Of a stretch of 64,000 nucleotides of DNA, positions 1 through 64,000 are shown one piece after another; the first letter of the stretch is position 1, and the number at the start of each line of letters is the position of its first letter. The translations under genes and the position numbers were made by a program. The stretch comes from Macrostomum lignano (Eukaryota). The stretch covers positions 1-64,000 of the forward strand of contig NIVC01002965.1 in NCBI GenBank assembly GCA_002269645.1. The letters are read 5' to 3'. A model generated the notes under the pieces. The model was not told where the DNA came from and searched no databases. It saw nothing but the letters and a program-made list of their open reading frames with translations.

Positions 1-889
1 TAAGGACGTAACACTCTCGATTCGTGTGTGAAAATAGTTGAAGGCCGATTTTCGTTCTCGCATACATTAGTGAGATAGAGGAATTGCATGATTTTCAACA
101 TAATCTGCTGTTTGCAGAAGCCTAGCTATTAATTTCCGAAATTTTGCAGAATGTAACCAGAAACACTTAGCTAAATAATGTTTTCGTGGTTTAGTCATAT
201 TTTTTGTAGGTTATTTACAATTTTTTACAACTTATGAGTAGGTAGGCTAGGCCTATGACTAAGGAAAAATGTTTATCGACCTGGAACCTAGTAATAAATA
301 CTTAATAGACCTATTTGATTGATTTCTGACTGGCCATCTTGTGAGAAAGATATAGACCAAAGTATGCGGGTTCTGTATATGATCTCCAGACTCCGATATA
401 TTTTCAGAAACGTCACTAATAAAACTAAGAGCGTATTCACAAAAAATGCGTTCAAGATTTTCAGCTATTTTATTAATTCATTCAGATCCTTAAGTTGAAG
501 ATAGTTATTACCACCCAAAAATAGTGACTCCATTGAGGATTTTCTTGCATCTACATCTAGTGGGAAACTAAACTAACTGACTTACTTGGTAGGAGACAAA
601 AATCTGAACAATCTGGCGAAAAAAATTAACCTTCTACATGCAACCGATTCGGAGATACAGACATTTTAATAATCGGCCTTCAAATATTTTAGCACGATTT
701 GCAAGTGTTGCGTCCTTCTAGTCTAGTAGTCCTTGGACTAACGTAGTAAAAAGTTGAAAGCGGATTTATAGAAAAACTCGTCGATACAATTCCATCTAGA
801 ATAATGCACTGCGGTAAAGAGGTAAAACCGGAAATTTCTGTGTAACTGCTTTCTAGTCTCCGCCTCTGATAGCACATAAAGCAGCTTAC

Positions 890-3800
890 CGCCGTTACCC
901 TGAATCTCGCCCGTTGTAGTAACTTTGAACGGCACACCAGCCGACACAATCGAGTAGGTGACGCCAGCTGAATCTGCGTCCTTGCAGTTCACCGAGCCCA
1001 CAGATGTTCCTACAGCTGTATTTTCTGGCACAGACCAGGAGTATAGATAGGTTACACAATATGGCGCATTGTCATCCACATCGCCAACGAAAATAGTGAC
1101 AGTGGTAGAGCCCGTGCGCTTCGGCGAACCTCGATCCGTTGCCATAACGACCAGGTCGTAAGAATTAGCCGTCTCGTAGTCAAGCGGTCCGGTTAGAATG
1201 ATCTTGGAGCAGCTCTGAACTTCGAAGGGTCCAGTGGGTGCTAAAATGGTGAGTTCATTAAGATTAACACTTTAAGAAAGGGGTGCCAACTTAGGTGCCA
1301 TACTATAAGCTTTAAATGAAGCGTTTAATCGACATAATTCTCGACTGAAGCCGAAAGGAATTTTACCAAGATGAGTATTTTTGCTAGTCCAACGCGTCTG
1401 AAAAGTTACCTACCCCAGTTGGTTTCGTTAGCTCTGGCTTTTTGGGGCTTTCATGTCACTAAAAATTTTCTGGAGTGAAATTTTGTTACGAAGTTTTAAG
1501 GATATTAAATTGCGAGGATCTTTGAGGAAGCCGAATTTGAGAATGTGAATCTTACACGTTTCGAATGCGTTCCTAAAGCAAAGAAATCTTTCACGCTTGA
1601 CCAAATCTGCGTTAATAATACGAATCCAATATCAAATTATCTTACATTTAATACTACAATCGACAATGCCATCGGTGCCAACGTCATTGTCCGTAACACC
1701 AACGCTGCCCACCGTAGTTCCGGGAGTTGTGGTTGATTCGCTCAGTCTGGCCGATGAAGTGCACACGCACGAGCCCGTTACTACGGGATCGAAATCGTTG
1801 GACAACCGAATGTTAACCTCCACTGTAGCAGTGCTGGCCAGATATGGCGACGTGCCGTTGTTGTCTTTGCAGATGATCTTCCGATTTTGATAGAAAAATG
1901 TTTTTTAATGAATGCTTGTATGCGGTGTAGACTCGTAGAAGGATGAGCACATGCTAGGTAGGGTACGTAGCATTCTATATTATAAACAATTGGTAATTGA
2001 GCTGATAAACAGTTTGCTCATACTAGTATGAATTTCTGTTTTCCAAGTGTCGTAAGACGTTCGATTTGCAAGTAGATAAGCTTTTATATTCGTTACTGAA
2101 AACTAACGATCCCTTAAATTCAAAACTTGTTCGGAGATACGGCTACAAATAGTTTATTGTGAATTATCACTAATGCATTGACCTTAAAATCATTTACACT
2201 TAAGAGAAACTAATTTGATGTTGCTAAACAAATTTACACTTCCATTTATCCTTGCGGCATCAGAGTTATAAGTCAGTATCAGTTTGCCAGAACTCCAGCA
2301 ACTATAAACCTGTAATAATAATAACTATTTGTTTCATTAGTGACCAAACCTGCAGTAGAAAGATTGTCGGATGATTCGTGCTAGCGTCCGGTTCAATTGT
2401 TTTGGCCAATTCGATCACGCTTCGATCGGTTGGTCGAAAACGAAACACACTATCTGTGTTGCCGCTAGTGATTTCGCAAAGAACTGGCAGACTATTTCGG
2501 TCAGGATCAGTAACGGTGAACGGTGACAGCACAGTGGTGTTCATGATGCTGTCTGGAATTTGTTTCATTGAAAAATTCAGCATCCATAGTTAGCTATTTT
2601 GAAGACAAAAGGACATTTAAGATCGTTGAGACTATGCATGCAAGAGGATGGCCTCCATTATAATATGAAACATTTGATGCATTACAACAACAACAAAAAT
2701 ATACTTACTCTCGGCTATCGAGGTTTTGTAATAGTAAGACGGACTAAACACAGGCGCCATTTCATTTACGTCCGTCAATACGACAGTCAACGACCGAGTT
2801 ACTGACTGCGCGGGGCTACCCAAATCCGAGCATTTGACCACAACATCTGCGTACTGCCAAGACTCAAAGTCCATGGGCTTGGTGCCGACCTTCAGTGCGC
2901 CAGTAGTCGAGTCGATGCTGAACGATTCGAGCACATTTGCTGAGCCTGAATGGAAACAGCCTCAAGTTTATCGCTGAATCGACAGAAATTAGACAGTTTA
3001 GTAGATACTTACTATTACTGGTAGCCGAAACTAACGACCAAACAATGTTGCTATCAGGCTCAGAAGCTTTATCAGCGTCGCTACCAGTCAGCGTGAACAG
3101 AACCGTTCCCACGGTGTCATTTTCTGATACTGTGGCGATGCCACTCGCTGGAGTGACGCTCGATATCGTCGGTCTATTGTCGTTCTGTGACATTACGGTC
3201 ACTGTAACGGTCACTGTGGTGCTTAAGGGTCCCGAAGTGTCGTTGTCGCGCACCTGGATTATTTGCGATTGTGAATTAAGAACATCGATTTTTAAAAACT
3301 ATTTGTATCGAAGAATTCATGGATTGGTCAAATTCAAGGTTGGTTGAAGATGTCGAGGTAGCCAGTTGAAGGGCTGGCCTAGGGGCTAATAGCGGGGCAA
3401 TTTTGAAACACCTTAGTCATAAAATCTGGATAAGTAATTATAAGAGTACTGTACGCCATATTTGTCTTGCAAAGTGAAAAAAATTGGAAAAAAGTCTCAA
3501 ATAGAGTTTTAACCATTGAAATTGAATGTAGACACAAATTTCATGAAAACATCAATGCTCCTACCCGAACTTGAAGAATTTCTGGGTTTGCACTTAGCGT
3601 GTCGTAATCTCGCGCACCAGCCAGGGTTACAACACCAGATGTGAGGCCCACTGAGTAGCCAGTAGACGAGCTGGTGAACTCGAATTGCAGGGTTGCATTG
3701 GCTCCCTTGTCAATGTCGCTACATGCGGATCCAATATTGGCAATCGTGAAGCCACTTGATTCAACATTTTCGGTGATTCGTTTGTTGAATCGACTGCTAG

Positions 3801-4784
3801 TACACACAGGTGTGTTGTCGTTAATATCTAAGATGCTAGCGCTCACAGAGGCTGTGCCGACATTTCCACCCAGATCGGTTGCCATCACCAGCAGAGAGGG
3901 AAATGCGTCGCTGCTTAATTTGTCCCGATCGATTTTTGAGCCAACGCTGAAAACGCAAGTCTTTCCTGAGGCGGATACCTGCAGTAATGTAGGTAAATAT
4001 TTTCAGTATTTTGTCACAAAGGTTCGGTCCGGAGCTTTACTTTGGGCTCTGATACAATGATTGAGCTTATGCCTTTTTGTTTACATAAAAGGTTACTGGT
4101 CTTTACAGCTAATAAAATATAGATCAAAGACTGGCGCTTTATTACCGAGAAGTACTCCGACCCGTCACCCTTGACCGAGCAGGTGAGTCGGTCACCAGAT
4201 GCATCCACCTCCGAATCAACAAACAAAATGTTTGACGACATTGAGCACTGACTGCCAGCGGAAGCCTCTTCAACGCAGTTGGCTTTGACTACTGTGCTGC
4301 CCCCAGTAAAAATTGGAGCAACGTCGTAAACGTTATCGACGCTTAGCGTCACTGTTGCCGTGATTGACAATGTTCCAGAGGTGTCAGTCGCTCTGTCATC
4401 AGGGTTCAAATAAGAATTTTGTTACGGTAGGTAATATTACAGTAACTATAGACTAACTAGTCAAATTCGATGAAATGAAGTGAAAATAATACGTGCAATT
4501 CATCAAAACTCACACAACTTCGCAACTGTATGAAGTCTTCGTTTCATAATCAAGCGCTTTCAGCGTTGTAAATGTTACCATGGAGACTGTACCGCTGGTC
4601 GGATTGAGCTGAAACGTGTCGCTCGGGCAGTTGGCATCAACCGTACCGAAAGTCCATGTGGCTGTAGTGTCGGTTCTCAATACTGTCGTTTCGTGCGGCG
4701 CTGCCAAGTTCTCTACCAACGACTGGGTAACGGCAATGTTGCCACTGTCGGCACCTCGACTTGGCGAAGTGAATCTCAAGCCAT
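890..4784 (-). CDS. Multi-repeat cadherin (Fat/Dachsous/protocadherin-like), partial; about 730 aa and 6-7 EC repeats visible
   Basis: Eight exons splice in frame at GT-AG sites: 4514-4784, 4146-4392, 3565-3978, 3013-3253, 2709-2945, 2350-2552, 1646-1877, ~890-1240. Ca-binding motifs LDYE, IDRD, DINDNTP, DVNEMAP, DVDDNAP and ATD are present. Neither the start nor the stop codon was located. Confidence 0.9.
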
Positions 4785-4904
4785 CTGCGAATCAAATGGT
4801 GATTGACAGTTACGCTAAAACTGATACAAAATCTGAGTGCAAGATCTGTTACAGTAATTATACTAAAAATTAGGCACCACAAAACGATTGAACTCACGAT
4901 TGAA

Positions 4905-5430
4905 CAGGTGACAACTGGTATCTATCGAACGGGTAACACCAGTTAACAGGGGCTATAACAGGGTATATCTATCGAACAGGTGACACGACAATGGACTATA
5001 ACTGGGTAACTATCGAACAGGTGACACGACAATGGACTATAACTGGGTAACTATCGAACAGGTGACACGACAATGGACTATAACTGGGTAACTATCGAAC
5101 AGGTGACACGACAATGGACTATAACTGGGTAACTATCGAACAGGTGACACGACAATGGACTATAACTGGGTAACTATCGAACAGGTGACACCACAATGGG
5201 CTATAACTGGGTATCTATCGAACAGGTGATACCACAATGGGCTATAACTGGGTATCTATCGAACAAGGTGACACGACAATGGGCTATAACTGGGTATCTA
5301 TCGAACAGGTGATACCACAATGGGCTATAACTGGGTATCTATCAAACAGGTGACACCACAATGGGCTAAAATTAGGTATCTATCAAACAGGTGACACCAC
5401 AAGGGCCAAAATTAGGTATCAGTCCAACAG
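4905..5430. repeat. 41-bp minisatellite, about 12 copies
   Basis: Unit GACTATAACTGGGTAACTATCGAACAGGTGACACGACAATG; period 41 measured at 5020 and 5061. Confidence 0.95.
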
Positions 5431-6100
5431 ATGAGTTTACAGTGAATATTGTGGCTGAGACTATAAGAAATTAGTATCGTATTTGATTTAAACATTCGCT
5501 AAGCTTTCTGCTGGGTCGTGTGACTTATTTCACTTACCAATTCCAACGAATGAAAAGATCTCGATGTAAAAAATTAACCAGTAGTATGACTTTATCATAT
5601 TGGCAATCATTAAGTACTTCAATTAGATTTATTCGATTGTAGAAGCCTTTTAATAAAACTCAAGCTTTTACGCTTTATCTGGATGGATTTACCTATATTT
5701 CTTTAGAATGTGACCATGGAAACATGTCAACATTTAGATCCAACTTGAAATGTGCAAACACAAATTCACACTTGAAATCGTCTCACAGTTTGTATTGACA
5801 CTGAGAGTAAGATGTCTTGTCTGCATGTGTTGTGTATCTTTGGTACTTACCGCGTGAAAGTTTGTTTTCCTATAGCTACTCTCTGCTCAACGCTGATCAA
5901 ACAATGCAGCCGCAGCCCCATGATTTTTCTGTTTGCAAGCTCAAACGGTGAAAAGTAAGGAGACTGACAGAACCCTTTTTCCACATCGCTCTTTTATGGA
6001 TCATTTTCGACGTACATTTAGGAGTCCATTTGATGAGATGCTGAGCATACATATCAGAAAGAAGTGAATTTGTGACTCTGACTGCATTTATTTTTAAATG

Positions 6101-6192
6101 ATGGCGCCCCTAGTGCTAGCACCCCTGGTTCTGGCGCCCCTGGTGCTGGCGCCCCTGGTGCTGGCGCCATTGGTGCTGGCGCCCCTGGTACT
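6101..6192. repeat. 15-bp GC-rich minisatellite, about 6 copies
   Basis: Unit GGCGCCCCTGGTGCT in AT-rich surroundings. Confidence 0.85.
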
Positions 6193-8679
6193 AAAATGTC
6201 CTAGTATTTTTCGTCAGAATAAACAAGCTAGGAGAGTAAACTATTAAATATATGTGCATGAATAAAACTGCAGCTACAGTATATATTTTATATTATGTGC
6301 ATACCACAGAGTACACACACACTCTGTTTTTTTATGTTGCCACGGTTTTTATGCAGAGCCAAACAGAGGGGTCGATTGAACATTCTGGTGTATTCTGTGG
6401 TACATACATGTAACAGCTTCGATCACCTGTCAGAAGATCGATCTGGTGTGCTCTTCTGGAATAAAAGAATTCATATATTCATATAAGTAAAAATTTCTGA
6501 TGGCTAGATGCAGGTTTGGAGTATTTAATCACTATTTTAAGCTGATTAATTGAATTCTGGTGGCTGAATACTATTGCTGATATCATACGGATGTATATAT
6601 TATTGCAATACTAATTTCATGCAAACATTTTATACATGTACAAGAACCTGAACTATATATCACCGTGACAATAGTGGTACTATTCCAGAAAATTCTTTGA
6701 TTACACACTTCAAATTTTTACAATGGGGTGTCTCTAAGGTTAATAGGGCATTAACAAGTAGTAATATTTATTTCTAGGATGAAACGACTCGAAGTAAAAA
6801 TAGAATATCAAATTTGTCAAAGGTTGCCACGTCGATTTATTTTTTGTTATAAAACGAAGCAATTAAAGGGAAGTATGAAAATTCTCAATATTTTGCATGT
6901 TTTTGCTTGATGCTTGTTAAAATGAATGCTTCCATAAACGTCTATTTTTAACAACAGTTCATTTGCTCTATTTAAAGAGATCAAGCGTTCAATCGCTCTC
7001 TTTCAATCCGTTGACCAATTAACTGTGAACAACACAGGTAAGCAGTCAAGTTGACTAAATCCTAAAACTTATTTGTCTGTCTCTATATAGTAATACACTA
7101 AATTTTTCTTTGCTGTGCTTCGCCTTCGTTTAGTGTATTCGTTCATGCAAAAGCCTTTTCAATTTCATGCTTTTAAGTTTTATATAATATAATTACATGT
7201 ATGTAATCATTTCTTTTAATAAATTATATTATTTCTTTATATTAATAATAATAACTATTTTAGCAAATTGTTTGTCTTCTAAATAACTACTAATCGATCA
7301 ATAGCTTTATTTTAAACTTTAATAGTGGTTATCATTGACATACTGTACAAGAAAAATACTAAGACTATATTTATCTTATCATAATTATACAATGTGCATG
7401 TGGCATAAAAATCTTAAGGATTAAGGACCTTAAGGATTTTGTTCAAAGCCTTGAAATTGGCAGCATCCATTTATTTTCATTGTTTTTCACCTTAACACAA
7501 AATCAAAAACAAATAAAGGTCATTTAAGCCTATTAGTATTAATTCTTATTGAGTGGTAATAATAAGAATAATTGTTTATATTTGTCCTAGCTGACAGAGG
7601 TGCAACCAATAGCTTAGTTGCAGCTATTGTAGGACATATCTAAAGCAAAGGCTACATATGGCTGTTCAGTCCATAGACTAGGGAATTGCCATAGCCCATA
7701 TATATCCTTAATTATCTTAGCTAATGTTGGCACTATAAGGATTTAATGTAAATTAAAGAAAGGGAAAGAGCTAGGTGGTGGTTCTTATTTTATGTGGTTA
7801 AAAGACAGTGGAGTAAGAAGTAAGGAGAAGTAAATATTATCCGCCATTGGCACCATTTATTTATAGCTATCAGGAGCATCACCAGAAACTTCTAGAATAT
7901 TCTGAGCATTATACCAAAACAAATATTATTAATTTTAATATTAATAATCTATTGATTCCTATTAGATTTGCATTAATTGTAGTACTGCCTTACTATAATA
8001 AATTATACATTGAATATTTATAAATGCAAGTATTAGAGTTAGTTACTATGAGAAAAAATTTCAAGAATTTAATTTATACTTTATGGGGAAATTTCTAGAA
8101 ATAAATAGTTCATAATTAATGCGATCAAACTTTCACGAAGGTCACTACAGCACTACACTATACCCTAGGAATGCCAATTCTAGTTAACCGGTTCACCAAC
8201 AAACCAGTTTTAGCCCTAAAAACAGTTTTTTTGTCCATTTTCGGTCTGGTTTTTGCACATCTAAATTATTATGTTAACAATTTTTTAGTGTTTTATTTTA
8301 TAAACAAGCTAAGATTTCATGTTGCAGTTTATTTTTGAATTGTGATATTGCATATTGTAATTAATACAAACTATTTCTATGCAAGATTTGTATCTATTCA
8401 ACTGTAATTTATAAATTACAAATCATGATTTGTAGATGAAATACTAGCAATCTAGCGCCCCCCTTCGGGGTGGCCAATAAGCAAGGGACGAATCCTTTAA
8501 AATGAAAAAAAATTCTTAGGGAGGGGGGCTAGGAATCGAATTCTCATTTTAATTCCAGGCTTATGTACCAATAAAACATGCTTGTGCAGAATTTTATAAC
8601 AGACATTGAAATTCAACCATACTTGCCTTCTTTCAGAGCTACTTCTACCAGTATGCTTCAGTACGCTACCAGTACCCTT

Positions 8680-9620
8680 GTAAGCCTTGACATGTCAGCA
8701 ATCCCCCCCACAAGCCTTAACATATCAACTCCCCCTTGACATCTCAGCGATGCTCCCATAAGCCTTGAAATCTTAAAAAATCTGTCTACTTTCTAACCCT
8801 AACCCTAACCCTAACCCTAAAGCATTGAAATTTCAGTAATTCTCTCTAAGAGTCATTATAGCACTACTACAGCATTATAGCGATTCCCTGCAAGCCTCGA
8901 CATTGTAGGGATTCCCAAATGAATCTCTTAACTTCGACATGAAGCTTCTTTTATTTTTTTACATTACGCCTTTTCTATCAGCAATCCCTCCCGTGAGGAG
9001 CCAACAAATAATGTAATAACTTTTTTCTAATAAACTACATGTAGCTTCTGACATTAGCCTTGACATCTCATTTATTCCCCGTGAGCCTTGACATCTCAGC
9101 TATAGATAGATAGATAGATAGATTCCCCTCGTAAGCCTTGACATGTCAGCAATGCCCCCCATAAACCTTGAAATCTAAAAAATCCCCTGTTAACCTTGAA
9201 ACCCGCTAAAATCTAACCCTCAACCCAAACCTGACGTAAACCTAACTTTCACCCAACCTAAAGCCTTGAAATCACAGCAATTCTTCTTCCCTAAGCCTTG
9301 GCATTTAAATGATTTCTTCTTTAAGAATCACAGCACTATAACGATTCCCTCCAAGCTTTGACATCGTAGCAATTCCCAAATGAATCTTTTAACTTTGACA
9401 TGACTTTTATTTTATGTATACATAATGCTCCTTTTATTTTTACATGACTCTTCTTCTATCAGCGCCCCCCCCCACCGTGGCAAGCCAACAAAGAATACAA
9501 TAAAAAAAACTTAACTAAAGTACATGTACTTTGAAGTAGCTTCTGACTTTTGCTTTAACATCTCAGAAACCCCCTGTAATCTCAGTTATTCTCTGTGAGC
9601 CTTGACGTCTCAGTAATTCT
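8680..9620. repeat. Degenerate AAGCCTTGACATCTCAGCAATTCCC-type satellite patches
   Basis: Scattered copies of the same ~27-bp motif that forms arrays at 15530-15990 and 17060-17285. Confidence 0.7.
8793..8820. repeat. Short interstitial (CCCTAA)n telomere-like tract
   Basis: CTAACC x4 followed by CTAA. Confidence 0.8.
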
Positions 9621-9779
9621 CCCCAACACAGCACTATAGCTTCATTTAATTTTTATATGACACTTCTTTCATGTCTGACATGACGCTTCTTTTGATTTTT
9701 ACATGACGATTCTTTTATTCTTCCATGATGCTTCTTAATTTTTTAAATGACACTTTCATTAGTTTTTATATGAGGCTTC

Positions 9780-10860
9780 TATGATTTTTTCATGACGCTT
9801 CTATGTTAACATGACTCTTCTATGCTTGTTTACATGACGCTTTTATGATTGTTTACATGACGCTTCTATGATTGTTTACATGACGCTTGTATGATTGTTT
9901 ACATGACGCTTCTATGATTTTTTACATGACGCTTCTATGATTTTTACATGACGCTTCTATGATTTTTACATGACACTTCTATGATTTTTTCATGACGCTT
10001 CTATGATTTTTACATGACGCTTCTATGATTGTTTACATGACGCTTCTATGATTTTTTATGATGCTTGTATGATTGTTTACATGACGCTTCTATGATTGTT
10101 TACATGACGCTTCTATGATTTTTTATGACGCTTTTATGATTGTTTACATGACGCTTCTATGATTGTTTACATGACGCTTCTATGATTGTTTACATGACGC
10201 TTCTATGATTTTTTATGACGCTTTTATGATTGTTTACATGACGCTTGTATGATTGTTTACATGACGCTTCTATGATTTTTACATGACGCTTCTATGATTT
10301 TTACATGACGCTTCTATGATTTTTTACATGACGCTTGTATGATTGTTTACATGACGCTTTTATGATTGTTTACATGACGCTTCTATGATTTTTACATGAC
10401 GCTTCTATGATTTTTACATGACGCTTGTATGATTGTTTACATGACGCTTCTATGATTTTTTATGACGCTTTTATGATTTTAACATGACGCTTCTATGATT
10501 TTTTTACATGACGCTTCTATGATTGTTTACATGACGCTTGTATGATTGTTTACATGACGCTTGTATGATTTTAACATGACGCTTCTATGATTGTTTACAT
10601 TACGCTTCTATGATTGCTTGCATGACGCTTCTATGATTTTTTATGACGCTTTTATGATTTTAACATGACGCTTCTATGATTTTTTTACATGACGCTTCTA
10701 TGATTGTTTACATGACACTTGTATGATTGTTTACATGACGCTTTTATGATTTTAACATGACGCTTCTATGATTGTTTACATTACGCTTCTATGATTGCTT
10801 GCATGACGCTTCTATGATTTTTTACATAACGATTCTATGATTTTTTACATTACGCTTCCA
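9780..10860. repeat. 21-23-bp minisatellite, roughly 45-50 copies
   Basis: Unit TTTACATGACGCTTCTATGATTG. Confidence 0.95.
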
Positions 10861-10915
10861 TAATTTTTTTTGTCTTGGCGTTAAAAAGCTTTAATTAAAA
10901 AAAACTCTACTCTCT

Positions 10916-10980
10916 AAAAATTCGAACCATCGTCCCTGCATTTAGCAGTTTAGTCTGTTTACCTCTAGGCTAGCTCTCAT
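10916..10980 (-). other. tRNA-like (A/B box) cassette, copy 1
   Basis: Minus strand reads TAGCCTAG...GACTAAACTGCTAAAT...GGTTCGAAT; homologous to 14109, 17419 and 63487. Confidence 0.5.
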
Positions 10981-11014
10981 AAATTTTAGTCATTACCCCT
11001 AAATAGAAAATATT

Positions 11015-11270
11015 CCCAAGACAGCAAGCATCCCCCAGTAGCAAGCATCCCCTAATACTCCTAGCAAGCATCTACCCAGATAGCAAGCATCTGCAGATAG
11101 CAAGCATCTGCAGATAGCAAGCATCTTGCAGATAGCAAGCATACCCCAAATAATGTAGAAGCATCCTTCCAGATAGCAAGCATCCCCCAAATAATGTAGA
11201 AGCATCCTTCCAGATAGCAAGCATCCTGCACATAGCAAGAATCCCTAAATAGCAAGCATCCCTGGATAGA
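11015..11270. repeat. ~19-bp AGATAGCAAGCATCCCCC minisatellite
   Basis: Same motif recurs at 16020-16090, 61805-61975 and 62250-62590. Confidence 0.9.
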
Positions 11271-11299
11271 AATAATCCTATACATGTAGCCAAGCTTAT

Positions 11300-14030
11300 C
11301 AAGCGCAGTAATCCTTGGCTATCGAGTGCAGTAATTCTTGGTTTGCCAAGTGCAGTAAGTAATCCTTGGTTTATTAATAGCAATAATCCATGGCTTATCG
11401 AGTGCAGTAATCCTTGGTTTATTAATAGCAATAATCCATGGCTTATCGAGTGCAGTAATTCTTGGTTTGCCAAGTGCAGTAAGTAATCCTTGGTTTATTA
11501 ATAGCAATAGTCCTTGGCTTATCGTGTGCATTAATCCTTGGTTTATTAATAGCAATAGTCCTTGGCTTATCGAGTGCAGTAATCCTTGGTTTATTAATAG
11601 CAATAATCCTTGATAAATCAAGTGCAGTAATCCTTAGTTTATTAATAGCAATAGTCCTTGGCTTATCGAGTGCAGTAATCCTTGGTTTGCCAAGTGCAGT
11701 AATCCTTGGTTTATTAATAGCAATAATCCTTGGCTTATCGAGTGCAGTAATCCTTGGTTTATTAATAGCAATAATCCTTGGCTTATCGAGTGCAGTAATC
11801 CTTGGTTTGCCAAGTGCAGTAATCCTTGGTTTATTAATAGCAATAATCCTTGGCTTATCGAGTGCAGTAATCCTTGGTTTATTAATAGCAATAATCCTTG
11901 ATAAATCAAGTGCAGTAATCCTTGGTTTATTAATAGCAATAATCCTTGATAAATCAAGTACAGTAATCCTTGGTTTATTAATAGCAATAATCCTTGGCTT
12001 ATCGAGTGCAGTAATCCTTGGTTTATTAATAGCAATAATCCTTGATAAATCAAGTGCAGTAATCCTTGGTTTATTAATAGCAATAGTCCTTGGCTTATCG
12101 AGTGCAGTAATCCTTGGTTTGCCAAGTGCAGTAATCCTTGGTTTATTAATAGCAATAATCCTTGGCTTATCGAGTGCAGTAATCCTTGGTTTATTAATAG
12201 CAATAATCCTTGGCTTATCGAGTGCAGTAATCGTTGGTTTGCCAAGAGCAGTAATCCTTGGTTTATTAATAGCAATAGTCCTTGGTTTATTGAGTGCAGT
12301 AATCCTTGGTTTATTAATAGCAATAATCCTTGGCTTATCGAGTGCAGTAATCCTTGGTTTGCCAAGTGCAGTAATCCTTGGTTTATTAATAGCAATAATC
12401 CTTGGCTTATTGAGTGCAGTAATCCTTGGTTTATTAATAGCAATAATCCTTGATTAATAAAGTGCATTAATCCTTGGTTTATTATTGGCAATAATCCTTG
12501 GCTTATCGAGTGCAGTAATCGTTGGTTTGCCAAGAGCAGTAATCCTTGGTTTATTAATAGCAATAATCCTTGGCTTATCGAGTGCAGTAATCCTTGGTTT
12601 GCCAAGTGCATTAATCCTTGGTTTATTAATAGCAATAATCCTTGGCTTCTTGAGTGCAGTAATCCTTGGTTTATTAATAGCAATAATCCTTGGCTTATTG
12701 AGTGCAGTAATCCTTGGTTTGCCAGGAGCAATAGTCCTTGGTTTATCGAGTGCAGTAATCCTTGGTTTATTAATAGCAATAATCCTTGATTAATCAAGTG
12801 CATTAATCCTTGGTTTATTAATAGCAATAATCCTTGGCTTATCGAGTGCAGTAATCCTTGGTTTATTAATAGCAATAATCCTTGATAAATCAAGTGCAGT
12901 AATCCTTGGTTTATTAATAGCAATAGTCCTTGGCTTATCGAGTGCAGTAATCCTTGGTTTGCCAAGTGCAGTAATCCTTGGTTTATTAATAGCAATAATC
13001 CTTGGCTTATCGAGTGCAGTAATCGTTGGTTTATTAATAGCAATAATCCTTGGCTTATTGAGCGCAGTAATCCTTGGTTTGCCAGGAGCAATAGTCCTTG
13101 GTTTATTAATAGCAATAATCCTTGATTAATCAAGTGCATTAATCCTTGTTTTATTAATAGCAATAATCCTTGATTAATAAAGTGCATTAATCCTTGGTTT
13201 ATTAATAGCACTAATCCTTGGCTTCTTGAGTGCAGTAATCCTTGGTTTATTAATAGCAATAATCCTTGGCTTATCGAGTGCAGTAATCCTTGGTTTGCCA
13301 AGTGCAGTAATCCTTGGTTTATTAATAGCAATAATCCTTGGCTTATCGAGTGCAGTAATCCTTGGTTTATTAATAGCAATAATCCTTGGCTTATCGAGTG
13401 CAGTAATCGTTCGTTTGCCAAGAGCAGTAATCCTTGGTTTATTAATAGCAATAGTCCTTGGTTTATTAAGTGCAGTAATCCTTGGTTTATTAATAGCAAT
13501 AATCCTTGGCTTATCGAGTGCAGTAATCCTTGGTTTGCCAAGTGCAGTAATCCTTGGTTTATTAATAGCAATAATCCTTGGCTTATCGAGTGCAGTAATC
13601 CTTGGTTTATTAATAGCAATAATCCTTGATTAATAAAGTTCATTAATCCTTGGTTTATTAATAGCAATAATCCTTGGCTTATTGAGTGCAGTAATCCTTG
13701 GTTTGCCAGGAGCAATAGTCCTTGGTTTATCGAGTGCAGTAATCCTTGGTTTATTAATAGCAATAATCCTTGATTAATCAAGTGCATTAATCCTTGTTTT
13801 ATTAATAGCAATAATCCTTGACTTCTTGAGTGCAGTAATCCTTGGTTTGCCAAGAGCAATAGTCCTTGGTTTATCGAGTGCAGTAATCGTTGGTTTATTA
13901 ATAGCAATAATCCTTGATTAATCAAGTGCATTAATCCTTGGTTTATTAATAGCAATAATCCTTGGCTTATTGAGTGCAGTAATCCTTGGTTTATTAATAG
14001 CAATAATCCTTGGCTTATGGAGTGCAGTAA
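11300..14030. repeat. 24-bp satellite with several monomer types, about 110 monomers
   Basis: Monomers AATCCTTGG+TTTATTAATAGCAAT, +CTTATCGAGTGCAGT, +TTTGCCAAGTGCAGT, and AATCCTTGATAAATCAAGTGCAGT. Confidence 0.97.
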
Positions 14031-14108
14031 TCTAAGTGTTTTTATTTAGCTTTTAATAAAAAATTTTACACTACTACTTTTCAGACACTAATCTACTAAT
14101 CATACACT

Positions 14109-14650
14109 TAGATTCGAACCCAGGTTGCTGCATTAGCAGTCTGGTCTGTTCAGCTCTAGGCTAGCTCTCATCGAAGTTATCAGTGAATTTGTACCACTTA
14201 AATAGTTCAACACTCACACAAAGTCAGGTAGAGTAAAAAGTCACGAAGCAGTTATGAGTTATGACATAATCAATTTCTTAGGCAAGTCAGTACCAGTCTC
14301 TATGAAAGTTAACAATATGGTTACGCAATATAAATTGAGTACTGTGCTATGCTTTCACACTCAACGCTGTGACGCAATTCAATTGAGTGTCTTGTGTATT
14401 GTGATGCAATCTATTTTAGAATCAGAATTCAACCAGTCAGTTTTTCTGCTAGCATTCTTACAATGCATTTCAATGCTTGACCTTTGCAAAAAAGCATGTT
14501 TTTCGAAAATTTAATCCCTTTAACATTGAGCAATTTCTTAGCCAAGATGCATGTACCGTCACGGAAAAATTTCTGATCGAACAGTGCAAGTTCGAAGAAA
14601 ATCGGTCCAGCCATTCAGGAGAAAAAATCGATTTCGTACAAGCAAGCAAG
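14109..14650 (-). mobile_element. tRNA-like cassette copy 2 plus a conserved ~480-bp body (dispersed repeat)
   Basis: Minus strand TAGCCTAGAGCTGAACAGACCAGACTGCTAATGCAGCAACCTGGGTTCGAATC. Body 14172-14650 is clearly similar to 63545-63960 and partly to 17482-17640 and 18210-18310. Confidence 0.6.
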
Positions 14651-14679
14651 CAAGATTTTCATTTTTAGTATATGGACTA

Positions 14680-17285
14680 GCCAATTCCAACCCCCGTTGG
14701 GGCTTTCCGTCAGAACTCCTACCAAAGTTTTCCCACGCAAAAGAAATTCACCCAACTGAACCCCCCATCCAAAGAATCTCTCTGATGCAAATAATCTCAC
14801 ATGCAAAAAACCCTCATCCAAAGAATCCCCATACAAAGAACCCCCCATCGACAGAATCCCCGAATCCGAAGAATTCCCCATTCAAGGAATCCTCTATCTG
14901 TAGAATTCCCTATTTAATGAATCGCCCATCCATAGAATCTCACATGCAAAGAATACCAATCCTTCCCGTCCCATCCCCATCCCATCCCATTGATAGAATC
15001 CCCGATCCGAAGAATTTCCCATTCAAGGAATCCTCCCATCTGAAGAATTCCCCGTCCAATGAATCCCTTATTCAAGAAATCCCCCATCCACAGAAACCCT
15101 CTATCCAAAGAATCCCCCCACCCATCCCTATCCAAAGAATCGCCCATCCATCCCTATCTAAAGAATCCCCCATCCATCCCTATCCCAAGAATCCTCCTAT
15201 TAATCCCTATCCAAAGAATTTCCCCATCCATTCCTATCTAAATAATCCCCCTAACCATCCATATCCAAAAAATTCCTTCTCTAAAAAATCCCCCCTCTAA
15301 AGAATTCACATCCTTAAATAATCCCCCATCAAAAGAATAATTGGCCAAAGAATCCAGAATCCCCTCATCTAAAGAACACCCGTTCAAATAACCCCCATCT
15401 AAAGAATCATTTATCTAAAGAACCCCCCATTCAAAAAACCCTCCATCGAAACAATGCCCCACCGAAGAAATTGCCCAAAAATTTATCCATTAGAAGCATC
15501 CCCCATCCAAAGAATCATCAATCCATAGAATTCCCCCAAGACTTAACATCTCAGCAATTTCCCCAAGCCTCGACACCTCAGAAATTTTCCCTAAGCATTG
15601 ACATCTAAGCAATTCCGGCGCAAGCCTTGACATGATACCAATTTCTCCCCGTCCAAAGCCTTGACATCTCAGTAATTCCCCTCCCCAAGCCTTGATATCT
15701 CAGTAATTCTCCCAGTAAGCCTTGATATCTCAGTAATTCCTCCAGTAAGTCTTGACATCTCAGCAATTTCTCCCCGTCCAAAGCCTTGGCATCTTAGCGA
15801 TTCCCCTCCCCGAGACTTAAGACCTCAGCAATTCCTTTTTAAGCCTTCACACCTCAGCAATTCCCCCCACAAGCCTTGACATCTCAGCGATTCCCCCACA
15901 AGCCTTGGCATCTCAGCAAGTCCCTCTTAAGCCTTCACATGTCATTAATTCCCCAAGGTAAGATTTTATACATGTATCTCAATAATTCCTCTTGTAAATC
16001 TTGACATCTTAAAATTCTCTTCCGAGCAAGCATCCCCCAAGAGCAAGCGTCCTTCCGATAGCAAGCATCCCCTGATAGAAAGTACCCCCAGCAAGATTAG
16101 TGAAGCAATTTCCTCAGCTAGCCAATTCCAACTCCCGTTGGGGCTTTCCGTCCAAACTCCAGCCACAGTTTTCCTACGCAATAAAATTTCACCCAACTGA
16201 ATCTCCCATACAAAGAATCCCCCATCCAATGAATACACCACCCATAGAATCCACGATACAAAGAATCTCACATGCAAAGAAGCCGCCATCCAAAAAACCT
16301 CCCATCGATAGAATCACCGATCCCAAGAATTCCCCATTCAAGGAATTCTCCTATCTGAAGAATTGCCCATCCATAGAATCTTACATGCAGAGAATCCCCA
16401 TCCAAAGAACCCCCATCGATAGAATCCCCGATCCAAAGAATCCCCCTATCCATCCCTATCCAAAAAATCCCCGACCTCCATCCATATCAAAAAATCCCCC
16501 ATCCAAAGAACCCCTATCAATAGAATCCCGGATCCAAAGAATTTCCCATTCAAGGAATTCTCCTATCTGAAGAATTTCCCATCCAATGCATTGCCCATCC
16601 ATAACATCTCACATGCAAAGAATCCCATTCAAAAGAATCCCTATTTAAAGAATCCCTCATTCACAGAATCCCCATCGAAAGAATCCTCCACCCATTCATA
16701 TCCAAAGAATCCCCCATCCATTCCTAACTAAAGAATCTCCCTCCAAAGAATCCCCATGCAAATAATCCACGTCCAAATAATCCCCATCCACAGAATCTCC
16801 ATCCACATTATCCATTGATTCTCCCATCGAAAGAATAACTGGCCAAAGAATACCTTCATCTAAAAAACCCGTTCAAAAAATTCACGTCCAAATAATCCCA
16901 ATCAACAGAATCCCCCATTCAAGGAATCCAAAGAATCTCCCATCCAAATAATCCGCCCATTAATAGAATTCTTGGCCAAAGAATCCCCTCATCTCCTCGA
17001 GATATCCATTAGAAGCATCTCTCGTTCAAAGATTCCCCAATCCATAGAATTCCCCCCCCCCCCAAGACTTAACATCTCAGCAATTCCCACCAAGCCTTGA
17101 CAGCTCAGAAATTCCCTCCAAGCCTTGACATCTCAGCAATTCACTCTTAAGCCTTGGCATCTCAGTAATTCTCTCAGTAAGCCCTTATATCTCAGTAATT
17201 CCCCCAGTAAGTCTTGACATCTCAGCAATTCCCCTCACGTCTTGATATTTCAGCAATTCCCTCTCAGCCTTGGCATCTCAGTTTA
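14680..17285. repeat. Two diverged copies of a composite block: unique head, then AAGAATCCCCCATCC satellite, then AAGCCTTGACATCTCAG satellite
   Basis: Head CTAGCCAATTCCAAC(C/T)CCCGTTGGGGCTTTCCGTC at ~14677 and ~16117, followed by the same order of satellites. Confidence 0.85.
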
Positions 17286-17418
17286 ATAAAAATTTTTGAA
17301 TATGGACTACATGAATACTCGTAGCTTCTCTTCTACCTGATTTACCTGACGTTTTTTTAGTTTTCTTTAGCTAAAAAGTTTAAAATTAATTTTTTTAATA
17401 AAAAAGCTTTTACAAATT

Positions 17419-17640
17419 AAAAATTCGAACCCACGTCGCTGCATTAGCAGGTCAGTCTGTTTACCTCTAGGCTAGCTCTCATCGTTTTGATAACATAAAT
17501 CGTCGCACTTATATAATTCAACACTTTCAAAACTCCACGCACAGAGTAAATCACGCGAAGCAGTTATGACATAATTTCTCAGCCAGTCTATCAGTTTCAA
17601 ATAAAGTCACCAATATGGTTACGCAATCTAAATCTAAATT
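17419..17640 (-). mobile_element. tRNA-like cassette copy 3 plus truncated body
   Basis: TTCGAACCC...GCTGCATTAGCAG...CTAGGCTAGCTCTCAT on the plus strand; followed by a 72-bp tandem duplication (17589 and 17661). Confidence 0.55.
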
Positions 17641-19243
17641 CAATGGCGCTGGCTTGAATGTATCAGTTTCAAATAAAGTCACCAATATGGTTACGCAATC
17701 TAAATCTAAATTCAATGGCGCTGGCTTGAATTGTGGAGTTGCGATAAAGTAGGGGTTTGCGATATTGGAGAGCGTACAATGAGTATATAAAGTAAAGTTC
17801 ATAGGAATCTTCTTTTTAATGATGTGCTTTTAATTTTTCGAATCTAAGCAAAAAATTATATTCCCGAACTCAGCGTTTCAAGCTCTTTCTAGCAATACAA
17901 GGCTCTCTTCTGAAAGTAAAAAACTCGAAGCACAAACAACAATTGAACATTCCTGCTATAAAGCATTCAAATTCATAAGGTGTACATTCAGCGCTAGCTA
18001 CAGTGAGAGGCCTGCAAGTTGATGCATTGAAATTAACAACCAAGCCAGCCCATGAATAATTGAATAGCGACAACCGCCCCTCAATTAAAATGTGTTGCGC
18101 AACCTTTCAACGCTTGTAGCTCTCCACGCGAGTGTAGAGAACCAATGCTATAGTTGGCACTGAGTTATGATGCAATACAATTCCATCGGCAGTCAGACTG
18201 CTTCTCAATCGGAAAGAACTGTTTGAACTTTAAAAAACAGGGAGAAAATGGAGTTTTTCGAATATTTAAGCCCGAAAAAATGAAGCAATTTCTTAGCAAA
18301 ATTTTGTGTACCAGCGCACCATCAATACGCATCGAATGCAGAAAACCCCACGAAATTCCGACTATGTAGAGTCAAGTTAAGCAAAGGTTCCTATAGGTAC
18401 ATAGTTTTGATTTTTAGTATATTGGATGGAATGTACTATAGAAAGGAATTAGGCCTAATCTAATATTTATATTGATCAAATCAATAAAGCAATATGCAAT
18501 TTATCTATTTTAATATCAAATTATTAACTATTACCTATTATCATTAATAAACATGATTTTTGTATGGTTAGATTTTGATTTGATACTTTTGGTATACTAT
18601 AAGCTGTATAGGACTAGTATAGTAGTAAGACTTGTAGGAGTGTAGGACTCAACAAACTGACTCTGAGCTTACATTGCATAGTAGTAGTAAAAGTAGCTAG
18701 CTATAACTAATATAGTTTTTATTATACTTTATCTGTATGGTACAAGCATGCTAAATGACCTTTTTTGAGTGGTCTGGTAGCCAAAATCAGAAAACCAGTT
18801 TTGAAACTAGTTTTGGCCAAAAACTGGGATTTTAAAACCAATTAACCAGTTCCACAAAATTGAGGGTTTTTGGCATCCCTAGTTGGCACCCATTTTATGG
18901 CTATCTGAATTGAATCAATGCAGAGTTTAGTGTCTTTCTCAAAGACAAATTGTTTCAATGTGTTGAGAGTTAAATATCCCCAGCCCCAACTTTCAAGTTG
19001 TGAGTCTAAGGCTTTATATTAGTAGGTAAATGTTATTAATTATAGGAAATGTATGCTTCTTTAACTTTATGTTCTACCTAAAAACAGGTATTTAGAACTT
19101 CCAAAAGTATCAGTACCTACAATTAAACTCTATAATATTATTGCAATTGAATATTTAGCTATTGTATTATATTTTAAATTCTTTTCATTATAAAAAAAAG
19201 TTTTTAATATTTTCAGTCTAATAGCACTGTAGCCCCCGAGCAA

Positions 19244-20842
19244 ATGGACACGGTACTGGCCTCTATGCTGACTGTGCTCCAAGCCGCAGCCTTCATCATT
19301 TTTCCCAATGTTGGTGGTGCTGTTGGCTCCATAGTGACTGGCAAAGAGCTCAAAGATTGGTACCTCAAGCTCAACAAGCCGCCATGGACTCCACCAAACT
19401 GGGTCTTCCCACCAATGTGGATCTTCTTGTACTCGTGCATCGGCTTTGCTAGCTGGATCGTGTTCCTTCATGTGGGATTTCAAAATGTTGGAATGTATCT
19501 GTATGCCGCCCAGCTGGCTTTGAACTGGGCTTGGTCGCCCCTGTTCTTCGGCGCTCACTGGTGCGTATTGTGTTCGTCACATTGTTTTTATGCAGAATTT
19601 ACACTGATTTCTGCAAATCTGAATCTTGAGATCCTTCACCCAACCCCAAATCTTAACCCTAACCGATTCTTTACTCAACCCGATTCTTCACCCAACTCGA
19701 ATCTTCACCCAACCCGAATCTTCACCCAACTCGAATCTTCACTTAACCAGAATCTTCACCCAACCCGAATATTTACCCAGCCCGAATCCTCACCCAACTC
19801 GAATCTTCACCCAACCCGAATCTTTACCCAACCAGAATCTTCACCCAACCCGAATCTTTACCTAACTCGAATCTTCACCCAACCCGATCGAATCATCACC
19901 CAACTCGAATCTTCACTTAACCAGAATCTTCACCCAACCCGAATCTTCACCCAACCCGAATCTTCACCCAACCCGAATCTTCACCCAACCCGAATCTTCA
20001 CCCAACCCGAATCTTCACCCAACCCGAATCATCACCCAACTCGAATCTTCACTTAACCAGAATCTTCACCCAACCCGAATATTTACCCAGCCCGAATCCT
20101 CACCCAACTCGAATCTTCACTCAACCCGAATCTTCACCCAACTCGAATCTTCACTTAACCAGAATCTTCACCCAACCCGAATCTTCACCCAACCCGAATC
20201 TTCACCCAACCCAAATCTTCACCCAACCCAAATCTTCACCCAACCCGAATCTTTACCCAACTCGAATCTTCACTTAACCAGAATCTTCACCCAACCCGAA
20301 TCTTCACCCAACTCGAATCTTCACTTAACCAGAATCTTCACCCAACCCGAATCTTCACCCAACCCAAATCTTCACCCAACCCGAATCTTCACCCAACCCG
20401 ATTCTTCACCCAACCCGAATCTTCACCCAAACCGATTCTTCACCCAACCCGATTCTTCACCCAACCTGAATCTTCACCCAACTCGAATCTTTACCCAACC
20501 CGAATCTTCACCCAACCCGAATATAACTCAACCCGAGTCTTCACCCAACTCGAATCTTCACCCAACCCGAATCTTGAATGAAGCGATACTGTTAGACCAT
20601 TATGGTTTATTTTAGTTATTAGCCATTAAACTTGTCTTTGCAGGGTGGCCCTAGCCGCACTGGACATGATGGCCATGATTGGCCTTTCAATCGCCTGTGG
20701 CATCGAGTTTTACCAAGTCAACCCCGTTGCTGGGGCCCTCATTGTGCCCTACCTGCTCTGGCTGAGTCTGGCTCTGTCAATCAATGTCTACGTTTATTTT
20801 TATAACGACACCGCAGTGTTGCGCAACGAAAAGAAGACCTGA
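19244..20842 (+). CDS. TSPO: Translocator protein (TspO/MBR family) paralogue 1, 171 aa
   Basis: Exons 19244-19560 and 20644-20842 (GT-AG, phase 2). Motifs WYLKLNKPPWTPPNWVF, QLALNWAWSPLFFG and PYLLW. Confidence 0.93.
19630..20575. repeat. 17-bp minisatellite in the TSPO-1 intron, about 55 copies
   Basis: Unit ACCCAACCCGAATCTTC. Confidence 0.95.
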
Positions 20843-21304
20843 CATCCATTTGAAAAAACTATCATGGACAAACTGATCGCGTAATAATCGCAAAATAGTT
20901 GTGTTGATTGATTGAAGAGAATGCGCATTACTAAACCAAAAGTGCCTTCATTGACAAGCAATCAATTATTTAACTGATAATTTCAGTAAATTTGTATCTG
21001 TATTTTATCACAATATCCTACATTTTTACGATGTTTAAATTTTACTAAATGATTATACAATAATTATCCATTGTTTTGCATTGGATTTTGTCAAAGAAAA
21101 TAAATTTAAATCGTTTCTATATTAGTTTGATTTGTGGTCAATTTACATTGGTTGATTTATTTTTATTTGTTTTTTTTTCCAACAGCACCACAGCTGCAGA
21201 TTAGCGTATGTCTTGTTAGAGTTCATTGGAAGGTCAACTAAAATGTAAAAGGGAGAGGACCGTGTCGAACCTGTCTGTAGCGTAGTCTTCGGTCTGTGTA
21301 ATAG

Positions 21305-21525
21305 TGAGTTGGAACCCGGGGTAGTTGGGGTTGGAACCCAGGATAGTGGTAGGTTGGAACCCGGTGTAGTGGGGGTTGGAACCCGGGGTAGTGGAGTATT
21401 GGAACATAGGGTAGTGGGAGTTGGAACCCGGGGTAGTGGGGGTTGGAACCCGGGGTAGTGGAGGGTTGGAGCCCGGGGTAGTGGGGAGTTAGAACCCGGG
21501 AAAGTAGGGGTGGGGTTGGATCCCG
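21305..21525. repeat. 22-bp G-rich minisatellite, about 10 copies
   Basis: Unit TTGGAACCCGGGGTAGTGGGAG, between TSPO-1 and TSPO-2. Confidence 0.9.
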
Positions 21526-21728
21526 AAGGTTGCAAGAAGGGGCAGAGTTCGCTCCGACGGTCAGCCCAGAAGAAGCATTGCCCTGTGCAAAGCAACCAGT
21601 GACCTGTGTAGGTCATAGTGAGAGCGCGGATATCTTTTCGATGTTGGTTTACACTTGGTTTAGACACTGTCTGAAATGAAAAACATTGTTTAGCTAACTT
21701 TACTGACCCCAATGCTCCCGGTTGCGCA

Positions 21729-23047
21729 ATGTCTCACCTACTAGCAAACGCCTCAGCCTACCTGAAACCTGCCGCATTTGTGATCGCGCCACACCTTGGC
21801 GGCGCATTCGGCGCTATTGTCACTCGCAATGAGATCCCGGTCTGGTACCGTCGGATCAACAAACCGCCGTGGACGCCGCCAAACTGGGTGTTCGGGCCTA
21901 TGTGGTCGTTTTTGTACACGAGTATTGGCTACTCAAGCTGGCTTATTTACAAAGAGCTCGGACTGCAGAATAAGCCAATGTACCTGTTTGGTGCTCAGCT
22001 GGCTCTTAACTGGGCCTGGTCACCGCTCTTCTTTGGGGCGCACAGGTCTGTCAGATGCTGGCAACTTTAAACTAAACATTGTTATCAGTCTAGTTTTCTG
22101 CTGTCTGTCTCCCCGTGTGGACTATCTCTCCATCTCCCTCTGTGATCTCTCTCCTTTCTCCCATTAACTGTCTCCCACTCCCTTCTCCCTGTCTCCCTCT
22201 CCCTATCCCCTTCTCCCATCTCCCTGTCTCCCTCTCCCTATCCAATCTACCTGTCTCCCTCTCCCTGTCTCCCTCTCCCTCTCCCTTTCTCCCTCTCCCT
22301 GTCTCCCTCTCCCATCTACCTGTCTCCCTCTCCCTGTCTCCGTCTCCCTTTCTCCCTCTCCCTATCTCCTATCTCCCTGTCTCCCTCTCCCTTCTCCCTG
22401 TCTTCCTCTCCCTTCTACCTGTCTCCCTTCCCGGTCTCCCTCTCCCTGTCTCCCTCTCCCTGTCTCCCTCTCCCTGTCTCCCTCTCCCATCTACCTGTCT
22501 CCCTCTCCCTGTCTCCGTCTCCCTTTCTCCCTCTCCCTATCTCCTATCTCCCTGTCTCCCTCTCCCTTCTCCCTGTCTTCCTCTCCCTTCTACCTGTCTC
22601 CCTTCCCGGTCTCCCTCTCCCTGTCTCCCTTCTCCCTGTCTCCCTCTCCCATCTCCCTCTCCCATCTCCCTCTCCCATCTCCCTGTCTCCCTCTCTGTCT
22701 CCCTCTCCCTTTCTCCCTCTTCTTTCACTCCTGGCTTTCTGTTCTATCTTCTCCAATCTCCCCTAGACAGTTTAATCAGTCAAAAAGCAACAGAATATTT
22801 TCCACCTGCAGCACCATTAATTCCGCTATTTTCTTCGCCTCTAACATTCGCCAACAGAGTCGGCCTGTCGGTCATTGACATGGTTGGCATGCTGGGCCTC
22901 GCGGCCCTGTGCGCCAAAGAGTTCCGGCCCGTAAGTCAGACAGCCTTCCGCCTCATGCTGCCCTACCTGGGCTGGCTTAGCCTGGCCCTGTCAATCAATG
23001 TCTACGTTTGGCTGAACAACGATTCCAAGACTCTCCGCGTGGATTGA
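21729..23047 (+). CDS. TSPO: Translocator protein paralogue 2, 168 aa
   Basis: Exons 21729-22045 and 22858-23047 (GT-AG, phase 2, same intron position as paralogue 1). Motifs WYRRINKPPWTPPNWVFG and PYLGW. Confidence 0.93.
22115..22735. repeat. Polypyrimidine (CT-rich) low-complexity tract in the TSPO-2 intron
   Basis: Almost purine-free CTCCCTGT / CTCCCT repeats. Confidence 0.95.
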
Positions 23048-23489
23048 GCTTAGAGACAGCAAGCACTTGTAACACCTTGTTTATTGGCAATTCACCTGTT
23101 CACCCTTGATCTATTTCATCAAGTTTTTAGTTTGACAATCTTGTCCCAGATTTATTGTAGTTGCAAGTTCAACTTTGAATACCAATTATTAAATGAGTGC
23201 CTTATTATTTTCGATAATTTATTGTTGCTGTGCGTTTCGTAACAAATTTTCATTCGCACAAAATTGTGCAATTCGATTTTGTTCCGCTTTTCGAATTTCG
23301 AATTTCGTGATTTGCCACGGCTCGTGAGACAAGTTTTAGTGCAAAACAAAAATAGTGTACTATTCTATACTTTAGAAATATTTCGACACAATTGTTTCCC
23401 AACGTTTTTCTATCTGTTTCTTGCTTCTTTTAAATTGCTTTCTTGGTCGTTATCGCTATAAATGGGGCTATACAGTTCCTTTTTAGGTT

Positions 23490-24238
23490 GTTAAAATCGC
23501 GTCGTTCGTTGTTAGGATCTCCATTTGGTTGTTAAAATCGCCCTTTTGGTTGTTAAAACCGCCCTTTTGGTTGTTAGAATCGCCCTTTTAGTTGTTAAAA
23601 TCGCCCTTTTGGTTGTTAGAATCGCCCTTTTGGTTGTTAGAATCGCCCTTTTAAATGTTAGAATCGCCATTTTGGTTGTTAGAATAGCCCTTTTGGTTGT
23701 TAAAATAGCACTTTTGGTTGTTAGAATCGCCCTTTTGGTTGTTAGAATCGCCCTTTTGGTTGTTAGAATCGCCCTTTGGGTTGTTAGAATCGCCCTTTTG
23801 GTTGTTAGAATAGCCCTTTTGGTTGTTAGAATCGCCCTTTGGGTTGTTAGAATCGCCCTTTTGGTTGTTAGAATAGCCCTTTTGGTTGTTAAAATAGCCC
23901 TTTTGGTTGTTAGAATCGCCCTTTTGGTTGTTAAAATAGCCCTTTTGGTTGTTAGAATCGCCCTTTTGGTTGTTAGAATAGCCCTTTTGGTTGTTAAAAT
24001 AGCCCTTTTGGTTGTTAGAATAGCCCTTTTGGTTGTTAAAATAGCCCTTTTGGTTGTTAGAATAGCCCTTTTGGTTGTTAAAATAGCCCTTTTGGTTGTT
24101 AGAATCGCCCTTTTGGTTGTTAGAATAGCCCTTTTGGTTGTTAAAATAGCCCTTTTGGTTGTTAGAATCGCCCTTTTGGTTGTTAGAATCGCCCTTTTGG
24201 TTGTTAGAATCGCCCTTTGGGTTGTTAGAATCGCCTTC
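23490..24238. repeat. 21-bp minisatellite, about 34 copies
   Basis: Unit GTTGTTAGAATCGCCCTTTTG, between TSPO-2 and TSPO-3. Confidence 0.95.
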
Positions 24239-24360
24239 CTAGTGCCCTTGGCTGGAATTTCACGGAAGTCGATCGCCTTAAAAACATCCTTGTAAAGAAT
24301 AGTTCAGCCAGTTCGTGAACCTCTCATTCCAGCCAATCAGCCCCTTGCCACGTAACCGAA

Positions 24361-27300
24361 ATGTCGCCAATCTCTGACTACTTGAAACCGGCCGCCTTTG
24401 TTCTGCTGCCTCACGTCGGTGGCATCGGAGGAGCCATAATTACGCGCTCGCAGATCCCGGTCTGGTATAGCAACTTGGTCCGCGCACCCTGGAATCCACC
24501 AAAATGGGTATTCGGACCCGTGTGGACCAGCCTGTACACTGGCATGGGCTACGCTAGCTGGCTAGTGTACAAAGAGGCTGGACTCAAGAGTACACCTATG
24601 TACTTGTACGGTGCTCAGCTGGCTCTTAATTGGGCTTGGACGCCCATGTTTTTCGGCGCTCACAAGCAAGTGGATTGATTTTATAATAATTTAATCCACT
24701 AATTCGCTAATGTATTTAGCGGCCGTCTCCGAGGCCCCGAAAACCCTGGGGTTTGGGCCGCAGACACCAGCTGCTACTAATGTCTTGATGGCAGCCGACA
24801 GTAGAAGCTATATAGTCTATGGTCTTAACCCCGGGGGTTTCGCGCTGCGTCTGAGGCGGCTTGAGAGGCCCATCTAGGTAATAAAGCATTTTCCTAGCTA
24901 ATTGAGCCTAGGAGCAAGCAATTTAAGCCTTATTGGGGGAATCAAGCTATTGAAGACTTGCTTTTCATTGTCGATGACCCAAAAGGGGGTCTATGGAGCA
25001 ACCAATTTGAGAATCTGGGCGCGCAATTAATCCCTTTTCACAGTGCTCGTATATCCTTCACGAATAACTTCACTGAAATAACGTCTGCAAATAGATGGCA
25101 TATCAAAAAATGATTGAAATTAACACTGATTTCAGAGAAACCAATCAAAACAGGCAAAGGCAAAACCATGGCATTCAATATAAGCTGAGAACAATCGTGT
25201 CTCTCAGGATGCTCATCCACTGCATCTTGGGCTGTAGCAAAACTATCGTCACTGCTCTGCTCGCTAAATTCTTCGTCTGCCATATCCATGTTTGTCTAAT
25301 GAAATCTGTTTTTTTTTCTATGGTTTAAGGCTTGCATAACTGTGGAAAGGATTAAAAGCGCCCAGATTCTCAAATTGGCTGCTCCATGGACCCCCTTTCG
25401 GGCCATAGACAATGAAAAGCAAGTCTTCAATGGCTTGATTTTCCCACTAGGGGTTGAATCGCTTGCTCCTGGGCTCAATTGGCTTGAAAAATGCTATATA
25501 ATCTGTGCATTTGGGTTTACACGCACAGAATTTAATTCAAGATATGTTTGCCATAGCAATGGAGCTTTTGTCTATGGTCCATTCGGTTCATAGCGGCTCT
25601 ATAGATTCACCCCAAGATTTTCATTTAAACATAATTAAGTCATGCTAAAAAGCTCTTTTTGTTTTTCTTATAGTTGAGCTGATTGCATCTTTGACGTCAC
25701 TTTGTTTGTACATTGAAAGGGGATGTCAACTTAAGCACCAGAATGGAGCCCGAAGTTCAGCTCCGGACCAAACCGACTGCAATCGATAACTTGTCGGCCC
25801 AGACGACTAGAATCGCCGAGACATCCCATCCGGCTCCCTTCCTTGGGGTCCCAGGGGATAAAGGGGATAAAATGGGGATCTCATGTCAACTTAAGGCTCT
25901 GGAATGGAGCCCGAAGTTCAGCTCCGGACCAAACCGACTGCAATCGATAACTTGTCGGCCCAGACGACTAGAATCGCCGAGACATCCCATCCGGCTCCCT
26001 TCCTTGGGGTCCCAGGGGATAAAGGGGATAAAATGGGGATCTCATGTCAACTTAAGGCTCTGGAATGGAGCCCGAAGTTCAGCTCCGTACCAAACCGACT
26101 GCAATCGATAACTTGTCGGCCCAGACGACTAGAATCGCCGAGACATCCCATCCGGCTCCCTTCCTTGGGGTCCCAGGGGATAAAGGGGATAAAATGGGGA
26201 TCTCATGTCAACTTAAGGCTCTGGAATGGAGCCCGAAGTTCAGCTCCGGACCAAACCGACTGCAATCGATAACTTGTCGGCCCAGACGACTAGAATCGCC
26301 GAGACATCCCATCCGGCTCCCTTCCTTGGGGTCCCAGGGGATAAAGGGGATAAAATGGGGATCTCATGTCAACTTAAGGCTCTGGAATGGAGCCCGAAGT
26401 TCAGCTCCGGCCCAAACCGACTGCAATCGATAAGTTGTCGGCCCAGACGACTAGAATCGCCGAGACATCCCATCCGGCTCCCTTCCTTGGGGTCCCAGGG
26501 GATAAAGGGGATAAAATGGGGATCTCATGTCAACTTAAGGCCCTGGAATGGAGCCCGAAGTTCAGCTCCGGACCAAACCGACTGCAATCGATAACTTGTC
26601 GGCCCAGACGACTAGAATCGCCGAGACATCCCATCCGGCTCCCTTCCTTGGGGTCCCAGGGGATAAAGGGGATAAAATGGGGATCTCATGTCAACTTAAG
26701 GCTCTGGAATGGAGCCCGAAGTTCAGCTCCGGACCAAACCGACTGCAATCGATAACTTGTCGGCCCAGACGACTAGAATCGCCGAGACATCCCATCCGGC
26801 TCCCTTCCTTGGGGTCCCAGGGGATAAAGGGGATAAAATGGGGATCTCATGTCAACTTAAGGCTCTGGAATGGAGCCCGAAGTTCAGCTCCGGACCAAAC
26901 CGACTGCAATCGATAACTTGTCGGCCCAGACGACTAGAATCGCCGAGACATCCCATCCGGCTCCCTTCCTTGGGGTCCCAGGGGATAAAGGGGATAAAAT
27001 GGGGATCTCATGTCAACTTAAGGCCCTGGAATGGAGCCCGAAGTTCAGCTCCGGACCAAACCGACTGCAATCGATAACTTGTCGGCCCAGACGACTAGAA
27101 TCGCCGAGACATCCCATCCGGCTCCCTTCCTTGGGGTCCCAGGGGATAAAGGGGATAAAATGGGGATCTCATGTCAACTTAAGGCTCTGGAATGGAGCCC
27201 GAAGTTCAGCTCCGGCCCAAACCGACTGCAATCGATAAGTTGTCGGCCCAGACGACTAGAATCGCCGAGACATCCCATCCGGCTCCCTTCCTTGGGGTCC

Positions 27301-30300
27301 CAGGGGATAAAGGGGATAAAATGGGGATCTCATGTCAACTTAAGGCCCTGGAATGGAGCCCGAAGTTCAGCTCCGGACCAAACCGACTGCAATCGATAAC
27401 TTGTCGGCCCAGACGACTAGAATCGCCGAGACATCCCATCCGGCTCCCTTCCTTGGGGTCCCAGGGGATAAAGGGGATAAAATGGGGATCTCATGTCAAC
27501 TTAAGGCCCTGGAATGGAGCCCGAAGTTCAGCTCCGGACCAAACCGACTGCAATCGATAACTTGTCGGCCCAGACGACTAGAATCGCCGAGACATCCCAT
27601 CCGGCTCCCTTCCTTGGGGTCCCAGGGGATAAAGGGGATAAAATGGGGATCTCATGTCAACTTAAGGCTCTGGAATGGAGCCCGAAGTTCAGCTCCGGAC
27701 CAAACCGACTGCAATCGATAACTTGTCGGCCCAGACGACTAGAATCGCCGAGACATCCCATCCGGCTCCCTTCCTTGGGGTCCCAGGGGATAAAGGGGAT
27801 AAAATGGGGATCTCATGTCAACTTAAGGCTCTGGAATGGAGCCCGAAGTTCAGCTCCGGACCAAACCGACTGCAATCGATAACTTGTCGGCCCAGACGAC
27901 TAGAATCGCCGAGACATCCCATCCGGCTCCCTTCCTTGGGGTCCCAGGGGATAAAGGGGATAAAATGGGGATCTCATGTCAACTTAAGGCTCTGGAATGG
28001 AGCCCGAAGTTCAGCTCCGTACCAAACCGACTGCAATCGATAAGTTGTCGGCCCAGACGACTAGAATCGCCGAGACATCCCATCCGGCTCCCTTCCTTGG
28101 GGTCCCAGGGGATAAAGGGGATAAAATGGGGATCTCGTGTCAACTTAAGGCTCTGGAATGGAGCCCGAAGTTCAGCTCCGGACCAAACCGACTGCAATCG
28201 ATAAGTTGTCGGCCCAGACGACTAGAATCGCCGAGACATCCCATCCGGCTCCCTTCCTTGGGGTCCCAGGGGATAAAGGGGATAAAATGGGGATCTCATG
28301 TCAACTTAAGGCTCTGGAATGGAGCCCGAAGTTCAGCTCCGGACCAAACCGACTGCAATCGATAAGTTGTCGGCCCAGACGACTAGAATCGCCGAGACAT
28401 CCCATCCGGCTCCCTTCCTTGGGGTCCCAGGGGATAAAGGGGATAAAATGGGGATCTCGTGTCAACTTAAGGCTCTGGAATGGAGCCCGAAGTTCAGCTC
28501 CGGACCAAACCGACTGCAATCGATAAGTTGTCGGCCCAGACGACTAGAATCGCCGAGACATCCCATCCGGTTTCAAGTGACGAAGCTCTATTCAATTCGA
28601 ATATCGCATTAGCGGGTGTATTTTATTTCAGCTATTATACATTGATTGTTAAGTAATAAAAATGATTTGCTCGTATCGAAACCTGTTAAAAATGCTGATC
28701 TGGAAACTCAGTTTGAAAAAATTAACTTGTAAATTCGTTTGGTTATTAGTAAGCAGAACTTTTGACGATAAACCGAAACCATGTATATTGGTAAAATAAA
28801 GAATATCACGCAAGGCTGTACAAGTTATGACGTAATGGATACAAAGCATATCATGCAAAGCTGTACAAGTTATCAAAGTAATAAAAACAAAGCATGTCAT
28901 GCAAAGCAGCACACGTTTTTAAGCAAATAAAGTAACGCCTCTCACGCAAAGCTTAGTAAAATCATAATTGCAAAAGTTTCTCAGTCCTAAGAAACGGTTT
29001 TTGGGTTTAAGTTCTTTGCTTCAGTAAAAAATACTTCCAATTTTTAGTTAATTGTGAGTCTAAAAGAAATTGAAACAACTAATTCAAAGCTTTTGTTATT
29101 TGATGTCAGTCTGAATTATCTTCACATGTAACCTATGGTACGTAAAGAATGCGTGAGATGACATTGTTTCTTAATCTGCATGTCCTTTAAAATCTGCAAT
29201 ACAAAACGTACAGTACACTCGCTTAAAACAATTGTATTTTCGCTAAAAATGCTTTTACGAGTTTAAAAGTGCAACGAGCACGATGCACTCAGGCTCACGT
29301 ACGAACGGGTTATAGTCTGACGTAACTTTCATGTCGTCAATTCTCGTCCACACACAGCTCAGTACGCTTGCTGTGAAATGTCCCGATTTCAGTCGGTTTC
29401 CATGGTGTGATATTGTGGCCACTGGCTTACCAAGTGTAGAAACACCCCCTGACCTTGAAGAAAAGCTTACAGGAGTTTGAAGCTTAAGGTGGCCATCCAT
29501 ACTAGCACGATCAAGATATATCAGGGTAAACTTTCCAGGTGTTACTACGATCTCTTGATTACAATCGCCCAGGCAATTGGCGTCCGAACATTTCACTACC
29601 TGAGGAGCGACAAAAGCGCAGAAGATTTTGTCTAAACTGACAATTGAGCGCTCAAATTGACAGAGAGGAATGCAAATCACTCTGTTATCGATTGTGCCAA
29701 CAGGAACTTCAGCACTTGTGCGCTGGCAATCCCGACAAGTTTGAATGAGTGAAAATTCTGTGAAAGCATCTGATGACAGAAATTCCAGATGTATTAGAAG
29801 CGTTTGAACAAATTCGTTGACGCAATGGTGCTGATTTGTTTGAAATGAATCTGGATGTTGCAACCGAACTGCCGTTAACAGTGGAGTGACTGTTGCAGAC
29901 CGCTGTTGCATCTCCATCAGAAGACGAAGCAGCTCTCGATGGACTTGGTCGTTGCTAGTCTCTTTTAAAATGCATCCATTAGAATGCAGGCAGAGAAACA
30001 ATTGCACTGCTGCATTTGCGTAGCACTGCAGGCCATTATTTGGCAACCCAAATAACTTCTTCGGCGAATTCAATGAACCAGTAGCATTTGAACTGTGCCT
30101 CTGTTCATCTTGCTGCGATTCAGCACTGTCTCTGCGAGGTGCATTTGGAGCTGGATGACCACCAGATTGATCATTGTAAAGATTGGCAATCAGTGCTTTT
30201 GGCAAAGCACTGTCAATAAATCGGAAGCTGCTGCCGCACATGTTGTAGCTTTCGGGGTGATATGCATAACAGCCTAGCATTCTAACCACAGCCATAACAT

Positions 30301-33300
30301 GACTGTCACACCCTGCTGTCCTGCTTCCGGCCTTTGAGGATGAAAAGTAGCCATGCAGACGCAGCAGCCCCGAGTCACGAAATCCGAATCGGTTACCACT
30401 TGCAGTTTCGCAAATACGAAGGACAACTCGGTAAGTTTTTGACCGATGACGGGAATGAAGAACGGCTAAATATATCCAAGATGGCCTCCATTCTCCAAAC
30501 TTACTGCTCCACCCCTTTGGTGGCGCTCGCTGATGAAACTTCCAGCATTTTAAATGGCTTGGCAGTTCAGAAATCAACAATTCGAAATCGCGCCACGAGT
30601 CTCCAGCGTAGCTACTGAGCACCTCATGAACTCTGACGTTTTCGATGTAGCGTTTTGACTGAAGAACGTGGTATGGGCCGATGCTAAGCTCTTCCAGATT
30701 TCTTTCGTCAACGCTGGGGAACCCTGAACTTTCAGGGTCCAGGGGATCCACTGCTGTCCATTTTCGGGTAGAACTCGTTGGTATTCGAGTCAAATCGCAA
30801 TTGTACTCAAGTTGCTCAATTTCGTCTAGCTCATTCGCAATGAAAAGACGTTTAGCAAAGTTCCGTCCGTATTCGAACATGGAGCAATCTGACCATGACG
30901 GCGGCAGACTCCTTGTAGCTTGAAATCCTGGATGCGAACGGTTGAATTTTGCCATGGAGTTTTCAATAACAACATCGAGCCGGCTGCGTTCGGTAAACTC
31001 TGGGGCATGTAGCCATTGGTACGGCTCCTGTCGCTCATTTATGCATTTGTCCTGCTTGATTGCAGCAAAGCTACATTCTACGAGATAACGGAAAAGCGTA
31101 GCGCAGCGACTTGTATTTGCTTCGATTGATGTAAGCTTTCCTGGTATTGATCGGTCACCAACAGGAGCCTCATTATTTACAAATTCAAACTGCTCGTTTA
31201 GAACTCGGTCACCTGGACTGGTCGGAAATAGAAGCGTCGTGCAGCCTTTACTATTAGTCTCTATAAAGTCGCGGAAGTTAACCGAAGTTGGTGAACAAAG
31301 TTGGTGGCTGTAACCTTTGTCGAAAATGCCAATAACGTGATAATCTTTCTGTACAGAGCACAGAATGCGCAACAAAGTGGGCTCTATTAGTCCTTCAGCC
31401 TCCATGTCAACTTGCATTGCAGTCAAATTCCCATCGCCCATTGTTGGCGAGATAGCGGCGGTAAGGGGAGCGGTGTAGATAACTTTTCCTCTACTGTTGA
31501 CAACCGCCATTTTTTTGTTCACATTCATTTTCTTGCCGGAAAAGTAAGTTCGAATTTGCGTGTGGTGTGAGCTGCTCTTAGGGAGATAAAAGTAAGTATG
31601 ATCACCCACTAGAAGAACAAGCTTCTTGCCTTTGAGTAGTGTGTGAAATACACCGAGAATAAATTGATCGCGTACTACATTTTCCTCAAGCAGAGTCTGA
31701 ATCGGAGTCGACGCTATCGACCTCGGTTGATATGGATCCCGTAGGTACTGCTCCTTGGCAATCTCCCAAAAAATGTCGCATGCTCTTTGGGCAGAAATGT
31801 TGAAATCGAAAGCTAATGATTGAAAGCTGCAACCTTGGCGAAGCTTCTTCAGGTACAAAAATATTCGAGATGGCTTTGTCAAAATACGAAGGCGAGATAC
31901 TTCTGGTAACATTTCTGAGAAGCTATCGAAATCACTATAGCTAAGACCGCAAATACGTTTGAACTCCTTCTCATTTGCGGTTCGTGGAAAAAGGTTTGGG
32001 TTCAAAAAAACTTTCACATACTTACCACCGACCGCAAGAAACTGAAGCGCCTCTCGTGCGTTTCTCGGAGGCGCGAAGGCTCCAGACGATTCAGATGAGC
32101 AGCGACCACATCTAGTCGTTTCGAGATGTCGGTTCAAATTGGCTGCTTTGCTGAATTGATGACCACATTGAGAGCAAGTAAAATCGGACATTACTAGCAA
32201 GTATAAAACGCAATCTGCAACAAATCTGCACCTGTCATAAAACTAAGTAAGAAAAACTGACCAAAACCTTAACTTCATTAATATATCACTTAAAATATAT
32301 CACTTAAACTAATGCTACAAATACTTGACGCACAGTATCAAAAATCTCTCGCCTAAAGTGGTCAAATCAAAACCGCGAAAACATTCTCAAAAATCCGGAA
32401 AAATTAAACGACGGAAATATTACAATGCAAACAATATATAATAGCTAAAATAAAATACACCCGCTAATGCGATATTCGAATAGAATAGAGCTTCGTCACT
32501 TGAAACCGGATGGGATGTCTCGGCGATTCTAGTCGTCTGGGCCGACAAGTTATCGATTGCAGTCGGTTTGGTCCGGAGCTGAACTTCGGGCTCCATTCCA
32601 GAGCCTTAAGTTGACATGAGATCCCCATTTTATCCCCTTTATCCCCTGGGACCCCAAGGAAGGGAGCCGGATGGGATGTCTCGGCGATTCTAGTCGTCTG
32701 GGCCGACAAGTTATCGATTGCAATCGGTTTGGTCTGGAGCTGAACTTCGGGCTCCATTCCAGAGCCTTAAGTTGACATGAGATCCCCATTTTATCCCCTT
32801 TATCCCCTGGGACCCCAAGGAAGGGAGCCGGATGGGATGTCTCGGCGATTCTAGTCGTCTGGGCCGACAAGTTATCGATTGCAGTCGGTTTGGTCCGGAG
32901 CTGAACTTCGGGCTCCATTCCAGAGCCTTAAGTTGACACGAGATCCCCATTTTATCCCCTTTATCCCCTGGGACCCCAAGGAAGGGAGCCGGATGGGATG
33001 TCTCGGCGATTCTAGTCGTCTGGGCCGACAAGTTATCGATTGCAATCGGTTTGGTCCGGAGCTGAACTTCGGGCTCCATTCCAGAGCCTTAAGTTGACAT
33101 GAGATCCCCATTTTATCCCCTTTATCCCCTGGGACCCCAAGGAAGGGAGCCGGATGGGATGTCTCGGCGATTCTACTCGTCTGGGCCGACAAGTTATCGA
33201 TTGCAATCGGTTTGGTCCGGAGCTGAACTTCGGGCTCCATTCCAGAGCCTTAAGTTGACATGAGATCCCCATTTTATCCCCTTTATCCCCTGGGACCCCA

Positions 33301-35354
33301 AGGAAGGGAGCCGGATGGGATGTCTCGGCGATTCTAGTCGTCTGGGCCGACAAGTTATCGATTGCAATCGGTTTGGTCCGGAGCTGAACTTCGGGCTCCA
33401 TTCCAGAGCCTTAAGTTGACATGAGATCCCCATTTTATCCCCTTTATCCCCTGGGACCCCAAGGAAGGGAGCCGGATGGGATGTCTCGGCGATTCTAGTC
33501 GTCTGGGCCGACAAGTTATCGATTGCAGTCGGTTTGGTCCGGAGCTGAACTTCGGGCTCCATTCCAGAGCCTTAAGTTGACACGAGATCCCCATTTTATC
33601 CCCTTTATCCCCTGGGACCCCAAGGAAGGGAGCCGGATGGGATGTCTCGGCGATTCTAGTCGTCTGGGCCGACAAGTTATCGATTGCAGTCGGTTTGGTA
33701 CGGAGCTGAACTTCGGGCTCCATTCCAGAGCCTTAAGTTGACATGAGATCCCCATTTTATCCCCTTTATCCCTGGGACCCCAAGGAAGGGAGCCGGATGG
33801 GATGTCTCGGCGATTCTAGTCGTCTGGGCCGACAACTTATCGATTGCAGTCGGTTTGGTCCGGAGCTGAACTTCGGGCTCCATTCCAGAGCCTTAAGTTG
33901 ACACGAGATCCCCATTTTATCCCCTTTATCCCCTGGGACCCCAAGGAAGGGAGCCGGATGGGATGTCTCGGCGATTCTAGTCGTCTGGGCCGACAAGTTA
34001 TCGATTGCAGTCGGTTTGGTCCGGAGCTGAACTTCGGGCTCCATTCCAGAGCCTTAAGTTGACATGAGATCCCCATTTTATCCCCTTTATCCCCTGGGAC
34101 CCCAAGGAAGGGAGCCGGATGGGATGTCTCGGCGATTCTAGTCGTCTGGGCCGACAAGTTATCGATTGCAGTCGGTTTGGTCCGGAGCTGAACTTCGGGC
34201 TCCATTCCAGAGCCTTAAGTTGACATGAGATCCCCATTTTATCCCCTTTATCCCCTGGGACCCCAAGGAAGGGAGCCGGATGGGATGTCTCGGCGATTCT
34301 AGTCGTCTGGGCCGACAAGTTATCGATTGCAGTCGGTTTGGTCCGGAGCTGAACTTCGGGCTCCATTCCAGAGCCTTAAGTTGACATGAGATCCCCATTT
34401 TATCCCCTTTATCCCCTGGGACCCCAAGGAAGGGAGCCGGATGGGATGTCTCGGCGATTCTAGTCGTCTGGGCCGACAAGTTATCGATTGCAGTCGGTTT
34501 GGTCCGGAGCTGAACTTCGGGCTCCATTCCAGAGCCTTAAGTTGACATGAGATCCCCATTTTATCCCCTTTATCCCCTGGGACCCCAAGGAAGGGAGCCG
34601 GATGGGATGTCTCGGCGATTCTAGTCGTCTGGGCCGACAAGTTATCGATTGCAGTCGGTTTGGTCCGGAGCTGAACTTCGGGCTCCATTCCAGAGCCTTA
34701 AGTTGACATGAGATCCCCATTTTATCCCCTTTATCCCCTGGGACCCCAAGGAAGGGAGCCGGATGGGATGTCTCGGCGATTCTAGTCGTCTGGGCCGACA
34801 AGTTATCGATTGCAGTCGGTTTGGTCCGGAGCTGAACTTCGGGCTCCATTCTGGTGCTTAAGTTGACATCCCCTTTGATAAAATTAATTGGATTACACAG
34901 GTGTAACTCATGAATGATTGGGCTACCTTGCTACCATAGACAAAAGCTGCATTACTTTCTCTCATCTCTTTAGTGTACTTTTTATGGACTGTGTGCGTAC
35001 GTAATTGACGATGACTGCTTCGCCTTCACACTCGCTAGCAAGCCTTATTTGAAAATGACACATCACCTTATTTTAATGTAAGCGACCTTGAAAGTTGATC
35101 ATCTTCACGACTTTTCACTTCACTAAAACCGCAGGGTTGGCCTCGCCTGCCTGGACCTGCTGGCAACCCTCGGCCTTGTTGTCGCCTGCGCTAAGGAATT
35201 CTCGTCGGTGAACCAGACAGCCGGCCGTCTCATGCTGCCCTACATTGGCTGGCTGTGCCTGGCTGCTACCCTCAACATCTACATCTGGTTCTACAACGAC
35301 TCGCGCACCCTTAGCGGCGAAGGTGCCTCCCAGCAGGCCAAGTCGAAGAAGTAA
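24361..35354 (+). CDS. TSPO: Translocator protein paralogue 3, 174 aa, with a 10.5-kb GC-AG intron
   Basis: Exon 1 24361-24665 ends CAC AA|gcaagt. Exon 2 35135-35354 (ccgcag|G GTT GGC CTC; not in the ORF track) encodes KVGLACLDLLATLGLVVACAKEFSSVNQTAGRLMLPYIGWLCLAATLNIYIWFYND...KK*, collinear with exon 2 of paralogues 1 and 2. Confidence 0.88.
24885..25495. mobile_element. MITE-like element with ~160-bp imperfect inverted repeats
   Basis: 24885-25044 is the reverse complement of 25339-25495 with scattered mismatches (shared core TTGAAGACTTGCTTTTCATTGTC; CAATTTGAGAATCTGGGCGC). No TSD resolved. Confidence 0.7.
25717..28648 (+). repeat. Left inverted arm: about 17.6 x 161-bp units plus ~78 bp unique inner IR
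   Basis: The ATGGAGCCC landmark recurs every 161 bp from 25743 to 28480 (18 times). Confidence 0.97.
29255..32200 (-). CDS. 981-aa fusion: C2H2 finger, HTH + DDE transposase (DDE_Tnp_4-like), degenerate SWIM-like finger, ubiquitin-specific protease (peptidase C19)
   Basis: CSQCGHQFSKAANLNRH; LRQGCSFQSLAFDFNIS; GD200HTY, GD256GNL, FD294KGY, VE375CSF; KAGSRTAGCDSHV; GLPNNGLQC726YANAAVQ, QHHCVNEF, HHGNRLKSGH941FTA, WTRID955D956. Intronless, no stops. Confidence 0.9.
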   Translation of the reverse strand: MLVMSDFTCSQCGHQFSKAANLNRHLETTRCGRCSSESSGAFAPPRNAREALQFLAVGGKYVKVFLNPNLFPRTANEKEFKRICGLSYSDFDSFSEMLPEVSRLRILTKPSRIFLYLKKLRQGCSFQSLAFDFNISAQRACDIFWEIAKEQYLRDPYQPRSIASTPIQTLLEENVVRDQFILGVFHTLLKGKKLVLLVGDHTYFYLPKSSSHHTQIRTYFSGKKMNVNKKMAVVNSRGKVIYTAPLTAAISPTMGDGNLTAMQVDMEAEGLIEPTLLRILCSVQKDYHVIGIFDKGYSHQLCSPTSVNFRDFIETNSKGCTTLLFPTSPGDRVLNEQFEFVNNEAPVGDRSIPGKLTSIEANTSRCATLFRYLVECSFAAIKQDKCINERQEPYQWLHAPEFTERSRLDVVIENSMAKFNRSHPGFQATRSLPPSWSDCSMFEYGRNFAKRLFIANELDEIEQLEYNCDLTRIPTSSTRKWTAVDPLDPESSGFPSVDERNLEELSIGPYHVLQSKRYIENVRVHEVLSSYAGDSWRDFELLISELPSHLKCWKFHQRAPPKGWSSKFGEWRPSWIYLAVLHSRHRSKTYRVVLRICETASGNRFGFRDSGLLRLHGYFSSSKAGSRTAGCDSHVMAVVRMLGCYAYHPESYNMCGSSFRFIDSALPKALIANLYNDQSGGHPAPNAPRRDSAESQQDEQRHSSNATGSLNSPKKLFGLPNNGLQCYANAAVQLFLCLHSNGCILKETSNDQVHRELLRLLMEMQQRSATVTPLLTAVRLQHPDSFQTNQHHCVNEFVQTLLIHLEFLSSDAFTEFSLIQTCRDCQRTSAEVPVGTIDNRVICIPLCQFERSIVSLDKIFCAFVAPQVVKCSDANCLGDCNQEIVVTPGKFTLIYLDRASMDGHLKLQTPVSFSSRSGGVSTLGKPVATISHHGNRLKSGHFTASVLSCVWTRIDDMKVTSDYNPFVREPECIVLVALLNS
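29258..30062 (-). other. USP/C19 deubiquitinase catalytic domain (C-terminal ~265 aa of the transposase ORF)
   Basis: Cys box, Q-box, CRDC...CSDANC zinc-ribbon pair, His box and the following Asp occur in canonical order. Confidence 0.85.
32428..34875 (-). repeat. Right inverted arm: about 14.6 x 161-bp units plus unique inner IR
   Basis: The reverse-complement landmark recurs 15 times from 32596 to 34849; one unit is 160 bp. Confidence 0.97.
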
Positions 35355-35824
35355 CTGAAAAAATTGACAAGAAAGAACTTACTGCACTGTTTCCCTAGCT
35401 AATATGTAGTTTTTGACTAGTGTAATTTTTCAATGTTAACTAATATTTAAGCAAGAAATTTATAGGTAGCTAGATATATATTACAGATCTCGGTAGGCTA
35501 CATACAGAATCTTAAAATGCCTGCGCATTGTTTCTTTTTTGCAACACGTTTATTCAGCTAAACTGAGCCTGAGGTTTAATATTTTATACAAATTGATCAT
35601 TTTTCTAGTATGTATTGCTATTAAATTTTATATACAAGCGTACAGTGCCGATTATAATTGATTATTAATCTTAAATAATTGTTTATTAGTGATTTTCAAG
35701 AAAAAATATAGACACTTCCAACTGTATTCCTAAAACTGTGTGACATTTTTATATCAAATTTGTTTACTGATGAACTTAAAATTGTTTTTTATTTATTGTC
35801 TCTAGCCTGAATTAAAGGTAGTGC

Positions 35825-36555
35825 GTTTCCGGGGGATGCAGTGGGTCTTCAGGAGATGCAGTGAGTCTTCAGGAGATGCAGTGGGTCTTCAGGAGATGCA
35901 GTGTGTCTTCAGGAGATGCAGTGGGTCTTCAGGAGATGCAGTGGGTCCTCAGGAGATGCGGTGGGTTTTCTGGGGATGCAGTCAGTCTTCAGGAGATGCA
36001 GTGGGTCTTCAGAAGATGCGGTGGGTTTTCGGGAGATGCAGTGGATCTTCAGGGGATGCAGTCAGTCTTCAGGAGATGCGGTAGGTTTTCAGATGTAGTG
36101 TGCCTTCAGGGCCTGCAGTGGGTTCAGGGACTGTAGTGGGTCTTCAGGAGATGCGGTGGGTTTTCGGGAGATGCAGTGGATCTTCAGGAGATGCAGTGGG
36201 TCTTCAGGAGATGCGGTGGGTTTTCGGGAGATGCGGTGGGTCTTCAGGAGATGCGGTGGGTTTTCGGGAGATGCAGTGGATCTTCAGGGGATGCAGTGGG
36301 TCTTCAGGAAATGCGGTAGGTTTTCGGGAGATGCAGTGGGTCTTCAGGGAATGCAGTCAGTCTTCAGGAGATGCGGTAGGTTTTCAGATGTAGTGCGCCT
36401 TCAGGGCCTGCAGTGGGTTCAGGGACTGTAGTGGGTCTTCAGGAGATGTAGCGGACCTTCACGGGATGCAGTGGGTCTTCAGGGGATGCGTTGGGTTTTC
36501 TGGAGATGTAGTGGGTCCTCAGGGGACGCAGTGGGTCTTCAAGGGATGCAGTGGG
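35825..36555. repeat. 20-bp minisatellite, about 35 copies
   Basis: Unit CTTCAGGAGATGCAGTGGGT. Confidence 0.95.
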
Positions 36556-37791
36556 TCGTCAGAGAAGCAGCTTGTATTTTAAAGCATATTATTGTTCGAA
36601 AGTTACCAGAAATAATCTACATGCAGCTCGATCACCCAAAAGTAACATAGGGTGCATAGATTGTGATTTGCACTATACACAATATATAAAATCTTATCTC
36701 GAATTTCAACTTTCAAACCCAAGGTTGCAACAGGGCAGCTGCATGTAGATAGAGATTAGCCATTTCTAAGTCAGGTGTTACTGCCCAACTGCAGCACTTT
36801 CATTTTAGCTGTGCCTTGATTATCCGTGCCGAACTCTTTTGATCCTTGGGTGGGGTTAAATTCCATGCTGCTCTGACGCTATCTATAACTGACCATTTTA
36901 CCTTAAGAGAAGACATAGAGAGAGATATTTCACTGCTTCCAAGTCTGTAGCGTTGCAACTACGTTTTTAGATAAAGCTTGCTGCAAAAATCATTTTCAAT
37001 AAGTGTCATTTGAGTGCACACAACTAGAAGCATATTTTATCAGGTTTTGGTAACTCTGGAAATTTAGCAGATGCGAAATTGTTTCTCTGGCTTAGATACG
37101 AGTAGTTAGAAATATGGCTCTGGTTATACCTGGGTAAATACAGTAAGTAGTAAGTTGAGTCTAATTGAAATCCTGCAAACTCCAAGTGTGCAGGATTTCC
37201 CGCATACTGACGCAGATCGACGCATCCCAGGGGTTAGAAAAATTGGGGCGTACCCCTCTTGGGGGGGACAGCTTTAGAGACTTTGGTTTGGACATGTGGG
37301 GTCCAGCTCAGACTGCAGCGGTTTGCCCAACGCTCGGCATGGTGGTTGAAGGCTTGGAGGAGGTCTCATAGGACCGCGGTTGATGGTTCAGCCATAGGGG
37401 TGGTAACAGCGTCCGTATAGCGGACCTTGTGTACCGGGTCAGGACACGGACTGCTGAGAAAATCTTCCATGACCACGTTCTAGAGAATTGGGCTGAGGAC
37501 TCCACCTTGCGGTCCACCTTTCTGGGCCTCCACATAGCAGGAGTGCCCGAGGACGTGCAAGGTGGTAGTCCGATGAGAGACCATTAACAGAATTACTACG
37601 TATCCAATAGAAAGTTAGACGTCTTCAATACGTATTTTTTAGGTCGTAAGAACGTCCGCGAGACGTATCCAATGCATTTATGATCCTCAAAAAGCTGGTT
37701 TCTACAAAAAAGGAGAATAAATAATGTTTCTATTACTATTTATTACTTGTGTGAGACAGTGGCTCGCAACAGAAGACAATGGCGCTCAATT

Positions 37792-40700
37792 TAACGCAGT
37801 GGCTTTGACTTATTTGACTTAGCTGCAGGGTGGTCCGTAGACACAGTGGGGAGGCGAGGGTTGCCCATTCCGCCAGCCCCTGAAGGCCCGCAGACAGGCA
37901 GAGGCGTGGGGCCGGTCAGGGTGGTTCGCCGGTCCGTCCTGCCGCATGATCTTTCGTAGGGAAAAAAGTGGCTCGTCTTGTCGCCCGAAGAAACTGGATG
38001 AGCCGTGGGATACTGTCGGGCCGGCAGAACTTGTCAATAGACGGGTTCGGCCCGAGATAGCGCAGCCGGTCTCTTGGTAAAGAAAGGGCAGAGACAAACA
38101 AAGTGCAGAGCATCTTCATGGTCGTATTCGCAAAAAGGGCAAATTTCACTATTGAGGAAGAAGTGCCTGGCGAGGTAGCCATGGCTGGTAAGGGTCATGA
38201 CGAGGGTGCGATTATCCATCTGTTTTTGGTTCATAACGACGTTTCTGAGCCTGCAAGAGGGGCACGGAACCACGGCTCGTGATTGCCGGCAGTTCTGGGT
38301 GCCTGCCCATCTGTCCATGTGAAGGGAATCAGCCTAGTCATCGATCTGACGATTGATGACCGTAGAAGGGATACGCTCGTAGGGACCACGGGCTCAGGGC
38401 CTAGAAAGGAGGGTGTCTGCCAACTAAATGTACTTCCCGGGAACCCTGTGTGCCCTGGGATCCACTTCAGCATTGAAAGTATTGCTACTGGCCAGGAGGT
38501 TGAGCTCCCGAGCGCAGCCAGCGACTGTCCGGGAGTTTGTGGTGGTGTGGCAAAGGGCCTGTAAAGCCGCTTGGCTGACAGTTGATGACGATAGTCTCTT
38601 GTCTCGTACCCTTGGCATTCAGTTCTGCGGCGCAAGGGCTGATAGCAAGGACTTGGTTCTGGAAGACGGTAGAGAGTCTGCCAGTGTGCTGACCATGCGT
38701 GGCAATGACGCGGCCGTCGACGATGATGCAGACCCCAAATCCAGCGTAGCCGTCTTTGATGGTTCCGTCCGTGTTGCAATGGACCTTCTGGAAATTCCAG
38801 GTGTCAGTGGCAGCATCCTTGAGGTTATGTGACTTTGTAGCGGTCAAAGAGGTTGAGAGTGCGGGGTTCACCGTCAGATAAGACGTGGAGCCCGCCACCG
38901 TCTCTCAAGTCTTTGAGGCAGAGGTCGGCGTGAGGCAGGAGTTTGCGCTTAGCCATAGCCCTATGGGGCAGGAAACGAATGCCGGCGTCAATAAGACGGC
39001 GGGCAGTCTTAGCCGCAGTTCCCTGCGAACGAAGATGTCCAGCGGGGGAATGTTGAGGAAGGCGTTGCAGAGGCGTAAGGAGCAGACGGGGGGCGCTTAT
39101 GATCATGCGGCATGCGCGCCCTTGCGCTCTCCTGAGAGTCTCCAGGCAGGTCTTCATCTGCAGGGCGCTAGCCCAGATCAGGCCGCCGTACGAGATAGCA
39201 GGCCTAACCATTGCAGTGTTGGGGTTAAGCCCCCAGGTGGTGCCGACGGCCCTGTGCAGCTACGCGAGAACTGCAAGGGCACTCTTGGCTTTAGCCTGAA
39301 CGTGGGTGACCAGTTAAGCCTGTGGTCCAGGGTAATCCCTAGACATTTAGTCTGCTGGCAGAAGGGGATTTCCCTTCCGTAAAGCGTGAGCGGCCGAATC
39401 TGCCACTTGGTCCTGCTGGTGAACATGATCGCTGCCGTCTTAGTCTTAGAGAGCTTTAGACTGAGCTTTAGAGCTTTAGAGATCCATTGCTCTGAATGAA
39501 ATTCTGGATGAAATTCTGAAGGAGGTCCTTGACGGTGTCAGGGGACGGACCAAACACCACTGCGGAGACATCGTCCGCATATTCTACTTTCAGAATGGGA
39601 TCAGGCCGAGCATCCCGAAGGAGCTCATCAACAATATTCCAGAGAACTGGAGACAGCACCCCAACCTTGCGGGCTACATTTGCAGACGGGGATCGTCCTC
39701 TGGTAGACCAGCGAGCTATGGCCGTGCGATGGCTGATCATGTACATGATCCATCTGGTGAGATGTGAGTGCGTTTGCCTTTCACAGAGGGCTCTCCGGAA
39801 AGCCTCGAAGAGGACGTTATCGAAGGCGCCAATGACGTTCAGGAAGATCCCCAGAGCGAAGTCGAAGCACGGCCTTCTCTAATTTATCGACCAGGACGTG
39901 TAGCGCGCTTTCGGTGGAGCGACCCGCCCGAAAAAGTCCTTCTTTAAGCTTTGAAGGGCTTAAAGGAGGTAGCTGCTCTTACGATGCGTTCCTCCGTGAT
40001 GATAGAGGCAGCCAGCGCGTGACCTCCTCAAAGTGATCCGGGTGGTCAGGTTAGTCGGCTCGTTGGGAAAAACGCATGGAGCATTGTATCAAGCGTTTCC
40101 CTTGAGTTATGCGTAGGCGTGCCATCGGTGCGTTTTATCGAGGAAAGCTTAGACATTTTTTGTCCAGCGTAAGCGCATTCACGACTCGTAAAATCATGGA
40201 TTGCTTCATGATAGGCGGCTTGGTCTGCTGGGCTCTTGGTTTAGTTGCTCTGCGGTGGAGTCTCTTAGCTCTGCAATGGAGGTTGCCGAGCTCGGGATTC
40301 CCCCACGGCGCAGATGTTTCCCTTTACGAGTATAGGCTTTTAAAGGGCAGGATGCCTCAAAGGCGTTTATGGCGTTTATGTCAGCACAGTCGCGCACGTC
40401 ATGATCGTGGATGGTTGGACCGAATATTGATGGAACTCCTTCAGGGCGAGTCTAAAGGTATCCCAATCAGTGTTTTTGGCGTTCCGTCTCCACGTAACGC
40501 GGATTCATGCTGCGCGCGGCCATCAGGTTGAAGGAGATGAACTTGTGATCGGAGACGGAGGACGCCGGAGGCACCCGCCACGCCTCAGTGCTTTGGTAGA
40601 GCCTGGATGTTGCCAGTGTGGCATCGATCACCTCCTAACATCGTCGGTTATCAGAGATAGGAGCCAGAATTGCAGAAATCGAGGGTCGTGGAGGCAACAG

Positions 40701-43139
40701 AGGCGCTAGGAGGTTAATGCCTCCCGTGGACCCGTAGGAGGTTAATGATTAATGCCCGTGCTGCCCCAGTGAGTATGTTGGTCGTTGATATCGCCGGCAA
40801 CCATGAGCTCCTATGTTTTGGCGGAGCAGAGCTCGACTAACGTATAGAGGGTTCTGTGGACGACTGCAACATCGCCTGGTAAGGTAAAACCGAGGCAACG
40901 AGGGTGATCTTCCCAGGAAAGAGGTCCTCAGATTGGCTGACGCAGATGACCCTGTTAGACAGGTCCAATCTGAGCCACGCGCTGGGTGTTTTAGCCACAA
41001 AGATGCAGGCTCTGGGAGGCTGACTGGCCTCGCGTGGGTAAGTATAGAAACAATAGTAGCCGGAAGGGGCGTTCTGAGGCTTACCTTTTAGGCTCCAGGT
41101 TTCCTGCACGAGTTCGGCATGTCGTCCAGCATGTCGAGCTCGGCGTAATGCACAAGGTTGACCGAGGCTACTATGCGGTGCTGCAGATTGATCTGCAGGC
41201 ATCGGATTCCCTGGCTGCTGATCATTATCACGTGGGGCAGCGAAATCGTGGAGCAGGTCATCCTCCTCCTTTTCAGAGGTGATTGGCCTGCAGACCTCCA
41301 TGGGAGCTTTAGCGTCCTCGGCAGTTAGGGTGGCTGTAGAGTCCTCCGCGGGCGCAAGCCCAGCGAGGACGTTTCCGTCGCCTCCCATGGGTGCTTCGGT
41401 GCCGTCACTACCCAACCCCTCCACCTTGTTGTCAAGTCGATGCGGGTGATGCCAGCCTCCTGTCGAGGAAGGATCCCCAACGACCAGTCGGTCAACGTCT
41501 CCCTAGCTACAACCTGCAAGGCTTTCTGGCTGTCGGGATGGAGCGCGAGAAGGGCGGACCCGGACCTCCGGGTGCTCCTGGTAGGTCTGCGGTTGCGGTT
41601 GCCGGATTCAGCAGCGTGAACTGCCTTACCGGGCTGGGGATCAGCCGCTTGCCCCAGCTTCTTAGCCGGAGGAGCCTGGGCCCCAGTTCCGGTTTTGAAA
41701 GCCTCAGCATGCTTGGCTTCGTCAGCTTTCCGCTCCTCACAACGGAGGATGGTCAGCTGAGTCTGACCAAGGTATATTGTGGACTTAGGCAGCAAGCGCT
41801 TTAACCCAATCGTCAGAGAGAACTAGGATCACCGTGGCCCCCCTCTTTTGCGGGAAGTGGTGTGATGCAAGTTCCCATTAACCTCAAGGTCAGGGTGCAG
41901 CTTCAGCAGGATCTGCCTCAGCTAATCTCCCGACTTAATGCCAATGCCGGTCGGGATACAGACGCGAAAGCCTTGGGTCTTTTGTCGCACGCCCTTGCTG
42001 GCGAGGACGAGTTTGCGGAGCTTCTTGGCCAGTTCTGCTTTGGCAGAAGCTCGTGTAGACATCGGCTTCTCTTCTCCGAGTTTCACGAGATAAAAATGCA
42101 GCCGTCGGTCTTGGCTGATTTGACCACGCTCACGGGGTGGCCTGCTAGGCGCTGGTCAATAAGTGTAGCCTCAATAGTGCGCTAGGCACTGTCGAGCTCA
42201 TCGGCAGTGAGGTCTTGCTCCTCCCCGAAGACGATGACCGCAAGTTGGAGCTTGAGCTTTGAGGCATAGTTGGTGGCGGCGGCTCCCGAAGGCCCGGCCG
42301 CGCTGATGGCAGTTTTGCTGGATGGCATACCAGCGGGGGTTGTTTCCTGGGGGGGGGGCAGGGATCGCTGTGGCTCCTTTCGGCCCAACAGCAGCCTCGC
42401 CCTCCCGAAGTTCCGCCTCCGCAAGTGGCCGGCCCGCAGCCTCCCTGTCGCGTTGTCGCCATCGCCGCTCGTTGTGGCGTTAATTGGGGGCACGTCGTTT
42501 TGTCGCCAGGCGAGCCAATGGCGACCTTAACTGCCCCCGGTGGGGCGGCGCTGGCGCCAGAATCACCGCCCGAAGTTCAAGGGGGTCACAGCTTCAACGG
42601 GAATATTAGAGGCGGAGGATGCCATGGCTGAAAGAGGGAAGGAGTGAGCGGAGTCACAAGGAAAAAGATAGAAAGAAAAAAGTGGTTTTCTAGCGACCAG
42701 ACTAGCTACTCCGCGGCCTTCCAGCCCATCGGCGCGGTCAAACACCTTAGCCATTAGAGGGTACGCTAAGCAGTACCACGGCCTGCGGACAAGCGAGCCA
42801 AACCCGCATACCCAAGTTCGGCAAAAGCCACTGGATGGGTACCCAGCGTTGGAGCCCAGTCTGTCCAGCAGCTCCAGGGTCTGCCTTGAACACTCTCGGG
42901 GACGAGTACCCCTGGGTTGACTTGCAAACAGCGTGGGAGAGTCTGCGGTTGCCAGAGGCAAATAGATGGAGCAGACCTCCTGCCAGCCTGTAACTGCTGC
43001 GCTGAAGATAGAGGAAGGTGTGAAGCATCGCAGACAGTAGCCCATAGGCCTAGTCTGTCTCATACTTCGCTGGTGTGCTGAATACGCCTAAACGCCTTTA
43101 GCCTTTACGCCTAAACGCCTTTACGCCTTTACGAGCTCC
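37792..43139 (-). mobile_element. Near full-length but decayed non-LTR retrotransposon, R1/LOA-like (ORF1, APE, RT, RNase H, CCHC)
   Basis: Frameshifted fragments: CLQINLQH and LVQETW (APE), IGAFDNV, GVLSPVLWNIV and YADDV (RT), CNTDG and LKWIPGH (RNase H), CPFCEYDHEDALHFVCLC. Candidate 18-bp TSD AGACA(A/G)TGGCGCTCAATT at 37774-37791 and 43140-43157. Tail of AAGTCAAAT repeats. Confidence 0.85.
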
Positions 43140-43816
43140 AGACAGTGGCGCTCAATTCAATACGGTGACACCCTATACAAAGCTAAGGGGCTGTCACTTA
43201 AAGAAATCATTTGAAGCTCCATAAAAAGCCGAGCAACATTTTTAGGACATCGGCATTTGGTATTAACTAGACTCGTTGAATATATAAATATTGTATTGTC
43301 GCTAATTTTCAATACTTTTATCTGGCACGTTTTCTGTTAGCTTGTGAATGACGGGGCCTTTAATTGCACTGATCAACCCCCATAGCAACGGTTCAATTCA
43401 TAAATAGGAAAACTAGCAGCGCGTCTTACTAGTGAACTCACACGGTCTTAGCAGTATGAAATGCCTACTAATTGTGCTCTGCCTTTTCGTCCCTCCCAGC
43501 AAGCAGAGGGTGATAATGCCAAACAGAAACTGTGGAGATTACAAAATGCATTGAACATTCTCTTTCTCACAAATGCTGCTGCTGGCAACACAGTTTGCTA
43601 TCAATCGAGCAGCGCATGCCACGTTGGCCTGCCACTCCGATAAAAGTTTTGAATAGCGCGAATTACTGCACTGGAAAATCTGCGGTAGAATTGAATTCGC
43701 TATTCAATATATAGGCTGAACCCTGGGGGTTCAAATGTCACTATCTACCTGCGGAGCGGTTTCTGTATCGGCAATTAGTCAACCAAAGTGCAGCTAAACG
43801 CATTAACGAGTTGGCC

Positions 43817-46800
43817 ATGTCGAAACAGATACCTCGGCAGGACGAGCAGTTAGAAGCTGTCCAAGCGGTGAATGACGGTGATTCAGTAGACTCCGAGGAT
43901 GACCAACACTGCGGCATAGGCGGTCTCAGGCCAGCCTGGATGCAGTCTTGCCGACGCTTCAGTATATTCTTCATGTGTCTGATTGGCACTTCTATCGCTA
44001 CATCACTGCTCAGCACCTATCATAATTCCATGGTGAGCACGTTCGAGAAGCGATTCGACTGGAAGACTCAAACAGTTGGCTTTGTGCTGGCTTCCAACGA
44101 TTTTGGCTACCTGGCCTCCGTGCTGTTCACCGCCCACTTCGGCAGCATGAGCCACCGGCCCAGGCTGCTGGCTGCGTGCAACTTCGCTTACGGCACGACT
44201 GGCATCATCTACTTCCTGCCGTATTTGTTATTCGGCTCGAAGTTCACCACCGACGAGGTGTTTGGAACAAGGCCTGGCGGTCCAAATTCGTCAGCCATAA
44301 CTTTGTCCAGCTCGAAGATTCCGTACTGCAAAGCACCAGCTGATGACTTGGCGATGGAGATGGCTGCTCCAGGAGTGCAAGATAATTTCACTTTTGTCGA
44401 TACTCGATGGAGCTCTGCGATCCAGTCTAACGTGGCTTTTGTCATCTTTCTGTTTGGCGGAGTCGTCCAGGGTGTCGCTGTGGGACCGTTCTGGAATGTG
44501 GCGTTCGCTTTTATCGATGACATGACCAAGCAGTGGTCTGGCGTGTTTATTGGTGAGCTGAATTTCACTTCTTTGTGCCTTAAATTAAATTGGACTAAGT
44601 TAGTACTGGTATCAGTTACTAAGTATCAGATAGTTCGATCTGGTATAAAGAGGGGGAGCGTTGTCTTTTGTCAGGTTATAACTAAGCCAATCTATTGAAT
44701 CAGAGTAGTTCGGTTATCTCTGAGGTTGTTTATTCAATGTATAATATCGGTCGAAAATTGCTTACGCTCGTAATAGAAGGAAGATCGGCGAAGTTGTAAG
44801 TTTGCTTGAACGAAGTTTTCAGTCTCGCTTGGGAGATGTTTTCTTTGTAAACTACTGCTTCCTATTGGCTGAGACTGGGTGGGGGAGGGTCGTATCAGCA
44901 GCATTTTAATTGATTGCATGGTAATGCATTCAAAGATGGATAGAAACTATGGGGCCAAAAATAATCACTTCGGCTCGACTGATGTTATCCATATTATAGA
45001 AGGTGACTAATTATGTTGAGTACGAGTATCTCGTGGTGCTAGAGTGATAAAATAACATGGTAACTTGATCAATAAGCTGACTTGCCACCCGAATCGGATC
45101 GCAGGTTTGTACACTCTGCTGAGGGCAGTCGGCCCTATCATGGGCTACCAGCTTGGCTCCAGGACGACAAAGCTGAACGAGAATCTGAGCGGAACCCTCA
45201 GCCAGTTTGTCGGCAGTCAGAAAAGTCCCCTGTGGATTGGTGCCTGGTGGCTTGGCTATTTAGCCACCGGAATTCTGGGCATGTCCGCCTCTCTGCCTCT
45301 GTTCTGTTTTCCAAGAAACGTGCCCCTCCGAGTGAACACAGATCCCAGCAAGCTGCGGAATCCAGTCATCAGGCTGCTGTTGAAACAGTCCGAGAAGAAG
45401 GATGACATTTTGCAACAGGAGGAACTGGGAAATCCGGAGTCGCGCAAACAGGAGAAAACGTTTCTAGGTGAGGTTTTCGAGATACGAGACAAAATCCATA
45501 CTAAAGGAGCAAAAGTATATAACCAATAGAGCCGAGGAATTGTCATTTTACACCGAACTCATTTGTAAAAAAACAGAAAAACTTCGTATCTCAATTTTGA
45601 CCCATCAAAAATACGAGCATAGATCTCCTAAGTCTGCTTCACGCGTCTGGCACGAATTTGAATTGCGAACTGATTAGAGTGTTCAATTTACCTTTCAGGT
45701 CTTTTCCGCTCGCTAAAGCGTCTGTTTATTAATCCAATTTTTCTGTGCTTATTAATTGGCAACTTTTTCGAATTCGTGGCATTGAGCACGCCTATTAACT
45801 ACAATGCCAAGTACTTGGAGCACCATTTCGACTTGACTCAGAGCGAGGCAAGTTCAATTACTGGTAAGTTAAAACAAAGTTACTTGACTCTGAGTTATTG
45901 AGCTGTATGAAAATCTAGGCCTACAGTATAGTAAGCAATGCCATGGACAGCTGAAATGGAAGGGCAATAAACTAAAATTTCTTAGAAATTGCCTGGAAGT
46001 CGGTAAGGCACGGTCGATATTTGCCGCATCGCCAGTGCATTTAGTGCATTTTGCATCTTACTTCAGTTTTCCGTGAGCGATGCATGATTAAAACAAACTC
46101 ACGTAAATGTTATAAATGTTATTCTTCAGGCCTAGTGATGCCGGTCACGTTTGGTGTTGGGCTCATGCTGAGCATCGCGATCTCATATCGCTTCCAAATG
46201 ACCATGTACTCGCTAGCTCGCTTCCACGCATTTGTGCATCTGTTCGGTATTCTACGGTACTACCTTGGCACTTTGTTTGTCTGTCCTACTCCGCAAGTGC
46301 TCACTAGTCCGAGTTCATCACCAGCCGCAGGTGAGTGACTCAACGCCCGGTAGATGGTTTGGATTCCAAAGTGACACTCAACCCACAACTGGCAAGAGAG
46401 CTCTTACAACTTACATGTAGGCAAGAACTTCAAGGTTCTTGATTTATGCTGTTTTTAATGCTCAAGAGGAGAGAGCAAAGTAGATAGACGGTTGGTGCTT
46501 CTACCTGACTCTCGCATCGAAGTACACAGTTTTAGTGAATGTGGGACTCGAGCAAGAAAATCACCTATGGGCTTATGCAATTCTCGCCCTAGAAAGCAGT
46601 TCCCAAATCACTGAGTGTGATTAAAGGCTTGACGATGAGAAAGTTAGGGCTGATGTGTACACCCTGAGTAAGTTCGTGCCCTGGCTGCCGGGTCGATTGT
46701 CGCTTGCACGCTCGGATCGGAGGTCAGAATGCGCTGCGTTGAGTGCAACCGAAAGCTGACCTACTGTTTTGCTACACACTATACCTCAGGTGAATACTTT

Positions 46801-48220
46801 GTCAACGGATCCTATTGCGGCGTCGGCGACTGCGGAGGTTGCACCCGGACTGACTACTTTCCAGTGTGCGGCGGCAACGTCACTTACTATTCTCCCTGCG
46901 TCGCTGGCTGCTCGCAGGAAACCGGGCTCAGTAGCGGCTGTCAGTGCGTACCTGGCGGCTCAGTACGGCTTGGCACCTGCCAGGGCGCTTGCTACTCGAG
47001 CCTGATGGCCTACGCGTTTACTTCTATTGCTCTGGGCGCTATCCAGTGCTCGGCGCGGACGCAAGAGGCTGTCATTAACTTGCGCTGCGTGCAGCCGAGA
47101 GACAAAGCGCTGGCTCTGGCTTCAAGCAGCTTTATGTGGGGCGTCAGTTGTGAGTGATGTTTTTCTTTTTTGTTTAACAAGTTATGATATTTGTGAGTCG
47201 TCGATAGGAGTCAAGAACTCTTCAAAAAGGGGTTCAACACAGTCTGAGGAGGCAACATCCTTCTGGGAAGTCACGTCTGAACCAAGGACTACTCAAAAAC
47301 GTTACGGAGAAAGGAAGTTTTCATTTGTTCAGCACAAAAATTGTTATTGCTTTTGATAGGGGGCAGACCCTATGTTCATCGTTTGGTATGTCTTGCCTTT
47401 TTATATAGCCCTATTGATATTCATAAAGCTTTTTGCTTATAAAATTAGGATTCTATGTTAATTCTATATCTCGCGTACATGTACGATTGTACAAAGGACA
47501 TAAATCAATAAATATTTAGAATACAAAGTTCATAAACGAAAACGTTCATAAATATCAATAGAAGTATAAAGAAAGATCAAAAGATGAACATTGAGTCTGC
47601 CTCTTATCAAAAGTACGCAATTACAATTTTTGTGCTAAAAAAATTGAAACTTCCTATTTCTGTATTTTTTAGTAAAAATCGCCCTCTAAAATGTGTCCAA
47701 TAATTGTGGTTTCCTGTCCTTCTAATTAAGTAGTCTTTGATCATGCAGAATGGGAGGGGGCAGCGTGATTCTGATAATCCTCCAGTGAACTGTGCATCTT
47801 TTTTTCGTGATTACGTATAATCAGATCATCTAAATCGTATCGAAAGGTCTTTTGAATATTCTTATTGATTATCTTGCTCAGTCAATGCACCAAAACTTGC
47901 TTACAGCCTCTCTGCTACCACCGCTAATCGGCACGGTGTTCGACAACATCTGCCTCATCAGCAGCAGCGATGGTAAGCGCTCCTACTGCGAGATGTACGA
48001 CCGCGTGTCGTTCAGGTACGCCTTCCATCTGTTGTCCGTGTTTGCACACGCTATCGCCTGCGTCTTCTTCTTTCTGGTTTGGTATTTCTGCGCCAAGCGC
48101 TATGGTCGAGACGGGACGGCGGCTACAGATACGGCGGCTGAGGCCAAAGTTGAGCTGGCAGAGCGAAAGAAGTCTGGTGAAAGTAGGGAAGATCCTGCAG
48201 CGGAACCGTTAAACGGTTGA
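43817..48220 (+). CDS. SLCO: Organic anion transporting polypeptide (OATP/SLCO family), 712 aa
   Basis: Six exons in frame, all phase 1: 43817-44552, 45105-45467, 45699-45863, 46130-46330, 46790-47149, 47907-48220. FEKRF..SNDFG..HFGSMSHRPR, WIGAWWLGY, Kazal-like FPVCGGNVTYYSPCVAGC, LRCVQPRDKALAL. Confidence 0.93.
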
Positions 48221-48804
48221 TCGAAAATAATTTTAATAAATAAACTGTAGCTTGTTTACGCACATGGTAGATTTAAAGTGCATGTTTAGCAGCACGAAAA
48301 CCGTAGAAGTTATTGAAGGTCCAAGATAGCTATCTCTTTTGCCAGTCAGTTGTCGATAATCGATGTAATCAAAGCTGAGAAGTAGACAGTTTCCAACGGC
48401 CCAAAATACTCTGGAAGTGTATCTTAGGTAACATTTTAACATTGACACTGGCATAGAATTTCCATTAGGCATTCATTTAAATCTTTTTCCTAGCAAAATT
48501 CAAGTTGTCAAGCAATAATTATTTTTGCGCTGTGAAGAGCAAAACCTGGGTTTAAATGGGCTCCGAGCTTTTGTCTAGGATCAAAAACTGACGTCTATGC
48601 TCAGCAACAGACAAAAGTGTCCACCCTTTTCTCGGGAGAATTTCGGCTCCTGCAGTTGAGTGCCAAATCAGAGACTCTGGGCCATAGACATCTGTTCTGA
48701 TACACGACTCAATACAGTTTTAGAAAAACGAATGATAGCAGGAAATGAGAACAGGGAACTGAATACTGCGAAGTGGGAATTTAAATTTATTTAATTTAAA
48801 TAAC

Positions 48805-49290
48805 GCGTATATTCACCACGAGCAGCCAATATGCCAGGCACACAGAAGCATCCCCAGACTGAGACGCTGTAGGTAATTCTGCGGAAGTCTTTGCCTGCCG
48901 CAGCTGAGCAACATTCTGTGGCGGATTTTCTCGCTGAATGGTGCGCTACAAAGTCCCAGACGTGCTCGATCTTTCATTTGAGTCACCACAGCAGCAGTTT
49001 TAAAGAGCAGAAGGCGCGCTTGCAGAAGATCAGCGTAGGCGTTGCCAGCAACATCTGCCTATAAAAGGACCAGATCCGCCTTTGAATGGATTGTGCTGCC
49101 CGCCCAAACATGAACCGATCCGGACTGCTGTTTTGTGCACTGCACATGCTGCTGCAGCATCTCTTGACGACGTTCGCGCCCGCGCACGAGTGGCCGTCAG
49201 CTTGGAATAGACGAAAGCCACTCTCGTCTGAGAAGCTGGACGCGCTTCCATCATACCAATAGCACGCCAGCGTTCTCCGTCAGTCATTTC
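48805..49290 (-). pseudogene. Internally deleted Tc1-like transposase remnant
   Basis: N-terminus MTDGERWRAIGMMEA joined to C-terminal IEHVWDFV...NPPQNVAQLRQA and ILAARGEYTRY; catalytic core missing; TIRs not resolved. Confidence 0.75.
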
Positions 49291-50756
49291 GTCAACGGAT
49301 GAATGGATTGCTCTTGGCTCGTAAAATGGCTTCTACCTCAAACAAAGACTTCCTTGTCCTCGGCTGTTCTCAGCTAGCGTCCCACCCTTCACCCACCCAT
49401 AGAATAATTTTGTCTATGGTCGAATCGATTTGCCACTCAACTGAGAGACGAATTTTTTCCCGAGAATGGGTGGACGAACCAGAGAATATCGATATCTCGG
49501 ACACTTTTGTCTGTTGCTGTGTATGCAATGCAAAATCCCACAATAATATTTGATCGCTCAATATGCACCGAAAGTAAGTAGCTCGAAGGACAAAGAAACT
49601 GAAATTTTTCTTTGCTTTGCATAGATACAGTAGCTAGCGCTTTTGTAGATGTGTTAGATTATGGTTTTTGTTTAACAGATCCCAGTTTAACAGTATAAAA
49701 AAGATATATCTACACCCCGTGGTATTATTCAGTATCGCAATAATTATCGTTTTTTCACTATTTGCTGCGTTCTAAAACAAAAACTCTTATAGTGTATTTA
49801 TTTATTGTATGAGGTTAATTATTTGCAAAGGATTATTTATGCATACTGTATAGCTAGTGCAATTATAAATGAGAGCAAGCTACATGCAATGAAGATACAT
49901 GTACCTGTTCTTAAAAGTGCAGTTGTTTTAGTCAAATTGACTTGACGGTAAGGTAGCGTATGGTGTCAAAATAATTATAACAAATATAATGATTACTCTC
50001 ATTTCGATAAATAAATTTAATAACTGTCTGCGAATTTGTGTAAACTGTTTAGTGATCTTACATCTTTGTTATCTTATAGTTAGCAAGTAAAGAAATACAA
50101 ATTAAAAGAAATTGAAGTCAACTGTTTTGTGAAGAACGAGTGTAGCTAGCTGTACGCTCGTAATTACAATCAAGAAAAAGTTTTCTATTGAATAAAAAAT
50201 ATTGAAAAAGACTCGTAAATTTCAAAATTAATTTTCCAGATAGATTTTTTACCGTCCTAATATAAAACAGGGTATTTTAACTTTTATAAAAATTTTGTTA
50301 GGAGCTAAGATAAAACCAGGGCCAGCCCCAAGGCACAGCTAGAGTGCACATGCCTGACGATTAGAAGGTGTTCAGAGCCTCTGTACACATTGTGTGAGCG
50401 TGTGCATGAATGGCCATCAGCGCTGGTTATGGGACGGATGTCGCGCCAGAGTGTCCATAATTCTCGTGTGAATACTTCATTTTATTATAATTATAATTAA
50501 ATGATGTTATATTTCGCCCCTGTTTCAATTAATACGGGGATTAATTGAAGGTCTTGAATAGCTAATTTTTAAATAGTCTGGATAAAGGAAACTTGGATTT
50601 TACATTGTCTAACTTAAACAGCACATACAAGTTACAATGTTTCTTTAATTCTTCTGTCTAAAGCAAACCGAAAAGGCCTCATTTAGATAATTGGTTGTAT
50701 AACCTAAGCATGCTTTTACTAGTGTATATAATTGGCCAGGTGCCAATAGTGAGCAA

Positions 50757-53507
50757 TCAGACTCTGGTAACGCGCACTGGCAACTGTTGCCAAATTTGAG
50801 AAGCTCCCACAGACACCGAAGGTCTCAATCGGCCCTCAATTTCTGAATGCCGTCTGCTGCCCTTCGCCATAGCGGCCGCGGCCGTCGCTGACATTATCGA
50901 CACCCGTCGGATCCTCTCTGCATTATTGTCGCTCTGCTCAGTGCGATTACCCATCCTTCGCCGATGAGCAATCATGTTGAGCATAACCACCAGCTGGAGG
51001 AGGAGCTCGGCCACTTCGCACACAGTCAGCACGCTGATGCCAATGTACAGTCCTAGGATGCCTCCCATGTCCGAGAGTAGGTCGTAAAGCTCATACGCAA
51101 AGCTCTCATCTGTTTTAATGTCGCGACCCTGCGCGTCGGCCACATCGAATCGAATAGCAAGAAAGTTTTTATTTGCTATGCGACCGAACAAGCTTGAGTT
51201 GGCATTTCTAAGCTCTCTCGATGACGATATCAGCACATAAGACTGGTACAAATTCCAATTCGAATGTTGCAGGAAAGCCTCATCAACTATTGAGCCATTG
51301 TTTGGATAGTACGAGTTGGAGTGAAGCCACCTCTGCAGCATTGGCCCAAGAAAGTCACCAATCTCGGGACCCTCGGGCCAGGCAATAGGCATTACGCTGG
51401 TCTCATAGATTTTAGCTTGACAACGATTGATGCAGCGCTGATGCATTCGCGAATCGTTTCTGGCTGCCACCAGGGCCCTACGTAAGCAGATCTCATTGTC
51501 CAGAAGTGTGTCAATGATAGCTGGAAGTTCCGAAGCATTCGAGCCTAAGAAGGTCTGGTAAACGTAGTCAATAAGGCTAGCTGGATCGCGCCGTGCTAGT
51601 CCAATTCCGGACAGCAGGTGGCTGAGATTGCCTCTTCGGACCTGGCTGAACATGGAGACGGTGAGCGGCAGGTTTGGGTCGATGAATCCACAACGTTCAA
51701 GCAGCACTTCCTGTGTCAGAGTCACGAGGCAGTCGGCTAGCTGGGCTTGAAATGTCTCGGGTTGCGGTGACTGATCTTTCTGAACCATGTACTGCACCTG
51801 AGCATTGGATTCGTCAGTAGCCGACATGCATCTGTATTTCCTAGTGCTCTTTGAGGTGTACTCCAAGTAGCGAATGCTCACTACAGTCTCCTGGTTAACT
51901 GGTGCCTCGATCTGGTTTTCCTGAGTCGGATATGTCCCAGGCTGGTGAACGAAAACCACAGCGCCGCCTGGCTTCTGCATGTTGAACCAATCGCCAGGCA
52001 GCTTCAGCAGGGCATCAGTCACCGCGGGGCTGCTGTGATGCGAGTCGACGAACATGCCGATGCGAAGCCCGTTCAGACTGTTCTTGGTCACATTTGGTCG
52101 CCTCTGGCTAAAGCGCTGCACACTGAAGGTAGCGCAGGAAGGGAACGCCGGCAGAGAGCGCAGCTGAAAGTCGTTGATGTCGCAGGCCCGAGTGCCGTAC
52201 GTGCAGGACAACAAGCCCTGGCTTGGGTCCGCTCTGAACTGGGACAGGAACCTGTCGCCCCACGTGTCTCGAATGACTAGATCTGTTGGCATTAAGCATA
52301 CACGGAAACAGTGGTCAGCTATTGAAATAGCAAAAATGTTTAGATGAAATGTGCATTACCACCGAAAGAGGATAACAGGTTGGTCATGTGGCCGAAAATT
52401 TATACTCAACCAGTATCAGCAATCTGTCCATTTTTTTATTACACTACATGCTTCGCTTCGAAAGTCAGCGCATATTGGTAGCACCAAAAATCCTAACACA
52501 CAAAGAAGGCGAGTTGCCATCTAAGCAACTTGTATTTTTTCATTCCGCTTTTTGTCTACATTTTTGGGGCATATGGATAGCAAATAACTGCATATTTTTA
52601 ATGAGACTCTTGTCGGGTTTCGGCCTTAAAGAAAAGCTCTGAACCAATTTAAACTGAGATGAGTTTGAATTGCTAGCTTGAACTCTGAACAGGCACCGAA
52701 ATGAAAGTTACGTCATTTACTAAGAAGTGACTAATAGAATGTTTTAGTATCGGTCACATCATCGGTCTACCGCTATAAGAATATGTACACTTAATTTCAT
52801 CATGGGAACTTGTATAGTCTGACACGCATTGCTTCTAGTCACCAATGTCATCGGTTTATTCGGAATGTACATATAGAGAGACAAACAACTTAAGTCTCAA
52901 TAGAACGTTTTCACCTACTTGGCAGGTTGTAAGCGCTCTCGTCCTCGATTTGTAGCAAGTTACTATCAGTTTCATAGGCGCCATAGTTGAGCATCAGATA
53001 CCGTCTCGCACTAAGTCCGAGAACCTGTCGAATCTTCTGCACACTGTCGAACACTGGTCGAAACTCGGGCGCAATGTCGTGCCGAAACTCCGTTTGATCC
53101 GGTGCCGAAGCGTTTGCCGCCAATGTACTATTAAATATCCGACTAATGGCGAACATCATCCGATTGCAGATTGTGATGTCTGGCGGAATGTACTTGTTAC
53201 CTCTGGCGTTAATCTTGGTTGTGATTGGCTCATCTCTGTACTTGGTAACCAAGCTAGACATGTTTACAGTCAGTGCGACAAAAGCTGCCGTGATGACCAA
53301 AGCCCAGCCAATCTGACAGGATTTCACCGGATGATTGAGCCGGGCCATACCGTGAGCACTGGTGCAGGCTGCGAATACTCGCAGGGTACTAATAAGGTCG
53401 CTAGCTCGAATCGTCTGAATGCCGGGAACTCGATTGTAGCTGTCCAGTCGCTGAGATGGTGGCTTTCCAACTTTGGCGGCGGACGCTAGAACAGCACTTT
53501 TCTTCAT
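50757..53507 (-). CDS. DEG/ENaC (ASIC/FaNaC-like) amiloride-sensitive channel subunit, 704 aa
   Basis: Exons 52919-53507 and 50757-52282 (phase 1). FAACTSAHG, TM1, PDITICN, and LLSDMGGILGLYIGISVLTVCE (TM2 with GxS filter). Confidence 0.92.
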
Positions 53508-54244
53508 TATTTGAATGGGATGAGTCTTCCAAGTTAGAATGCCTGCAGGTCCTGATCAGCAGCTACCTGTGCACAGCGGTCTATTTAGTGGCTTAACTGT
53601 GAGCCGGTGCATTTTGCCAGCGCTTTTTGAGTGTCTTATTTGTGCAGCATATTTCTGGTTTTCTTTCTTATGCCTCAGATGTACTCAACAGTAAACTGGC
53701 AGCCTGAGATAGAGCTTCATTGTTCATTTGTACGAACAGAGCTGTACAGACAAAACGATGCAAGCTCACAAAAGAAGAGAATCCAAGTGCTCCAACTTAC
53801 CCAGGGGTATAGTGTGTGTGTGTGTGTTCATTTTAAATTTCTTGCTACTGTCATTACTAGTATAGCCAGAACTAAAAATGCAAAAGAAGCACATGGACAT
53901 TTTTGTGGGATTTATTTGGTTTAATGCTATCATCGTACACAATAAGCTTTCTCTGCTAGCTTGCTACTAAGGACTGTTTGCTGACTATATCTACATGTAC
54001 ATTTATCTCATAGAATTAAAAGCTGTATAGTCTATGGTCACAAGAGGATGCACGTCCAAGTTTTTTCATGTTTGCTGTGTTGCTGAATATTAATTATACG
54101 AGTTACGTTTATACAAATATTCTGATCTTAAGTTTGATTCACACTGCCATCAAATAAGCCACCCAATCATACGACCGATGGACAAAGAAATGAAATTTGA
54201 TGCACGAGTCGTGTGATCACACGACTTTCGGCCTTTTAGATGCT

Positions 54245-54518
54245 TTTTATTACAACCTGCCCTAATGGGCAGATGTGCACCGACAGCTCAGCCGCAGCTA
54301 TTGCGCGGCGCATCTGAAGGCTGCGTACGGCTGTTCAGTCCAAGGACTGGGGGGTCGCCACACACACCCTCAATTACCCCAGCTAATGCTGGAACCCATT
54401 TTACAACAGAGTTAAGTGTCTTGCTCAAGGACACAAATTGTTCCGAGTAAGTTGAGAATCGAAGCCCCGACCTTTCAGTCGTGAGTTCGACGCTCTAACG
54501 ACTAGGCTACAATCCCCT
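54245..54518 (-). mobile_element. tRNA-derived SINE with CORE-like domain
   Basis: Minus strand GTAGCCTAGTCGTTAGAGCG...GGGGCTTCGATTC (A/B boxes), then GTGTCCTTGAGCAAGACACTTAAC (CORE-like), then an A-rich end. Confidence 0.75.
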
Positions 54519-55005
54519 TCTAAGCTAAAACCCCCTCAAATTTCGGTATGAATGAACCGCTCGTAAACTTGGAAAGAAATCGCTCTTTTAAGAATATTAC
54601 GAGCGTAATATCATTATAAAATTTATACGGTTCCTTTCTATCCCTATTTTAAGCATCAACACAAGAATTAAATCAGAAATAACATTGAGACTGCTCATAC
54701 AATTGAACAAACGTTTATATTTATAATTCATATTTAATTTAAATTTGATCCGTAAACTGACTGAATTAAAAAACAGCATGCGTAAAGTTCTCTAGATACC
54801 TCTATTTCGAGCGCACGAGGAATCGGTGAAGAATGACAGTTTTAATTTTTGGCAATAATTTCAACGAAACAAGCAATGGAATTCATTAGTTATAAAATTT
54901 TCGAGTGACATTTGAAACATAAATGAAGCCATAATATATAGTTCGTATTACTCGTATAAAATCCGGCACGATTTGCCTTGGCTTTCAGATCAGGTTTATG
55001 CTTGT

Positions 55006-58000
55006 TTACCGTCTGGTAAAGAAGGCTTTGGTGTCGCGCCAGATTGGATTGCCTCTGGAGTGCAGGACGGCCATCAGCATCACGATGCCCAGGACCATGC
55101 CGATAACGGACGTCGTCACAAAGACCGCTGCAGCTGCTCCAGTGGTTAAGCCGACTCGAGTGTCCTCTCCGGTTTGAGGCTTTGTGGTCTGGTATTTAGT
55201 ACCGTCCGGATTGTATAGTCCTGAAAATGGACAAATGGCTAATATGTAATTTTACACACTTAGCTTAATTTGGTTACTTTAAGACCTTAAGGCTTTTAGA
55301 CCAAGTCAGATTGCCGTACGTGTCTGTTTAGCTGGTTAGCTGCCTATTTCTTCAAATGCTCTGTCATTACCTATAATTCTTGTTGATTAGATCTCTAAAG
55401 AGACAGTTTTTTTAAAGTTTTCGGTTATAAAACGGCTAGATAAGCTTTCAGTGACCTTTTTGAGTGGCTCTTCCTAAGGTGATACTCTTAATTAGAAAAA
55501 AGCGACATTTGTATAAAATAAATTCTCTTTAATTGAAAAAGGATCAACTTCAGCCGTTCCCGGTTTACAAGACGATATTAACTTACTCTTGAGATAGTCG
55601 CACTTCAGTCCTGTCCCAGAATCGCTTTCCGGTGGCGTTTTGGCGTCCAACGTCAGAATGGCGCAATCGCCCGTGGCGTTGCAGAAGTAGTAACCCTGAC
55701 AGTCCAGCCCGAACTCCTCAGTGCACTTCCTGGCGCAACGATCTTCGGTTAGACCGCCGAACAATTTCAAATCCTGGATTGGTTAGTAGAATAGAGGGGT
55801 AGAAATTGAAATTGATGGATCCTACTTTAAAAATTGGAGTTCGCTGCTGAGTTGTCGAGTTTCGTTTGTCTAGCCAATTCGCTAATAAGAGGCAAACAAT
55901 GAAGGCAAAGTAGTATGATTTGCATGCGCATACCTAACTCATGGACATCTAGAGCAGGAGGACAATACACTCGATTTTCTTAGAAACGAACTGGAGACCG
56001 TTAAGGAACGTATATTTGTCGTAACTGGAACAGATGGCGCTGAATGAGACCTCGCCATGGACGCTCCAGCTAATTTTTAAGAAAATTGAGAGTAGCGTCT
56101 ATTTCGGTTGTCTATGGTCCAACAACGAAAAGGCCAGGGTTGCTGTGAACCGCTTGTGAACACATGGCCTGTGCACTGAAGCTAATCCGTGTGGGTCTGT
56201 GTTCAGTCTCGTAAGAGGTATAGAGTATAAAAATATTTAATTGGACGTCCTGCACAATATGTATATCATATTAGAGTGTCTTAATATCAGAAGTTGTTTT
56301 TCTTTTCAGAAAAATACTCATCAGTGTTTAATCACCTGAAAGAGCGGGTCCGTTAAAGTTGTGGATCGGACAAAGTCGACCACGAATGATCTGGAATAGT
56401 GCGTGCACTCGCTGCGATTCCCTGTGATGCCTGTGTCGTCAGTGAGGTGACCCGAGTCCAGGTAGCACTGCTGTTTGCCTTCGACGCTGCAAACATCGAA
56501 ACTGCGGCATCCAACATCCGTGGAGTTGCTGTTGCTTTCCGTGGATTGTTGACGCTGGTCGCAGAGCGTGGCGCACTGATCGGGTTTAGTGACCACGCCT
56601 GATGGTTTCTTGCCGGTGATGTAGATTCTTGAAGTGCCTTGCAGCTGACGGTATTTAGCTAGCTCATTCTCTGCGGGTTGGTATAATGGGTTCTTACGTA
56701 CGATTCTGATTTTTCAAGATTTCTTATTTATTTCTCCAATAATCGACATCTATCGTTCGTATTTTTTGAATCTCTTTTCCTCAGATGTAAGAGCATTGCT
56801 AGATTTTAATCCCATTATAGATCAATAAAAAGAAACCAATATCCTCACTTATGTAGATGTTGCACCTCGCTCGGTCGAGGGTATTCGTTTTGCCTTCGTC
56901 GGGAGCGTCCTCGCTCAGGTAGCACACGCCCAAATCGTAGCAGTAAGTCACCGACTGGCACTTGAATTCGGTTTCATCCAGGCAGGCCAGAGCACAATCG
57001 TCCGCCGAAACTTTGTTCTCCACTTGTCGTTTCGGATCGCGCATCGACAGGCGTTCGATTGCGTCGAACTGTTGGAGGTGCCGGCCTCTCAGCGGGTTGT
57101 AAACGTCTGGACGAATTTCGAAGCGTTCGACGGACATCGCTCGGAAAGTGTGCGATCGGCCTTGCTTGGCAACGATAGGAACCAGGAATTGACCAGAGTT
57201 CACTACGGAGCTGATGCTGAACCAGGCCTCTTCGAGGGACTGCTCAGAGACTCGCGACGATGAGTTAGTTGGGCCTTAAGTTATATTGGATAGGGTTGTT
57301 GACGGATCGGCAAACTCATGTCCGCGGGCCACATGCAGCCCATGAATCCTCTCTATCTGGCCCTCGGGTCGTTTGAATTTTCACAAAAGCAATCCGGCCT
57401 TCTTAAGGTTTCTGTCTCTTCTGTCATCTCTCTCTTCTCTGTAGTAATTTTTCTCTGTTCTCTCCTGTTCTCTCCCTTCTCTCCTGTTCTTTCCCTCTCA
57501 TCTCCTTTCTCCTTTCCTCTCTCGTCTCTCCTTTTTTTCTCTCTCCTTTTCTTTTCCATTTCTTCTTTCCTCTGTCCTCTCTCTTTTCTGCTCCAATTCT
57601 GTCGCTTCTATCTTCTCCTTTATCCCTCGCCTCTACTTCACCATCTCTCTTCTCTCTTCTCTAGTCCATCAGTCCATTTCCTCTCTCCTCTCTGGCTCGC
57701 AGTCATGCACTAGATTCTCTATCTTGCCCTTGTGGTAAGAAAACGTCGATGACAAAATATATGCTTTTGCATTACATCGACGGATAGCGACGTCATACGT
57801 CAGCGACGTCATAGACGCCGGATTGCCGTACGAATTTTGGTCCCAATTTGGCAACCTCTTATATAATTCAACATCGTCTGATGACTATGGTCCTAAATAT
57901 CTCAACTTACAGAAGAATACATCTACATGGAATTCAGTTAGTTTATGTTTTACGAGGGGTGCGCAAAAAGTCTTGGCAACTGGCTCATAACTTTTTAAAT

Positions 58001-61000
58001 AAACGTTTAAACGTAACCATTTTTTAATCTCATAAATATGACCATATTTTGCGTTTGTTCATAAATTTTCAGCTCATTGCATTGATTTTTTCGCTTCCTA
58101 GAGCATTTTGATTAACGTACAGTCTCGTTTTCAGCCTTCAAATGGAAAATATCACTGCTGATCAGTGGAGATTTTATGTTTTCATGCGATCGCAGCTCGG
58201 AGAAAACGCCACCAAAATTCATGCCGAGCTAGTCCAAGTTGTAGCAGATCAAGCCCCTTCGTACCGCACCGTGGCCCGTTGGATTGAGCTGGTCAGTGCT
58301 GGTCGACGCTCCATGACCGACAGCCCTCGTTCTGGGAGGCCAATGACATCCGTGACCGAGCAGAACATTGTTGCTGTGCGACAGCTGGTGGACGAAGATC
58401 GCAATATCACTGTTGCACTACTTAGCCAGACAATCGGCATTTCTGATGGCAGTGTCCGAACCATCTTGCATGACCATCTTGGCCTCCGCAAGGTCACGGC
58501 CCGTTGGGTACCTCATGCACTGACAGCAGAGCAGAAGCAGGAGAGGGTTCGATGCAGCCAAGAATTTCTGCGATGCTTCGGCGAAGGTGGCACTAAACGA
58601 CTTACTGATGTCGTGACTGGTGATGAGAAGTGGTTCTACTACTTCCAAGTGCCTCACAAGAACCAAAACAAGGTTTGGATTGGTTCCGATGAAGACCGTC
58701 CAACTGTTCTGCGCCCAGGGTTTCGCTCAAGGAAGCAGATGTTCGTCGTCTTTTTCAGCATCAACGGGCCAGAGACAGTTGTTATGGTGCCAAATGGACA
58801 GAACGTCAATGCCACGTTCTATACTGGCGAGGTTTTGCCTAAAGTCGTGGCTTCAGTCATGGAAAAGCAGCCAACCCGCCTCCAAAGTGGCAGAATTCAC
58901 TTGCACCACGACAATGCCTCCAGCCACACTGCGGCCATGACAACGAGCTTTTTGGCCGATAACAAGCTTAAAGTGATACCGCACCCTCCGTACAGTCCTG
59001 ATTTGGCACCCTGCGACTTCTGGGCATTCCCGAAGCTGACCGAACGCATGGCTGGATGCCATTTTCAGCGGCCCCAAGACCTGGCTCGCCGCATTAATTC
59101 AGAGCTGAACACCATGCCAGCTTCAGAGTACCGCGCTGCCTTCGAGGCATGGATCCGCCGTCACCAGAAATGCATAGAACGTGGCGGAGATTACATTGAA
59201 GGACTTTAATAACGTTTTAAGATTTACTAACAATTTATCTGCAATTGGGAACCCAGTTGCCAAAACTTTTTGCGCACCCCTCGTAATTGTTACATTAAGT
59301 TAAAAATCAAAAAACATCGGTGAAAAACAGAATTGGTTTAAAAAACTAATGACCTTTTATTAGCATCAGAAACTACTTACGCACAAAAACCGAGCAAGTA
59401 TAAGCCCCTTGAGTATTCTTCTGGTAGCCGAACAGAGCCGAATAGAGACAGTTCCGACCCTGAGGCAGATTCGGTCCCGAGCAAAAAGCGACAGTGTTGC
59501 AGCCGCTCGATACTTCCGTGTTGCAGGACTCGAGGCAAGATTCCTCGTTATTCTGCTGGGCTGAGTCGTCGATGCGAAGTACGGTGGGGTTCTTCGAGCT
59601 GTCCACTTTGATGAACTGAGCTGTTGAATGTTTTGAAATAATGGATAACTGCAAATTATCTTAATTCACCTTTTGTTGGATGTTACATATTTTGTAAACT
59701 TTACGGAGTAGTCCTTTTTGATGCAGTGATTATGAATTACTCAGTAGAGGAACGCTACAACTCAACTTTCTTTAAAAGTAGCTGGGAGGCCGATAAGAAA
59801 CGACAAAATATGGTATGTCGTTCGGTTTACCTAATATTTCATGAGCTCATTTACTACAGACTTTGATGGCCACTGGCCTTCTCACAGACCGAGCTTCAAG
59901 ACCTTTAACAGGTGAAACTACATGTAGGCGACAATGGACGCTCTGATCTCTATAAAAATTACTCTAAAATCCGACCTTCCTGCAGAGTCGTTTTGTATCT
60001 CGATGGCTAGAGGTTTTAACTTGCTCTATATTTGAGAATTCTACACTAAAAAGTGGTATTAAAGTTTCTTTTTAATACTCACAGTAGATATGCGGCTTAT
60101 CTAGCAGAGTGACTGTCAAGTAGAGATATTTGTCATCATAGTCTAGCTGCGGGTGCTGGAATCGAATCGGGCTTGCCAAACCCATGTCACTGGCGACAAG
60201 AACTTTGACAGCGCTTCTGATGAATAGCTCCGTCAGGTTCATGTCCTTTGGCTTCATGGTGCCTAGAAAAGTAAAGGAGAACATATTTAAAAAGTGTATC
60301 TTTATTCGAAATAGTTTCATTAAAACTGGTAGTTTAATCCAGAAAACTACCATTGATAGCTGAAAACTTGAGCACAAAGTTGAGTCTCTGCTCTTGTGTA
60401 TAGCAGGAGCCGACATCAAACTGGAATGGCTGAAGCTGGTCGACATCCGTGCCTGTGCTGCTGTCCGGGTCCGACACTTCAAAGTTGAAGAAGTTGTACC
60501 GTTCATAGTGGCTGAAGGACGGATCGCCTTCCTGTAGACAAGAAATGAGGGCTTCTGCTGTTGAAAATCTGCCGACTAAAGTTTAGTAATTAGGGCTAAA
60601 TGTTTTTCTCTAGACAGGAGCTAGCTCTGGACCAAACCGAAGCAAAGCTCCGGACCAAACCGAAGCAAAGCTCCGGACCAAACCGAAGCAAAGCTCCGGA
60701 CCAAACCGAAGCAAAGCTCCGGACCAAACCGAAGCAAAGCTCCGGACCAAACCGAAGCAAAGCTCCGAACCAAACTCAAGCAAAGCTCCGGACCAAACCG
60801 AAGCAAAGCTCCGGACCAAACCGAAGCAAAGCTCCGGACCAAACCGAAGCAAAGCTCCGAACCAAACTCAAGCAAAGCTCCAGACCAAACCGAAGCAAAG
60901 CTCCGAACTAAACTCAAGCAAAGCTCCGGACCAAACCGAAGCAAAGCTCCGAACCAAACTCAAGCAAAGCTCCGAACCAAACTGAAGCAAAGCTCCGAAC

Positions 61001-61453
61001 CAAACTGAAGTAAAGCTCCGGACCAAACCGACTACGCTTTTCTGTTTTCAAGCCATTCTTTTTCTAAAATTTCCATTCCGTCGCCTGAGTGCTCAGCATG
61101 GCTGGACATCTACGAGGTGTGTCCCAAAAGTTCCCGGAATGTCTAACGTAGCTCTTCAACGGAGCCATGAAATTTCACGCCCATGGTGTCAAATGAAAGG
61201 AAATTTTGTCACGAAGAAAACAAAGTTAAAATCATGTTGATATCTTTTTTTACTCAGGAGCTGCAGCTGGAGCTGACTATTGCTGCCAGTTTAAAAACTG
61301 CTATACACTAAATGTTTTACACAACCAAGAAGGGAGCGTTTCATCTTTTCTCACCGAACCGTCCGCGTTGTACGAAGTGATCCGCAGCTCGATGGGCACA
61401 CTTTTGCCTAAGCCAACTTGACCTTTGCCAATGGCAATCTCCGTAACACTCTC
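55006..61453 (-). CDS. Single-pass membrane protein with four visible PAN/Apple-like domains, 5' part not found
   Basis: Exons in frame: 61355-61453, 60351-60531, 60083-60262, 59381-59620, 56849-57139, 56336-56670, 55587-55773, 55006-55220. Repeated CxxxC..C..F..C..C patterns, then TM segment AAAAVFVTTSVIGMVLGIVMLMAVL and a short tail. Confidence 0.82.
57400..57690. repeat. CT-rich low-complexity tract (intronic)
   Basis: Pyrimidine-dominated CTCT/TTCT runs. Confidence 0.85.
57953..59283 (+). mobile_element. Full-length 1331-bp mariner element
   Basis: 31-bp TIR CGAGGGGTGCGCAAAAAGT(C/T)TTGGCAACTGG; TA TSD at 57951-52 and 59284-85; lies in an intron of the PAN-domain gene. Confidence 0.96.
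58142..59209 (+). CDS. Mariner transposase, DD34D, 355 aa, intact
   Basis: WVPHAL, VTGDEKW, HLHHDNASSH, YSPDLAPCDF; 34 residues counted between the second and third Asp. Confidence 0.96.
   Translation: MENITADQWRFYVFMRSQLGENATKIHAELVQVVADQAPSYRTVARWIELVSAGRRSMTDSPRSGRPMTSVTEQNIVAVRQLVDEDRNITVALLSQTIGISDGSVRTILHDHLGLRKVTARWVPHALTAEQKQERVRCSQEFLRCFGEGGTKRLTDVVTGDEKWFYYFQVPHKNQNKVWIGSDEDRPTVLRPGFRSRKQMFVVFFSINGPETVVMVPNGQNVNATFYTGEVLPKVVASVMEKQPTRLQSGRIHLHHDNASSHTAAMTTSFLADNKLKVIPHPPYSPDLAPCDFWAFPKLTERMAGCHFQRPQDLARRINSELNTMPASEYRAAFEAWIRRHQKCIERGGDYIEGL
60620..61032. repeat. 23-bp minisatellite, about 18 copies, sharing an 18-bp core with the 161-bp transposon unit
   Basis: Unit AAGCAAAGCTCCGGACCAAACCG. 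Confidence 0.95.
61110..61330 (+). mobile_element. Possible mariner-like terminal fragment
   Basis: TA followed by CGAGGTGTGTCCCAAAAGTTCCCGGAAT resembles a mariner TIR; no partner end found. Confidence 0.35.
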
Positions 61454-61699
61454 CTGCGTTAGTTGTGTAAATAGGGATTACATTTCGTTTAGATTTTAAT
61501 CACAGCAGATCTTATTTTAAAGCACATTTTAAAGTCAAACGTACATCGAGGATGAAGTATTCGTAGGTAACGTTGATCACGAGTCCTTTAGTTTGCATTG
61601 TACACAGAGAAATATAGATGTCTACTGGGAGGCCGCGAACCATACCCTGAAAAATTAGTAAAATACTAGCAATCTTCGCCCCCCGATGGGGGACATCTG

Positions 61700-62690
61700 G
61701 ATAGAATCTCTGTTCTCTACACCGATCAAAAACACTGCCAAATAAAGCCTTCACAAAGACAATAGACAAACTGCTCAAATGAAGAGCAATGCGAAAATAA
61801 ATCATCCCAAGACAGCAAGCATCCCCCAGATAGCAAGCATCCCCCAAATAGCAAGCATCCCCAGATAGCAAGCACCCCCAGATAGCAAGCACCCCCAGAT
61901 AGCAAGCAACCCCAGATAGCAAGCATCCACCTAATAGCAAGTATCGATCCTTAAATAGCAAGCATCCACCAGACAATAAGTAGCTAGTGCAACAATTTCC
62001 TTAGCTTTATAGTGGCTCCTTTATTATTGGCATGACGCTTATTTTTACGTTTGAAATGGTGTCTCTTATGTTTGCCATGGTGGCTCTTAAATGTTTGCCA
62101 TGATGGGTCTTTTATGTTAGGCATGGAGTCACATATATGTTTCTCAATAGAATCTCTGTTCTCTACAAGTAACAAAAAGACAGCCAAATAGAGCTTTCAC
62201 AAAGACAACAGAAAAACTGCTCAAATGAAGTGCAACGCAAAAAAAAACATCCCAAGACAGCAAGCATTGCCCCCAGGGGATAGCATGACAAGCACCCCCC
62301 CCCCCAGATAGCAAGCACCCCCAGATAGCAAGCACCCCCAGAAAGCCAGAACCCCCAAGATAGCAAGCATCCCCCAGATAGCAAGCACCCCCAGATAGCA
62401 AGCACCCCCAGATAGCCAGAACCCCCAAGATAGCAAGCATCCCCCAGATAGCAAGCACCCCCAGATAGCAAGCACCCCCAGAAAGCCAGAACCCCCAAGA
62501 TAGCAAGCATCCCCCAGATAGGAAGCATCCCCCCTCCCAGATAGCAAGCATCCCCAGATAGCAAGCATCCCCAAATAGTAAGCATCCACCAGACAATAAG
62601 TAGCTAGTGCAACAATTTCCTTAGCTCTATAGTGGCTCCTTTAAAATTGGCATGACGCTTACTTTTACGTTTGAAATTGTGTATTTTTTA
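61700..62690. repeat. Tandem duplication of a ~450-550-bp block containing the AGATAGCAAGCATCCCCC minisatellite
   Basis: ATAGAATCTCTGTTCTCTACA at ~61701 and ~62147; AGACAATAAGTAGCTAGTGCAACAATTTCC at ~61971 and ~62590. Confidence 0.85.
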
Positions 62691-63430
62691 TGTTTGATAT
62701 GGTGGCTCTTTTATGATTGACATGGTGGCTCTTTTATGTTTGACATGGTGGCTCTTTTATGTTTGACATGGTGGCTCTTTTATGTTTGACATGGTGGCTC
62801 TTTAATGTTTGACATGGTGTCTCTTTAATGTTTGACCTGGTGGCACTTTACTGTCTGCAATGATGGCTCTTTAATGTTTGACATGGAGTCACGTATACGC
62901 TTGACATAGTGACTCGTTAATGTTCGACATGGTGGCTCTTTAATGTTAGACATGGAGTCACATATATGTTGGACATGGTGGCTCTTTAATGTTGGACATG
63001 GTGGCTCTTTAATGTTAGACATGGTGGCTCTTTAATGTTGGACATGGTGGCTCTTTAATGTTAGACATGGTGGCTCTTTAATGTTGGACATGGTGGCTCT
63101 TTAATGTTAGACATGGTGGCTCTTTAATGTTTGACATGGTGGCTCTTTATTATTCGACATGGTGGCTCTTTTATGTTTGACATGGTAGGTCTTTTATATT
63201 CGACATGGTGGCTCTTTAATGTTGACATGGAGTCACGTATATATGTTTTACATGGAGTCACAAATATGTTTGACATGGTGGCTCTTTAATGCTTGACATG
63301 GTGGTTCTTTTACGTTTGACATGGTGTCTCTTTTATGTTTGGCATAGTGGCTCTTTTCTGTTTGACATGGTAGCTCTTTAATGTTCGACATTGTGCCACT
63401 TGTATGTTTGACATTGTGCTTCTTTTATGT
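62690..63430. repeat. 23-bp minisatellite, about 30 copies
   Basis: Unit TTTGACATGGTGGCTCTTTAATG. Confidence 0.93.
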
Positions 63431-63486
63431 TTAGCAGTTTCGTATTTTCAAGGTGTTTTAATAAAAAAATTACTTTGCACTACCAA

Positions 63487-63960
63487 GATTCGAACCCAGG
63501 TCGCTACGTTGGCAGTCAAGTCTGTTCGTATCTAGGCTATCTCTTTTCGATTGGAGTACATGAATTGTGGCCCTTATAATTCAATTCTTACAGCAAGTCA
63601 ATTAGAGTAAAATTATGACATAATCAATTTCTCAGTCAGCCAGTATCAGTCTCAATTCAAGTTAGCAATATTGGTTACGCAATTTAAATCAAGTCGTGTG
63701 TGCATTTCTTCGACACTGTTTTCAATTTGCTGTGATGTAATCTTTATTAGAATTGAAATTCAGTCAGTCAGGTTTTTCTCTAGCATTCTTACAATGCATT
63801 TCAAGTCGAAAATTTTGCTTGACCTTTGCAAAAAAGCTTGTTTTTCGAATATTTAATCCCTTTAACATTGAGCAATTTCTTAGCCAAGATGCATGTACCG
63901 TCCCAGGAAAATTTCTGATCGAATGGTGCAAATTTGAAGAAAATCGGTTGAGCCATTTTT
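63487..63960 (-). mobile_element. tRNA-like cassette copy 4 plus conserved body
   Basis: GATTCGAACCCAGGTCGCT...CTAGGCTA on the plus strand; body matches 14172-14650 (e.g. TTTAATCCCTTTAACATTGAGCAATTTCTTAGCCAAGATGCATGTACCGTC). Confidence 0.65.
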
Positions 63961-64000
63961 TCTGAAATCTATCGCATAGCTAGATACAGACAACTCATTT

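What the first reader, a model, noticed from the sequence alone, without database searches (positions are those of the whole stretch)
25717..34875. Candidate new transposon family: Harbinger/ISL2EU-type transposase-deubiquitinase flanked by kilobase satellite TIRs
Seen directly: exact terminal inverted repeats, near-identical arms, one uninterrupted 981-aa ORF with DDE residues and a USP catalytic set, and an intact host gene around it, consistent with a young insertion. Known: PIF/Harbinger elements usually have short TIRs and a second Myb/SANT ORF, and ISL2EU elements usually have a YqaJ nuclease ORF. Neither is visible in the 3.8-kb core. I do not know a described family combining these features; novelty is my inference.
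Basis: partly seen in the sequence, partly recalled or inferred. Interest (0 to 1): 0.9.

Follow-up and report, generated by a model that had tools for sequence, protein, structure and literature searches.

The report
Flatworm transposon encoding a transposase-deubiquitinase fusion
This is a real, intact 9.2-kb DNA transposon in the flatworm Macrostomum lignano: its single gene fuses a cut-and-paste transposase to a ubiquitin-removing enzyme, its ends are kilobase arrays of a 161-bp repeat, and it is an undescribed offshoot of the known "Spy" branch of PIF/Harbinger-like transposons rather than a wholly new kind.

Summary
The element spans 25717-34875. Its 40-nt termini are exact. The arms are 17.7 and 14.7 copies of a 161-bp unit, 99% identical in register. 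One intact 978-aa ORF lies between them. The element sits in the intron of the third of three tandem TSPO paralogs.

The host is Macrostomum lignano. The protein has a C2HC zinc finger, an HTH, an RNase-H-type DDE core (AF2 pLDDT 92.8), a degenerate SWIM-like finger, and a USP domain with an intact Cys/His/Asp set.

About 128 relatives exist, nearly all from metagenomes. Several divergent ones carry the same transposase-USP fusion.

The closest recognisable relatives have the published Spy signature, and one sits in an element with AAA|GGAGGATG…|TTT ends.

Our clade differs from Spy in DDE spacing (D93D80E), the zinc finger, the USP domain and the satellite arms.

Two annotated M. lignano proteins are read-throughs of arm–deleted ORF(–arm) derivatives, so other copies exist.

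Verdict: new variant of a known kind (PHIS superfamily, Spy-related). Function of the USP domain is inferred, not shown.

The parts
25719..34873 (-). Whole element under the Spy-type reading (GGGG…CCCC, no target duplication).
   Evidence: Inverted repeat runs from 25716 to 34876. Exact 40-nt termini. Flanks read.
25716..25718 (+). Left flank AAA. This is half of a putative AAA|TTT Spy-type target, or alternatively part of TIR/TSD.
   Evidence: Spy target described in PMC4122938. The same AAA|GG… arrangement is seen in Spy element L014.
34874..34876 (+). Right flank TTT, the other half of the putative AAA|TTT target.
25719..28658 (+). Left arm, downstream of the gene: a terminal 24-nt variant unit, 17.7 x 161-bp units, then 88 nt of unique inverted sequence (28571-28658). 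It carries 52 GGGGAT motifs, all in one orientation, in triplets spaced 9 and 11 bp apart.
32418..34873 (-). Right arm, upstream of the gene: 14.7 units plus 88 nt of unique inverted sequence (32418-32505). It carries 42 GGGGAT motifs and is 99.0% identical to the left arm in register from the tip.
29255..32191 (-). Single uninterrupted ORF of 978 aa from the first ATG (981 codons from the upstream TTG), stop codon included. It encodes the transposase-USP fusion.
32108..32176 (-). N-terminal C2HC/C2H2-type zinc finger (CX2CX12HX5C), conserved in P0001 and P0003-P0005.
   Evidence: Pfam zf-C2H2 E 0.0025, below the curated cut-off. Alignments.
31766..31882 (-). Helix-turn-helix of the PHIS type (HTH_Tnp_4).
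   Evidence: Pfam E 7.7e-5, below the gathering score. The same domain is found in 25 of 44 relatives. Helical in the AF2 model.
31076..31603 (-). DDE catalytic core from D197 (GDHTY) through D291 (FDKGY) to E372 (R-x3-E, LVECSF), in 978-aa numbering. The spacing is D(93)D(80)E.
   Evidence: In the AF2 model D197 lies in a strand, D291 just after a strand, and E372 in a long helix. hhalign against the DDE_Tnp_4-positive set gives probability 100%, E 2.4e-74.
30131..30913 (-). Conserved C-terminal transposase region ending in a SWIM-like finger. The family consensus is CxCxxGxRTxGCCSH. In this copy it is degenerate (SSS…GCDSH): two Cys are lost.
   Evidence: The region is confidently folded.
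29258..30049 (-). USP (peptidase C19) deubiquitinase domain. It has the Cys box GLPNNGLQC723YANAAVQ, the His box SHHGNRLKSGH938FTA, DD952-953, and the zinc-ribbon CxxC…CxxxxC.
   Evidence: Pfam UCH E 4e-9. Profile against PDB: USP8/USP2 at about E 1e-35. AF2 pLDDT 88.2. Foldseek: USP18/46/35/2 at about E 1e-17, TM about 0.7.
24361..24678 (+). Exon 1 of the host TSPO paralog whose intron carries the element.
   Evidence: Pfam TspO_MBR E 8.8e-32. tblastn.
35130..35288 (+). Exon 2 of the same TSPO paralog.
   Evidence: tblastn with human TSPO residues 103-155.

Best explanation
This is a young, apparently autonomous cut-and-paste DNA transposon of the PHIS (PIF/Harbinger-ISL2EU-Spy) superfamily in Macrostomum lignano. 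It belongs to an undescribed lineage whose closest recognisable relatives are Spy elements.

Proposed mechanism:
- The single protein binds the element ends through its N-terminal zinc finger and HTH.
- The likely binding sites are the terminal GGGGATGTCAACTTAAG motif and its variants. These are reiterated once per 161-bp unit, together with GGGGAT triplets in helical phase, giving about 50 sites per arm.
- The RNase-H-type DDE core (D197, D291, E372) excises the element and re-inserts it, most likely between AAA and TTT without a target duplication, as in Spy.
- The arms arose by tandem amplification of the terminal unit. They change copy number by unequal exchange (17.7 versus 14.7 units).
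- The C-terminal USP domain is a conserved, catalytically competent deubiquitinase. I infer that it removes ubiquitin from the transposase itself, or from chromatin or repair proteins at the break, to stabilise the transposition complex or steer repair.

Shown: the anatomy, the folds, the homology, conservation of the fusion in divergent relatives, and the existence of deletion derivatives in the same genome.
Inferred: current activity, the binding sites, the target rule, and the role of the USP domain.
For: Structure and insertion:
- Exact termini, arms 99% identical, single intact ORF.
- Insertion in a TSPO intron that is about 9 kb longer than in the two neighbouring paralogs.

Transposase:
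- The AF2 model of aa 40-700 has pLDDT 92.8 and pTM 0.90, with D/D/E on the canonical RNase-H elements.
- The only weak PDB neighbours are the P-element and Tn5 transposases.
- Close homologs P0006 and P0008 pass the Pfam DDE_Tnp_4 cut-off.
- Of 44 more distant homologs, 32 hit DDE_Tnp_4 and 25 hit HTH_Tnp_4.
- The profile-profile match to that set has probability 100%, E 2.4e-74, over 518 columns from the HTH to the SWIM finger.

Link to Spy:
- That distant set has D(79-82)D(47-53)E, matching the published Spy D(79-80)D(44-62)E (PMC4122938).
- One member, P0101, lies in an element with a roughly 135-nt imperfect TIR ending AAA|GGAGGATG… …|TTT. This is the Spy target and the GGANNNNG terminus.
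- Our flanks are AAA|GGGGATG…CATCCCC|TTT.

USP domain:
- Pfam E 4e-9.
- Profile against PDB about E 1e-35.
- Foldseek about E 1e-17.
- Catalytic boxes intact.
- The transposase-USP fusion recurs in P0010, P0021, P0033, P0065/P0082, and the P0001+P0007 pair, at 25-51% identity.

Other copies in the same genome:
- M. lignano protein A0A1I8IYQ6 (P0018) reads as satellite unit (100% over 31 aa), then deleted transposase, then inverted satellite.
- UPI0007A1D47C (P0011) reads as 86 aa of satellite at 97.7%, then a transposase remnant with the same deletions.

Host: M. lignano, from 98% identity of a neighbouring gene.

Binding motifs: GGGGAT occurs 52 and 42 times in the arms, always in one orientation, against once in the core.
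Against: - Only one full copy is visible, and no empty site was found. The target rule (AAA|TTT versus a TGA duplication) therefore rests on a single insertion plus analogy.
- Our own protein does not reach any Pfam DDE model. Its superfamily assignment comes through homologs and profile comparison.
- It departs from canonical Spy in several ways. The DDE spacing is D93D80E. By my reading of the consensus, only about half of the 15 Spy-specific residues are kept. The terminus is GGGGATGT rather than GGANNNNG.
- The SWIM-like finger has lost two of its cysteines in this copy, which may mean the copy is not fully functional.
- No polyadenylation signal or TATA box was found next to the ORF.
- No evidence of expression or mobility is available here.
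- Nothing here tests the role, or even the activity, of the USP domain.
Confidence: 0.8

Rival explanations
1. This is a PIF/Harbinger- or Nuwa/Pangu-like element that makes a 3-bp target duplication (TGA). Its TIRs begin AAGGGG and it spans 25717-34875.
For: TGA is present immediately outside both ends at those boundaries (25714-25716 and 34876-34878). Three-base duplications are the rule in most PHIS groups (PMC4482050).
Against: - TGA fits none of the described target consensus sequences (TWA, ANT, CWG, C|TNA|G, A|AT|T).
- PHIS TIRs normally begin with GG or AG, not AA.
- A 3-nt match at some offset is not rare by chance.
- The nearest relatives with visible ends show AAA|GG….
- There is no Myb/SANT ORF.
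Confidence: 0.25
2. The copy in the window is a dead or domesticated relic. On this view the transposase-USP gene is a host gene, or an inactive remnant, sitting between two blocks of an unrelated satellite. The inverted arrangement would come from a local inverted duplication rather than from transposition.
For: - Only one full copy is seen in 64 kb.
- The SWIM-like finger is degenerate.
- No promoter or poly(A) signals were found.
- M. lignano is very repeat-rich, with many arrays in this window.
Against: - The arms end in the same exact 24-nt non-unit sequence at both tips, and an 88-nt unique inverted segment lies inside them.
- The arms are in register from the tips.
- The block lies inside an otherwise ordinary short intron.
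- Independent gene models elsewhere in the genome combine the same satellite with deleted transposase sequence in the same order and orientation.
- All catalytic residues of both enzymes are intact.
- Relatives are multi-copy in metagenomes, for example 19 contigs for P0033.
Confidence: 0.07
3. It is a Foldback-type element whose mobility depends mainly on its long satellite arms, through recombination or hairpin formation. The enclosed transposase-USP gene would then be cargo rather than the enzyme that moves it.
For: The architecture, with kilobase TIRs built of tandem repeats and arms of unequal copy number, is that of Foldback and Galileo elements (my own knowledge; Galileo long TIRs with multiple binding sites, PMC3688188 abstract).
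Against: - The terminal motif is reiterated within every unit.
- Deletion derivatives keep arms together with transposase remnants.
- At least one relative also has tandem repeats next to its ORF (L007).
- These points fit cognate transposase and ends. Galileo shows that long repeat TIRs are compatible with ordinary transposase-driven movement.
Confidence: 0.05

Closest known systems
Spy group of the PHIS superfamily (Han et al. 2014, PMC4122938; active cgSpy/cvSpy, Diaby et al. 2024, PMC11304231)
   Same: - Single ORF and no second gene.
- N-terminal HTH and a DDE_Tnp_4-type core.
- A transposase module of about 690 aa that aligns end to end (hhalign probability 100%), including the C-terminal CxC…CCxH finger and acidic tail.
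- Flanks AAA|…|TTT, with a TIR starting GG.
- TIR length in Spy is highly variable (9-1474 bp).
- Found in invertebrates.
   Different: - DDE spacing is D93D80E instead of D(79-80)D(44-62)E, because of an insertion of about 30-50 aa between the second D and E.
- About half of the Spy-specific residues are lost.
- The terminus is GGGGATGT rather than GGANNNNG.
- There is an N-terminal zinc finger, whereas Spy is reported to lack zinc fingers.
- There is a C-terminal USP domain.
- The TIRs are 2.5-2.9 kb and made of a 161-bp tandem repeat, whereas long Spy TIRs were reported to have no subrepeat structure.
- The host phylum, Platyhelminthes, is not in the reported Spy distribution.
ISL2EU group (PHIS)
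   Same: It is the sister clade of Spy, with a large transposase, an N-terminal zinc-binding DNA-binding domain, an HTH and a DDE core. Its TIRs start with GG.
   Different: - ISL2EU makes A|AT|T 2-bp duplications.
- It has a THAP finger and a second ORF with a YqaJ exonuclease domain.
- None of these is present here.
PIF/Harbinger proper
   Same: Same superfamily (DDE_Tnp_4 and HTH_Tnp_4 in relatives).
   Different: PIF/Harbinger has a TWA duplication, short TIRs, a transposase of about 350-500 aa, and an obligatory Myb/SANT second ORF. All are absent here.
Foldback / Galileo-type elements
   Same: Kilobase TIRs made of tandem subrepeats that carry reiterated transposase-binding motifs, with arms of unequal length.
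   Different: They encode unrelated transposases (MuDR-like or P-type with THAP) and make 7-9-bp target duplications.
Transposon proteins fused to ubiquitin/SUMO-type cysteine proteases
   Same: An accessory deubiquitinase-type cysteine protease is fused to, or encoded with, the mobility enzyme. Examples are Ulp1 in MULEs and Ginger1, OTU in Ginger1 and Helitrons, and VTD in Helentrons. An IS5-like transposase plus Peptidase C19 protein in Trichomonas vaginalis is noted in PMC2836005. The proposed roles are protecting transposition proteins or modulating repair.
   Different: Here the protease is a USP (C19) fused to a Spy-like PHIS transposase in animals and plankton. Apart from the one-line mention of the Trichomonas protein, I found no description or test of such a fusion.

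Membership tests
PHIS superfamily (PIF/Harbinger-ISL2EU-Spy; Pfam DDE_Tnp_4) | Transposase catalytic domain alignable with DDE_Tnp_4 / IS5-type transposases, including the D…K…D…D…P…R(3)E pattern. | tested here: met
   The query itself misses the Pfam DDE model. However, clade members P0006 and P0008 pass the cut-off, and 32 of 44 distant homologs hit DDE_Tnp_4. hhalign of our clade against that set gives probability 100%, E 2.4e-74, with D/D/E aligned. The R-x3-E motif is present (RYLVE).
PHIS superfamily | RNase-H-like fold with D on beta-1, D after beta-4, and E on a following helix. | tested here: met
   AF2 model with pLDDT 92.8. D161 lies in strand 154-166, D255 after strand 248-253, and E336 in helix 319-342, in segment numbering.
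Spy group | Insertion between AAA and TTT with no target site duplication. | tested here: inconclusive
   The flanks are exactly AAA|GGGG…CCCC|TTT. Only one insertion is available and no empty site was found. A TGA duplication with an AAGGGG TIR cannot be excluded.
Spy group | Single long ORF and no accessory ORF. | tested here: met
   One ORF fills the core. Only 596 and 217 nt remain on either side.
Spy group | D(79-80)D(44-62)E spacing and 15 group-specific conserved residues. | tested here: not met
   The spacing is D(93)D(80)E here and in the whole close clade, while the distant homolog set has 79-82/47-53. By my reading of the A2 consensus against our sequence, about 7 of the 15 residues are kept.
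Spy group | Terminal 5'-GGANNNNG-3' consensus. | tested here: not met
   The terminus is GGGGATGT. Only the GG start and an internal GGATG are shared with Spy element L014, whose terminus is GGAGGATG.
ISL2EU group | A|AT|T target with a 2-bp AT duplication. | tested here: not met
   No AT duplication is possible at any boundary offset.
ISL2EU group | THAP domain in the transposase and a second ORF with a YqaJ exonuclease domain. | tested here: not met
   Pfam finds zf-C2H2, not THAP. None of the 44 relatives hits THAP. There is no second ORF.
PIF/Harbinger proper | 3-bp TWA duplication and a Myb/SANT-type second ORF. | tested here: not met
   The candidate duplication would be TGA, and there is no second ORF.
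USP / peptidase C19 deubiquitinases | USP fold with the Cys box, the His box, and the catalytic Asp/Asn. | tested here: met
   Pfam UCH E 4e-9. Profile against PDB about E 1e-35 to USP8/USP2. AF2 pLDDT 88.2 and Foldseek about E 1e-17 to USP18/46/35/2. C723, H938 and D952/953 align to the conserved columns.
USP / peptidase C19 deubiquitinases | Hydrolysis of ubiquitin (or a ubiquitin-like modifier) conjugates. | not testable with these tools
   This needs an enzyme assay.
Foldback-like elements | Long TIRs composed of tandem subrepeats. | tested here: met
   This is an architectural resemblance only, because the transposase is unrelated to those of Foldback (FB4) and Galileo.

The most novel reading that the evidence does not exclude
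A previously unrecognised, deep-branching lineage of Spy-like PHIS transposons has carried a catalytically active USP deubiquitinase as an integral part of its transposase since before its major subclades split. The lineage is widespread in marine plankton and flatworms. On this reading the deubiquitinase is required for transposition, for example by shielding the transposase or stripping ubiquitin marks at the break. The M. lignano copy would still be mobile, giving a TSD-less, native transposon tool for a regenerating flatworm model.
Probability: 0.25. Interest if true: 0.75.

Novelty: new variant of a known kind. Interest (0 to 1): 0.6.

Why it matters
Why so many unrelated transposons carry ubiquitin- or SUMO-type proteases (Ulp1, OTU, VTD) is an open question.

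- This element offers a compact, single-protein case. A canonical USP is fused in frame to a DDE transposase, and both active sites are intact. The fusion is conserved across relatives that share only 25-50% identity.
- That makes the question directly testable with point mutants in a standard two-plasmid assay.
- Spy elements insert without a target duplication and are being developed as gene-transfer tools. A divergent relative with its own end architecture widens that toolbox.
- The host, Macrostomum lignano, is a transgenesis-ready regeneration model, so a native and possibly active element matters practically.
- The satellite arms document a route by which a transposon end becomes a tandem array. 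This is relevant to the origin of satellites from mobile elements.

Tried and rejected
- Pfam on the whole protein and on sub-segments gave no DDE hit for the query itself.
- phmmer of the whole protein and of the USP segment against PDB found only zinc-finger noise, or nothing. A profile was needed.
- The word-indexed protein search returned a single homolog. The exhaustive HMMER search was needed to find the rest.
With a two-sequence alignment it found no relative in JGI metagenome contigs.
- A scan of the metagenome collection for a 21-nt piece of the satellite unit gave one chance match in a GC-rich bacterial contig.
- The search for a paralogous empty site in the other two TSPO introns and in the rest of the window found nothing alignable.
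- The search with the satellite-encoded peptide found nothing significant.
- I tried to define the ends of the P0033 and P0010 family elements from several metagenome contigs. Contigs stop in or near repeats, and the one divergence point (L002/L003) showed no clear TIR.
- Contig L012 ends inside its own 30-nt TIR, so its flanks are not visible.
- No reference Spy, ISL2EU or Harbinger protein sequences could be obtained from paper supplements. A labelled phylogeny was therefore not possible.
- Literature searches for a USP-bearing PHIS element found only the Trichomonas remark. Repbase and Dfam could not be searched.
- I considered a THAP-like reading of the N-termini of some distant relatives. 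I rejected it for lack of any Pfam THAP hit.
Full report
**1. What is in the sequence**

- A 40-nt sequence occurs exactly twice in the 64-kb window, in inverted orientation, at 25717-25756 and 34836-34875.
- Inside these tips lie two arrays of a 161-bp unit. One has 17.7 copies (25723-28570) and the other 14.7 copies (32506-34869), with 98-99% internal identity.
- Read from the tips, the two arms align in register over 2369 nt at 99.0% with one 1-nt gap. The left arm is longer by exactly three units.
- A further 88 nt of non-satellite sequence inside each array is also inverted, 80/88 identical.
- The terminal 24 nt differ from the unit but are a variant of it. The tip reads AAAGGGGAT-----GTCAACTTAAGC, and the unit junction reads AAATGGGGATCTCATGTCAACTTAAGG. 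The arms therefore look like tandem amplifications of the element's own end.
- Each unit also carries three GGGGAT motifs spaced 9 and 11 bp apart. There are 52 and 42 such motifs in the arms, all in one orientation relative to the tip, against one in the 3.76-kb core.

**2. The core**

The core holds one ORF on the minus strand (29255-32200). It is 981 codons from a TTG and 978 aa from the first ATG. With only 596 and 217 nt left over, there is no room for a second gene. The many 122-aa 'ORFs' in the arms are read-throughs of the 161-bp unit, not genes.

**3. Host and insertion site**

- A neighbouring amiloride-sensitive channel ORF is 98% identical to a UniRef protein of Macrostomum lignano. 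The window therefore comes from that flatworm or a very close relative.
- tblastn with human TSPO shows three tandem two-exon TSPO paralogs.
- The element sits in the intron of the third. That intron is about 10.4 kb, against about 1.1 and 0.8 kb in the others.
- The paralog introns are too diverged to serve as empty sites.

**4. The protein**

- Pfam sees a USP domain (UCH, E 4e-9). It also gives sub-threshold hits to HTH_Tnp_4 and zf-C2H2, but no DDE model.
- The exhaustive HMMER search found 128 relatives. All ten whose clusters I first looked up come only from metagenome or SRA assemblies (ENA/TARA, Logan, JGI). A second look-up traced two weaker hits to M. lignano protein records (section 8).
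- An AlphaFold2 model of residues 40-700, built on a 94-sequence alignment, is very confident (pLDDT 92.8, pTM 0.90). It places D197 in a strand, D291 just after a strand, and E372 in a long helix. This is the RNase-H-type DDE arrangement.
- The PDB holds no close structure. The best weak matches are the P-element and Tn5 transposases.
- The N-terminus has a conserved CX2CX12HX5C finger.
- The transposase module ends in a SWIM-like finger. The family consensus is CxCxxGxRTxGCCSH. In this copy it is degenerate and has lost two cysteines.

**5. The USP domain**

- A profile of the domain and its relatives matches USP8 and USP2 in the PDB at about E 1e-35.
- An AF2 model (pLDDT 88.2) matches USP18, USP46, USP35 and USP2 at about E 1e-17 and TM about 0.7.
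- The Cys box (GLPNNGLQC723YANAAVQ), the His box (SGH938FTA), the DD952-953 pair and the zinc-ribbon cysteines are all present.

**6. Which superfamily and group**

- Two members of the close clade pass Pfam's DDE_Tnp_4 threshold.
- Of 44 more distant homologs, 32 match DDE_Tnp_4, 25 match HTH_Tnp_4 and 24 match DDE_Tnp_1.
- A profile-profile comparison of the close clade with that set gives probability 100% and E 2.4e-74 over 518 columns, from the HTH to the SWIM finger, with the three catalytic residues aligned. The element is therefore a member of the PIF/Harbinger-ISL2EU-Spy (PHIS) superfamily.
- The distant set has D(79-82)D(47-53)E spacing. This matches the published Spy signature D(79-80)D(44-62)E (PMC4122938).
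- The conserved residues of that set follow the order of the 15 Spy-specific residues listed in that paper.
- One member, P0101, lies in a metagenomic element whose imperfect TIR (about 135 nt) ends AAA|GGAGGATGCCCA… and …|TTT. This is the Spy target and the GGANNNNG terminus. I take this set to be Spy-group transposases.
- Our clade is their relative but is distinct. It has D(93)D(about 80)E, caused by an insertion between the second D and E. It keeps about half of the Spy-specific residues and has an added zinc finger.

**7. Target site**

- The flanks read …ACATTG AAA|GGGGATG……CATCCCC|TTT GATAAA….
- Read this way, the element (25719-34873) begins with GG, like nearly all PHIS elements. It sits between AAA and TTT with no duplication, as Spy elements do.
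TGA matches no described PHIS target.
- I favour the Spy-type reading, at about two to one. One insertion cannot settle it.

**8. Is it a family, and are there other copies?**

- The transposase-USP fusion recurs in several divergent relatives:
  - P0010 (1048 aa, TARA Oceans);
  - P0021 (955 aa);
  - P0033 (1119 aa, on 19 contigs);
  - P0065 and P0082 (SWIM finger followed by USP);
  - the closest relative, split between P0001 and P0007.
- Other close relatives (P0003-P0005) lack the USP domain.
- Two distant relatives carry a Ulp1 protease instead.
- Within M. lignano itself, two protein records are chimeric read-throughs of deleted copies. One is a UniRef entry; the other I attribute to M. 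lignano only from its neighbouring UniParc number.
  - A0A1I8IYQ6 (P0018) contains 31 aa identical to the satellite translation. A transposase remnant follows (our residues about 372-470, with deletions), and then 21 aa of satellite translated from the opposite strand.
  - UPI0007A1D47C (P0011) contains 86 aa of satellite at 97.7%, followed by a longer remnant with the same deletions.
- The order and orientation (arm, ORF remnant, inverted arm) mirror the full element. Deletion derivatives with both arms therefore exist elsewhere in this genome.

**9. How it most likely works**

- Shown:
  - the anatomy;
  - the folds of both enzymatic domains, with intact catalytic residues;
  - homology to Spy-type transposases;
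  - conservation of the fusion;
  - the presence of derivatives.
- Inferred:
  - The zinc finger and HTH bind the terminal motif and its reiterations in every unit. Galileo's long TIRs with multiple THAP sites are an analogue (PMC3688188).
  - The DDE core performs cut-and-paste transposition into AAATTT without a duplication.
  - Unequal exchange changes the arm copy number.
  - The USP domain removes ubiquitin from the transposase, or from chromatin or repair factors at the break. This role has been proposed for Ulp1, OTU and VTD domains of other transposons (PMC2836005; PMC9741609).

**10. Novelty**

- Each unusual feature has a precedent.
  - Spy TIRs reach 1474 bp, though they were reported to lack subrepeats.
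  - Foldback and Galileo elements have tandem-repeat TIRs.
  - Protease fusions are known in MULE, Ginger and Helitron elements.
  - A Trichomonas protein with an IS5-type transposase and a Peptidase C19 domain was mentioned in one sentence in 2010.
- I found no description of a Spy-like or other PHIS lineage with a USP fusion, of this DDE spacing, or of such elements in flatworms. Repbase and Dfam could not be searched.
- A 963-aa Spy ORF listed for Hydra may be a similar case that was not remarked upon.
- I rate it a new variant of a known kind.

**11. Caveats**

- The evidence rests on a single full copy.
- There is no empty site and no labelled phylogeny.
- The zinc ligands of the SWIM-like finger are degenerate in this copy.
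- No promoter or poly(A) signals were recognised.
- There are no expression data.

Noticed in passing
window 19283-20809, 21774-23026, 24394-35288: Three tandem two-exon TSPO (TspO/MBR) paralogs lie on the + strand. Only the third has the large intron that carries the element.
   Followed up: partly
window 25555-25578 and 34933-34956: A 24-nt inverted repeat (GCTTTTGTCTATGGT core, 92%) lies outside the element, about 140 nt to the left and 57 nt to the right of it. The element may have inserted into a small inverted-repeat (MITE-like) sequence of about 240 bp. If that sequence is repeated in the genome, it could supply empty sites.
   Followed up: partly
window 24881-25044 and 25339-25499: A 164-nt inverted repeat (85%) lies in the same TSPO intron, upstream of the element. 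It looks like another small foldback or MITE-like element.
   Followed up: no
window 58142-59209 (+): A 355-aa ORF has sub-threshold Pfam hits to mariner/Tc1-type transposase domains (DDE_3, Transposase_1, HTH_48). It is probably a decayed or partial mariner-like element.
   Followed up: no
window 11634-14003, 20000-20575, 22168-22720, 23482-24235, 35835-36570: Many minisatellite arrays with periods of 14-21 bp are present. Two of them produce long spurious ORFs: 789 aa of LLINQGLLHSISQG repeats, and 256 aa of VVRIALL repeats.
   Followed up: partly
window 50757-53507 (-) and 43811-44698 (+): There is an amiloride-sensitive sodium channel (ASC) gene, 98% identical to a Macrostomum lignano UniRef entry, which identifies the host. 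There is also an OATP-family transporter exon.
   Followed up: partly
L007 5832-6346 and L003 6359-6520: Metagenomic relatives with the transposase-USP fusion also have tandem repeats just downstream of the ORF. The P0010 family has units of about 102 bp. The P0033 family has 13-bp GGGGATT-rich repeats. Contigs break near these repeats. Repeat-built subterminal regions may be a trait of the lineage.
   Followed up: partly
L002 1568-2932 and L007 202-1944: In the P0033 and P0010 families, a separate upstream ORF of 454-580 aa lies on the same strand. It has a zinc finger and low-complexity Pro/acidic tracts. It probably corresponds to the long N-terminal extension seen in P0003-P0005, which the M. 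lignano protein lacks.
   Followed up: no
L014 729-3643: This is a compact canonical Spy element in a JGI metagenome contig. It has a 722-aa transposase (P0101), an imperfect TIR of about 135 nt, the terminus GGAGGATGCCCA, and flanks ATAAA|…|TTTAT.
   Followed up: yes
alignment A2 (distant homologs): Two Spy-like transposases carry a Ulp1 (Peptidase_C48) domain and one carries a USP domain. Different ubiquitin/SUMO-type proteases have therefore been joined to this transposase type more than once.
   Followed up: no

What the first reader, a model, noticed from the sequence alone, without database searches (positions are those of the whole stretch)
29258..30062. Transposase carries an apparently active USP (C19) deubiquitinase
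Cys726 (GLPNNGLQCYANAAVQ), His941 (HHGNRLKSGHFTA) and Asp955/956 (WTRIDD) follow the canonical USP order, with the zinc-ribbon cysteines retained, joined by a low-complexity linker. Transposon-borne proteases I know of are mostly Ulp1/SENP (C48) or OTU types; a C19 fusion on this transposase type is unfamiliar to me. Possible roles (inference): protecting the transposase from proteasomal turnover, removing H2A/H2B ubiquitin to counter silencing, or self-processing.
Basis: partly seen in the sequence, partly recalled or inferred. Interest (0 to 1): 0.88.

Follow-up and report, generated by a model that had tools for sequence, protein, structure and literature searches.

The report
Jumping gene with built-in deubiquitinase
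A recently active cut-and-paste transposon of the flatworm Macrostomum lignano encodes one protein in which a DDE transposase is fused in frame to a compact ubiquitin-specific protease with all catalytic residues intact; the fusion is old and recurrent in this transposase clade, and I found no published description of it.

Summary
Window 29258-30064 (-) is the C-terminal 269 residues of a 978-aa ORF (29255-32191). It matches Pfam UCH/USP above the curated cut-off. With a 16-sequence alignment it folds at pLDDT 93, and all 50 listed PDB neighbours are USP catalytic domains. The Cys box with its oxyanion Asn, the His box, the Asp and four zinc-ribbon Cys are present. They persist in three diverged subfamilies of the same genome and in metagenomic transposase-USP fusions only 22-25% identical.

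The N-terminal 690 residues are an IS5/PIF-Harbinger-type (PHIS) DDE transposase. The element (25719-34873, 9155 bp) has 2.5-2.9 kb inverted arms built of 161-bp tandem units. It sits precisely between AAA and TTT with no target-site duplication, and a 100%-identical empty site elsewhere in the assembly shows this. That is the Spy mode of integration. At least 12 intact copies are ≥99.8% identical at the DNA level, and there are 181 termini genome-wide.

Isopeptidase activity and biological role are untested. My best guess is that a tethered deubiquitinase protects the transposase or transpososome from ubiquitin-dependent restriction. Deubiquitinases of other classes, and UCH domains in Helitrons, are known in transposons. 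A USP fused to a PHIS/Spy-like transposase appears undescribed.

The parts
25716..25718 (+). Host AAA half of the AAATTT target site
   Evidence: 26 of 30 termini are preceded by AAA and 4 by TAA. The empty site reads ...CATTGAAATTTGATAA.
25719..34873 (.). Whole autonomous element (9155 bp), a Spy-like PHIS DNA transposon
   Evidence: Termini GGGGATGTCAAC.../...GTTGACATCCCC. The joined flanks match G000:C2578:120121-120420 at 100% over 300 nt.
25719..28658 (+). Left inverted arm: 18 tandem 161-bp units plus an 88-bp inner unique part. Each unit repeats a terminus-like GGGGAT(CTCA)TGTCAACTTAAG motif.
   Evidence: TRF array 25723-28570, period 161, 17.7 copies, 99% matches. Inverted repeat I1. 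Unit spacing.
32418..34873 (-). Right inverted arm: 15 tandem 161-bp units plus the inner unique part
   Evidence: TRF array 32506-34869, 14.7 copies. Arms 98-100% complementary. Unit spacing.
34874..34876 (+). Host TTT half of the target site
29255..32191 (-). Single uninterrupted CDS, 978 aa plus stop: zinc finger, HTH, DDE transposase, SWIM remnant, linker, USP
   Evidence: Twelve copies in the genome have the same open frame.
32108..32182 (-). N-terminal C2H2/C2HC-type zinc finger (CxxC-x12-H-x5-C)
   Evidence: Pfam zf-C2H2 18.6 bits, below the cut-off. PDB zinc-finger matches are weak. Spacing read from the sequence.
31766..31882 (-). HTH_Tnp_4-like helix-turn-helix
   Evidence: PF13613 E=7.8e-5, 22.6 bits against a cut-off of 27. 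17 of 45 relatives match it.
31043..31645 (-). DDE catalytic core: D197, D291, E372 from the Met (P0001 D214, D308, E389); spacing D(93)D(80)E
   Evidence: D214, D308, R385 and E389 are nearly invariant in the 45-sequence alignment. 23 of 45 relatives hit DDE_Tnp_4. Coordinates.
30284..30313 (-). Remnant of a SWIM-like zinc motif (GCDSHVMAVV). Relatives have GYxCxCxxGxRxxGCCxHV; here the first CxC is lost.
   Evidence: Consensus of alignment A7. Sequences.
30065..30175 (-). Low-complexity linker of about 37 aa, essentially unconstrained
   Evidence: 18% identity and pN 0.65 against subfamily 2, close to pS. Coordinates.
29258..30064 (-). USP (peptidase C19) catalytic domain, 269 aa. Asn718 is codon 30038-30040, Cys723 30023-30025, His938 29378-29380 and Asp952 29336-29338. 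Zinc-ribbon Cys819/822/868/873.
   Evidence: Pfam UCH. PDB profile hits USP14/12/8/46. AF2 pLDDT 93.1, pTM 0.91. Foldseek PDB hits USP18/USP2/USP46 and others, E about 1e-17, TM 0.72-0.77. Invariant columns.

Best explanation
What it is (shown). The finding is the C-terminal domain of the single protein of an autonomous, very recently active DNA transposon of the flatworm Macrostomum lignano. The protein reads: zinc finger, HTH, IS5/PIF-Harbinger-type (PHIS) DDE transposase, degenerate SWIM-like motif, roughly 37-aa disordered linker, then a minimal 269-aa USP (C19) catalytic domain. The element has 2.5-2.9 kb inverted arms made of 161-bp tandem units. It integrates exactly between AAA and TTT without a target-site duplication, which is the hallmark of Spy elements.

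The fusion is not a recent capture. It is present in three M. lignano subfamilies, in at least five further transposase-USP proteins in 50%-identity clusters from marine and other metagenomes, and in a clade that also has USP-less members.

How it most likely works (inferred). The USP is a catalytically competent thiol isopeptidase delivered in cis with the transposase. Tethered to the transpososome, it would remove ubiquitin (or possibly a ubiquitin-like modifier) from the transposase itself, or from proteins at the donor or target site. That would shield the transposition machinery from ubiquitin-dependent turnover or restriction.

My confidence by layer:
- Identity and architecture: about 0.95.
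- Catalytic competence: about 0.75.
- Self-protection as the main role: about 0.35.

The overall confidence figure given for this explanation (0.65) weighs these layers together.
For: USP identity:
- Pfam UCH is above the gathering score.
- A profile search of PDB returns only USPs, with the Cys box and His box aligned to USP14.
- The AF2 model has pLDDT 93.1. All 50 listed PDB neighbours are USP catalytic domains, and the top viral neighbours are giant-virus USPs of similar size.

Catalytic competence:
- The catalytic His and three zinc-ribbon Cys are invariant in the 16-sequence alignment. The catalytic Cys and the acid/amide position after the His box are nearly invariant. The window and subfamily 2 carry Asn five residues before the Cys.
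- Against the 56%-identical subfamily, the USP has pN 0.38 against saturated pS 0.82. The linker has pN 0.65 and the DDE core 0.21.
- The frame is open through the USP in 12 copies and in subfamily 2.

Transposase class:
- 23 of 45 relatives hit DDE_Tnp_4 and 17 hit HTH_Tnp_4.
- The D/D/E columns are nearly invariant.

Mobility and Spy-like integration:
- 181 termini genome-wide.
- AAA or TAA flanks at all 30 termini examined.
- A 100%-identical empty AAATTT site.
- Copies differ from the window copy by 3-6 of 2985 nt.

Age of the fusion:
- P0011, P0022, P0034 and P0049, plus fragments P0066 and P0083, carry transposase followed by USP.
- All USP-bearing transposases fall in one clade with 100% support.
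- 8 of 9 of their USP domains cluster together.

Precedent for function: Helitron-encoded VTD deubiquitinases are biochemically active, and their authors proposed that they protect transposition proteins from the proteasome (PMC9741609).
Against: - No enzymatic, expression or transposition data exist for this protein.
- The QQD box, usually acidic in USPs, reads QHHC here (QQHC in subfamily 2). This may alter recognition of the ubiquitin tail or signal a different substrate.
- The His-box Tyr is Phe.
- The USP evolves faster than the transposase core: 41% against 67% identity between subfamilies.
- Several well-sampled relatives (P0004-P0006) lack the USP, so it is dispensable for this transposase type in general.
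- The catalytic geometry of the model could not be measured, because no coordinates were available to scripts.
- No evidence bears on which substrate is deubiquitinated.
Confidence: 0.65

Rival explanations
1. The tethered USP acts on chromatin or DNA-repair factors rather than on the transposase. It would strip H2A/H2B ubiquitin, or PCNA/FANCD2/RNF168-type marks, at the donor break or target. That would open chromatin, counter silencing, or bias repair of the excision gap towards homologous recombination, which restores the donor copy.
For: The USP is covalently tied to a DNA-bound enzyme with multiple binding-site-like repeats in the arms. Structural neighbours include USP1, USP46/12 and the SAGA DUB module. 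The family expanded to about 90 elements with near-identical copies.
Against: Structural neighbours are spread over the whole USP family with near-equal scores, so they say nothing about substrate. No histone- or nucleosome-binding accessory domain was detected. The idea is entirely inferential.
Confidence: 0.25
2. The domain is a catalytically dead or weak pseudo-USP. It would serve as a ubiquitin-binding (reader) module, or have shifted to a ubiquitin-like modifier rather than ubiquitin.
For: The QQD-box Asp is replaced by Cys in the window lineage and in several other transposon-borne USPs (QHC signature in the window, L013, P0008, P0066 and P0083). The top PDB hit is the ISG15-specific USP18, though only by a hair.
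Against: The Cys, His and following Asp/Asn are retained at 22-25% identity across lineages, which is not expected of a mere binding module. Flatworms are not known to have ISG15 (own knowledge).
Confidence: 0.12
3. The USP is a recently transduplicated host gene fragment carried along without function.
For: Transposons do capture host fragments. The USP is the fastest-evolving folded part of the protein.
Against: It is in frame at the same C-terminal position in three subfamilies with USP domains about 40% identical, and in distant metagenomic relatives. Catalytic residues are invariant or nearly so. pN is well below pS and below the linker's pN. The USP domains of these transposases largely cluster together.
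Confidence: 0.03
4. The USP is a self-processing protease that releases the transposase from the polyprotein.
For: Many mobile-element proteases do self-process. The linker contains SGG.
Against: USPs need a folded ubiquitin or Ubl N-terminal to the scissile bond, and none is present. The GG is not conserved in subfamily 2.
Confidence: 0.03

Closest known systems
Spy transposons (PHIS superfamily; Han et al. 2014, PMC4122938; cgSpy, PMC11304231)
   Same: Both are cut-and-paste elements with inverted ends and a single long ORF encoding an HTH plus DDE transposase related to IS5, PIF/Harbinger and ISL2EU. Both insert precisely between AAA and TTT with no target-site duplication. TIR length is highly variable. 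The roughly 690-aa transposase part has the size of published Spy transposases (about 660-700 aa).
   Different: - A 269-aa USP domain is fused to the C-terminus; neither paper mentions ubiquitin.
- DDE spacing is D93D80E against the published D(79-80)D(44-62)E.
- The terminus is GGGGATGT against the consensus GGANNNNG.
- The long arms are tandem 161-bp arrays, whereas published long Spy TIRs show no subrepeats.
- There is an N-terminal zinc finger.
- The host phylum, Platyhelminthes, is not among those reported.
UCH domains in Helitron-like elements (HLE2 subgroups c and d; HELIANO, PMC11417382)
   Same: The same Pfam family (UCH/USP) is stably carried by a eukaryotic DNA transposon lineage. 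One of my hits (P0122) is a helicase C-terminus fused to a USP.
   Different: Those are rolling-circle RepHel elements, not DDE cut-and-paste elements. Most captured domains there lie in separate ORFs, and the paper does not say whether UCH shares the RepHel ORF. No activity or function was addressed.
Other transposon-borne cysteine deubiquitinases or Ubl proteases: VTD in Helentrons (PMC9741609), OTU and Ulp1 in Ginger (PMC2836005)
   Same: The theme is shared: a mobile element encodes a papain-fold (de)ubiquitin-type protease next to or within its transposition protein. Helitron VTDs were shown to be active deubiquitinases, and a proteasome-protection role was proposed.
   Different: The protease clans and folds differ (VTD, OTU and C48 against C19), and so do the transposon superfamilies.
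Minimal cellular and giant-virus USP catalytic domains (USP2, USP18, USP46/12, USP21; Pithovirus and Hyperionvirus USPs)
   Same: The fingers-palm-thumb USP fold (TM 0.72-0.80), the Cys box with oxyanion Asn, the His box, the Asp, and a four-Cys zinc ribbon.
   Different: Sequence identity is only 15-20%. The core is very compact at 269 aa, with no UBL, DUSP or UBP accessory domains. The QQD box reads QHHC and the His-box Tyr is Phe. It is fused to a transposase.

Membership tests
USP / peptidase C19 (Pfam UCH PF00443) | Significant match to the family profile above the curated threshold | tested here: met
   35.7 bits against a gathering score of 23.9, E=9.4e-9, covering profile positions 2-237 of 254. 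A PDB profile search returns only USPs.
USP / peptidase C19 (Pfam UCH PF00443) | USP fold (papain-like thumb and palm plus zinc-ribbon fingers) | tested here: met
   AF2 pLDDT 93.1, pTM 0.91. All 50 listed Foldseek PDB hits are USP catalytic domains, E down to 3e-17, TM 0.65-0.77.
USP / peptidase C19 (Pfam UCH PF00443) | Catalytic Cys in the N-terminal Cys box, with Asn five residues upstream | tested here: met
   GLPNNGLQC(723)YANAAVQ aligns with the USP14 Cys box. The Cys is present in every alignment row that covers it.
USP / peptidase C19 (Pfam UCH PF00443) | Catalytic His in the GH[YFW] box, followed by Asp/Asn | tested here: met
   SGH(938)FTA...WTRID(952)D. The G-H pair is invariant and the Asp/Asn column nearly invariant. 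It aligns with the USP14 His box and FDDD.
USP / peptidase C19 (Pfam UCH PF00443) | Ubiquitin C-terminal isopeptidase activity | not testable with these tools
   This needs Ub-AMC or Ub-PA assays of wild type against C723A.
PHIS superfamily (IS5 / PIF-Harbinger / ISL2EU / Spy; Pfam DDE_Tnp_4) | Homology to DDE_Tnp_4-type transposases with a conserved D, D, E triad | tested here: met
   The window protein has no direct DDE_Tnp_4 hit. Its HMMER relatives do: 23 of 45, best E=7.4e-25, and P0007 is above the cut-off. D214, D308 and E389 are nearly invariant.
PHIS superfamily (IS5 / PIF-Harbinger / ISL2EU / Spy; Pfam DDE_Tnp_4) | N-terminal HTH_Tnp_4-type DNA-binding motif | tested here: inconclusive
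   22.6 bits, below the cut-off of 27. 17 of 45 relatives match at E<=0.001.
Spy group of PHIS | Insertion between AAA and TTT with no target-site duplication | tested here: met
   Of 30 termini, 26 are flanked by AAA and 4 by TAA. No direct repeat appears in 9 element pairs. The empty site is 100% identical to the joined flanks and reads AAATTT.
Spy group of PHIS | Single long ORF encoding the transposase | tested here: met
   There is only one ORF of 220 aa or more between the arms.
Spy group of PHIS | D(79-80)D(44-62)E spacing, as published | tested here: not met
   The spacing is D(93)D(80)E. The published range is in PMC4122938. The published triad assignment may differ from mine.
Spy group of PHIS | Terminal 5'-GGANNNNG-3' consensus | tested here: not met
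   The terminus is GGGGATGT; only the leading GG agrees.
Spy group of PHIS | Phylogenetic placement within the Spy clade against reference Spy, ISL2EU and Harbinger transposases | not testable with these tools
   No Repbase or reference Spy protein sequences were available. My tree only shows a 100%-supported clade distinct from 31 other DDE_Tnp_4-type relatives.

The most novel reading that the evidence does not exclude
The USP is a functional, selected cofactor of transposition in a whole, previously unrecognised branch of Spy-like PHIS transposons. A DDE transposase would bring its own deubiquitinase to the transpososome to erase host ubiquitin marks on itself, on histones or on break-repair factors. 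Mobility, or the net copy gain after excision, would depend on Cys723. It would be the first DDE transposase shown to depend on its own deubiquitinase.
Probability: 0.3. Interest if true: 0.8.

Novelty: new variant of a known kind. Interest (0 to 1): 0.62.

Why it matters
Ubiquitin-type proteases recur in mobile elements: Ulp1 and OTU in Ginger, OTU, VTD and UCH in Helitrons, and deubiquitinases in large DNA viruses and coronaviruses. Even so, what they do for a transposon is still unknown.

This case is unusually tractable:
- There is one ORF and a minimal USP.
- The family is so young that a 100%-identical empty site is still present in the assembly.
- The host, Macrostomum lignano, is a non-pathogenic flatworm with established transgenesis.
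- The transposon type (Spy) already works in human-cell transposition assays.

A simple comparison of wild type, C723A and a USP deletion could show whether a transposase needs to fight the host ubiquitin system. It could also show whether a tethered deubiquitinase improves the stability or efficiency of a gene-transfer tool.

The finding also extends the reported range of AAA|TTT (Spy-type) integration to Platyhelminthes. It defines a clade with variable accessory domains: a C-terminal USP, or an N-terminal zinc-finger extension.

Tried and rejected
- AF2 on a 2-sequence alignment failed (pLDDT 33). Adding 14 homologues fixed it.
- The word-indexed protein search found only one relative. The exhaustive HMMER search was needed.
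- dN/dS between subfamilies could not be computed, because synonymous sites are saturated (pS 0.78-0.95). Only the pN contrasts between regions are usable.
- dN/dS among the 90-97% copies was abandoned. Their differences are private, include stops and indels, and in the most diverged copy (C1546) are mostly CpG transitions, so they reflect post-insertion decay and not selection on a master copy.
- Reading AAA...TTT as part of the TIR was rejected, because the flank varies (TAA in 4 of 30) and because of the empty site.
- The Zisupton/KDZ idea, prompted by the SWIM-like motif, was dropped. The relatives hit DDE_Tnp_4, HTH_Tnp_4 and DDE_Tnp_1.
- TARA contigs carrying P0034 gave no terminal inverted repeats, probably because the elements are truncated.
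- The P0022 contig shows only a 12-nt candidate TIR flanked by AAA/TTT. It is a single copy and not convincing.
- No reference Spy protein sequence could be obtained from paper supplements.
- Literature searches for a USP/UCH in DDE transposons found nothing.
Full report
**1. The observation**

Window 29255-32242 (- strand) is one uninterrupted frame of 995 codons (P0001). The first Met is codon 18 (window 32191-32189), so the CDS is 29255-32191 and the protein 978 aa.

Pfam-A finds UCH/USP (PF00443) at residues 732-975 of P0001, with E=9.4e-9 and 35.7 bits against a curated cut-off of 23.9. It also finds a sub-threshold HTH_Tnp_4 and an N-terminal C2H2-type finger.

From the Met, the triad is Cys723, His938 and Asp952.

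**2. Is it really a USP, and does it look active?**

- *Sequence.* A profile of the domain from two subfamilies hits only USPs in the PDB (USP14, USP12, USP8, USP46). The Cys box aligns to GLTNLGNTCYMNATVQ of USP14. The His box and Asp align to HQGRSSSSGHY...WIKFDDD.
- *Fold.* AlphaFold2 on a 2-sequence alignment failed (pLDDT 33). A 16-sequence alignment of transposon-borne and other USPs gave pLDDT 93.1 and pTM 0.91.
- *Structural neighbours.* Foldseek against the PDB lists USP catalytic domains in all 50 places: USP18, USP2, USP46/12, USP8, USP35, USP21, USP1, USP30, USP7 and others, with E down to 3e-17 and TM 0.65-0.77. Against viral models, the best matches are compact giant-virus USPs, with TM up to 0.80.
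- *Conserved residues.* In the 16-sequence alignment, the catalytic His with its preceding Gly, an upstream His, and three zinc-ribbon Cys are invariant. The catalytic Cys (missing only from a truncated fragment), the Trp, and the Asp/Asn after the His box are nearly invariant.
- *Deviations from typical USPs.* The QQD box reads QHHC. This QHC signature is shared with several other transposon-borne USPs. The His-box Tyr is Phe.

**3. Constraint**

Twelve copies in the genome keep the whole 995-codon frame open. They differ from the window copy at 3-6 of 2985 nt.

A second subfamily (L013, 56% identical) has an intact 1022-codon frame with the same architecture and triad. A third (about 45%; L015-L019) also carries the USP.

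Between the window copy and L013, synonymous sites are saturated (pS 0.78-0.95), so dN/dS cannot be computed. The nonsynonymous proportions are still informative:

| Region | pN |
|---|---|
| DDE core | 0.21 |
| Middle region | 0.23 |
| USP | 0.38 |
| Linker | 0.65 |

The USP is therefore constrained, though less so than the transposase. The linker is nearly free.

Older copies at 90-97% identity carry private stops, indels and point substitutions. In the most diverged one (C1546) these are mostly CpG transitions. They are decaying insertions and were not used to infer selection.

**4. What the rest of the protein and the element are**

*Transposase.* An exhaustive HMMER search of 1.84 billion representatives found 127 relatives. 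Of 45 aligned relatives, 23 match DDE_Tnp_4, 17 match HTH_Tnp_4 and 17 match DDE_Tnp_1. The columns of D214, D308 and E389 (P0001 numbering) are nearly invariant. The transposase therefore belongs to the IS5 / PIF-Harbinger / ISL2EU / Spy (PHIS) assemblage. Relatives share a SWIM-like GYxCxCxxGxRxxGCCxHV motif just before the linker. In the window lineage the first CxC is lost.

*Element structure.* The ORF lies between two inverted arms, 25719-28658 and 32418-34873. They are made of 18 and 15 tandem 161-bp units, 98-100% complementary between arms. Each unit repeats a terminus-like motif.

*Copy number.* The terminal 43-mer occurs 181 times in the genome (85 forward, 96 reverse) and never in the reversed control. 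Paired ends lie 0.5-14.6 kb apart. That means about 90 elements, including short non-autonomous derivatives and variable array lengths.

*Integration.*
- All 30 termini examined are flanked by AAA (26) or TAA (4).
- There is no direct repeat of flanking DNA in nine complete elements.
- Joining the window's two flanks in silico gives a 300-nt sequence found uninterrupted at 100% identity at G000:C2578:120121-120420. It reads ...CATTGAAATTTGATAA....

So the element (25719-34873, 9155 bp) inserted exactly between AAA and TTT without duplication. A 100%-identical empty site (allelic or recently duplicated) is still present in the assembly. This is the integration mode that defines Spy elements (PMC4122938).

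*Differences from published Spy elements.* The DDE spacing (D93D80E), the terminal motif (GGGGATGT against GGANNNNG), the subrepeated arms and the zinc finger all differ. I had no reference sequences for a tree. I therefore call it Spy-like and do not file it as a Spy member.

**5. Host**

A neighbouring ASC/ENaC exon (50760-52355, -) is 98% identical to a UniRef protein of Macrostomum lignano. Other animal exons (TspO, OATP) and a mariner-like ORF share the window. Published Spy surveys list arthropods, cnidarians, molluscs and a rotifer, but not flatworms.

**6. How old and how common is the fusion?**

Among the 127 representatives, I scanned with HMMs built from my own alignments. Transposase followed by a C-terminal USP occurs in P0011 (1048 aa, cluster of 20), P0022 (955 aa), P0034 (1119 aa, 19 contigs including TARA Oceans), P0049 (1639 aa), and the fragments P0066 and P0083.

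In a transposase tree, all USP-bearing proteins fall in one 24-member clade with 100% support, separate from 31 other DDE_Tnp_4-type relatives. Within that clade they are interspersed with USP-less proteins. Some of those are truncated contigs. Others are clearly complete, such as P0004-P0006, which carry an N-terminal zinc-finger extension instead.

In a small USP tree, 8 of 9 of these USP domains cluster together (support 87/88). The ninth sits on a very long branch. This fits one ancient capture followed by losses, but does not prove it.

**7. Mechanism**

*Shown:* architecture, fold, conserved catalytic residues, recent mobility, and the age of the fusion.

*Inferred:* the domain is an active thiol isopeptidase working in cis with the transposase.

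The most economical role is protecting the transposase or transpososome from ubiquitin-dependent turnover or restriction. The same proposal was made for the biochemically active VTD deubiquitinases of Helitrons (PMC9741609).

Alternatives:
- Action on chromatin or break-repair ubiquitin marks is a serious alternative.
- A reader-only pseudo-enzyme, or a Ubl-specific enzyme, is possible because of the QHC substitution.
- Self-processing and a functionless recent capture are effectively excluded (see the rival explanations).

**8. Comparison with what is known, and novelty**

Transposon-borne ubiquitin-type cysteine proteases are a known theme. Ginger elements carry OTU and Ulp1 (PMC2836005). 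Helentrons carry VTD and OTU (PMC9741609). UCH domains are stably associated with HLE2 Helitron-like elements (PMC11417382). Spy and PHIS elements are also known.

In ten full-text searches and five targeted paper reads, I found no description of a USP fused in frame to a DDE (PHIS/Spy-like) transposase. One published table lists a 963-aa ORF for Hydra Hyvu-Spy-1, against about 680-700 aa for other Spy transposases. That element may hide the same fusion, but the paper does not comment on it.

I rate the finding a new variant of a known kind. It is solid, testable and moderately surprising to a transposon specialist, with the function still open.

Noticed in passing
window 25719-28658 and 32418-34873: The inverted arms are arrays of a 161-bp unit, 18 units on the left and 15 on the right. 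Each unit contains a near-copy of the terminal motif (GGGGATCTCATGTCAACTTAAG against the terminal GGGGATGTCAACTTAAG). Published long Spy TIRs were said to lack subrepeats. Across the genome, paired ends lie 0.5-14.6 kb apart, so array length varies and deletion derivatives exist.
   Followed up: partly
G000:C2578:120121-120420 (L051/L061): An empty site 100% identical to the joined window flanks is present in the same assembly. The window insertion is therefore heterozygous, or specific to one duplicated region.
   Followed up: yes
G000:C1546:43500-46700 (L058), USP region: In this older, inactivated copy, about 15 of about 25 substitutions are CpG to TpG or CpA. The pattern resembles methylation-type decay and is unexpected to me in a flatworm.
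   Followed up: no
L013 (G000:C3075), L015-L019: M. lignano holds at least three subfamilies of this transposon, at about 56% and about 45% protein identity to the window copy. All carry the C-terminal USP. L017 is an internally deleted transposase joined to a full USP with an open frame.
   Followed up: partly
P0004-P0006 (metagenomic relatives): Complete relatives of 1043-1075 aa lack the USP. They carry instead a roughly 370-aa N-terminal extension with C2H2 fingers, so accessory domains vary within the clade.
   Followed up: partly
P0122 (455 aa, metagenomic): A helicase C-terminus (weak UvrD_C_2 and Herpes_Helicase hits) is followed by a strong UCH domain. This is probably the Helitron-like UCH association reported by HELIANO.
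   Followed up: partly
L066:1054-1065 and 4382-4393 (contig of P0022): A 12-nt inverted repeat, AAA|TAGTGTCAG...CTTACACTA|TTT, brackets the 955-aa transposase-USP ORF. It would make a roughly 3.3-kb element in an AAATTT site. It is a single copy and could be chance.
   Followed up: partly
PMC11304231, supplementary Table S1: Hydra vulgaris Hyvu-Spy-1 is listed with a 963-aa ORF in a 3517-bp element, whereas other Spy transposases are about 580-700 aa. It may carry the same USP fusion without this having been noticed.
   Followed up: no
window 58112-59209 (+): A 365-codon open frame with mariner/Tc1-like transposase features. The HTH_48, Transposase_1 and DDE_3 hits are all just below the Pfam cut-offs.
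   Followed up: partly
window 19208-19750 (+), 43715-44698 (+), 50760-52355 (-): Host exons: TspO/MBR, OATP (organic anion transporter) and an amiloride-sensitive sodium channel. The last is 98% identical to a Macrostomum lignano UniRef entry, which identifies the species.
   Followed up: yes
window 11443-14045, 20000-20575, 22168-22720, 23482-24235, 35835-36570: Dense mini- and microsatellite arrays (periods 14-21 bp and longer) surround the element. Several create long spurious open frames.
   Followed up: no
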